A stretch of 64,000 nucleotides of DNA from Schmidtea nova (taxonomy: Eukaryota), in contig CM097883.1 in the NCBI GenBank assembly GCA_044892505.1, positions 46,252,001 through 46,316,000 of the forward strand. The letters run 5' to 3'. Of this stretch, positions 1 to 64,000 are shown in pieces. A program made the translations under genes and the position numbers. Each line of letters begins with the position of its first letter. Within the stretch, counting starts at the first letter, position 1. The notes below the pieces were generated by a model. It was not told where the DNA came from, did no database searches, and saw only the letters and a program-made list of their open reading frames with translations.

Positions 1-1924
<1,924 letters not shown>

Positions 1925-2264
1925 TGCTATAGGATGTAATGAGCTGCAAATTGGTAGATTGTATGTATTTTTATAAGTTGAATAGATAATTTTCTGTGTC
2001 ATGATTGGTGTAAATGATGTTATCGGGTGAAATGAATAGCTTAGCGATGAATATGAAAGAATGAATTTTTGTGTAGATTCTCTGGATGTAGCATGCTGTT
2101 AGTGGGTGTTAATGAGTGAAACGATATAATTTACATGACATTGTAGGTGAATGAATTTTCGTGTGTTTTATTAGATATAGATGATACTCATGAGTGAAAT
2201 GGGTGTACTGATCTGCAAATATGATTTTATGGATTTTTCTAAGGTTTAGGAGGTAAATTTATGA

Positions 2265-2268
<4 letters not shown>

Positions 2269-2302
<34 letters not shown>
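2269..2302. repeat. (AT)n microsatellite; similar tracts at ~10719, 40016, 45945, 46205 and 59664
   Basis: Direct reading of the sequence. Confidence 0.9.
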
Positions 2303-2305
<3 letters not shown>

Positions 2306-5300
2306 TATTTTTTTTGAGAATTTTTATGAAATAAAAACCGATTGTAATATTTATAATTTTTTTGAATAAATTTAGATAAATTTAAATTTAAAATTCTATA
2401 AAAATTTATATAACAATTAAAAAATTTAGATTCATAATTTTTATACTTTACAAGTTTAATTTGAATTTTAAATTTTTTCATAATATATTATTTTTAATAA
2501 TGGAATTATACTTTTACCAAAAAGATAACTTTGATCGCATGCAAATTTTCCAAAAGACTGTACATAAACTTTTCGAGCTATTTCGTTTGGAAATTTAGAA
2601 TACCCAAAATTATAAATAAAATTTTAAAAGTTTTTATGAACTCTTTTTCCATGCTTTATATAAGGTTGCTTTCTATACATATGTGTGTGCCACAAAATTA
2701 CAAATCAATTTTTAGTGCTTTTCTCTCAACCGATTCACTTCAAATTTTGCACACTTGCTCACTTCCGGTGACAATACATGGAAATTGATAAATTTGACCA
2801 AAAAAAGTTAATTAAGTTAACTAAATAACAATTTGAATTTCCCCATACATTTAACAATGGACGAGAGGTAAATGTGTTGGTGTCTTCAGAGAAATTTTGC
2901 GTGTAAATGTAATATAAATTATTGTTCGAATCATCTCAAGTGAAATTTTTTTTTAATTTTTTTAATGCTTTTTTTTGCTTTTTTATTTAATTAATTTAAC
3001 TTTTAATATAAAAATAAATGTTTTGAAAAAAAATTTGAAAACAAATTTTTTTTTAAAAATTTTTTTTGAGGACACACGAAAAATGTAATATAATTTTCCC
3101 TTCTACAAAATATAACAAAAAAAAATTTCTCAGCCAAGTGGAGTTCTGCTCGCATAAAGCATGGATTTGAAAAAAGAATTTTTTTTTGATTTATTATTCC
3201 GATTTAAGTGAAATTCAGCTGAATAAAATCAAATATAATATACATAAATCACAATCTATATTCCATGTTATATTCTAGACATTCCCCGTCATGTATTTTG
3301 CTTCCAGTTAGAAGATCTTTATAAATTCGATTTTCCAGAATGACTCTGCGATTCCTTTCGTGATGAAGTGAAGAAGACGTTCTTGTAAGCTAAAGTTGAA
3401 TTACGAGGTGGATGCATAGTTTCGATAACTTTCATTATATTAGAACCTTTGTGTAGTTATGAGAGTTATGTAGGTTGATATAAATATATTTAGATACTAT
3501 ACTTTAATAAAATATTAGTTTGCGTCGTTGAATTAATTATTTTGAACAAACTTTGCGCTTGGCCAAGTCACTACTACTCACACAGCCAGATATGAGATAA
3601 AGCGTTATAGGATGTTTGCGCTCACGTCGATGGAAAAATGAATCAGAAAACTGGAAATCTGAAAAAACTGAAATCTTCAATAAACAAATAAAAATCGATA
3701 AATATCTGTAGGATTCATATGTTAACTATTTTTCATATAAAGGTGGAAAATGTGTGCAGAGTGAGAAAACTTTAGAGTAATCATATAAACCGCAAGATTA
3801 AAACTATAAAAGGAGAAATAAGATAAGTAAAATGAAATAATATATAATTAATTATATAAATCGATACAAAGGTGTTCAGCAAAATATAATAACTAGCAAG
3901 GTTAAGTATAGATAATAAATCATAACTTTTGATGAATTCACAAAAAACATGAAAAACAAATAAATGATTTACCGGCATGGGATAATCCTGGCATGACCTG
4001 AGTTACATCATGTCCAATCATAAGGTCATTATTACATTTTTACCTGGTTCCTTTTCTGAATTTATTCGTCATAGATTTTATCCCTGTTCTGCAGATAGAT
4101 ATCTCTTTCTAGTGGTGAATGATCTTTCATCGTTCTGATGGCGCTCGACTTAGGCTTCTGAATAATTGTGTTTCTAACTAAGTGTTTCTTGCAAATTTCA
4201 AGCAAAAGTTTCGCAGAGGTCTGCTTAATGAAAATTTACCAGTTAGTAATCACAAAATTCTGAAGTTTGAGATTTTGATGGCGGTATCTATATCAGATTT
4301 TTGTTGTTTTTTTTCATTGGTGTATTAAAACAAATTGTTCTAGAAGGAATTTTCGATTCTTCCAAATTAAATTTAACAATTTTAAGCAAAATTGAATTAT
4401 TATTTTTCTATAAAATTTTAATAAAACTTTAATAATTTATTTTCAATCTAAAATTTTATTTTTAAATCAAAGTCTTTTCTAATTTAATTCAATTTCCCAA
4501 TTTTTCTCTAAAACAATTTTCTTTTATATTTTTCTGAGTTTTTAAGGTCAAAATCGAAAATCTTTTCCAAAAAATATGTTAATTTTTGTATTCCATAATT
4601 GATGTTTCTATGTTGTATATGTGTTTTTCACGTGTATATTTGATGCACTTTTGTTCAGTTTAATTTTTAAGCGTGTTTTAATTAATTATTTATGTGTTTT
4701 GTTGTTACTTTGTTGTTACTTGGTGTTTCTCTTAATCATATTATAAGTATACTTCGTGCGCGTTCTCTACATGCTGTATTACCGCGTTATTTAAACAAAA
4801 TCCAGTTTTTGCCCAACACTTGTATTAATATATGTTATTAAGTGTGAAATGTATTTTTTCACTTGTATGAAAATAAATGTATAATGGTTTGAACAGTAAA
4901 AAAGACGTCAGAATAGGCAAATAAGTCAAAGGATTGAAATGATAAAAGTGAGGATAACGAGCAAAGTACATAATGAGAAAGAAATAAGTCTTTTATCGGC
5001 ATAGAAATGAACCAATAAACTAAGTGTTTGACAGGGAGCAGTTTCTGTGAGAAGCTCACGTGCCTATTGAAACCTGAGACCATAGTATACACCACCAACT
5101 TAGCACACTTTCAAGTGACTACATGTGTACACGTGAGGGCATTTGTCTTATCACCATATTCTTGAGGGTTATGTGAACGCATTGTGAATTGTATATGAAA
5201 TAGAAATAAACCACCAACCACATTAAACCTAATACTATCCTTTTTATTGAGAATTTGTAAATAATAAATTAAATAATATCATAAATAAATAAAATAATTA

Positions 5301-6779
5301 GGGGAAAATTGACAGGGTAAATGAGATAATGTTCTGGAACTTGAAGAAGAAGAAAGAAGAGCAAAAATTCAGAAATGATAAAATACTAACCGAATAAAAG
5401 AAATCGAACAGTAAAGCAAGAAAATGTCATTGATAATTAATAAGTGCAAAAAGAGAAAAAGTAATTCAAAAATTGGAAAAACAAAAACAAGAGAAAATTT
5501 TATGTCATAAGAGATTGTCAGATATTTAAAGAGTGCTGAGAAAAAAGTCGAAACAACAAAAGAAAAAGAATGACATATCTAGACAGCTGTCAGAGATAAT
5601 GCAAAAGCCATGAAAGAAGTATTAAGTATGCTGAAGGCAAAGAAAAAAACAAAAATAATCTCAATTACCAGAGAATGACGAGTTCCTCCAGATATTTATA
5701 CTAAAATCAAGTTGATCTCACTTAATCAGCGCTGTTCAACCAATTTTAAGATTCAATTCAACAAGTCGATCAATTGGGTTATTTTTTATAAGTTTTAACT
5801 TATTCTCTTTGACTGAATTGTAATTCAACAATTTTTTATTGATTAATTTTAATTAATTTTGGTCATTTTAATCGGCTTTTTTGAATTTGACTGTGGCAAA
5901 TTTACTTATTTCTTCTATTTCTCTAATTTTTCAGTTATAATTTTTTTTAAATTTAGCATTTTCATTTTTTGTTTGGCTAGTAGGATTGAAAAAAAATTTT
6001 GTTTAAATGCATCACAAATTAAATGTATCCAAAAAGAACTGAATTCAAAGCGAACGATGTAGTAAAATAACACAAAAGAATTTAAAACACAAAAGTGCAA
6101 AGATTCGTCATACAAACCGCATTTCATAAGTCGGTCGAGATAAGGGTGAAACGATAGAGAATAGGCATCTCAGAAGAAATCACACAATTTCAGTTCAGGT
6201 CGAATTTACATACAAAAGGACAGCACGAGAGTTGAATAAAGAAAATCATTGGTTATATATTGAATACGAAAAGCATGATCAAAGAATAAAATTGGCATTA
6301 TAATTAAAAAAACAATTTATTAAAAATATTAGAAGAAATTCCCATTGAAATATCGTAAAAATAACAGAGATCTGAATGAAAATAGAATTGAAACTAAATT
6401 TGATTGCTTTAATAGTAGAGAAGGGGGAGCGCCCAAGAACAAGAACAGACCCCCCCAAAAAAAAATTTTTACCNNNNNNNNNNNNNNNNNNNNNNNNNNN
6501 NNNNNNNNNNNNNNNNNNNNNNNNNNNNNNNNNNNNNNNNNNNNNNNNNNNNNNNNNNNNNNNNNNNNNNNNNNNNNNNNNNNNNNNNNNNNNNNNNNNN
6601 NNNNNNNNNNNNNNNNNNNNNNNNNNNNNNNNNNNNNNNNNNNNNNNNNNNNNNNNNNNNNNNNNNNNNNNNNNNNNNNNNNNNNNNNNNNNNNNNNNNN
6701 NNNTGGATTTTTGAATACAATATTTTGATCTGGTTATTTTTGTAAAGGAATTTTACTCTGGTTATTTTGTATATGATTT

Positions 6780-7400
6780 TCTACTCCGAGATTTTTATCG
6801 GGCAGAAAAGAGACTCTGGTAATTTTGAACTGAAATTTTATTGGTAAATAAAAAACACGTGTAAATTTTTTTTAAACTAGTAAAATACATTGAAATTATT
6901 TTGAATATGATTTTCAACTCAGAGATTTTCTCGGTCAAAAAGGGACTCTGGGTTTTTTGTACATGAATTTTTGATCTAGATTTTTGAATACAATATTTTG
7001 GTCTGATATTTTGTAGTGTTTTTAGTCTCGTTATTTTGAATAGGATTTTCAATTCCCACATTTTTCTCGGGCAAAAAGGGACTCTAGGTTTTTTATACAT
7101 GAATTTTTGATCAGGATTTTTGATCTAGATTTTTGAATACAATATTTTGGTCTGATATTTTGTATAGGATTTTCTACTCCGAGATTTTTCTCGGGCAAAA
7201 AGGGACTCTGGTAATTTTGAACTGAAATTTTATTGGTAAATAAAAAACACGTGTAAATTTTTTAAACTAGTAAAATACATTGAAATTATTTTGTATAGGA
7301 TTTTCTACTCCGAGATTTTTCTCAGGCAAAAAGGGACTCTGGTAATTTTGAATATGATTTTTGATCTTGATTTTTAGTCTGGTATTTTTGAAAATAATAT
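6780..7400 (+). repeat. 131-bp subterminal tandem repeat in the left TIR (mirror at ~19408-19730)
   Basis: TACTCCGAGATTTTT..CGGGCA motif at 6782, 7175 and 7306; mirror CAAAATTACCAGAG at 19408, 19539 and 19670 (period 131). Confidence 0.8.
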
Positions 7401-7406
7401 TTTGGT

Positions 7407-7985
7407 CGGGGAAAATCAAAAAATTAAAAAGTGGTCAGAATTCAATAATTTTTATACAAATCTACTGAGAATTAAAAGGCAAACAATAATGGTCAAAAAT
7501 TAAAAAACATGAAAAATTGATCTTTTCCTACCAAATTTTTACATGTAAAAAGTGTCAACTCGGGGAATTTCCAAAAAATTAAAAATGATCAGAATCAAAT
7601 AATTTTTATACCAATCTACTGAAAATTGAATGGCGAACAAAAAAGGTTCAAAAAGTAAAAACATGAAAATTTTGACTTTTCCGACCCAATTTTTACAAGT
7701 AAAAATGGTCAACTCGGGGAAATTCCAAAAAATCAAAAATGCTCAGAATTCAATAATTTTTATACCAATCTACTGAGAATCGAATGGCGAACAAATAAGG
7801 GTCAAAAAGTAAAAACATGAAAATTTTGACTTTTCCGACCCAATTTTTACACGTAAAAATGGTCAACTCGGAGAAATTCCAAAAATTAAAAAGTTGTCAG
7901 AATTCAATAATTTTTATACCAATCTACTGAGAATTGAAAAGCGAACAATAAAGGTCAAAAAATTAAAATCATGAAAAAATCAAAA
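7407..7985 (+). repeat. 154-bp tandem repeat (~3.7 copies) in the left TIR (mirror at ~18775-19352)
   Basis: TCAGAAT..AATAATTTTTATAC motif at 7435, 7589, 7743 and 7897 (period 154). Confidence 0.85.
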
Positions 7986-9339
7986 TTTTATACGGGAAAT
8001 GACAGTCTCAGTAAAAAAGGGTAAAGTTCATAAAAACGTGGAAATATTTAAAATAAAAATTTTTAAACTAAATAATTAAATCTAAATAAATTTATGATAA
8101 TTAAATAAAAAAGTAAATAAATTCTATACGAATTTCAAAACTCAGTTAATAATTCACTCATTATTTTGTATTGAATTTATCAAGTAAAATGGTACATTAA
8201 ATAAAAGCATGGAAATAATAAGTAAATTAAAGTTAGAATTTAAAAATAATTTGTACTGAATTTATGAAAAATGGCAAAGTAAATAAATTAAAGATAGATG
8301 TTTAAAAATAATTATGAATTTAGTGATAAATAGAATTATAAGTAAATTAAGAATAAAAAAGTAAATTAAGAAAGTCGTGAGTTTTAATGTCATAATTTTA
8401 AAATGAATTGGTTTTAAAGGAACTTTTTAAGGTAATATTTGAAAATGTGAGAATAATTAATTATTTTTGAAATTTTTTAAAGTAAAATTTTTTAACAATA
8501 AAATCAATGTAAAATTTTTTAATTAATAAATACAAAGTAAACATTTTTTCACAAGTAAATATTTTTCACAAGTAAAGTTTTTAACTAATAAATACAAATC
8601 TAATTGTTTTTTCAATATAATGTTTTTTAAGGAAATGATCAAATAACAACAAATAAATGTAGTAAATAAAACACATGTAACTATTGAATTTATTTAGAAT
8701 AAAAATAGTTATTAAACAAGAGTTGTTACAATTTTGTATACTAAGTTAAAAAATATCGATTAATGACATAAATTTTTAAAAAATAAACGTAATAATTGGA
8801 AATATAGGAACAAGTAANNNNNNNNNNNNNNNNNNNNNNNNNNNNNNNNNNNNNNNNNNNNNNNNNNNNNNNNNNNNNNNNNNNNNNNNNNNNNNNNNNN
8901 NNNNNNNNNNNNNNNNNNNNNNNNNNNNNNNNNNNNNNNNNNNNNNNNNNNNNNNNNNNNNNNNNNNNNNNNNNNNNNNNNNNNNNNNNNNNNNNNNNNN
9001 NNNNNNNNNNNNNNNNNNNNNNNNNNNNNNNNNNNNNNNNNNNNNNNNNNNNNNNNNNNNNNNNNNNNNNNNNNNNNCTAAGTACCAGCAATAAACCGAT
9101 CAAATAACTAATAATCTCATTACACACACAAATCAACCACTGACTAGTAACTGATCAAATGCCAACTGACTCTATCCACAAATCAACAATCGACTAGTTA
9201 CTTACAAGTTACCAACTGACTCTATATATTAACCAACTAGGAAATTGTTCCATGTGACAATCACTTCCTATTGCCTATATATCAAATAATCCAATCCCCT
9301 TAGTTAAAAAATAGTACAATTCCTTACTTACTAACTTTA

Positions 9340-10020
9340 TCTATACTAACCAACTAACTATACATACTAACCAGCAACCAATACCTTACTAACCAACTAG
9401 TTCTATACATTAACCAACTAACTTTATTCACAAATCACCAACCAACTAACTAACTATACATACTAACCAGCAACCACTTCCTTACTAACCAACTAGTTCT
9501 ATACATCAACCAACTAACTTTATTCACAAATCACCAACCAACTAACTAACTATACATACTAACCAGCAACCACTTCCTTACTAACCAACTAGTTCTATAC
9601 ATCAACCAACTAACTCTTCACATTAACCAAGTAACTAACTAACTAGCTATACATACTAATCTCTTACTAACCAACTAGTTCTATACATCAACCAACTAAC
9701 TCTTCACATTAACCAAGTAACTAACTAACTAACTATACATACTAACCAGCAACTAATACCTTACTAACCAACTAGTTATATACATCAACTAACTAGTTCT
9801 ATCCATTAATCTTATACCTATCAGTCTACCAACCAACCAACTAACTACCTATACACACTAACCAGCAATCAATTCATTACTAACCAACTAGTTATATACA
9901 TTAACCAACTAGTTCTATACATTATTCTTGTACCAACCAACCAACTACACTAACCAACTATCTAGCTATACATACTAACCAACAACTAATCTCTTACTAA
10001 CCAACTAACTATTCATAAAT
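9340..10020 (-). repeat. Composite TTAG/TTGG minisatellite in the left TIR (mirror at ~16660-17440)
   Basis: AACCAACTAACT-rich plus strand, with higher-order units of ~86 and ~96 bp. Confidence 0.85.
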
Positions 10021-11033
10021 CAACAACAGACTAGTTAATTATTAAATATCAATTGATTCTATCCACAATCTACTAGTTAAATCAACTAATCGGATACCAA
10101 CTGACTCTATATATTAAACAAATAAATCTTCACTCTAAGGAAATTGTTCCACGTATTAATTAACTCTTCGCATTAACTAGATATGATATTTAAAACTATC
10201 TGATTCTAAATATCGTGTCATAAAATTAAATTTATTACTTTGAATAATTTAATTAATCTTTAGTTGATTATCAGTTTTCAAAAAGGTATACTAATATCTA
10301 CGTAGTTAAAATGAAATTTTTTATTAATTAAAGTTATTAAAATTTTGAATATATTTAAAATGCAAATGACTTTTAATACAAAGCTTTATTGAAATCATTG
10401 TTCATCTATTTCTTCACTTGATAACTAACATGTATAAGTAATTTAAAAATCATTATAAAAACTCTGTTAACTAGGTAAACATATTAAAATGATAAGTAAG
10501 CAACTAATGAAATATTTTTTGATACTTCTTATTACATGTCCAATTAAATTCTTCACTCCGATAATTTAAAAGAATAAATAAATAAATATTCAAATAATTC
10601 TAAAAATTAATAAAAATTAATTCAAAATTTCAATACAAATATTTATTTATTAAACATTTTTATTAACCATGCTAAACAGTACTACCAAATGTTTTTGTTA
10701 TTGGATTCTAGTATCAGATATATATATATATATATATATATATATCAAATTCAGAATTAATTATTGTTGCCGGGGAAATATTTAAGAAAATTAATTTGAA
10801 TTTTAATTTTAAACGTATAATCAATTAATAAAACAAAATCAATTTAGAATAATTATGATAATAAAATTAATTATTTTTATTTTAATAAAAAACTAATCGA
10901 TTTTAAATATTTGGTAATAAATTTAACACAAAAAATAATTGTTATTAAAAATTTAAATTAACCAAAACAAAAAATAAAATAAAATAAATAAATAAATAAA
11001 TAAAATGAAAAGATAAGATTTGATAAATAAATT

Positions 11034-11574
11034 TTATTCACATATATTTGTTTCTATAATTTTCCAAACAGGTTTGACAACATCATTAGATTCTTTGAAG
11101 CCTTGAATCATTATCTTAATTTGATATATTGAATTTTCATCGGGATTTTTCAAATTACAATCTTTATTGCAATTCATATACGTAAAAGCTTCATTAAATT
11201 GTATTTCTTTGTTGATTGCTAACAAAATTTCTGAAATATTTCGTCTATCAATATCTCCAATTTTCCCCACTTGAAGATTATACATGCATTGTGTCAATGT
11301 AACAGGTTCCTATAAAATAATTATTAGAAATTTATTTAAAATAAATAAATATATACTTTAAATGAATAAATGATTGGAAATTTTAAATATTCCATCGAGT
11401 ATTGTAGAAATTGAACTGCAGGATTCCTAACCAAATTTGATGCCGAAATAGAATTTTCTTCAAGAATAATTTTCATTACTTCTTGTTTCAACATCTTTTT
11501 GTTCGAAGTTTCTAGAATAAAATATTAAAAATAATCATTTAAAATTAATTAAACTTACTTTTAAGTTGATACAT
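11034..11574 (-). CDS. Predicted three-exon orphan gene, ~148 aa; exons 11574-11559, 11511-11357, 11309-11034
   Basis: Two 47-nt GT-AG introns (donors GTAAGT and GTATAT; acceptors TTCTAG and TTATAG) join three open exons in phase: MYQLKKTSNKKMLKQEVMKIILEENSISASNLVRNPAVQFLQYSMEYLKFPIIYSFKEPVTLTQCMYNLQ...IETNICE*. An inverted CCAAT box lies at ~11632. No family recognised. Confidence 0.65.
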
Positions 11575-11694
11575 TTTTAATGAAATCTGTAATTTTTAAT
11601 CAATTTATATATGTTTTCATAATTTAAATTGACCAATCAGATTTCGTTTAACATTTTTATTAATTTTTATTTATTGATATTTTTGTGTGCAGAT

Positions 11695-14600
11695 TAGGGT
11701 GGTCCTTAATTTTGAAAAGTTGAAATCCTGTGCTCCCACCTCATAGAATTGTTTGTTATTATGACAGGATGCTGTGCTAATTTTATTTTTATTTTTGGAT
11801 GATGTTTAGAGGTCGCCCAAGCTTTGGAATTGGAAATTCATCAAAATCGCTGCAAATGAGCTTCTAGAAACTATTTTTTATTTTCTCACTACTTATTTTG
11901 GTCAGTTCTGTTAGTTAGTTGATCCCAAACAATTAATTTAACCTCTAATAAATAATCTTTGTTGATCAATAATACTGTCTGATTAGGAATTTGCAGTTTT
12001 ATTAAGTTTTCTATGAAATGGCGTCATCCTTTTGGTGAGTAAACTTTTTCATGTGTTGTTTGTTTTAGCTGCTGCTTTGCCATTCAGAACATTCAGTTAT
12101 TATGCACTATTTGCCATTTTTTAGGCCAGAAAGTAAACATTCCACATGTAGACACAGTGACACACCAGTGTTAGTGTAATATTGTATTGTATGATATGTT
12201 GTTGTTGTGATGTAGTGAAGAATTTGATATAACAACACGAAGTCAAACTGCAGTTTATCTACTGGGTCAACCCACTACTGTGCTTTCTACTCTCAGACTT
12301 GCATCAAATGGTGAAGCATTGGGTTTGTTTTTCCATCACCACCTAACCCATGGTCTGCAGACACGACAGGCATCAGCACATGTGATCGAACAGGTGACTG
12401 GAATTTGGAACAAGGCCCGCATACCGACATGTCGCAAAGACCATGCAATCACCAAGCTGGAGCAACTATTCAAAGATTGGACACAGCTAAAAAAGCACAA
12501 AGATCGCAAGACAGAGCTCCATGTTGCCAGAGAAGATGAGTTTTGCGCCAAAATGAAGAATCTTTTTGACATTGCACATGCCGACGCCCTAACGACTATG
12601 AAGATCGAGGAAGATAGAGAATTTCTGCTGGCACAGCGAGAACCAGGACGACGAGGTTACCTTGGATTAGTTGATAGAGCATTAGCTGAAAAGGAAGAGA
12701 GAAAAGCAGTCAGAATAAACTTGGAGAGGAAGAGACGTGAAAGAGCAGAAAGCGAGGCATCCGTTAGCACAATGGTTGCAGGATTTGGCAGCAGTAGTGA
12801 AGATGACAATAAACCTGAATCGGACACAGATAAACCTGCTGAGTTCTCATCACCTCGCCGTAAGAAAAGCAGAGCAGCAACAAATGTGATTACCCCAAAG
12901 TTAGCAGCTGCCTTGGATCGTACCAAGTTGAGTGACAGAAAGGCTACGTTTGTCATTGCTGCGGCAGCTCAGAGCCTTGGGCATGATATTGATGAACTCA
13001 ATATAAATCGGAGTTCTATAAAGCGTCACCGCGAGAAATAAAGAGCTGAAATGGCAGCTGCATTAAAGGAAGATTTGTCTAGTGATGTTCCTTTGGTGGT
13101 ACATTGGGATGGCAAACTAATGGTCGATCTCACTGGGAAGGATCACGTTGATCGCCTCCCTATAATTGTGACCGGCTTTGGGGTGTGTCAGCTATTGAAG
13201 GTGAGCAAGATGTCTGGTGGAACAGGTGAGAACCAGTCATCTGCAGTGGTCCAGGCACTGAATGAGTGGAATGTGCAGGATCGTGTGGTAGGATTGTGCT
13301 TTGATGCAACTAGTTCCAACACTGGTATCCACAACGGTGCCTGTGTTCTGATAGAACAGAAGCTAGGCAAGGACTTACTACACTTTGCCTGTCGCCACCA
13401 CATTATAGAACTGTTGGCAGGAGCCGCATTTACAGTAAGTCTTGCACCATCATCTGCTCCTGAAGTCCTTCTGTTCAAGAGATTTCAACAAAAGTGGTCA
13501 ATCGTCGACCACAGTAACTACCAGACGGGAGCTAATTTGAATGAAATACCTGACGTGGTGAAGAACGAAGTAATGGAATTTGCACACAGGCAGCTGCTTC
13601 GTGACAACGTCCGAGATGACTACAGAGAATTCATTGAATTATCTATCATATTTCTTGGTGGCTTACCCCATCGTGGGATTCATTTTATGGCACCTGGTGC
13701 AATGCACCATGCGAGATGGATGTCGAAAGTGATCTACTCACTCAAAGTGTGGATGTTTCGCTCACAATTCAAGCTCACATCGTTCAAGGAGAAAGGACTT
13801 CTCCACATGTGCATCTTTGCAGTGGTTATATACCTCAAGGCCTGGTTCACTGCACCACTGGCTTCCAGTGCGCCTCGAAATGATCTGCAACTGCTTCAAG
13901 ATTTGCACAATTACAAGCGTTACAATGAGAAAATCTCTATCGTAACATCCAAAAAACTTGAGCATCATCTTTGGTATTTGTCGGAAGATTTAGTGGGTCT
14001 TGTCTTCTTCGATCCCGATGTACCGGTCGATACAAAACGTCAAATGGTGAAAGCACTGAATTACTGTAGCAAGGATGCCGTCGACAAAGTACTTCTACCA
14101 AAAGGTCTGAAACGCATCACAATGTCTGCAAGCAGTGCATGCAACTACAGTTTGGAGGATTTCATAACTGTCAGATCTCAGGAATTCTTTGATAAGCTCC
14201 ATATTTCTCAAGACTTCTTGAATTACGATCCTGACACTTGGGAAACTCGACAGGAGTACACAGATGGCATGTTGATCGTGTCTAAGCTACTAGTCACCAA
14301 TGATAATGCAGAACGTGGAGTTGCCCTTGTTCAGGAGCTAAACAAGTGTCTCACATACGATGAGGACCAGTTTCAGTTTCTGCTGCAAGTTGTGGCAGAC
14401 CATCGTCGTCAGTATGCAACCTGTCAGAAGTCGTTATTACATTGACTTAGTTGCGGAATGCGGAGTGCGGACATCGTCTTTGGTTGGACCGACTGACACT
14501 GACAGTCTAGAACATTTATTCCTATAAATAAATCTTAACAATAGATTCTGTACATTACGGAGTTTCATATTTCCTAGTCATTTAATAACATAATAAAACG

Positions 14601-14819
14601 TTACCAATTTCAGTTTAGTAATAAAAATACTATACTATGCTCAAGTCAAATTTTTTGGTCATTTTAATAAATTGTGAGCTGTTGGGCGACCTCTAAACAT
14701 TATCTGATCATTAAAAAAATTTGCACAGTATCTTATGGCATCAAATGGAACATTTTAAAAGGGTGGGAGACATCCAATTGTGAGAAAAAAATATTACCAT
14801 TGGTCTAAGGACCACCCTA
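11695..14819 (+). mobile_element. Full-length hAT-superfamily element (hATm-like), nested in the Polinton-type element
   Basis: Perfect 14-bp TIR TAGGGTGGTCCTTA / TAAGGACCACCCTA. Perfect 8-bp TSD GTGCAGAT (11687-11694 and 14820-14827). Internal inverted motif ATGTTTAGAGGTCGCCCAA near both ends. Confidence 0.92.
12018..14445 (+). pseudogene. hATm-like transposase, join(12018-12034, 12216-14445), with a single premature TAA at 13039-13041
   Basis: ATG GCG TCA TCC TTT TG|gtgagt ... tgtag|T GAA joins in frame (2247 nt, 749 codons). The two listed ORFs share one frame. Motifs HWDGK, CFDATSSNTG, ACRHHIIEL, WYLSE, VTNDNAERGV. Confidence 0.85.
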
Positions 14820-15224
14820 GTGCAGATACACACTTTATTTTAATATGATAATTAATTATTTTTGCAAAATCTTTTAATAGACAGATTATATCAAAAAATA
14901 ATGGAATGCATCGAATTACGATAAAAACTGTCACAATTCAATGAAAAGTTACTATACCCAAACAGTTAACTGCATCACATACATAATTTACCCTATGTGA
15001 ATAAATTGATTAGTTTTTCTTATTATATCAACTTTTATAAATTTTATAATGAACATTCGAAACAGATTTAATGTTACAAAATTATTACGTGGTAATAATA
15101 AAAATAATAAAAATATTAATATTAATAATTCACTGAAAATAATTAAAATGAAAAATCAATAAATATTTTGGTAAAAATCATTAATAACAATTATATTCAG
15201 TATCAGAACTTTTCTAATATAACC

Positions 15225-15827
15225 TTAGTAGCAGAACCTTTCTAGCAGAACCTTTCTAGCAGAACCTTTGGTAGCAGAACCTCTTTTGTGATGGTTTTTA
15301 CCTGTAAAAGATTCATCTTGTATATTCACTTATATACTATTATTGATACATTTTCATTAGATTTATCACCTAGCAGAACCTTTCTAGCAGAACCTTTGGT
15401 AGCAGAACCTCTTTTGTGATGGTTTTTACCTGTAAAAGATTCATCTTGTATATTCACTTATATACTATTATTGATACATTTTCATTAAATTTATCACGTA
15501 GCAGAACCTTTCTAACAGAACCTTTGGTAGCAGAACCTCTTTTGTGATGGTTTTTACCTGTAAAAGATTCATATTGTATATTCACTTATATACTATTATT
15601 GATACATTTTCATTAAATTTATCACGTAGCAGAACCTTTCTAGCAGAACCTTTGGTAACAGAACCTCTTTTGTGATGGTTTTTACCTGTAAAAGATTCAT
15701 ATTGTATATTCACTTATATACTATTATTGATACATTTTCATTAAATTTATCACGTAGCAGAACCTTTCTAGCAGAACCTTTGGTAGCAGAACCTCTTTTG
15801 TGATGGTTTTTACCTGTAAAAGATTCA
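15225..15827 (-). repeat. 128-bp tandem array (~4.7 copies) in the loop of the Polinton-type element
   Basis: TAGCAGAACC unit starts at 15371, 15499, 15627 and 15755 (period 128); internal 14-15 bp TAGCAGAACCTTT subrepeat. Confidence 0.92.
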
Positions 15828-15959
15828 AATTATATTTTCATGATTGCAGTTTATGTGAAACCCGATAAAATACACATGTTTGAACCAATTGGATTTTATT
15901 ATCCATCGCTATTGATGAAAAACATATCGTCAATGTTGATGTGAATTGGAAATAATAGA

Positions 15960-18900
15960 ATCTGATACTAGAATCCAATAACAAAAACATTTGGTAGTAC
16001 TGTTTAGCATGGTTAATAAAAATGTTTAATAAATAAATATTTGTATTGAAATTTTGAATTAATTTTTATTAATTTTTAGAATTATTTGAATATTTATTTA
16101 TTTATTCTTTTAAATTATCGGAGTGAAGAATTTAATTGGACATGTAATAAGAAGTATCAAAAAATATTTCATTAGTTGCTTACTTATCATTTTAATATGT
16201 TTACCTAGTTAACAGAGTTTTTATAATGATTTTTAAATTACTTATACATGTTAGTTATCAAGTGAAGAAATAGATGAACAATGATTTCAATAAAGCTTTG
16301 TATTAAAAGTCATTTGCATTTTAAATATATTCAAAATTTTAATAACTTTAATTAATAAAAAATTTCATTTTAACTACGTAGATATTAGTATACCTTTTTG
16401 AAAACTGATAATCAACTAAAGATTAATTAAATTATTCAAAGTAATAAATTTAATTTTATGACACGATATTTAGAATCAGTTAGTTTTAAATATATTATCT
16501 AGTTAATGCGAAGAGTTAATTGATACGTGGAACAATTTCCTTAGAGTGAAGATTTATTTGTTTAATATATAGAGTCAGTTGGTATCCGATTAGTTGATTT
16601 AACTAGTAGATTGTGGATAGAATCAATTGATATTTAATAATTAACTAGTCTGTTGTTGATTTATGAATAGTTAGTTGGTTAGTAAGAGATTAGTTGTTGG
16701 TTAGTATGTATAGCTAGATAGTTGGTTAGTGTAGTTGGTTGGTTGGTACAAGAATAATGTATAGAACTAGTTGGTTAATGTATATAACTAGTTGGTTAGT
16801 AATGAATTGATTGCTGGTTAGTGTGTATAGGTAGTTAGTTGGTTGGTTGGTAGACTGATAGGTATAAGATTAATGGATAGAACTAGTTAGTTGATGTATA
16901 TAACTAGTTGGTTAGTAAGGTATTAGTTGCTGGTTAGTATGTATAGTTAGTTAGTTAGTTACTTGGTTAATGTGAAGAGTTAGTTGGTTGATGTATAGAA
17001 CTAGTTGGTTAGTAAGAGATTAGTATGTATAGCTAGTTAGTTAGTTACTTGGTTAATGTGAAGAGTTAGTTGGTTGATGTATAGAACTAGTTGGTTAGTA
17101 AGGAAGTGGTTGCTGGTTAGTATGTATAGTTAGTTAGTTGGTTGGTGATTTGTGAATAAAGTTAGTTGGTTAATGTATAGAACTAGTTGGTTAGTAAGAG
17201 ATTAGTATGTATAGCTAGTTAGTTAGTTACTTGGTTAATGTGAAGAGTTAGTTGGTTGATGTATAGAACTAGTTGGTTAGTAAGGAAGTGGTTGCTGGTT
17301 AGTATGTATAGTTAGTTAGTTGGTTGGTGATTTTTGAATAAAGTTAGTTGGTTAATGTATAGAACTAGTTGGTTAGTAAGGTATTGGTTGCTGGTTAGTA
17401 TGTATAGTTAGTTGGTTAGTATAGATAAAGTTAGTAAGTAAGGAATTGTACTATTTTTTAACTAAGGGGATTGGATTATTTGATATATAGGCAATAGGAA
17501 GTGATTGTCACATGGAACAATTTCCTAGTTGGTTAATATATAGAGTCAGTTGGTAACTTGTAAGTAACTAGTCGATTGTTGATTTGTGGATAGAGTCAGT
17601 TGGCATTTGATCAGTTACTAGTCAGTGGTTGATTTGTGTGTGTAATGAGATTATTAGTTATTTGATCGGTTTATTGCTGGTACTTAGANNNNNNNNNNNN
17701 NNNNNNNNNNNNNNNNNNNNNNNNNNNNNNNNNNNNNNNNNNNNNNNNNNNNNNNNNNNNNNNNNNNNNNNNNNNNNNNNNNNNNNNNNNNNNNNNNNNN
17801 NNNNNNNNNNNNNNNNNNNNNNNNNNNNNNNNNNNNNNNNNNNNNNNNNNNNNNNNNNNNNNNNNNNNNNNNNNNNNNNNNNNNNNNNNNNNNNNNNNNN
17901 NNNNNNNNNNNNNNNNNNNNNNNNNNNNNNNNNNNNNNNNNNNNNNNNNNNNNNNNNNNNNNNNNNNNNNNTTTCCAATTATTACGTTTATTTTTAAAAA
18001 TTTATGTCATTAATCGATATTTTTTAACTTAGTATACAAAATTGTAACAACTCTTGTTTAAATAACTATTTTTATTCTAAATAAATTCAATAGTTACATG
18101 TGTTTTATTTACTACATTTATTTGTTGTTATTTGATCATTTCCTTAAAAAAACATTATATTGAAAAAACAATTAGATTTGTATTTATTAGTTAAAAATTT
18201 TACTTGTGAAAAAATGTTTACTTTGTATTTATTAATTAAAAAATTTTACATTGATTTTATTGTTAAAAAATTTTACTTTAAAAAATTTCAAAAATAATTA
18301 ATTATTCTCACATTTTCAAATATTACCTTAAAAAGTTCCTTTAAAACCAATTCATTTTAAAATTATGACATTAAAACTCACGACTTTCTTAATTTACTTT
18401 TTTATTCTTAATTTACTTATAATTCTATTTATCACTAAATTCATAATTATTTTTAAACATCTATCTTTAATTTATTTACTTTGCCATTTTTCATAAATTC
18501 AGTACAAATTATTTTTAAATTCTAACTTTAATTTACTTATTATTTCCATGCTTTTATTTAATGTACCATTTTACTTGATAAATTCAATACAAAATAATGA
18601 GTGAATTATTAACTGAGTTTTGAAATTCGTATAGAATTTATTTACTTTTTTATTTAATTATCATAAATTTATTTAGATTTAATTATTTAGTTTAAAAATT
18701 TTTATTTTAAATATTTCCACGTTTTTATGAACTTTACCCTTTTTTACTGAGACTGTCATTTCCCGTATAAAATTTTGATTTTTTCATGATTTTAATTTTT
18801 TGACCTTTATTGTTCGCTTTTCAATTCTCAGTAGATTGGTATAAAAATTATTGAATTCTGACAACTTTTTAATTTTTGGAATTTCTCCGAGTTGACCATT

Positions 18901-20098
18901 TTTACGTGTAAAAATTGGGTCGGAAAAGTCAAAATTTTCATGTTTTTACTTTTTGACCCTTATTTGTTCGCCATTCGATTCTCAGTAGATTGGTATAAAA
19001 ATTATTGAATTCTGAGCATTTTTGATTTTTTGGAATTTCCCCGAGTTGACCATTTTTACTTGTAAAAATTGGGTCGGAAAAGTCAAAATTTTCATGTTTT
19101 TACTTTTTGAACCTTTTTTGTTCGCCATTCAATTTTCAGTAGATTGGTATAAAAATTATTTGATTCTGATCATTTTTAATTTTTTGGAAATTCCCCGAGT
19201 TGACACTTTTTACATGTAAAAATTGGGTAGGAAAAGATCAATTTTTCATGTTTTTTAATTTTTGACCATTATTGTTTGCCTTTTAATTCTCAGTAGATTT
19301 GTATAAAAATTATTGAATTCTGACCACTTTTTAATTTTTTGATTTTCCCCGACCAAAATATTATTTTCAAAAATACCAGACTAAAAATCAAGATCAAAAA
19401 TCATATTCAAAATTACCAGAGTCCCTTTTTGCCTGAGAAAAATCTCGGAGTAGAAAATCCTATACAAAATAATTTCAATGTATTTTACTAGTTTAAAAAA
19501 TTTACACGTGTTTTTTATTTACCAATAAAATTTCAGTTCAAAATTACCAGAGTCCCTTTTTGCCCGAGAAAAATCTCGGAGTAGAAAATCCTATACAAAA
19601 TAATTTCAATGTATTTTACTAGTTTAAAAAATTTACACGTGTTTTTTATTTACCAATAAAATTTCAGTTCAAAATTACCAGAGTCTCTTTTCTGCCCGAT
19701 AAAAATCTCGGAGTAGAAAATCATATACAAAATAACCAGAGTAAAATTCCTTTACAAAAATAACCAGATCAAAATATTGTATTTCAAAAATCCAGATCAA
19801 AACATTAAAATAAATTAAATAAAAATAAATAAAAATTAATAATTAATATAAATTAATAAATAAATAAATAAATAAATAAATAAATTAATATAAAAATNNN
19901 NNNNNNNNNNNNNNNNNNNNNNNNNNNNNNNNNNNNNNNNNNNNNNNNNNNNNNNNNNNNNNNNNNNNNNNNNNNNNNNNNNNNNNNNNNNNNNNNNNNN
20001 NNNNNNNNNNNNNNNNNNNNNNNNNGGGGGTAAAAAAATTTTTTTTTGGGAGGGAGGGGGGGTCTGTTCCTGTTCTTAGGCGCTCCCCATTCTCTACT
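15960..20098 (-). repeat. Right TIR arm (~4.1 kb including two N-runs)
   Basis: Mirror of 6414-10719 wherever compared, apart from scattered substitutions and repeat-unit indels. Confidence 0.92.
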
Positions 20099-21535
20099 TT
20101 TAATCAATCAAGTAACGCATGCAAAAAGTGCATAAACACATTATTTAATAGAATTAAGAATAAATATTTAGAAAATAAATAAAATAAATTATAAAATTAA
20201 ATTTTTGGAAAATAAATAAATAATCATTTATTGAAATGAATAAGCTAAATAGTAAAATAAATATATGAATTATATTATTAATTTTTGCATTTAATGAATT
20301 GAATGCGCAGTCTTCATTTAGGATTAGTATAAATTGATGTTGCAAAATCATAATTTAACTTTTTAATTTTTACTTTTTGTTCAATTCTACCAGCCAGCCC
20401 CAGTGTTAATTGAATTTATTCAATGGAGTGAATCAAATGTAGGTTTTATGTTTTATTTTAGCTGTACTTTGAAATTTGTTAATAAACCTTTGAATTATAA
20501 TTTTTTGTTAAATATTATCATTCTCATTCAAATGATTCCTGGTTAAACTGATTTAGGAGGAGCTCTGTAAGTGCACACGCCACGAGTTCCCAATCGGTTA
20601 GAAGTGCTTGTACCGAACAGTTGATTATAGCCTTCGTGCAATCGTCTCCTCTAATTACATAGAATGGCGAGGAAAAATGAAAGTTAAGGTGTGTTATTTA
20701 GATACTTGTGAGAGTAATTAGGTGTATATTTTAAGTAAGATAAAGTGGTAGAAATCTAGGAATTAATAACGCGAAAAGACCGTAAAATAGATATCGGCAC
20801 GAAAAACCCAATAGAGAATATAGCGTGGAGTAGTTTGGCAACGAAGTTCCCTGCTCACTAGGATCTCGCCACCATATACATAACCAACATAGCACCAAGG
20901 AGTTACTATGGGTACACGAGTGAGTCAGTTAATATTTATGATGGGATGTGGGTTGTAGTAATCTCTAGAGACCAATAATAATAATTTCGTAACAGTCCAT
21001 ACACGCCAACATTATTTTCTGATCTTTCTTTTAATCTAGTTTAGTTGTTAGTTTTTGATTGATTTTGGCACTATTTTTCTTGCCTCTATTGGGTTATTTA
21101 AAATTAAAGAGGGTTCTATCCAAACACTTATATCTTTTTTAGAAATTTGTATTATTTTATTTTGTACTAAAAATATATAAATAAATATTGAAGTTAACAA
21201 AGGTTTGACACATCGCTTTCATGAAAATAATTTTTATAAATATTACTATAATGTATTCATAACAGTAAAAGAAATAATCACAAAAAGTCTTTTAAATATC
21301 TTAAGTCATGTGTAATTTGGATTATTTTGATTTTGAAATAATAAAATATATAAAAATACTAATCTATTATAATAGTTGTTTTACTTCTTGAAATGCAACA
21401 TTAATCAACTGTGGCATTTTAAAATAAAATTTTATTTGTAAATAAAATAATTTTTTTTGTGTTATTTTTAAACTATTATTTGTTTATTAAGTTTGAATTT
21501 TTCATTAAAAGTTGTTGATTTTTCTTCTTAAAGAC

Positions 21536-21847
21536 ATGCCAATTCATCGGCATTTAAAAAATGTTGTCAAAAATTACTCAGAAGCAGAACGCAAAGTCCG
21601 TGAAGCGACATCAAATGATCCATGGGGAGCTTCAAGCACACTTATGTCGGAAATAGCCGACATGACCTACAATGTTATGTATTTTGTCGATATTATGCAA
21701 ATGCTGTGGAAGAGATTGAATGATAAAAACAAAAATTGGCGTCATGTATACAAAGCACTGATGCTCATGGAATACATTATTAAAACCGGCAGTGAGAAAG
21801 TCGCAGCTCGCTGTCGGGAAAACATTCACACAATTGAAACTCTAAAA
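21536..21847 (+). CDS. EPN1: Epsin, coding exon 1 (ENTH domain)
   Basis: KNVVKNYSEAERKVREATSNDPWG...WKRLNDKNKNWRHVYKAL..LMEYIIKTGSE; followed by a 48-nt phase-0 intron, 21848-21895 (gttaaa...aatag). Confidence 0.95.
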
Positions 21848-21895
21848 GTTAAAATTTGCAATCATTTAACTGTAAATTTAAAAGGCATCCAATAG

Positions 21896-22375
21896 GATTT
21901 CCAATACGTTGAAGAGGGTAAAGATCTCGGTGTAAATGTGCGCGAACGAGCCAAAATGATTTGCGGGTTGCTGCGTGACTTTGATAGGTTGCAAGATGAG
22001 CGAATCAAAGCGTTGAAAGCGAAATCTCGATTGGCCAATTCGAATGTCGTGTCGTTCGGTTCCAATGGTTCAAGTAATGGAGCAATTGATCAACAGAAAC
22101 AGCGCTTGCAATCGTCACCAATTGGGATATCTAGTCTCATTCGAAGTGGATCTCTACCGACTCGATGCAAATCTCCCCAGAAAAATTTGTCCGAACGGCC
22201 ATTTCCAATTGTACTGGCTTGTCCACAGAGTGAGGGAGAGGAACACATTCAATTGCAGTTGGCGCTGGCAATCAGCAAGGAAGAGCACGAGCGGGAAATC
22301 GATAGGAGACGAGATGAGGATGCGAGAGAGCAAGCCAAAATTGAGATGGCATTGGAACAGAGCAGATTGGAGGAA
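21896..22375 (+). CDS. EPN1: Epsin, coding exon 2 (end of ENTH, two UIMs)
   Basis: DFQYVEEGKDLGVNVRERAK; UIMs EEEHIQLQLALAISKEE and AKIEMALEQSRLEE; donor GAA|gtgagc. Confidence 0.93.
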
Positions 22376-22669
22376 GTGAGCATTTAATATTTAATATTTA
22401 TTTATTAGTTTATTATCCCAATAGTTACTTTTTCATTGGAATTTTATTTACTTTAGTTTTTCATTTTTATCTATTTATTGTTTTAATTAATTAAAATATT
22501 TGATCAAGTTGTATTATTAATTTGTTTTATTAAATAATTCAACATTTCAATACAAGATGACACTATATTTAATTTTAGTTGATATTATTCTACTATTAAA
22601 AATAAATAATATAATTATGATAATAATAAATTATAATTTTAACTATTTCCATTGTTATCTCATTATGAT

Positions 22670-24310
22670 TCCATGAAAAAACAGAACATGGAAAAGCAAC
22701 AGTGCAAAAACATAACTATGATTACTCAGAACTATGATAAAACAGAACATAAAATATTTTTTAAACGATTTATTAATTATTTATATATAATTATTGTAGG
22801 TATTCCATTCGACGTTAAAACTTCAATTTATCTTCTCTATTTTCATAGTCCTGAACAACTCTTACCACTTGATTACAAAGAGCGGAATTCTTGTTTTTGT
22901 AATTTCTGGGCGACCTGTTCGAAAATTAGTTAATATTAGTCGCTAGCAAGCTATATCCCTCCTCAATCTATATAATAGGTTCCAAATGCTTGGGTGACTA
23001 CAATGGAACAGCGAATTTAAAGCGTTGTGGAAGTCCTCACAGCAATTTGCAGTCTTAGGACACCTTTCTGCAGCATCAAAATGATTCCAAATTCGAATTG
23101 GAAAGAGAGGTGATCTTCCGGCAACTCTCTCAATGTAAGTTGAATAGAAAAATAAAAGAATCTCGTTGTAATTGTCTTTATCGGGAAATGTGGCAGCTAA
23201 TTCATCCAAAACAGTTCTTACATCTGTTATTGGCACAAAAGAGAGATCAGGCAGAGACTTAAGTTTTAACTTTAGGTCAATATCCGACTTGTACACTGTC
23301 TTTAAACCAACGCTTTTGATTTTGCTAATCACACTCAGGCAAAGATGAAAGTAGCACCTTTTTATTTCTGCTTGTGGAAAAGCAAATTCAGCAGTGGGCA
23401 TACATGCTTTTTCGAAGTCCAGCAGAATCTTTTGAGGCATGATATTGGGCAACAATTGTTGTATGTATCCCTATTTTTTCTTTGTAAAAGAAAATATATG
23501 CACGGATGATATGAATTACCAATCTTGGCGTGCCATGTATACAGCTGATAAAAAATAGTAGGAGCTTTATCAAAAGTACTGTCTCCTTTTCTAATTCAGC
23601 GAGCATATCAAGATTCCCAATTGTCAATATTCTTTCTATGTCATCAGCTCCAGTATCATGCAAAATGAGGTCAGCATACTTATTTGGTATAAAAAATTGG
23701 TTGTAGTTGGATTTAGCATATGGCTGGTTTCTTTATGTTGAAAAAGACTTCATGAAAATGATGATTGATTTGGTAAATTTTCCAGAATATCCATATTCAC
23801 TTTCTATAACACATATCCCATGATATTTTTTGGAGTTGCACTAACAGCCTTCCTCTGTTGCTTCATGCTCGCTTTCAAAATATTCGCTTGTGCTTTTTGA
23901 GAATTTGAACCGTGGCAATGTTGTGGCATATCTCCAATTATTTTCATTATGCATCTTCAAGAATGCCTTGCACTTGGCACTACAGTAGATTCTGCATCTC
24001 CATGTAACTTCTCTATTCGTGTTTTCGTAACTACTCTAATTGGTGTATTTAAATCTTTGGTACAGTAGAACTCGATTTCCTTTCTGTGTTGTTGAAAATT
24101 TCATGATATTAATAAATTTTTAAGATTACTGCTTTAAACGGTTGACCAAATTAAAATGAAGCGATGGATATAATTAATTTCAACTTATTATTAAATATAA
24201 AAAAATTATTTCATGAAAACTAATTAATTCCACGAATTAGAATTTTTCTGTTTTATCATAGTTCTGTTTTTGCACTGATCTGTTTTTTCAAGTTCTGTTT
24301 AATTCGATTA
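22670..24310 (-). mobile_element. Decayed Mutator-like (MULE) element; boundaries approximate
   Basis: From ATG at 24104: FLYWCH-like VTWRC..YC..KC....H..H, then ILLDFEKA, CYFHL, IWNH, KTANCCEDFHNALN, with stops and frameshifts. Inverted subterminal CAGAACTATGATAAAACAGAA motifs near 22725 and 24250. Confidence 0.8.
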
Positions 24311-24476
24311 CCCTCATTATATAAACTAGCTATATATTAGTTGGACAATTATAAAAATTATTTTCTGCAAATACGGAATTATTATATTAAATGTTATATT
24401 AAATGAAAAACTATTTCATATATTCAATACTTGTTAAATTCAAAAAATTGTTACCGAAAATTATATATATATATAT

Positions 24477-24924
24477 CAGTGGCGTAGCAATAGGTTGTGC
24501 AGGTTGTGCAAGGCACAAGGGCCCAGGACGAAAAATTAGTAAATTTTATACGTTCGAGCATTATAAATTCCCCGATTGTCATCAAACCAAGCATCGCTTG
24601 GGCGTTTGTTTTGTTTTTAATTAAGACAGCAACCACAGTTTGGACGGTTTATACATTTAATATTATTAGGAATCTATATTGGATATAGTTGTAAACCACA
24701 TATGTCACACCCATTCATCTATTAAATTATTTATAATATCCCTTCAACCCCAACCGGAAACGCTACTATTTCTGTTTTAAAATGCGCAAATTTACTCAGA
24801 GAGTTGCTAATCACCTTCCCCCAAGCCTGCCTATGGTTTGGTTCCTCGGATCACTTCGTTCGACAAATATTTTGTGCGTCCCAAAATCTGCACAAGGGCC
24901 CCATAAATCCTTGGTACGCCACTG
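24477..24924. mobile_element. Non-autonomous hAT-like MITE inserted in a (TA)n tract
   Basis: TIR CAGTGGCGTA / TACGCCACTG; ATATATAT on both flanks. Confidence 0.75.
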
Positions 24925-24949
24925 ATATATATATATATATATATGTATA

Positions 24950-25230
24950 AGCTGGATTCCAGTATTTTACAATTTATTTCTTTAGTTTGGGTTGTTGTAA
25001 CTTTGCGGCTCTGACAATTTTCACAGCTTTGAATCACGTCTTGTATTGTTTGAATCACGTTTCTCATTTCAAAGTTATTTGATACATATTTCTTTACCTT
25101 CATTGGTCCTGCACTACATAGTTTTACAGATTATTGTGTAACAATATATTCTTCGTCTTTTGGGTATTCATATCTTATTATCTTCTGTTAGAATTACCTC
25201 ATTTCTAGATTTCCTATCAATCGCAATTTA
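24950..25230 (-). mobile_element. Gypsy integrase zinc-finger fragment
   Basis: VKKYVSNNFEMRNVIQTIQDVIQSCENCQSRKVTTTQTKE, similar to the integrase region at 50520-50600. Confidence 0.65.
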
Positions 25231-25235
25231 ACTTA

Positions 25236-25462
25236 CCGTATTTTCCTGGGTATTAGTCGCACCGTGGTATTAATCGCACCAACCTAATTTTTCGATTTTT
25301 TCTAAAAAATCATTATCTGTTATTTCTTCTGGAAATTTGGCTAGACATTTGTTGGTTTGGTTAGAAAAAAAATAAAAATTATCATATAAGTCGCTTCTTT
25401 ATATTAGTCGCACTTGTATTTTTAACGAAAAAAAGTAGCGACTTATACGACGAAAAATACGG
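25236..25462. mobile_element. Tc1/mariner-superfamily (pogo/Tc2-like) MITE, copy 1
   Basis: TA|CCGTATTTT...AAAATACGG|TA; near-identical to 33424-33633. Confidence 0.8.
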
Positions 25463-25949
25463 TAGTCTTTAATTCTCCAGTTTTTGGATCATTAAAATTA
25501 ATTTGCTCATTCACTTCTTGATAACGCGTCTGCGTTAGAATGATCTTTTCTATTTTTGAAATCTATTTCTAAACTGTCTAAATAATTAATTTACAACTGG
25601 AATCGTGCAGTAATGGCTTTCCTTGTGTTAGAAAGAGACAAATACACCAAAATATATTGTAAGAACAAATATACAAGATGCACTTATAGCTTTTCATTGC
25701 AAATTAAAATGATTTTGCATACTATCTAAAAACAAAGTTTATTGATTTACTCGTTATTGACAAAGACTACCTGCAAACTCACACACACCAACATTCAAAC
25801 ACAGCACTCAAGTATCATAAATAACCACTACTTTTGAAACTACGATTTTTAATTATTATTACATAATAGGTTAATTTAATTTATTAATTTACTTGTTCGT
25901 TTCATCCTTCCTTTTTCTAAAAACCTTGAGCCATTCTAACATTTCGAAT

Positions 25950-26990
25950 AATTTCATTTACATTTGTATTTCTCAGTTTATAGATCCTTTCATGGATCTT
26001 TTCTATAATTTCATATGGTACTTGATATCGTTCATCCACCTTATATTTTCTCGCTTTACTAATACATAATCTCCAATCTTTTGAAATTTCTAGAAGTTAT
26101 TGGATTTTTATTTGTTTCCGTATTTTGTTTATTTATATTTACTGCTCGAATTTCTTTTCTTCTTTTGTCAATATCGATACTTTTTGAATTCAAACTTTAG
26201 CGGTCGTTTTTTTCATTTTAATGTGCCAATGCTGTTAACAAAATATATCTGATAAATTGATCAATAATTGCCAAAATATTTTCTTGTCGGGCATTGTCTT
26301 ATTAAATGGCCCACAAAATCAATAAATATCTCTTTAAAACCTTCACCAGTGCTTTTTATTTTTACAATTTCTTTGGTTTTCCCGTCTATGTCTTCCGTTT
26401 CTGGCAATCCACACAGTTTTCCACAATATTTTTGATCTCTTCTTTATTAATATTTAAATTTTTCTTTGTATATACATGTGTTTTTCTTATACCGACATGA
26501 TACAAATCTCGATGCAGTTCATTGATTAACAATTCTTTACTTTTACTTCTATTTCTCAATTTTCCTTTGAACCGTCCATTGCTAACATCTTCGATTTATT
26601 CTTTTCTGATTTAGCGTCTTCGTAAATCGTTTGGTATGATTGCACGTGGTACAATTATTCCTCGATAATGCATCTGCATTTGCATGTAACTCCCCTTTAC
26701 GGTATTCAAACTTTATATCCAATTCACTTAAATAATTTTTCCATGTCTGAAATTGGGTAGTAAAGGATTTCTTTGTCTTAATCATAAATTTTATCGCTTT
26801 ATGGTCAATTCTTAGCATGAATCTTTTTTTCAATATGAATACTACTTGAAATACTGAGTAAAGTGATAAATTACCAGCAATTCTTTTCTGATATTGCAGC
26901 TACCAAATACACGCTCCAATTTTGTAATTCTCTGGTGGTTTGATAAAATTGACCATCGTGGTTACCATGTTAGCTACAATAGTCTTAGTA
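25950..26990 (-). mobile_element. Decayed Gypsy pol fragment (RNase H end and integrase C-terminal region); boundaries approximate
   Basis: RIDHKAIKF...FQTWKNYLSELDIKFEYRKGELHANADALSR. Confidence 0.75.
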
Positions 26991-29799
26991 TTAATAACAT
27001 CCATTATTTTAATAATATTTATTCGATTTATTCATGTGTTTGCAATATTCAAACAAATCTCCACGAGGAGTTTATTCAACATAGAGTAATGTAAGCATAA
27101 GGGATTTGCACACACACATCAATCCACAACATGCATTCATTTTTTATTAGTTTTAATTTTTAATTGAATTCTCACATAAAATATGGTACCTGTGCATCAT
27201 AATCTCAACAATGGTGTAAATGAGCGCAATTAATTACCTGAAGACAAATGAAAATAAATGAAATTGTACAAAGATTAAGGGTGGCGAATAAATATTTTAA
27301 TAATAATGTTAAGAGTTATTATGTCTATTTAATTAGTAAAATGCAGTAAATTTCCGATAAGTCTCACAAGGAGTGAATCCATTTTTAAAATCATTACAAA
27401 TAAGAAGAGACAATTATTGTATTGTAATGAATAAATTTAATTTAATTTTTTAATTTGTCACCTTTGATGTTATTTTCAATTTCAAATATTTTCATTTTTA
27501 AGAAAATAGATCAAAAATTGTTTCTATACAAAATAAACTTCCTTCTTTGCCTTTTTCAAGTTTATAATCAATTTTTTGACGATTTCATTTATTCAGCAAA
27601 ATATCTATTAAATGTGACACTCATATAATCTGATGCTTGTCAAGTGTGACATTTATCGGAAATTTCACGCATCAAGGAGATGGATTAAAATGCAATAAAT
27701 TCAAAACAAACAAGCGACCCACATAAATGGAATAAATACCCATCAATTCCCATTATCCGTCTTCATTTTGCGCTGAAGTATACTTATTATGGGAAATTGG
27801 TTTGTATAACAAATAAAGGGGAACTGGAACCGTAGTGAATCAGTTCAAGGGTTTAATAAATCTCTGATCTAGATTCTAATTAGATGGTCACATGTCGAAT
27901 GAAACCAGTTTGTATATAAAATCGCAAATGGCATCCATTATTGACGGAGACGACTTGCGTTATATGAACTGTGCAAATATTATATCGGTGATCTACAATT
28001 AATATATATTTATATATATGTATATAATTTAGCGCAGTTGGCATCGTGTTTAGTACAAGTGCAAAATGCATTTTTCATTTATAGAGCCACATGGTTAAAA
28101 ATGGAATAATTATTTTCAGTCACAAATGTAATTTATATGTCAATCATAAATTTCTTTAAATTTAATTATATGAAAATCAATAATTTTATTAAAATAAAAA
28201 TTTTAAAAATCGATTTATTGTGTCCTTTTTGTGCACTAACTTTTTTTTCTCACAGTGATAATATATTTGAAAATATCGATAGAATTATAAGATTAACGGT
28301 AACACCTAGTACATCAATATGAACCAAAAGTGGCGTTAATGGGTTTTGAACCTGTTCCGTGAGAATAGATAGAGACAATGACCTCCCGATGCAGTTTGAA
28401 AAATAACGATGGAGAAGAAATAGAATAAACCTCAAATAAAACCTTGGAATCCCTGAATCTTTCTGATCAATTTTAGAGAGTGTAACTCTGTTGTGTCTTT
28501 ACTTATCGGGTTTCTCATTTGATAGTATAACATTTGCATTAGATAGTGTTAATATTTCATTTATTAGTGTTTTGTGTATTTGTGATAATTTCGATACAAA
28601 ACAAAAGTATAAGTGACATTACAACGAAGGATAAGACATTTACATTTATTTAGTATTAAAATTCCGAACTTTTTCGATAATGTAATTTTAACGGATAAGA
28701 CGGAGGAGTTCCAAAAATCGAAACACAAAATTATTAATAAGAAATATCGGGACATCCATTGAACAAGATCCCAAAAATGTCTGAAATATAATTAAATTTT
28801 TTCCATTTTTCCATTTAAACGCATTAAAATCATTTTTACGATTTGTTGATTAAATATGAATAAGAACAATAAACGAAGAAAAATTGATTTAAAATGCACG
28901 AGAATTGTTTTCTAATTCATATTCAATCGAACGTCCGGTCTGCCACTTTTGGCGGATTATAACTAGTTATGCTTTTTTGTTAATTTGAACTTTATATCTA
29001 GGTTTTTATTTCTTAAATAAATGAATTTAATAAAAACCTTGAAAATATAAATCAGTATTTTATATATCCTATTTTCCGCACATTTACTAATCAGGTGAAT
29101 CGTGAAAAATCTCCATTGTTAAAAGTGGCCAATAATTCCCGACAGCTAGAACAGAATTTGCTGACTGTTATAATAATATCATTATTAAAACGCAACTTAT
29201 AGCGGAAAATTAGGCAATGGAAAAAAAATTAATAATTGATATGATAAAATTTTTATCTGAATCTAGCTGATTTTTCCGAGGCATAAACATTTCCCGCGCG
29301 CTGATTGGTTGAATAGTTGTCATCAGATTGATCTGGAATGAATGAATAATTGGAATATTTTGTTTTTCTGAGCTGGATATTTGCTGTTTTAATTTAATAA
29401 TAATTTTAAAATATTTGTCTACAATTCAGTGAGTTGATATTTATTAAAATAATAATATAATGAACATATTTAAACCTACAATCTTCTTACGAACATAACG
29501 CCTAGGCATCGTTTACAGGAAAGAGTTTTTTCTCTATGGGGATTTTTATCGAATAAAACGCCTAGATACTTTATTTAACTATGAAAATTTTATTTTGAAA
29601 TTATATTCTATTAATATAAAAAATTTTAATTTTTTTACTTTAAAAAATCTTTCACACATAAATATAATTTGAAATTATTCTTTTAATTTTAAAGTAAAAT
29701 ACGTAGTTCGTTCAATAATGCCTCGGACTAACTAACTAAGAAAGACAACACAAAAAACTGAAACAATTTTTATTGAACTACATCAAATACCAGTTCGAA

Positions 29800-30225
29800 A
29801 AACACATTTAATTATTTTTCTTTAAAACTATCAATGGCAGCAACCAGCTTATTCCATCGAATAACCAAATCTTGAAATGAATCAGCAAAAAAATTGCCAG
29901 AGTGCATCTGATATCTCAAAATGATAGCCACGTAATGCTTTCTTTAGGTGCTTGAATAAAAAGAAGTCGCTCGGAGCAAGGTCCCAGTTGTATGGTGGGT
30001 GTTGGAGAAGTCTTAAACCACTCTTTTCTGTTGAACATCGATCATCATTGCTTGCATGGATAGGAGCATTATCAACAAGGAGCCAAAGTGGAACATTTCT
30101 TGATTTCCGTTTCTTTGCACGGCATATCTCAACCAATTTGGCATAGTTTTGACCATTTATTGCTTGTCCATTAGGCAAGAAGTCTAGGTGAAGGACTCCA
30201 TTTGTGTCCCAAAACACGTATTTAT
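29800..30225 (-). mobile_element. Mariner transposase 3' fragment
   Basis: VFWDTNGVLHLDFL, DNAPIH, HPPYNWDLAPSDFFLFKHLK. Confidence 0.85.
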
Positions 30226-31744
30226 CAAATTTTGCCACAAATTTTTCGCAATACAATGCCTAAGCGTTGTAATAAAATTGTAATAAAACGCTCAGTATGC
30301 GCAGTACTCACACAGAATGCCCAGTCATTATGTTCGGACGAAGACTGTAAGTAATGTCCTTCTGTGAAATTTTATATCGTTTGAAAAAAGTTTCTCTTAC
30401 CGTTTCATAAAGTGTCTTGCCATCACTATTTCTTATGGTTTAATTCGTTTTCTGATCTCCAAAATATTTATATAATCCTTTCGACTTCAAATTACCTCAT
30501 TTGGATATCGTTAATATAAGGAAAAGCTTTCCAAAACTTCAAATACTTTTTTAACACTTTACGTATCTCTTGCAAATACTTCGCATATCCCACTTTGGGA
30601 AACACTGATCTATGGCAATGTGATCGTGTGTAATCCTGTATCAAATTGTAATGCAGATAACGGGACGTCCTCTCATACAAATATCCGCAGCCCCAAACGC
30701 ATAATTGGTGAATGAAAAGTAAATTCGTAGAAAACCAACGCATCAACTATTTCTATGAACCGAAAGTTACTGGATTCTCTCAATCGGTTTAATCTTATCA
30801 AATATATCAGCAGCGCGCATAAAGTCTGTCGGTGCCGCATGGTAACGCTCGGTTTTCTCGTGCCGCCGTCTTGATAAGGTCACTTGATGAATTCCGTCAC
30901 TTTTCGCTTTGCATTATTTTTCGTTAAGATTTTTAATAGAAACTAATCAAAATTAAATAAAATTTTTTGTTTTACTTAAATTTTTAAAATGATTTATTCG
31001 TAATCTTTTGTCAATTTAGAACCAAAGAAAACGACTGGTAAGTAAGATTCGGTGGTTAATTTTGCTTGCTCACAATATAATTTGTATTTATCCTATTATC
31101 ATTGCTTGTGTTCACTGAATTTTATTAATCTTTTACTGGTAACATTTATTGATAATCCCCGTGCAATTACTTGTGTCATATTACTCATCAACTTTATTTC
31201 GGGGGGGGGTGTTAAAAATTATTTTCAAACTGAAAAATTTGTTTTTTTGGAAAAATATTAATTTGAGACAAATTTTAGAAGACATGAACTTTTATTTGTC
31301 AACAAAAAAACAAATAACAAAGATCTCACTTGTAAAATGGATCATTTTTCTTGTTGGCAAAAAGATACAAAAGTACATTTTTTTTCTTGACTGTCTTTCT
31401 GATTTCTGTCAGAGGTGAATTACCGACGATAATTCATAATTATTACATACGAACGTCATTTAAATGTTTTTTTAACGTTTGATCTTTTATTTGCGATTTC
31501 ATTTATTTTTATTCTTTCTAACTTTTGCTCAATATGTTTTCAATTTAACACAAAATTTTGACTCTACCATTTTTAAGTGATACTAATTGTAACCTGCAAA
31601 AAATCACGTGATTACGATTAGCTATACAGCCCGTAGTGAAGGTCGCATTTTTATAATTAATTTAAAAATAATTACTTATTAATATCCATAGTATATAATT
31701 ATAAACTTTATCTTAAAAATAGTTATACATACGTACAATGGTAA

Positions 31745-31975
31745 TATAATATATAAAGGACAATGTTTGTGTGTTTGTTTTTATGCTCTCTATAAAAATT
31801 CAAACCGCTGGATCGATCTCGATGAAATTTGGCATAAAGGTAGTCCTCAAGGAGAGAAGTTTATTAGCTGGGTTTTTACCACGTACTCCGACCCTGGGGT
31901 CAGGGGCCAAAAGGGAGTTAGGGTGGTTTTGCAGCATCAACGGTGCGATTTGGTGAAAACTTTATGAAACAAAAG
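31745..31975 (+). mobile_element. Possible non-autonomous Helitron 5' fragment
   Basis: ATATAAAG..AATGTTTGTGTGTTTGT...AAACCGCTGGATCGATCTCGATGAAATTTGGCA resembles Helitron-N 5' regions; no 3' CTAG hairpin was confidently found. Confidence 0.4.
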
Positions 31976-33423
31976 TTGGCAGTGACTAAAATTTGTGTTA
32001 AATTGAAAACATATTGATCTACAGTCTGAAAGAATGAAAATAAAAGGAAACATACGAATGACTTCTAGTTCATCATTATCGAGAGATGTTTCCTATATTT
32101 TCCATTCTGCAAGGATATGTTGACGGATAACCATTGCAAAATAAAAATATCAAGAAATTTTAATCGTAAATTAATTTAATTTATATTTTTTTCTTATTTA
32201 TTGATTCGTAGATTTAATTAACTAATTTTTCTTATTTTTAATTCAATTGTATTATTACTTGAATAAAATTATATATTGCTATAATTTTTCATATTAAATA
32301 AATGTTTGTTCAGTTATTACCTAATTATTATTATTATTATTATCTTTAATTAATTTAGTAAATAAAAATCGCGATGAAAATGCCGGGCTCGCTTAATAAC
32401 CAATTCATAACTTTAGTTTTATTCTTCATCAAACTCTTGTTGAGACTCAATGATCATTTCCGAATGAAATATACTTAATTTTAAACTAGTGATAGGTGAA
32501 GCTTAATTGGAAATATACATGGCTATATTTATATTGCAAGCTTGAGAAACTCGCTCCCAATAAATTCAAAAAGACCCTTCATCCTCATTGAGCCCATCAT
32601 ATGCTAAATGTCCACAGCTATCAATGTTCAATGGCAATGATAATCTAATAAAACTCACCTACAATAGTTAAGAGCAGTGACTGTCAAATTGATTGTGTCC
32701 TGTCATAACTGCCAAATGCCTGTTCAAGAAGAATATTTTATAAACTCCCTTTGCAAAGTTATTTTACCAAGATATGCATTCTGTCCTTCTATAAAGACAT
32801 GTGAATAATGACATCTACAACGAATTTACGATAAAACATGAACATAAGGTATTAATTGAAAGATTATTCACACAGTTTATTAATACCAAGTTTTTCTGCA
32901 CATCGAGGTATAAATTTATTTTCATAAGTTGTCACACATATATGGATTTAATGTTGTGGTAATTGTGAATGAAATGCTCACCAAGTACCAGGCAAGTTAC
33001 AAGGCTAGCCCTAGGATTCGTAAGGCCGAAAAAAGATGCATTTTTGCCAATTCTAAAATTAATTCTAAAAAATCAAAATGGTAACCAACATGGCAATAAA
33101 AGTAACAAAAACAATTTTTATACCTTTAGGCATTTATAATTATTACATTATTATTAGACAAATACAGTATTATTAAAATAAAAACAAAAAACAGCATTTA
33201 AAGTTAAAATAATAGTTAAGATAAATTTATAGTAAGTTGCAAGAATAGTGAAGAATATTATTGCCTGCGATCTAGTTTGGCCTAGCGAGGTCGTTCGCCG
33301 CGGTAATCCTACACGCTTCTCTTGCTGACCGTTGCTAGGTTACCTATTACCTACATAGTTTGTTTACAAATTATTTTCTTTTTCTCATTTTTATTTGTTT
33401 TCATTAGCTACATATTTATATTA

Positions 33424-33633
33424 CCGTATTTTCCTGGGTATTAGTCGCACCAACCTAATTTTTCGATTTTTTCTAAAAAATCATTATTTGTTATTTCTTC
33501 TGGAAATTTGGCTGGACATTTGTTGGTATGGTTAGAAAAAAAATAAAAATTATCATATAAGTCGCTTCTTTATATTAGTCGCACTTGTATTTTTATCGAA
33601 AAAAAGTAGCCACTTATACGACGAAAAATACGG
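33424..33633. mobile_element. pogo/Tc2-like MITE, copy 2
   Basis: Same TIR and TA TSD as 25236-25462, with a short internal deletion. Confidence 0.8.
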
Positions 33634-36036
33634 TAACCGAATGATTGTTTTACTAATAATATAGCTAGTTATTATTCACTAGGATGATGGTAGCACTTGT
33701 TCACTATTGTGCTGAAATTTTTGGTAATAATTTCATTTTAAAATCGAGCAGCTTTGCACTTTATTATTAATCGTTTTATATTATTGCATGCTTTGTACAT
33801 TTTAATGCGAGTGTGGGCGCCGTTTTTCAGGGTTGTAAATATTTAGCTTTTGACAACATTCGAACGGTTTAATTTTATCGTTTCAACTGACTAGTGTTTC
33901 ATTATTAGCTAATAGGAAGGATTTCGATTGATTGGAGGAAAACGAATCCCAATCAAGCGGAATTATTTCATTGTAAAAAAATCTCAATTTTTCAATTGTT
34001 TTTCGTTTATTATCATTCTTTCAGACAATAGGTCAAAATTTGTGTTAAATTGAAATAATTTCTATCCATTGTCTAAAAGGATGAAAATAAAGGAAATCGT
34101 AAATAAAAGGTCAAAATTGAAAAAATAAAGGATTTTGATGATTTTTCAATTGAACTGTATATTAAAATTCTTTTAGATATACAATCATAACAATAGATTT
34201 ATAACAATGATGAATACCGATATTAATACATAATAACTATTAATATATTTTTACAGCAGATTTCGGTAGATTAAATACAATTGCATATTAGTAAACTTCT
34301 GAATGCATACAATAAATAATGATTATTTAATGATGCTTGTTAACCACTTAGCTGTTGGTTGCGTGCACAGATGTCGTGAATTTATAACTGTGATCATACT
34401 ATTAATGTTATTGAGGCGTTTGCTAAGCCCAGCCGAGTCTCCTTTAAAATCTGTTTTGTGACATCTGAGGTTTTAGTGTGGTTACATTTTTCAAAAGTCT
34501 GATTTTGGTCAAGGTCACTCTTTAGGGAAATCAACCATTTCAGAGGATTACCACGTTCGGAACCATTGCATCGATTATGTGAGCCTTCATTTTCAGTTTG
34601 TTTGCATTCAGATAAATCGTCTCGACATTGACTATAATGCATTCCGATATGAAAGCGATCTCATTGCGATAATCGATATTATGTGCAGCTTCCAAATTCC
34701 GAATGATTACATCGATTAAATCGATAAAACAGCACAATTGTTCTAGGGATACATCAATCCGGTTCGGTACGACTTCGTATGGGAGCCAGTGGAAAAATGG
34801 TTAAAATTCTGAGAACTTAGCAAAATCGGCAATAATAGAATGCCTTTTCCACGAATAAGGATACATATATCACCGATCCGAACCACTGACATCATCCAAC
34901 TCACCAAGCATTTTCAAAATAGAACAATTCATACAGATCATAAACAAAACTGAAATTCTAAGAAACATGAACATTGTTTGCCAACTATCAATTTTCAAAG
35001 CAAATATCTAGTACACAAAAAGTAAAATGAAATATTAAAACAAATGCGCAAAGAGATTAAAAGTAAATTTTGATACAAAAAATAAAAAAAATATACCCCA
35101 AAAATGAAATATTACAATTTATATAATTTACATAATGTAATATAAATTTTTATTGTCGAAACATAAATATCATCATTGACATAAAATGGAATATGAATCC
35201 AAATTATTTCTTGTAGATTTCTGTGAATGTCTGCAATTTATATTTGGCTTCTTAGAATAGGAACATTTTTTTGGGTTGTGTTGGTGATACGTTAAAATTG
35301 TTTTTCAAGTTTCAAGTTTTATTTCCGTGGGTTTTTCTTGAGAGACCACCAAACTTGTTGAGCTGAAATCATCCGAAGCCGAAGCACAGCAGTCATTGTT
35401 TGTTGGTTTTGTATTTTTATTACGTCGTAAGTTACAATCGCTTCAGAGATAATAATTTATTTTTAGACCACTACATCGGTGAATGTTGTGTTCGAATGTG
35501 TGTATGCGTGCTTGTGTATGTATTATTATGATAACTAACAAAATATAAAATTTAATAACAATAAAAACTTTATTACTTAATAATTTCATCCATAATGTTT
35601 CACAAAAGAAATCAAATAGACAAACTATTATATTTTTATTATTTTAAAATCTTTATTCATTGATTTTTTTTATCTCTGTATTCTAATTTTTACTAAAGAG
35701 ATTTTGCTTGTTTTACTTCTCTTTCTTGGAAGGGAGAAATCATTAGGAACATGAATCAATACAAAAGTATTACTCATACCAGCAGCTAAATGTGAGAGAA
35801 AAGACCCAATCAGAATGAAAATAAATTTTAAACAACAATAGAATCCACATCAATTAATTGTGTGCGGGCTTAAAATACTAATAGTGAGAGCAATTTTGGC
35901 GTTGATTTGAGGATCTAAAGGTTTTATCATCAATGCCTCATAAATGACAGTTTGTCAGTAGTTGTTAAAGTTTTTAATAAAGTTTGAAATCAGAAATTAT
36001 TTTTATTTAACAAACGTTATGATGCTCGAAAATAAT

Positions 36037-36538
36037 CAGGGCCGGCTCAGAGGTCGGGACTTCGAGGATTTATCCCAAGGCCCCGCGCTTTCATATTCTA
36101 ACAATTATTAGTAGCTAAGCAAATATTTGACACCGAATGCAACGCGTGTTACAAGTCGGATGTTAACGCAGTTTTTCCCTGCATTTTTAATATCGATGAT
36201 CCGTAAAATCTTGACTATAATACGCACTTTTTTTCACATTTTAGTCAGCACAAATAAGGGTGCGTATTATACTCGTATACTAAAACAAGTAATTTTAAAC
36301 ATTGAACAACTGAATTCCACTATTGAATTCTCTGCTATAAAGAAAGGACATTTTTTCACAATATAAAGTGGACAAACAAAATATATAAAAAGAACAATGT
36401 ATTGTAACAGCATTCTCAATTTATAAAGAACTGTAGCCATTGTAACTATAGGCACAGAAAGTATCATTTCTTTATTTTTAGGAAGGGTCCCCGCAAATAA
36501 TATTTCCCCGAGGCCCCGCAAACCCAAAGCCGGCGCTG
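36037..36538. mobile_element. Non-autonomous hAT-like MITE
   Basis: Termini CAGGGCCGGC / GCCGGCGCTG; 8-bp flanks AAAATAAT and CAAATAAT (7/8 match). Confidence 0.7.
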
Positions 36539-39500
36539 CAAATAATACTCATTTCACTCGGTCGTCAATATTCTGGAACTGGAGTACTGAAATCACTTCA
36601 TATATTTTCTGTTTTTAAGACAAAATATCAAAAAAAATGTTTTTTTCAATACAACACGAATTTGATATAATGTCTTAAAAATAAAATTATATTAAATTGA
36701 AAATTAGATCAGTAAAATTAAAGATTTTAATGACATAAAAAAGTGATGCATCTTATCTTTTGATATATTTATAAAAATTTGAAATATTTATAAAAATTTG
36801 AAATATATTTACATGCCAATAAATATTAATATATTATGTTGGGTTTATAATTGCAAGTCGGTATTATTCTCGTACCCAACACAATAACCTTTGTTCGAAT
36901 TAAGCACAAAATTTACAATTGTCAATAGAACTTTTTAATTTGTCTGCACTTTTCTGCGTTAGGAATAAGTTGTCCTAAAGGGAGATCGACATTTATGGTT
37001 TGCAATAATTGATTTGATTTGCTGGTACTATCTTCATGCGATCTAGTCTACTAACCTTTCGAATATTTATCTTCCACAAACTGCCAAATGTTGAGTATTT
37101 GCATTGGTTTATTCAATTTGACGGTAATGTAGCATTTCCTTTTTATTTTTTGAAGTTTCTCTGCAATTAAATTGATTTTTCAATTGGGGTTTTTTCTACT
37201 TCTCAGGTTTTCAATTTACACTAACAAATTTAATTACTTGTTTTCTGATTCGGCTTCGGGTTTTCAATTAGGCAAATAATTTTTTAATTAATTTGTTTTT
37301 TCTTAATATTTATTTCCGAGGCGCACATTGATTTGTCTCATCATTGGGCATCCTCCTTTACCAGTATCCCCTCGCTAAATATTTATTATTAATTTTTTTT
37401 ATTTTTAAATTAATTTTGCACTTTATTTGTTAGTCTTTGAATTTTGTGATTTTAATTGATATTATTTTTATTTTGTGCCTGTTTAAATGAACCCCAACAA
37501 TTTTAAGGGAGTGGACTTTGGCAAAAAGTACGTTAAAGGGCAAATATACCAGTGTTTACTTGCGGTCTATTTTGCCAGCTTAGATTAGTGCTACCGACCT
37601 TCATGCTTATTTTTATTTATAACCCAAACAAATTGACATCAGAAAATAAATCATTCAATCGGTGTATTAACAACATTTTGTCGTATATTAAAAATTAACA
37701 TTTAATTTTAAATTGTTGTTTATATTTCATTTTTGTTTTACCAAAATAAATGAAAATTTTAAATTAACAAATTTATAAATTCACTTCTAACAAAATTGTA
37801 GTTAATTGTTTTTGATTTTTTATTTTGGAATTTTATTTGTAGAAATTTAATTATTATTGAATTTAAATTTTTTAATATTCATTTCCTAGAAATTAATTCC
37901 ATTTTTTAATATTCATTTCCTAGAAATTAATTCCATTAATTAATTTTATAAATCAATATTTTCTTTTGAAACAATCTATATGTTGAATTTATAATCTTTG
38001 ATTTTTTCTTTTAATTTTTTTTTGAATTTCAGATATAATCTTAGTTTTTATATTTAACACAAATTTTGAGTACATCCATTTTTTGTAATTAGGACATGAC
38101 TAGGTACTGCCGAAAATTTGTGTTTGAAAAACTGTAAAAACCTTTTTGATTTTCTGTCTGAAGAAAATGGAAATCTATTCATTTGTAATACTATATTTTT
38201 CAGGAATCAAAGACAGTATGTTGGGGCTTGTCTAGATAAACAATAAATAAAATAAAAAGTACAAAAACTAAGTGCAAATCAATAAAACCATAAAAATTCA
38301 AAAAAATAATAATTAAAATGCAAAATTAACTAAAACATTTGAAAAAATTAAAAAATAAATATTTTTACAGTGACAACTGGCATGGACAAATACCAAATAA
38401 TGAAACAAATCCAAATATAATAATATAAAATAATGTCGTGTCGTGTCCCCAGAAATAAATATTAAGAAAATACAAACTAATAAAAGAAATTAATTTCCTA
38501 ATGGAAATTGTGAGTCATAAGCAAAATTATCAAATGACCAAAGAAAATTAGACAACTAAGAGGAATCCCGAAAACAACAAGTAATCAAATTACCCGACAA
38601 AAATTAACTATAAGGAAGTTCCATAGTAAAAAGGAAAAGTCGAGCGGTAAGGAAACCCCAGTTTTAGATGAATACATTAGTTTTAGTCAAATGATTTAGA
38701 GACGCCGGACATTACTTAAATAAAAATCGGGGAAATATTAAATTAGAAAAATATTATAAAAGGAAGAAACAAATTCATTATTCTCGCCAGTTGGTCGAAG
38801 AAATGTTTGAGGAAATTCTGAGTAACTAGAAGGTTAGTGCATAAGCAGAATGCGTTCCAGAAAAGATATTTACCCATTCGCAACCCAAGTACAGACAAAA
38901 GAGTTTTATTGACAAGTGTAGAGTCAGAAATTAATACCGACTGAAATAAAAACTGATAAAGTATTACATGATCATTAATTCTTAAATTCATGATTCTTTT
39001 TCTTATATTCAACACAAAGTTTCCGCACCACGTTTTATTTAAATAACACTTGAAAAGGTAGTGCCGAAAATTTGTCCAAGAACAACACCAATTTACACAG
39101 CGGCTCCAACTACGCATCGGAATCCAGTTTTGGCACTCATAGTTTTGATTGAGTTGTTTTTGTCTTTTGTTTTTGTCTATCTGAACAGGACACATTTTTA
39201 TTTGATTATAAATAGTTTAATATTAATTTTATAGTTCTCAATAATAGATATACTTAATGCTAAATATAGTTGTGTGATCACCACATTGGCCTTTATATCA
39301 ATCCAACGGATTCCCTTTTTCTGGACAAAACTTACCAAAAGAGAAATTTATCCTTCTTTCCTCGAGAAATTTTTTTGTGACAAAAATTGAATTCCCCCCA
39401 AATTTAAGTCACTTAAAAGCCGTGAAAATAACAGACATCTCAAATTTCCGACGAGTATCAAAACATGCATCAAATAAATGCCTAATATATTATTCGTAAG

Positions 39501-40012
39501 CGCTCCCTACTGAAATCGGCATGAGAATTATATTCGTTTTATTGCCGGACTCATGAGCTGGATTTCAATATCGACTGACGGCTTTGCATAGGTCTATATT
39601 TTGTCAACAATTTCCTGCAAGGATTTGCTGTGAGCGAAAGTGGTGAAATAAAATAACTCAACAGGCGTTTAAACCATATAGTTTTAATTTCTGTTATAGT
39701 CAAGTAGGCAAATANNNNNNNNNNNNNNNNNNNNNNNNNNNNNNNNNNNNNNNNNNNNNNNNNNNNNNNNNNNNNNNNNNNNNNNNNNNNNNNNNNNNNN
39801 NNNNNNNNNNNNNNNNNNNNNNNNNNNNNNNNNNNNNNNNNNNNNNNNNNNNNNNNNNNNNNNNNNNNNNNNNNNNNNNNNNNNNNNNCACTTCGTGCTT
39901 CGAATTTCGCGACGTCACTCTATCGCAATAATTTTAAAATATATATTCCAATCATAGTACATAATCAATAAAGTGTTCGCAAGAATTAATTATGTTTGTA
40001 TGTAATAATAGG

Positions 40013-40083
<71 letters not shown>

Positions 40084-42473
40084 TAAATAAATAAATATAT
40101 AGCCAGTAATTTTATTATCTTCATTTATGTTCAGGCTATCAAACAATATTTTGTTTTATTATATTTAATACAAATTTTACGCGTTTGTTTTTTAAAGTGT
40201 TTTTTTCAAAATGAAATCGTTAATAAAGTAATTCATAAATTAGGTGTTTAATAGTAGAAAAATAAATTTTTTGATCTATTGATTGAAAAAATGAAAATAA
40301 ATATTTGAATTTATTTAATAGTTTCCACCCAGTGCTATTTTAGATTTTTTTTAAATTTATAACAGATTTATATTTTCATTATTTAAATTTTAGTATTGAT
40401 TCGATCATAATTTATTGTGAAAATTGATATTGTTATTTATTCGCGTGGTTCATTTACATTTCTATATTTGCATAGGACGCAGTGATTAATGATTATTCGG
40501 GGGGTGACTAATTCCGATATTCTCTTCAATTTCAAAGCTGCACAATTTTTTCACAATTCGTCATTTTTATTTGACCGACTTTAATTTCTTTTTCAAATTG
40601 AAAACCAAATTGGCAAATTAGTTCCGAAAGTTAAATTATAATAATTTCAATTTTTGTTATAATTTAAATAAATATTGAAAACACAAAACATTTCTATATT
40701 AATTATTTCTTAAGACATTATCAAATATCAAGCTAATTTATTATATTTCCGAAAAGAATNNNNNNNNNNNNNNNNNNNNNNNNNNNNNNNNNNNNNNNNN
40801 NNNNNNNNNNNNNNNNNNNNNNNNNNNNNNNNNNNNNNNNNNNNNNNNNNNNNNNNNNNNNNNNNNNNNNNNNNNNNNNNNNNNNNNNNNNNNNNNNNNN
40901 NNNNNNNNNNNNNNNNNNNNNNNNNNNNNNNNNNNNNNNNNNNNNNNNNNNNNNNNNNNNNNNNNNNNNNNNNNNNNNNNNNNNNNNNNNNNNNNNNNNN
41001 NNNNNNNNNNNNNNNNNNNNNNNNNNNNNNNNNNNNNNNNNNNNNNNNNNNNNNNNNNNNNNNNNNNNNNNNNNNNNNNNNNNNNNNNNNNNNNNNNNNN
41101 NNNNNNNNNNNNNNNNNNNNNNNNNNNNNNNNNNNNNNNNNNNNNNNNNNNNNNNNNNNNNNNNNNNNNNNNNNNNNNNNNNNNNNNNNNNNNNNNNNNN
41201 NNNNNNNNNNNNNNNNNNNNNNNNNNNNNNNNNNNNNNNNNNNNNNNNNNNNNNNNNNNNNNNNNNNNNNNNNNNNNNNNNNNNNNNNNNNNNNNNNATA
41301 ATAAATCACAAAACTTATTATTATTAGTTTGTTTTGCTAATTTTATTGGATTAATAATGAAGCTGAAGACATATCTGAAAGTATGGAGATAAAATCTGCT
41401 GGAACCAAGAGTAGAAAGAACATTTTAGAATTCTTTTTTGAGTTTATTAAAAAGTTCAATCTGATTGTTTCTTCGAAAATAGTCATTTGTCTTTCATTGT
41501 GGCTTGTATCATTTTATTTGCATCTTTTGATGATTTTCCTTGGATTCTGCGCGTGGATATTCAACCTTTTCATTCATATTTCTAGGCGAAGCGGGTCAGA
41601 TATCCCATGATAAATCATTGATCCTCCTATAGAAAGATCACAAGTAGGATCATTATCTGACGCGTAAAAAAGCTTGTCAGAGAAGATTATGTTTTCAAGA
41701 TTTTTCCAATGCAAATTTTTTTTAATGGGGTTTTGTATTTGTTCCCCACTTTCAGTGGCCAATCTCTCCTGATGTGATGGGCATTTACTCGTTCCGAGTC
41801 AGTCATAGTGCTAATTATTGCACCTCCATTATGCTGTCAGTGGTTTAAATACAAATCCTGTTGGCCGAGCCTTCCATTGTCTCCTAGTGCCACCATTATA
41901 CGGAGCGATGTAAACCCATTAGGTAAATCCAGATTGATTCATGTCAACCAAAGTTTAGGAATCATAGTTTAGCTTTTACCCAACTGTAAAACAGTTTTAT
42001 AACTCGATTTCCTGACAAATTTACAGTTTTATCATTTTCTTTTCCATTCATGTTTTACCCTGGATCTTCTATATAGTGACATTTTAGTGACATTTGTCGG
42101 TAAATAACATGAGGAAATCGCGCCACATTCAATTCCTGATCTGGGGATTCGGTCACCCTTCCTCTTTGTGCAGTCCTTAAGTTTTTAAAATTAAATAAAA
42201 AATGTCTAATATTTACTAGCTTCACCAAGCGTAAAGTGGGGTTCACGTTACGCATGTAGGATCTTGTGTTTTACAAATGGTTTTCGGCATGCAATCATTG
42301 GGCAGTGCTGAACACCAACATAACATTTACATCACATAACAATGCTATAAAGGCTCAAATCAAATTGCACCCGGGCTTCCTGGTAAGGCGGTGCTGGTGT
42401 GTCTCATAACTATGTTAATCATTCTTTTCAAACGTGCTCATTTTTATTGTTAATTTTCATTGACATTTATCAG

Positions 42474-42939
42474 GAGAAATCTATTGCTACCTCATCACCG
42501 AGTGGTACTTTATTCCAGCTAGTCGATACGTCATTATCGGTTGCACCAGCCAATGTACCAAGTCCATGGGATGTGGTCGCAGAAACACAACCGAATACCT
42601 CATCGTCATTGATTGCTATCTCAGATCCGTGGTCAAATCATATATCGAATCAGTTGGGTCAACAACGCAGCAACTGTGTCAGTCCAGATTGGCCGTTGCC
42701 AATTGTTGATCCGAATATTTCCGAACGAAGCGACAGTGCTACCTCATTTGAAATCAGCGATACAGTCGCGTCTAGTCAATCGCCAGAAAAGCATTCGGGA
42801 TTTAAAATCCATGAAAATCTGAATAATCTAAGCGAAAATTGCTCTCCGGCAAAATACCTGGTTAAGAAAAAAGCCGAAGATTTCCTTGGGGAACATAAAA
42901 ATTTGGTGGATGTCAACCGATTGGTGGATATTCATCCCG
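42474..42939 (+). CDS. EPN1: Epsin, coding exon 3 (DPW and clathrin-box region)
   Basis: Acceptor tttatcag|GAG in phase 0; LFQLVD, SPW, DPW, AEDFLGEHKNLVDVNRLVD; donor G|gtgagt in phase 1. Confidence 0.85.
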
Positions 42940-43449
42940 GTGAGTCTTATTGTTTTTTATTTACCTTAACTGTAGTAATTAAATCTATTTCTCCAACAGA
43001 ATTTCTTGTTTAATTAATATATTATCATTATATGCGATTGTAAACTTTCAGTAAAATCTTTAATCTTCTTTACATTTGATCTTTTTTCCAGTTAATTTTA
43101 ATCAAAAACAATTAATCAATACTCTGTATTTTATCAAGCATCAAGTATTGATCAATAATCCAAAAAAGAAATGAACATAAAAGATTGAAGAAAAAGATCA
43201 ATGATGATGATAAAATATTTTACTGACAGAAAATATTGAAGCAGATAGAAATGTTTTCCCTATTACCACTCTATTGACAATTATTATTATTGGTAAATTA
43301 AATTATCGATTATTGATTCGGAGGAAGATATCAGCAACGAGATTCCCACCCGTATAACGGTAGTACACATTTACGTTTTGGTCTAGTAATGTGTATAATA
43401 CCCAAATATTCTAATAATCACTAGCCCCTGATTTGACTCAACAATTGGG

Positions 43450-43950
43450 TAAATTTCTATCGATTGCCCTTGTGCTTTGACTTGACTTTATCAACTATAC
43501 TCTGACTCTTTCATTCAATCCCAATTTCGTTACACCGTTCAATTAAATTACCTCGATCTCGGTTCTCCACAATATCACGGAATTATACAATTTAAATCTT
43601 CTACTGTAACTTTCTTAGTCCAATTTGTAACACCACTTCACTTCCGATTTATTTATGATGGGTTTCGCTTTTATAGTTCACCATCGTCCGGCACTCATGA
43701 CAAATCGCCTTTCCCACTCCTGGAATTTTCCATTTTATTTTCTTCAACTCCCGTGTTACCCCTGAGAGTTCAGCACTCGAGATAATTTGTTCTTTTTACA
43801 TTTCTGGCATTTACCATACTTTTTCCTAGTTCTCACGTTACCTCCAAAAGCTGTGGAGATGCCGATTTTGTTTTTGTTTTCCAATTTTGGAATTCTTTTT
43901 TGTTTTCTTGGACTTATTAATTATAAGTGACCTTTCTCCGCTTTATTGTT
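43450..43950 (-). mobile_element. Possible decayed LTR-retrotransposon gag remnant
   Basis: Purine-rich, coding-like minus strand with a degenerate CCHC-like CGEP segment; heavily interrupted. Confidence 0.3.
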
Positions 43951-44148
43951 GAATTTCTTTTCTTTTGTTATTCCTTCCTCATTTCTCACTTTTTTGCTTT
44001 TCTGTTTTCTTCTCCTAATTCCAGAATACTATCTCAATCACTCTATTCGTTTTCCCCAAAGTTATTCTAATTATTTATATTATTATTTACTATTTAGGTA
44101 TCCTCAACACATACACACACATATATATATGTGTGTATTACAATTTAT

Positions 44149-44263
44149 GTATGAATTTCAGTCAATGTACACATTTACTAGTAAAAGTATAAATATAATT
44201 ATAATAATAATTATTATATTTATACTTTTACTAATAAATGGGTACATTGACTGAAATTCATAC
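44149..44263. repeat. 115-bp near-perfect palindrome/foldback in epsin intron 3
   Basis: Perfect 22-bp outer arms GTATGAATTTCAGTCAATGTAC / GTACATTGACTGAAATTCATAC, plus an inner TAGTAAAAGTATAAATATAAT pairing. Confidence 0.85.
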
Positions 44264-45513
44264 CTTTACTGTGACAAAAAAAATTTATTATAAAATTTTA
44301 TAAAATAATAAAAACTTTTAAAAAAATAAATTTATTTTTATAAATTATTCTTAAAAAAGAATATTTTAAAAAAAAATATCTTATAAATATTCTCATATTT
44401 ATAAACAACAGCATGATTGAAGATCAAACCCATAATCATCAATTGAAAATGATCTAGTTCACTAGAGTACAGAAAAGACGGTCAGTTTTCTCCAAGTATG
44501 TGACATTTCGTCCATGACATTTGAAAGATGAAACGAGTATAAAATAAAAACCAAAAGAAAAATATAGGAATCACCTATATATCTCATCAGTTAATTTACT
44601 TAAATCGCAAAAATTGAAGCAAGCACACACTCAAAGTTCTCACACTCTCATAGTCACAAGCATCAATATGATTGGAAACAACGCTCACTCCCATTAAACA
44701 TTTGAATATTTTCAAGTTTGTAGTCATTGGGAATCACACATTAAATATCTTTTGTCCCAATATGAAGTTTAAGTTAAAATCAAAATTAAGAATTTACAAT
44801 AATTATTTTATCAAAGAAGAGATCACCAGTTGATAATAATGTTGCCTGATCTCGATATCGACAATATATTTATTCTTTTCCCATCAGGAACAAGTCCTTA
44901 GCTTAGCCTGCTTCAAAATGAAAATTCCCCTAGATCCTAGCAACAGAAATTAATAAAAAAGATCAAGTTGTCAATGTGGTCGCAGACTAGGTTTAGGTAT
45001 GTTTATAGCCAAGAAATGGGCATTTGGTATTGTGAATATTCCGCATAACCTACACCTTATACGCAATTATTTTGAGTTTGTTCTGTAAACTTCGTTAAGT
45101 GGCAATTTGACTTCGATACTAAACAAGAAACAAAACATGTCAAGGCACGCTCGAATTCAACCTTTACTAGTCGAGCGGATTGCGAATTTCTTTTTACTTT
45201 TAAGTTGGTTTTGGTAGCCGGAAGTTTGGAATAGATTATACATATTGAATAGAATATTGCACCAACCCACCTTAGCGTGAGACACCTTGCAGAGATCCTC
45301 ACGTACCTCAGCAGGAGCCCTAATTCCAATCATTCAAGTTTTGCAAAAGGTGCAAAATCCTAGGTATTGCAAGGATGAAAAGCACAGTTTTACCGATCAT
45401 TTAAGTCTATTATTTGATTCAAACGCCTACCCGTAAATAATCTCGCTTTATCGTTAGATTGATCTAATCACACAGTCGACTTACTTGTTCAAATAACAGA
45501 TTGGTTTTGATAG

Positions 45514-45728
45514 GTTCAACCAATCCGTTCGCAACGGGGAAAAAGCCCGCACTCCATGCAAATCCATTTGCACAATGCCAGAATGAGAATCATCATTTGC
45601 CTCTTAATCAACTGAACCACAGCAATAATACCGAGGATGTCACCCTGTCCTGTGAGGAGGCATGGCCGTCAGACCTGTCCAACCTGTCCAATGCTAGTCG
45701 TCAACAGCCGTTGAATCCGTTTTTATAA
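45514..45728 (+). CDS. EPN1: Epsin, final coding exon (three NPF motifs)
   Basis: Acceptor gatag|GT is phase-compatible; TNPF, ANPF, LNPFL*. The four exons total 1473 nt = 490 aa plus stop. Confidence 0.88.
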
Positions 45729-45941
45729 TACTTTTGCAATCATAGAATCATTTTGATTTGTTTTGTACATTATTTCTAATAAATTTCGACTGTCAGCTTT
45801 CTCAGGAAGTTCATTGTTCTTTAGTTTTCAATATCTTTTGATCTATTGTTTTGTTGGAAATATTAATAGATTTCCCAGTTTTATGTTTTAGATTCATTCA
45901 GTTACATTTGTGTTATTTATTACGGCCGTTATTATTGTGGA

Positions 45942-45979
<38 letters not shown>

Positions 45980-46199
45980 AATTATCTTTTTGTATCACCT
46001 TTGATCTTTTTTTATTATTATTATCAACAATTCCCATAATGGATGACTAGAGATCAAAATTTCTTTAAATAAGTACACAATATTTCGGCTCAGCCTTTAT
46101 CAAGTGTGTATTATTTGTGTATTATTATTGTGTGTATATTGTGTACTTATTTAAAGAAAGTTTGATCTATATTCATCCATTATAGGAATTATTGATATT

Positions 46200-46251
<52 letters not shown>

Positions 46252-46525
46252 CCCTAGGGATTACTTCTAAAATCTCCATTTAATTCAGGGGCTCATTATT
46301 TGTACCCTTTTTGGATTGAAAATATTTTCCGTACCTCCACAAGACGAATGGTTATAAAGATTTATTAAATGTTTATTAAATAGATCTTCTCAAGGGGTGC
46401 GTTTCATATGTTCTATTAAATATTGCAATTGATGGCTTCTTTGCAGGATTTTCTTAGCCACTGAAATTTGAAAGTTAGACTTAACGTATAATACTAATTT
46501 AAGAATAAATGTCATAAATGTTATA

Positions 46526-46744
46526 CCGTGTTTCCCCTATTTAAAGCCCTATCCGTATTTGTAGCCCTCCTACTGATTTTGTAAATTTTTGCAATAAAAG
46601 CCCTATCCTCAATATAAGCCCTATGCAATATTTAAATATATAGATTATCATTAATACAAATTATATTATAATTTTTAATTTCCGGACCCAAAGCAATGCC
46701 AAGAAATAGCTATACGGATAAGGCTTCAAATAGGGGAAACACGG
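46526..46744. mobile_element. pogo/Tc2-like MITE (different family)
   Basis: TA|CCGTGTTTCCCCTATTT...AAATAGGGGAAACACGG|TA. Confidence 0.8.
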
Positions 46745-46880
46745 TAGTAAAGAATAGGGGTGGGGTACCAAAAAAGAAATAAATATATTTATTATTAATA
46801 ATAATTAATTAATAATAATATAATAATAATAGTAATAATAGTAACTGTAATTTTCTGGTACCCCTTCGATTCTTTACTAT
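46745..46880. repeat. Small foldback with an AT-rich centre, abutting the MITE
   Basis: TAGTAAAGAAT...GGGGTACCA pairs with TGGTACCCC...ATTCTTTACTA. Confidence 0.55.
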
Positions 46881-49139
46881 AGCCATGTCATGTCCTTTTT
46901 TGTACCTCTTATGATGTTGAGTAGCGTCCATGGAATAAGAAAAACTTATTTAGAGAGATGAACGGGTTGTGTCTAGGTTTAAATGACACCCGAATGTCAA
47001 TAAAAGTGAAAACAATAAACCGAAAATGAATTTAACTGATTTCTGATTTTGCGTATTGGATCATACACAATTTCCAGTAAACGGGTGCCATTCATCTTGT
47101 CTATCAGCTAGGAATCATTTTTCATTTAAAAGCATTGTCATCTTCAAACTGATTTTCAGGAACTTGCCAAGATTTTAGTCGGCTCTCATTTTTTTTCTTT
47201 TGCATTGATCAGTCTATTAGCTTTAGTCCTTCGTAGGTGAAACCTTACCTTAGTTATCGCACACTACCTACGTTTACCTTTTTTTGGCGAATTTATTTTT
47301 TTTAACACCCATAAAATCCGTCGTTTTATAGATAAAATGCTCTGCTTTTTTTGTCATTTTGTCATGCTCGAAATAAGTTAAATTAAAAACAAATTTTTTT
47401 TAAAAAAAATACTCTATAAATTTCTCGAAAATAAATCTTATTTTTGAATGTAAATTCTTCTCTAACTATTTCGAAGACGACATTAATCTGCCCGGATTGA
47501 AATTATAAAATATATTGTTTTGTCATTTGCAGAGTTATATAGTAATAATTATTATCATAAAGATTTTAATTTTGTATAAAATTTTTTTTATTTTTTAAAA
47601 TGTTCTAATTGGTTTGAAGATTAATAAAAAAAATTTAATTTATATCCTTAATTTTCGTAATTGTATGACTATAGATCAAAAAAACTTTTTGGGATTTTTG
47701 ATAGTTATACACACGATATTTCGGCACAGCCTTTTCGATTGTGTATTTCAATCGCTAAATTAACTTAATCTTAATTAGTAACATTAATTATTAATTTTAT
47801 ATTTTAAATGAATTTATGGGATGAAAATTAATTTAATTTAAATTAAAATTTTTAAACATGATTTTCTGTGCAAATTGAATGTTGATAGACGGTTTGTATT
47901 TTTTTATGTAAAAAGTCTCGGAAGCTAATCTTTGTAATGAATTTTTGAATCCGTATTTTAAAATTTAGCTTTTGTTTGATCTATAGATCGGGTCATTTTA
48001 TGTACTTTTACCCTATGTTCGAAATAATTACTTGTTTTTTTGCGTTCATTAATTCGAGTAGGAAAATTTCTGTGTTTTTATGACTCATCGATGACTCATC
48101 GATGACTCATTTCAAATTCAAATTTTAAATTTGAATTTCCAAAGGTCAAATAAGGTCAAACTTTCAAACAAGGGTATCATTCGAAAGGTCTTGGAGAGGT
48201 CTATCCAATGGTCATACCCTTGAAGGTTTATGGAAGGTCCTCGACCTTCGAAGGGTCAAAAACCTTCAACCTTTTTTAAACCTTATAATATATATATATA
48301 TATCATACCTATGTAAGTAGCATCACATTTTAGACAGCTAAGTTTATATACTATATTTTTGGAAAAGGAAACGTATCTGGTGGTAGAACAGCAAAGACAT
48401 TTGTTGGATTATTAATGAGAAGTTGGTTGATATCTGACTCCGGTGTTCTTTCGTTCACAAAATAAATTAAACCCAACACAGTAATCTTTATTTTCAACAA
48501 TATCACAACAATATAAATCACAGAAAGTTCCAATAGTATCTGCAATCTTCTGCGTGAGGTTAGAACACCCAATGGGATATCTCCTTTTCTGGTTGCAAGA
48601 AGATCGAGTAAATTCAAGTTCTACCTTTGGTTTTCTCTTAGCGTTTCCTCCAATCATTTCTACTAGTTTGCAAAATTCTCTTAATACTTAAAATTTATCT
48701 TCGACCACTCTGGCGATTACTGCAATTTCGACTTGTCTTTTATAGTGATTTTTTGAGTGTTCCTGTCACACCTTAATGGATCTGTCAGTTTAAAAATCAT
48801 TTTGGGAGTTGCCGCTAAATGGGTTTGCGGCCTCTTTCCCCGGGGCACCCTTCAATTATTCCATTTATTTTAATTAATAGTTTTATTGATGCCTCGGGTT
48901 TCCCACATTGCTCGGGTTTCCTATGAGTAATTAATTATTTTAATTAATTTGTATTTTTATTTAATATTTCATTCTGGGGACCCCTTTTATTTTTATATAC
49001 CCATATTTTAATTCGTCTCATTATTTGGCATCCTCCCTTACCAGTTTCCCCTCTCAATCTTTATTTTGAATTTTTATAAATTTTTTATTAATGTTGGCAC
49101 ATTAATTATTATTTTTTCGTATTTTATTGATTTGTGCAA

Positions 49140-49500
49140 TTTAAATTTATTTTATGTTAATTTTAACAACCCCAACACATTTATAATCGGAGATGTTTAG
49201 TGGCTCTCGGAGTTGTAATTTTAACGGTGTAGAAGTGATAAAAGTAGGACGGATGTGGATGCGAAAATATGTTTGGTTAAAAATGTTTGTGATTTTATTG
49301 GCTGTAGTGTCATTTAAGAAATATGTTGTGTGTTTGTTATTGTGATTGAGTTTCTGAATTTCTTTTTTGTGGTGTATATTGTGGTATTGTTTGTTAAGAA
49401 AGTAATTTTTTACAAATCTTCTGGATATCCATTTTGGAGGAAACAAACTTTAAGGTTTTCTAATGTTTCATGTATTTTATTTGCGCTTGAACGGTTTCTT
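49140..49500 (-). mobile_element. Probable Penelope-like fragment (linker between RT and GIY-YIG)
   Basis: FPPKWISRRFVK...ANKITNIF...FRIHIRP...CVGVVKIN resembles the linker leading into the PLE endonuclease. Confidence 0.45.
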
Positions 49501-49549
49501 ATGGCTCCTTTTCTTTTTCCTATTAGTAATGCGATTTTGCGTTAAAGTG

Positions 49550-51840
49550 TGAACGTTGCTTATCCGTTGGAGAATATAACCACTATGTAAAATTTTAGAA
49601 TCTAGATAGGTGTTTACATTTAGTGTATAGATGGTGTTAAAACATCTTCGTTTAAATCAGATTCTATGTTTCGCTAATAATCAATTCTAAATATCCTCAC
49701 ATTCCCCTTCTTTAAGAAATCCTTTCATCTTCTCTACATTCATTTGAATCAATCTTCTATTTTCGTCCCGTAACGCATATCTTCTATCATGGATCTTCTT
49801 AATCACTTCGTATGGGCCTTCGTATCTGTCTTTGTCTTTGGATCTAGTTTCGATTTTTACTAGTACCGAATCTCCGATTTTAAACTCTCTCCTAGTGACA
49901 ATTTCCTCCTGTGGTTTTTCTATGGCATTTTTCCCGGTTTCTTACTGTACCATCGTTCTCTGCATATTTTCATCCCAAATACCACTTCAACTGGACTCTT
50001 TTCAATTGTCTTTTGAAATGTCGCGTTCAGTGTAAATTCGATTTCTGGCAATATATCTGACCAACTTGTTCGATTCCCTTCGTTTAATGACGCGTTTACA
50101 TAATCTCTTATTGTCCTAAATTGTCTTTCAACACTCCCATTTGTATTATATTGATACGGACTCGAAAAACACAGTGTGATTCCCATTGATCCTGTGAAAT
50201 CCTTTATGACCTTCGATTCAAACGCTTTTCCACAATCTACGTGGATTTTTTTTGGTTCTCTAAATTTCAGAATCCAGTTGTTATTCACCGTTTCCTGTAT
50301 CGTGTTCTCATCTTGCTTATTTACGGTTGCCAACGATATGTATCTATTATATTGATCAATTATTGCAATAATATATTTCTTTTTATTTAAAGTCTCTGGG
50401 AATGACCAACATCTGTCTATGTATACTTTCTCCCATGGTTCATCAGCGTTAAGTTTAATTGTCTCTTCCTTCGTTTTTGTCGTAACTACCGTTCTCCTTT
50501 GACATGGTTCACAAGCTCTAATTGTTTCTTTCACCGATTCTTTTATATCCTTCATATCATAACGATCAGCTATATATTTTGTCACTTTTTCAGCTCCTGC
50601 GTGTGATAGTAATATGTGCATTTCTTTTATCATTTCCCGTTTCTTATTCTTTGGAACCCATATTTTTCCTTCCTTGGTCGTTACTACCCCTACTTTCAAT
50701 ATGTATTTCCAGCATAAACCTTGTGTTATATCTTCCTTTATTTGTTTTATTTCTTCATAATCTTGTTGCCATTTACAACTTTCCGTTTTCTTTATCATAT
50801 TTCTGAGCCGTGTTTTCATTTTCTTAGTCTTTGCATTCTCGTGATTCATAAGACACGGTGCACTTATGACAGTGCATCGACATTTGCGTGATTCACTCCC
50901 TTTCTGTATTCCATTTTAATGTCTAGACTTCTGAAATAGTTGATCCATGTCTGAAATTGCGAAGTTATTGGATTTTTGTGATAGCATGAACGTGATTGCT
51001 TCGTGATCGTTCTCAACGTAAATCTTTTGCCGTACAGGTAGTGGTTAAATTGATGAATAAAGTAGTAAATTGCAAACAGCTCTTTCCTCGTAATACAATA
51101 CCCTTTTTCATGACTACTCATCGCGAGTGACCCATATGCTATAACCTTTTCGTAACCATAATTATCTCTTTGTGATAGTACAGCTACAATTGTATCAAAA
51201 CTGGCGTCTGTATCTAGGATGAACTATCTTGTCAAAACTGGGTATCCTAAAACAGGGGATTCTGTATATGTTTTCTTCATATCTTCGAAGGCCCTTTCGC
51301 AGTTTTATGCCTAGATTAATTTTACATTGTTTTTCCCACATAGTTCCTCCAAAGTTCTAGCTTTCTTGGCCTAGTCTTTAATAAACCTTCTATAATAGTT
51401 ACATATCCCTAAAAAACTCCATAAATTCTTTATACATTTCAGCTTCTGTAATGATTTTATTGCTTCTATATTTGATGGGTCTGTTTGTATGCCATCCTTG
51501 TTTATAATGCACCCTACGAACATGAGTTCTCTAACCGGTATATGACATTTCTCTGGGTTTATTCTCAACCCTCCTAGTCTAACCCTTCTTAGTACATAGT
51601 GAATATGGGTAATCCGGACACTATCTTTGTATACAATCCGGACAATTTTGAATGTCAGATTACCCATTTTCACTAAATATCTTCTTCAGAACCGCAAAAT
51701 GTTGCTCTTTTGTCTTTCTGAATATTAAAATGTCATCCAAATAAACAACTGTGCCTTTTATGTTGCCTAGTACTTTCCCCATTAACTCCTGAAATGTTCC
51801 TGGCCCCACCGCTATTCCAAATGGCGTTCTGTTGAAATAA
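49550..51840 (-). mobile_element. Gypsy/Ty3 retrotransposon, 5'-truncated within RT (RT, RNase H, integrase, PPT, start of 3' LTR)
   Basis: FNRTPFG...VVYLDDILIF; RNase H RKELFAIYY...ANVDALS; integrase HILLSHAG/CEPC, IHVDCG, NTNGSVERQ; PPT AAAGAAGGGGAA followed by TGT at 49701. Multiple frameshifts. Confidence 0.9.
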
Positions 51841-54800
51841 TATTGGCCGGTCGTGGTTGAAAATGCCGTCTTTTTTAAATTTGTTTGTACCTGATAATTT
51901 AATTAATAAATTAAATAATGTTATTGAAACGATGGGAACTGTTAAAATTCAATTTTGCATCGAAGTTGAGTTTGAAAAAGATGGTGCTTTTCAAACTATA
52001 GTTATTTCTAACTCTGCACAACCTGTCACAGATACCTTTATAGACGATGGCATTAATATTATTAATGAAAAAATTACCCTAATTAATAATAGAGGTAGTA
52101 ATTGGATAATTAATAAAATTAATGAAATTCATTTTATATTAACAAAATTTTCTGAGATTAGTAGGTTAATAGGTTACGGTGGTATTGACACTCCTGAATC
52201 TTTAAAGTCAAAACATTGTGTTGTAAATGTTCAGAATTCTGATGACTTGTGCTTTATCTATTCTGTTTTGGTAATTATTAAATATGATGAGATATCTGGT
52301 CGTAAAAATAAACATAGGATCAGTAATTACAATCTTTCTGATGTTAACTTTAGTCCTTCTGATTTGCCTATGCGTCTTTGCAATATCCCAAAGTTTGAAG
52401 CTAAAAACCTGGGATATGCGATTAACGTACTTTCATATGATGAATCTGGAATTCTAGACACTAAGCCTGAAGTTTTCAAACATCCGTGTATTGACATAAT
52501 TCATAGGTCGAAAGTAGTAGACGGAATTCCTATTAACTTGATTCTTTAACAAAATAGTGACTCTTTTCATAATATATAGCAGTAACCAATCTTGATAGAC
52601 TTTTAAATCTTGACAATAAATCAATATCTGGTACTCGTATTCAAAGTTTATGGTGCCATCGATGCTTGAATGGGTTTAGATATCAAGATTCATTTGTTCG
52701 TCATCAAGAGTTGTGTTCTAAAAATCAATTAGGCACAACTCTATATACTTTACCTAAAAATCCTTATTTGACATTTAGTAATTGGGGCAAAACAATTACT
52801 CCACCTTTTGTAGTTTACGCCGATTTTGAGGCAATCTTACCTGCTGATGATAAGTACTTTCAAAGACATGTCCCAATATCTGCCGGTCTTTTACTTGTAA
52901 ATAATTTCACTGGAGAAAAGATTTACAAGAGTTTCTTAGGTCTTGATTGCGTTACTAATTTTCTTGCTGAAATTAACAATATAGGTGAAGAAATTGTTTT
53001 TCCTTTTTATAAAAACAATTACAAAAAACCGCTTATTATGACATTCGATAATAAAAGATCATTTGCCTCATCTACTATTTGTTATCTTTGTAAAAATCAT
53101 TTAGTTAATCCGGTTAGAGACCATGATCACTACACTGGTGAATTCTTGGGTGCTGCTTGTTTAAAATGTAATCTTACTAGACAGATTCGTAAGGAACTAC
53201 CGGTTGTTTTTTATAATTTAAAAGGGTATGACATGCACCATATTCTTAAATATGGATTGGCAAACTTTTCAACTTGGAAAATATCATGTATTCCAACTAC
53301 GAGTGAAAAATTCCTTACTTTGTCTGCAAGAGTCGGTGATTTAACAATTAAATTCATTGACTCTTGTCAATTTATTAACTCAAGTTTAAATGATGCGGTT
53401 AAAACATTGACTTCATTACCTTTAACGCGATCTGACTTCACTGGTACTATTGTTGATTGTAAGGGTATTTTTTCTTATAATTTTGCAACATCGTTAGAAG
53501 TCTTGAATGAAACATATGAATTACCACCAATCTGGGAGGGTGTTAAGCAGGCTGAATACGACAAGGCATTAGTTATTTGGAGGGAAACTAATTGTCAAAC
53601 TCTTTGTGACTACATGATGATATACTTAAAACTTGACGTCTTTCTTCTTGCTGACTTTTTCCAACAGTTTAGAGCCAAGTCAATTTCTCATAATAGGTTA
53701 GAACCGTTGAATTTCTTGGGTATTCCAGGTATGTCGTGGGCTTCTGCGCTTCTTACCTTGGAAGAACCTATTGAATTGCTCCAGGATATGGAGATGTATA
53801 ATTTTTTCGAAGGGGGGATCCGTGGTGGTTTGACATTTGTCAACAAGCATCATGTAGTATCCTCCGAAACGACTGAACTACTTTACATCGACATTAATAA
53901 TTTGTACGGTTGGGCCTTAAGCCAAAAATTACCTTGTGGTAAATTTAAATGGATTAATGCTGAGAAAAAATTAAATAAATTAATTAATTTGATGGATGCC
54001 GATTTGGAACTTTTAACAATCGGTGTAACATTTGAAGTTGACTTGGAAATCCCAGTTGAAATTCATGATAAATTAAATGACTTTCCAGTAGCGGCAGAAA
54101 GAATGTGTGCTCCCAATTCTAAAGTTGAAAAGTTAATGTTGACACATTATCCAAAGTTCAACTATGTTGTTCATTGGAGACTTCTCAAGCTTTTTGTTTC
54201 TTTGGGTGTTAAAATAACACGAGTTCATCGGGCTATTCAGTACAAACAGAAATCTATATTTAAAGAGTATATAGATACGAATACACGACTTAGGGCAGCT
54301 TCATCGTTTAATTGAGATAAAGATTTTTATAAGCTTTTAAATAATAGTCTTTACGGAAAAACTGTGGAAAATCTTAAGAAAAGATTAAATTTACGACTTT
54401 GTAATTCAGCATCAAAACTGATTACATATACATCAAAACCTACCTTTAGAAAAACTTATAGGATTGACGATGACCTAATTTCTGTCTAAGGACTCTGTGT
54501 GTTTAGATAGACCCAGCTACATTGGTCAAACTGTACTGGATTTATCTAAACTTAGGATGTATCAACTCCAGTATGAAGAATTGCAAAAATATCGCAATGA
54601 ATTCAACTGTAAGATTCATATAGTTGCAGGCGATACTGACTCTTTCTTCTTGGAGATTAAGAATTGTAGGTTAGATGTTCTGTTACCTGCGATGGTTAGA
54701 GATTATCTTTTGGATACATCGAATTACGACCCTAGTCATTCTTTATATTCGAAAAAACTTGATTCTGTTATAGGAAAGTTTTAAGACGAAAATAAGGGTC

Positions 54801-56390
54801 ATAAATATAAGGAATGGGTTTTTCTTAGACCTAAATGTTATAGCCTTTTAGGTGATAAGGAATGTTTAAAGGCTAAAGGCGTCTGTTTGAAAGATACTAA
54901 ACTGAAACATCGGTCTTATCTTGATTGTTATAGAAATAATACTATAGTTTCAGTAGAGCAGTCTGGATTTGTGAGTAAAAATCATCAAATTTTTACTAAT
55001 AAGTTTTCAAAAATTGCACTTACTAACCTCGATGATAAGAGACTTTGGGTTAAGAAAAATCAAAGTATTGCTTATGGACATTGTAGGGAAATTTTTACAG
55101 TTATGGGGGATTCAATTACCGAAGATGAAGATATTCAAGAAGATGACGAAGATGAAGATGAAGATTTATTTCAATAAATATTTGTATTTTATTTCTTTTT
55201 GTTCTTATTAATTATCTACTTTATTGTATTATTTAGACTGTGATAAAATAATAGTATTATTTTTAATTTCAAAGTTTTTATTNNNNNNNNNNNNNNNNNN
55301 NNNNNNNNNNNNNNNNNNNNNNNNNNNNNNNNNNNNNNNNNNNNNNNNNNNNNNNNNNNNNNNNNNNNNNNNNNNNNNNNNNNNNNNNNNNNNNNNNNNN
55401 NNNNNNNNNNNNNNNNNNNNNNNNNNNNNNNNNNNNNNNNNNNNNNNNNNNNNNNNNNNNNNNNNNNNNNNNNNNNNNNNNNNNNNNNNNNNNNNNNNNN
55501 NNNNNNNNNNNNNNNNNNNNNNNNNNNNNNNNNNNNNNNNNNNNNNNNNNNNNNNNNNNNNNNNNNNNNNNNNNNNNNNNNNNNNNNNNNNNNNNNNNNN
55601 NNNNNNNNNNNNNNNNNNNNNNNNNNNNNNNNNNNNNNNNNNNNNNNNNNNNNNNNNNNNNNNNNNNNNNNNNNNNNNNNNNNNNNNNNNNNNNNNNNNN
55701 NNNNNNNNNNNNNNNNNNNNNNNNNNNNNNNNNNNNNNNNNNNNNNNNNNNNNNNNNNTTCTAAGTTAATAATTATTATTATTCAAACCGAACCGAAAAT
55801 ATAAACATAAATTAATTTAAATAAAAATAAATATAAATTATTAAATATAAATTAATTAAAAATAAATATAAATTAATTAAAATAAATATAAATTTAAATT
55901 AAATTAAAATAAATAAATATAAATTAATAAAAATAAATTAAAAATAAAAATAAATTAAAATAAATTAATTAAAATAAATTAAAAATAATATAAATTAAAA
56001 ATAAATTAAAAATAAATTAAAATAAATTAAAAATAATTAAAAATAAATAAAAATAAATAAAAATAAATAAAAATAAATAAAAATAAAATAAAGACTTCAT
56101 TTAAACAAAATAATAAATTAAATTGACTTCATTTAAACAAAAAATTAAAATTAAAAAATTCACTTCATTTAAACAAAATTAAAAATATATCATTTAAACA
56201 AAATAATAAATTAAATTGACTTCATTTAAACAAAAAATTAAAATTAAAAAATTCACTTCATTTAAACAAAATTAAAAATTTAAAAAATTCACTTCATTTA
56301 AACAAAAAAAAATTTTTTAAGGGGGGTAAAAAATTTTTTTTAGGGGGAGGGGGGTCTGTTCCTGTTCTTGGGCGCTCCCCCTACTCTACT
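51841..56390 (+). mobile_element. Truncated Polinton/Maverick: pPolB plus right TIR
   Basis: pPolB remnant, an N-run, then an AT-rich TIR with GACTTCATTTAAACAAAA repeats, ending GGTCTGTTCCTGTTCTTGGGCGCTCCCCCTACTCTACT at 56390. Confidence 0.88.
51857..55177 (+). pseudogene. Protein-primed family B DNA polymerase (pPolB), about five lesions
   Basis: C2H2-like CHRCLN..F..H; ExoI YADFE; endonuclease-VII-like CYLC..RDHDH..ACLKCN; ExoII YNLKGYD; ExoIII YLKLDV; polymerase motifs DINNLYG, KLLNNSLYGK, GDTDS; RPKCYS; KAKGV. Stops at 52547, 54313 and 54782; frameshifts near 52575 and 54490. Confidence 0.92.
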
Positions 56391-56570
56391 TTTACAGAAT
56401 CTTATTGAATTTTATTTAGAATTTAGTAATTGATTCGATGGCAAAAATTTAAAATTCTTATTATTATTGTTAAAGTATCTTATCTGAATTTATAATATTG
56501 TATATAAAATTTACCTACTACTCACAAATCTATTACCGTTACTGAACATGTGATCGTAAAAATAATGATA

Positions 56571-64000: not shown

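What the first reader, a model, noticed from the sequence alone, without database searches (positions are those of the whole stretch)
6414..20098. Giant-TIR non-autonomous element with Polinton termini and no Polinton genes
Seen: a 13,685-bp unit with AG...CT ends, a perfect 6-bp TSD (TTTAAT) and ~4.2 kb TIRs. Removing the nested hAT leaves ~10.5 kb, about 80% of it TIR. No pPolB, integrase, ATPase, protease or capsid ORF is visible. Its outer ~70 bp (AGTAGAG.AGGGGGAGCGCCCAAGAACAGGAACAGACCCCCC..AAAAAAAATTTTTTACCCCC) match the end of the pPolB-carrying Polinton at 56390, but the deeper TIR sequences differ. Established: Polintons have AG...CT termini, 6-bp TSDs and protein-primed replication, with TIRs usually well under this size. 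Inference: a satellite-like parasite that keeps only the terminal origin/integrase site and is mobilised in trans, carrying its own cargo. This is the best candidate for an undescribed system in the window.
Basis: partly seen in the sequence, partly recalled or inferred. Interest (0 to 1): 0.88.

Follow-up and report, generated by a model that had tools for sequence, protein, structure and literature searches.

The report
Palindromic hitch-hiker of a Polinton
This is a real copy of a family of over a thousand jumping elements that are giant DNA palindromes with the same ends as a virus-like Polinton transposon in this animal genome; they lack working copying and insertion genes, so they likely borrow them from the Polinton, and this copy has likely lost the middle of one arm after it inserted.

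Summary
Structure confirmed: 13,685 bp, AG…CT ends, TTTAAT duplication, ~4.2-kb arms, nested 3.1-kb hAT-like insertion. Two first-reader claims fail. The loop is not cargo, and Polinton genes are present: an open spliced 148-codon gene (63-76% identical to a helper gene), a pPolB stub and a protease fragment. The unit is one of roughly 1,400 loci. In a positional sample, 40 of 55 have two arms and 18 are near-perfect palindromes (sized copies ~13 kb), mostly centred on one 34-bp perfect palindrome (971 exact sites). Lopsided copies like this one have one arm cut back from that centre; 3 of 3 junctions tested are unique. About 1,340 helper-type polymerase starts occur; full helpers (15-15.5 kb) have intact capsid, ATPase and integrase genes and identical ends. 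A second, independent pPolB-carrying palindrome family measures 13.5-14.0 kb. Best reading: a snap-back defective Polinton replicated and integrated in trans. Arm identity is at least partly kept by conversion in place, so hairpin replication and capsid size selection remain inferred. My literature searches found no such family; this scan noted similar ones in other genomes.

The parts
6408..6413 (+). left target-site duplication TTTAAT
6414..20098 (.). whole element (lopsided copy of a palindromic non-autonomous Polinton family)
6414..6473 (+). left Polinton terminus (2 differences from the helper in the first 38 bp)
6414..10719 (+). left arm, truncated on its inner side; junction 24-mer unique in the genome
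6736..7375 (+). 131-136-bp tandem repeats (mirror 19406-19775)
7406..7977 (+). 154-bp tandem repeats, 3.7 copies (mirror 18781-19352)
9317..10007 (+). CTAA/ACC-rich 86-116-bp repeats (mirror 16672-17435)
10718..10769 (.). (AT)14 plus the surviving half of the family's central palindrome; deletion junction
11034..11309 (-). gene X exon 3 (91 codons + stop), 63-64% aa identical to the helper's gene
11357..11511 (-). gene X exon 2, 76% aa identical to the helper's gene; flanked by 47-nt GT-AG introns
11559..11574 (-). gene X exon 1 with start codon
11695..14819 (+). nested DNA transposon with 8-bp duplication (11687-11694, 14820-14827); frame 12211-14445 has one in-frame stop; hAT/hATm label is recalled, no Pfam hit
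   Evidence: insertion-free join seen in contigs of other runs
14905..14994 (+). decayed stub of the pPolB N-terminus (43% over 30 aa)
15243..15840 (+). 128-bp tandem repeats, 4.7 copies
15843..15995 (+). broken fragment of the Polinton cysteine protease (61% over 51 aa, E 1.8e-19)
15960..20098 (-). paired part of the right arm (the full right half runs 20098 to ~10720)
20026..20098 (-). right Polinton terminus
20099..20104 (+). right target-site duplication TTTAAT
51880..56390 (+). context: truncated helper-type Polinton end with a broken pPolB and the same terminus

Best explanation
The element is one copy of a family of giant DNA palindromes with Polinton ends and no working polymerase, integrase or capsid gene, which likely arose as a snap-back defective Polinton and is likely copied and inserted by the 15-kb helper Polinton; this copy likely lost the inner 2.1 kb of its left arm after insertion. 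Shown: the family, the shared perfect centre, helper-type ends, 6-bp duplications, retained Polinton genes, the helper itself, and one conversion tract between arms. Inferred steps: (1) a ~6.5-kb deletion derivative of an older Polinton lineage folded back by polymerase template switching; (2) a displaced strand snaps into a long hairpin whose duplex end is primed again by the helper's protein-primed polymerase, regenerating a duplex palindrome; (3) the helper integrase inserts it; (4) in the chromosome, cruciform breaks at the centre delete one or both inner arms, arms convert each other, and other transposons insert. Selection for a packageable ~13-14-kb size is possible (about 0.3) but not needed for the rest.
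For: Arm marker 2,516 exact hits; first 100 = 57 loci, scaling to ~1,400. Of 55 of those loci examined, 40 show two substantial arms and 18 are near-symmetric (one row reclassified by hand). 34-bp centre at 971 sites; the centre folds to a 4-nt-loop hairpin. In lopsided copies that keep the centre, the break lies in or next to it and the junctions differ; 3 of 3 tested are single-copy genome-wide. 24 of 24 duplications distinct, 20 perfect; first 38 bp often identical to the helper. Helper: 1,342 pPolB-start hits, rve, A32 ATPase, C5 protease, double jelly-roll capsid. Repeat copy numbers and a 5.8-kb triplication are mirrored in both arms. A second palindrome family with other ends measures 13.5-14.0 kb. 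Precedent for template switching and hairpin derivatives in protein-primed replicons.
Against: Arm identity (median 0.35% within vs 3.0% between copies) does not prove hairpin replication: one of three segmental duplicates shows a conversion tract in place, and the outermost 38 bp differ more between arms (27 of 722 sites, one slipped row dropped) than inner DNA (0.55%). One-armed 7.3-kb copies with perfect duplications exist. A 38.6-kb palindrome with a perfect duplication argues against a strict size ceiling. No free or hairpin DNA was observed. Only three junctions were tested for uniqueness, by exact match.
Confidence: 0.7

Rival explanations
1. The palindrome is the mobile form, but it moves by integrase-driven excision and reinsertion (Foldback/Galileo-like), with no hairpin replication; symmetry is kept only by gene conversion in the chromosome.
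For: Conversion tract of at least 129 bp (3 substitutions and a 17-bp indel) in 1 of 3 duplicates whose flanks differ at 1 of 8,892 bases. Termini more diverged than inner arms. One copy with a decayed duplication shares four private terminal changes in both arms.
Against: Short tracts do not readily explain a 5.8-kb unit triplicated in both arms or a spacer-free centre at 971 sites despite frequent centre loss. Does not explain how the palindromes first arose, twice.
Confidence: 0.15
2. A ~7-kb one-armed non-autonomous Polinton is the mobile form; the second arm is built after insertion by TIR extension, as described for Galileo.
For: Two 7.3-kb one-armed copies with perfect duplications and helper-identical ends. 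Galileo recruits internal sequence into TIRs (PMC3573991 section 7).
Against: Independent extension should give locus-specific centres for the symmetric copies. The reverse is seen: symmetric copies share one centre and lopsided ones have private junctions. One-armed copies still carry the central palindrome.
Confidence: 0.1
3. One reading: a satellite with fixed ~4.2-kb TIRs, no Polinton genes and its own cargo.
For: One close sibling (10,722 bp, duplication AAAGAC) also has ~4.4-kb arms.
Against: That sibling's left arm ends ~280 bp earlier; arm lengths run from 65 bp to ~6.5 kb; the loop is Polinton-derived.
Confidence: 0.04
4. Assembly artefact (fold-back reads).
For: Independent contigs do not span the junction; no piece covers the whole stretch.
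Against: Distinct perfect duplications and unique flanks at many loci; arms differ by indels and repeat numbers; family sequence on both sides of the junction is present in contigs of other runs.
Confidence: 0.01

Closest known systems
Autonomous Polintons/Mavericks
   Same: AG...CT ends, 6-bp duplication, TIRs; ends and three gene traces shared with the resident helper.
   Different: No working pPolB, integrase, ATPase, protease or capsid; intact form is ~95-100% palindrome. Reported TIRs are far shorter (584 bp in PMC3014272; 744 bp in bioRxiv 2024.01.15.575659; ~2 kb with genes in bioRxiv 2025.02.07.637071; passages read).
Hairpin/palindromic deletion derivatives of protein-primed replicons (kalilo derivative, yeast hairpin plasmid, phi29 subgenomic DNAs)
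   Same: Defective end fragments of a protein-primed genome; template switching; hairpin and duplex forms (titles in reference lists; phi29 passage).
   Different: Those are free molecules. This one integrates with duplications, reaches ~1,400 loci and forms a lasting family.
Undersized helper-dependent adenovirus vectors
   Same: Genomes under ~27 kb multimerise or rearrange to packageable size (PMC3717718 passage); here two families sit at about 86-93% of helper length.
   Different: Engineered and non-integrating; packaging of this element is untested, and a 38.6-kb copy exists.
Foldback/Galileo long-TIR transposons
   Same: Long internally repetitive TIRs of variable length, longest in non-autonomous copies, exchange between copies (PMC3573991 abstract and section 7).
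   Different: P-superfamily cut-and-paste with TIRs up to ~1.26 kb; here Polinton ends, arms to ~6.5 kb meeting at a shared perfect centre.

Membership tests
Polinton/Maverick (autonomous) | TIRs with AG...CT end motif | tested here: met
Polinton/Maverick (autonomous) | 6-bp target-site duplication | tested here: met
   TTTAAT; 20 of 24 copies perfect
Polinton/Maverick (autonomous) | intact pPolB and rve integrase | tested here: not met
   only a 30-aa pPolB stub, no integrase
Polinton/Maverick (autonomous) | ATPase, protease, capsid genes | tested here: not met
   broken 51-aa protease fragment only
Non-autonomous Polinton derivative | ends shared with a coexisting autonomous element | tested here: met
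   first 38 bp identical in many copies; ~490 bp at 86%
Non-autonomous Polinton derivative | descent from a Polinton (internal homology) | tested here: met
   gene X, pPolB stub, protease fragment
Non-autonomous Polinton derivative | many independent insertions | tested here: met
Non-autonomous Polinton derivative | mobilisation by helper proteins | not testable with these tools
   inferred from ends and duplications
Snap-back defective genome | one genome end plus its inverted copy meeting at a fold-back point | tested here: met
   18 of 55 loci near-symmetric; shared centre at 971 sites
Snap-back defective genome | free hairpin replicative form | not testable with these tools
   only integrated copies and contigs available
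Snap-back defective genome | packaging in helper capsids / interference with helper | tested here: inconclusive
   sizes 12.5-13.8 kb (8 copies) and 13.5-14.0 kb (3 copies) vs helper 15.0-15.5 kb; counter-example 38.6 kb
Foldback/Galileo | P-type transposase and its ends | tested here: not met
   ends and duplication length are Polinton-type

The most novel reading that the evidence does not exclude
Animal Polintons breed integrating snap-back satellites: half-size defective genomes double into ~13-14-kb palindromes because only near-helper-length DNA is packaged, replicate as self-priming hairpins on the helper's machinery, and here match the helper in copy number. Two independent families converging on ~86-93% of helper length would be a genomic footprint of a virion stage in an animal Polinton.
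Probability: 0.3. Interest if true: 0.88.

Novelty: new variant of a known kind. Interest (0 to 1): 0.7.

Why it matters
Polinton replication has been modelled but not shown in animals, and the vertebrate survey read here states that particles have not been observed (PMC8097293 abstract). A genome with ~1,340 helper copies and ~1,400 palindromic hitch-hikers gives abundant targets to look for hairpin intermediates and packaged DNA. It also supplies over a thousand natural multi-kb palindromes at different stages of centre loss and arm conversion, a ready system for studying palindrome stability in an animal germ line. Surveys that require pPolB plus integrase would miss these families entirely.

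Tried and rejected
Function of gene X: no Pfam or PHROG family; no hit in two word-index searches; one real homologue, an unnamed 77-aa piece at 60%, among 4 hits; atlas uninformative; best solved-structure hits E 0.06-0.17 (kinesin, Z-DNA-binding domains), not significant; exon-3 model pLDDT 49 with no fold match at E 0.001. The single-stranded-DNA-binding idea taken from an earlier scan note is neither supported nor excluded; only exon 3 could be folded. Expression: no RNA holder listed; contigs showed no intron-skipping joints and cannot show expression. The automatic loop-length script mis-assigned several loci, so I used landmark maps instead. The idea that the 10.7-kb sibling shares this copy's junction was rejected. 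The idea that 0.5-kb paired termini are mini-elements with duplications was rejected: their flanks are inverted. Kapitonov and Jurka 2006, Parks and Graham 1997, Kikuchi 1985 and a phi29 in-vitro evolution paper were not held. The host was not identified.
Full report
OBSERVATION. The unit 6414-20098 begins AGTAGAG, ends CTCTACT and is flanked by TTTAAT on both sides. Self-comparison gives inverted arms 6414-10719 and 15960-20098; unique inner stretches differ at 0 of 267 and 4 of 683 sites, the repeat-rich outer stretch at 61 of 1,816. A 3.1-kb element with an 8-bp duplication sits at 11695-14819; contigs of three other runs show the join without it. Its hAT label is recalled from the TIR, duplication length and an HWDGK motif; Pfam gave no hit. 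Without it the unit is 10,552 bp, 80% paired. The four N stretches inside are 128-283 bases and cannot hide a core gene.

THE HELPER. The terminal 30-mer has 5,057 exact hits in the 1.25-Gb genome. Pairs 15.0-15.5 kb apart are full Polintons: four of the five examined keep most long frames open and one is more broken. One copy carries rve integrase, A32-type ATPase, C5 protease, PX-like and TBP-like genes and a 408-aa protein that folds at pLDDT 92 into a double jelly-roll matching iridovirus, PBCV-1 and mavirus capsids at E 1e-16 to 1e-13. Its 1,309-aa frame did not score as DNA_pol_B_2, but the related window frame did (E 8e-26). A 27-mer at this polymerase's start has 1,342 hits.

POLINTON GENES ARE PRESENT. 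tblastx against that helper finds three traces in the loop. Gene X: three exons on the minus strand (11574-11034), two 47-nt GT-AG introns, 148 codons, open; exon 2 is 76% and exon 3 63-64% identical to a gene with the same intron pattern beside the helper's pPolB. A pPolB N-terminal stub (14905-14994). A broken protease fragment (15843-15995, 61% over 51 aa). Between this copy and the helper, exon 3 has pS 0.75 and pN 0.17: an old split under purifying selection, so the family descends from an older lineage while carrying present-day helper ends. Among family arms, 37 of 38 full-length exon 2 and 35 of 38 full-length exon 3 copies are open, variants lean synonymous (12 of 36, p 0.027), but 24 of 62 and 27 of 65 hits are partial, so many copies have lost the gene. 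Its function was not established.

THE FAMILY IS A PALINDROME. An arm 30-mer has 2,516 exact hits; the first 100 form 57 loci, about 1,400 genome-wide by scaling. I mapped landmarks in 55 of the 57; the other two are tandem duplicates of one of them. The script called 19 near-symmetric, 10 lopsided with the centre kept, 11 with the centre lost, 4 with a short second arm and 11 with one arm seen (many limited by the 10-kb fetch or truncated). By hand one 'symmetric' row (L047) is lopsided, giving 18 and 11; 40 of 55 have two substantial arms. Most symmetric copies meet at one ~60-bp perfect palindrome, or at two of them around an AT-rich palindromic spacer; two have lost it. Its 34-bp core occurs at 971 sites. 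Eight near-symmetric copies bounded by duplications measure 12,526-13,769 bp. In lopsided copies one break lies in or beside the centre and the other anywhere in the arm; three junctions searched, including this one, each occur once. This window copy is a complete right half plus a left half cut back from the centre by ~2.1 kb. One-sided central deletion is how cells stabilise palindromes (PMC8701086, passages). Of 24 copies with both ends found, all 24 duplications differ and 20 are perfect.

ARM IDENTITY, FOR AND AGAINST. Arms of one copy differ by a median 0.35% against 3.0% between copies; the partner arm is nearest in 27 of 38, 13 of 15 and 25 of 30 pairs for three segments. Large features are mirrored too: repeat numbers, and a 38.6-kb copy with duplication TTGGCG has a 5.8-kb unit three times in each arm. 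This fits copying of one arm from the other. But conversion in place also occurs: of three segmental duplicates of one insertion, whose flanks differ at 1 of 8,892 bases, one has its left arm changed to the right-arm state over at least 129 bp (an assembly error is not excluded). The outermost 38 bp differ at 27 of 722 sites in 19 copies (one row with a 1-base slip dropped) against 0.55% inside. Arm identity therefore cannot date insertions or prove hairpin replication.

A SECOND FAMILY. Elements with a different end (AGTAGGGGAAAG, 26 exact hits) carry a divergent pPolB in both arms: 13,524, 13,636 and 14,005 bp, arms 6.6-6.8 kb at 99.4-99.9%, each with a 6-bp duplication. Two 26.8-kb copies hold nested insertions; two further copies (15.1 and 17.5 kb) were fetched but their output was swamped by repeats and I did not classify them. 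A helper-type pPolB end folded back on itself was also seen. Fold-back thus recurs in this genome's Polintons.

MECHANISM. Shown: family, ends, duplications, centre, gene traces, helper, one conversion tract. Inferred: a ~6.5-kb derivative folded back by template switching; strand displacement yields a single strand that snaps into a hairpin whose duplex end is primed again; the helper integrase inserts the duplex palindrome; the host then erodes the centre. phi29 makes subgenomic end fragments by template switching (PMC4974454, passage); hairpin derivatives of a kalilo and a yeast linear plasmid are known to me from titles in reference lists only. Size selection is the boldest step: undersized adenovirus vectors multimerise to packageable length (PMC3717718, passage), vertebrate Mavericks vary ~10% in size (PMC8097293, passages), and both families here sit at about 86-93% of helper length. 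The 38.6-kb copy and the common ancestry within each family weaken this.

WHAT IS KNOWN. That non-autonomous Polintons were noted in the 2006 description is recalled; that paper was not held. Ten searches, eight of them pairing Polinton/Maverick or protein priming with non-autonomous, palindrome, snap-back, foldback, defective interfering, satellite, inverted duplication or a guessed host group, listed no paper describing a palindromic Polinton family; I saw listings and abstract starts, and read passages in 13 papers. Nearest: ~2-kb gene-bearing TIRs in butterfly polintons (bioRxiv 2025.02.07.637071), 52-nt terminal palindromes in protist virophages (bioRxiv 2026.07.28.741278), Galileo TIR extension to 1.26 kb (PMC3573991). 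Passages of PMC6431247, PMC3014272, PMC4028283, PMC11161782, PMC4443254 and bioRxiv 2024.01.15.575659 showed none. Repbase, subscription journals and supplements were not seen and may hold such entries. This scan's unchecked notes describe similar palindromes in other genomes, none in this one; I reached my reading before seeing them.

VERDICT. New variant of a known kind; interest 0.7.

Noticed in passing
G000:C1:182452399-182465922, C1:261070252-261084256, C1:15463115-15476750 (L130-L133, L123/L036/L124): Second giant-palindrome family with its own AGTAGGGGAAAG ends, a divergent pPolB in each arm (open 1,244/1,241 aa in the copy at C1:13.31 Mb) and a ~0.4-0.5-kb centre.
   Followed up: partly
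G000:C1:43053157-43091724 (L101-L105): 38.6-kb palindrome of this family, three nearly identical 5.8-kb units per arm, perfect duplication TTGGCG.
   Followed up: partly
L034, L035, L036 and about 500 further sites: A 0.5-0.9-kb inverted-repeat cassette, holding two inward-facing helper termini in the three copies read; it forms the centre of the second family and also occurs widely; possibly a MITE.
   Followed up: partly
L023/L024 (C1:7079009-7092705): 13.7-kb chimera with one duplication: a folded-back helper pPolB end joined to an arm of this family, so helper and satellite recombine.
   Followed up: partly
L030 (C1:15618658-15626915): 8.3-kb helper deletion derivative keeping an open pPolB frame and gene X, ~1-kb TIRs, perfect duplication.
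   Followed up: no
L037/L038: The helper has spliceosomal-type introns (gene X, protease, integrase) and a TBP-like gene; vertebrate Mavericks were reported intronless (PMC8097293).
   Followed up: no
L125 (C1:8556001-8562000): A further Polinton lineage with a different terminus and diverged ATPase, integrase and minor capsid lies beside a second-family copy.
   Followed up: no
L099, L106, L107 (C1:24.02-24.07 Mb): Three 20-kb tandem segmental duplicates of one insertion; one shows a conversion tract between arms.
   Followed up: yes
L142 (C1:29261600-29271599): A family copy with inverted rather than direct flanks, between mirrored helper ATPase sequence.
   Followed up: no
window 49920-51880 and 51880-56390: Gypsy-like pol (RNase H, integrase) on the minus strand abuts the truncated helper-type pPolB end.
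   Followed up: no
window 21509-22387: ENTH-domain (epsin-like) intronless frames with a stop, 1.4 kb from the element; possibly a retrocopy.
   Followed up: no
window 22943-23470, 29882-30259, 56834-57358: MULE and mariner/Tc1 transposase fragments.
   Followed up: no
listing: Gene X exon 3 often occurs as convergent pairs 1-2.3 kb apart across the centre; read-through would give long hairpin RNA.
   Followed up: no
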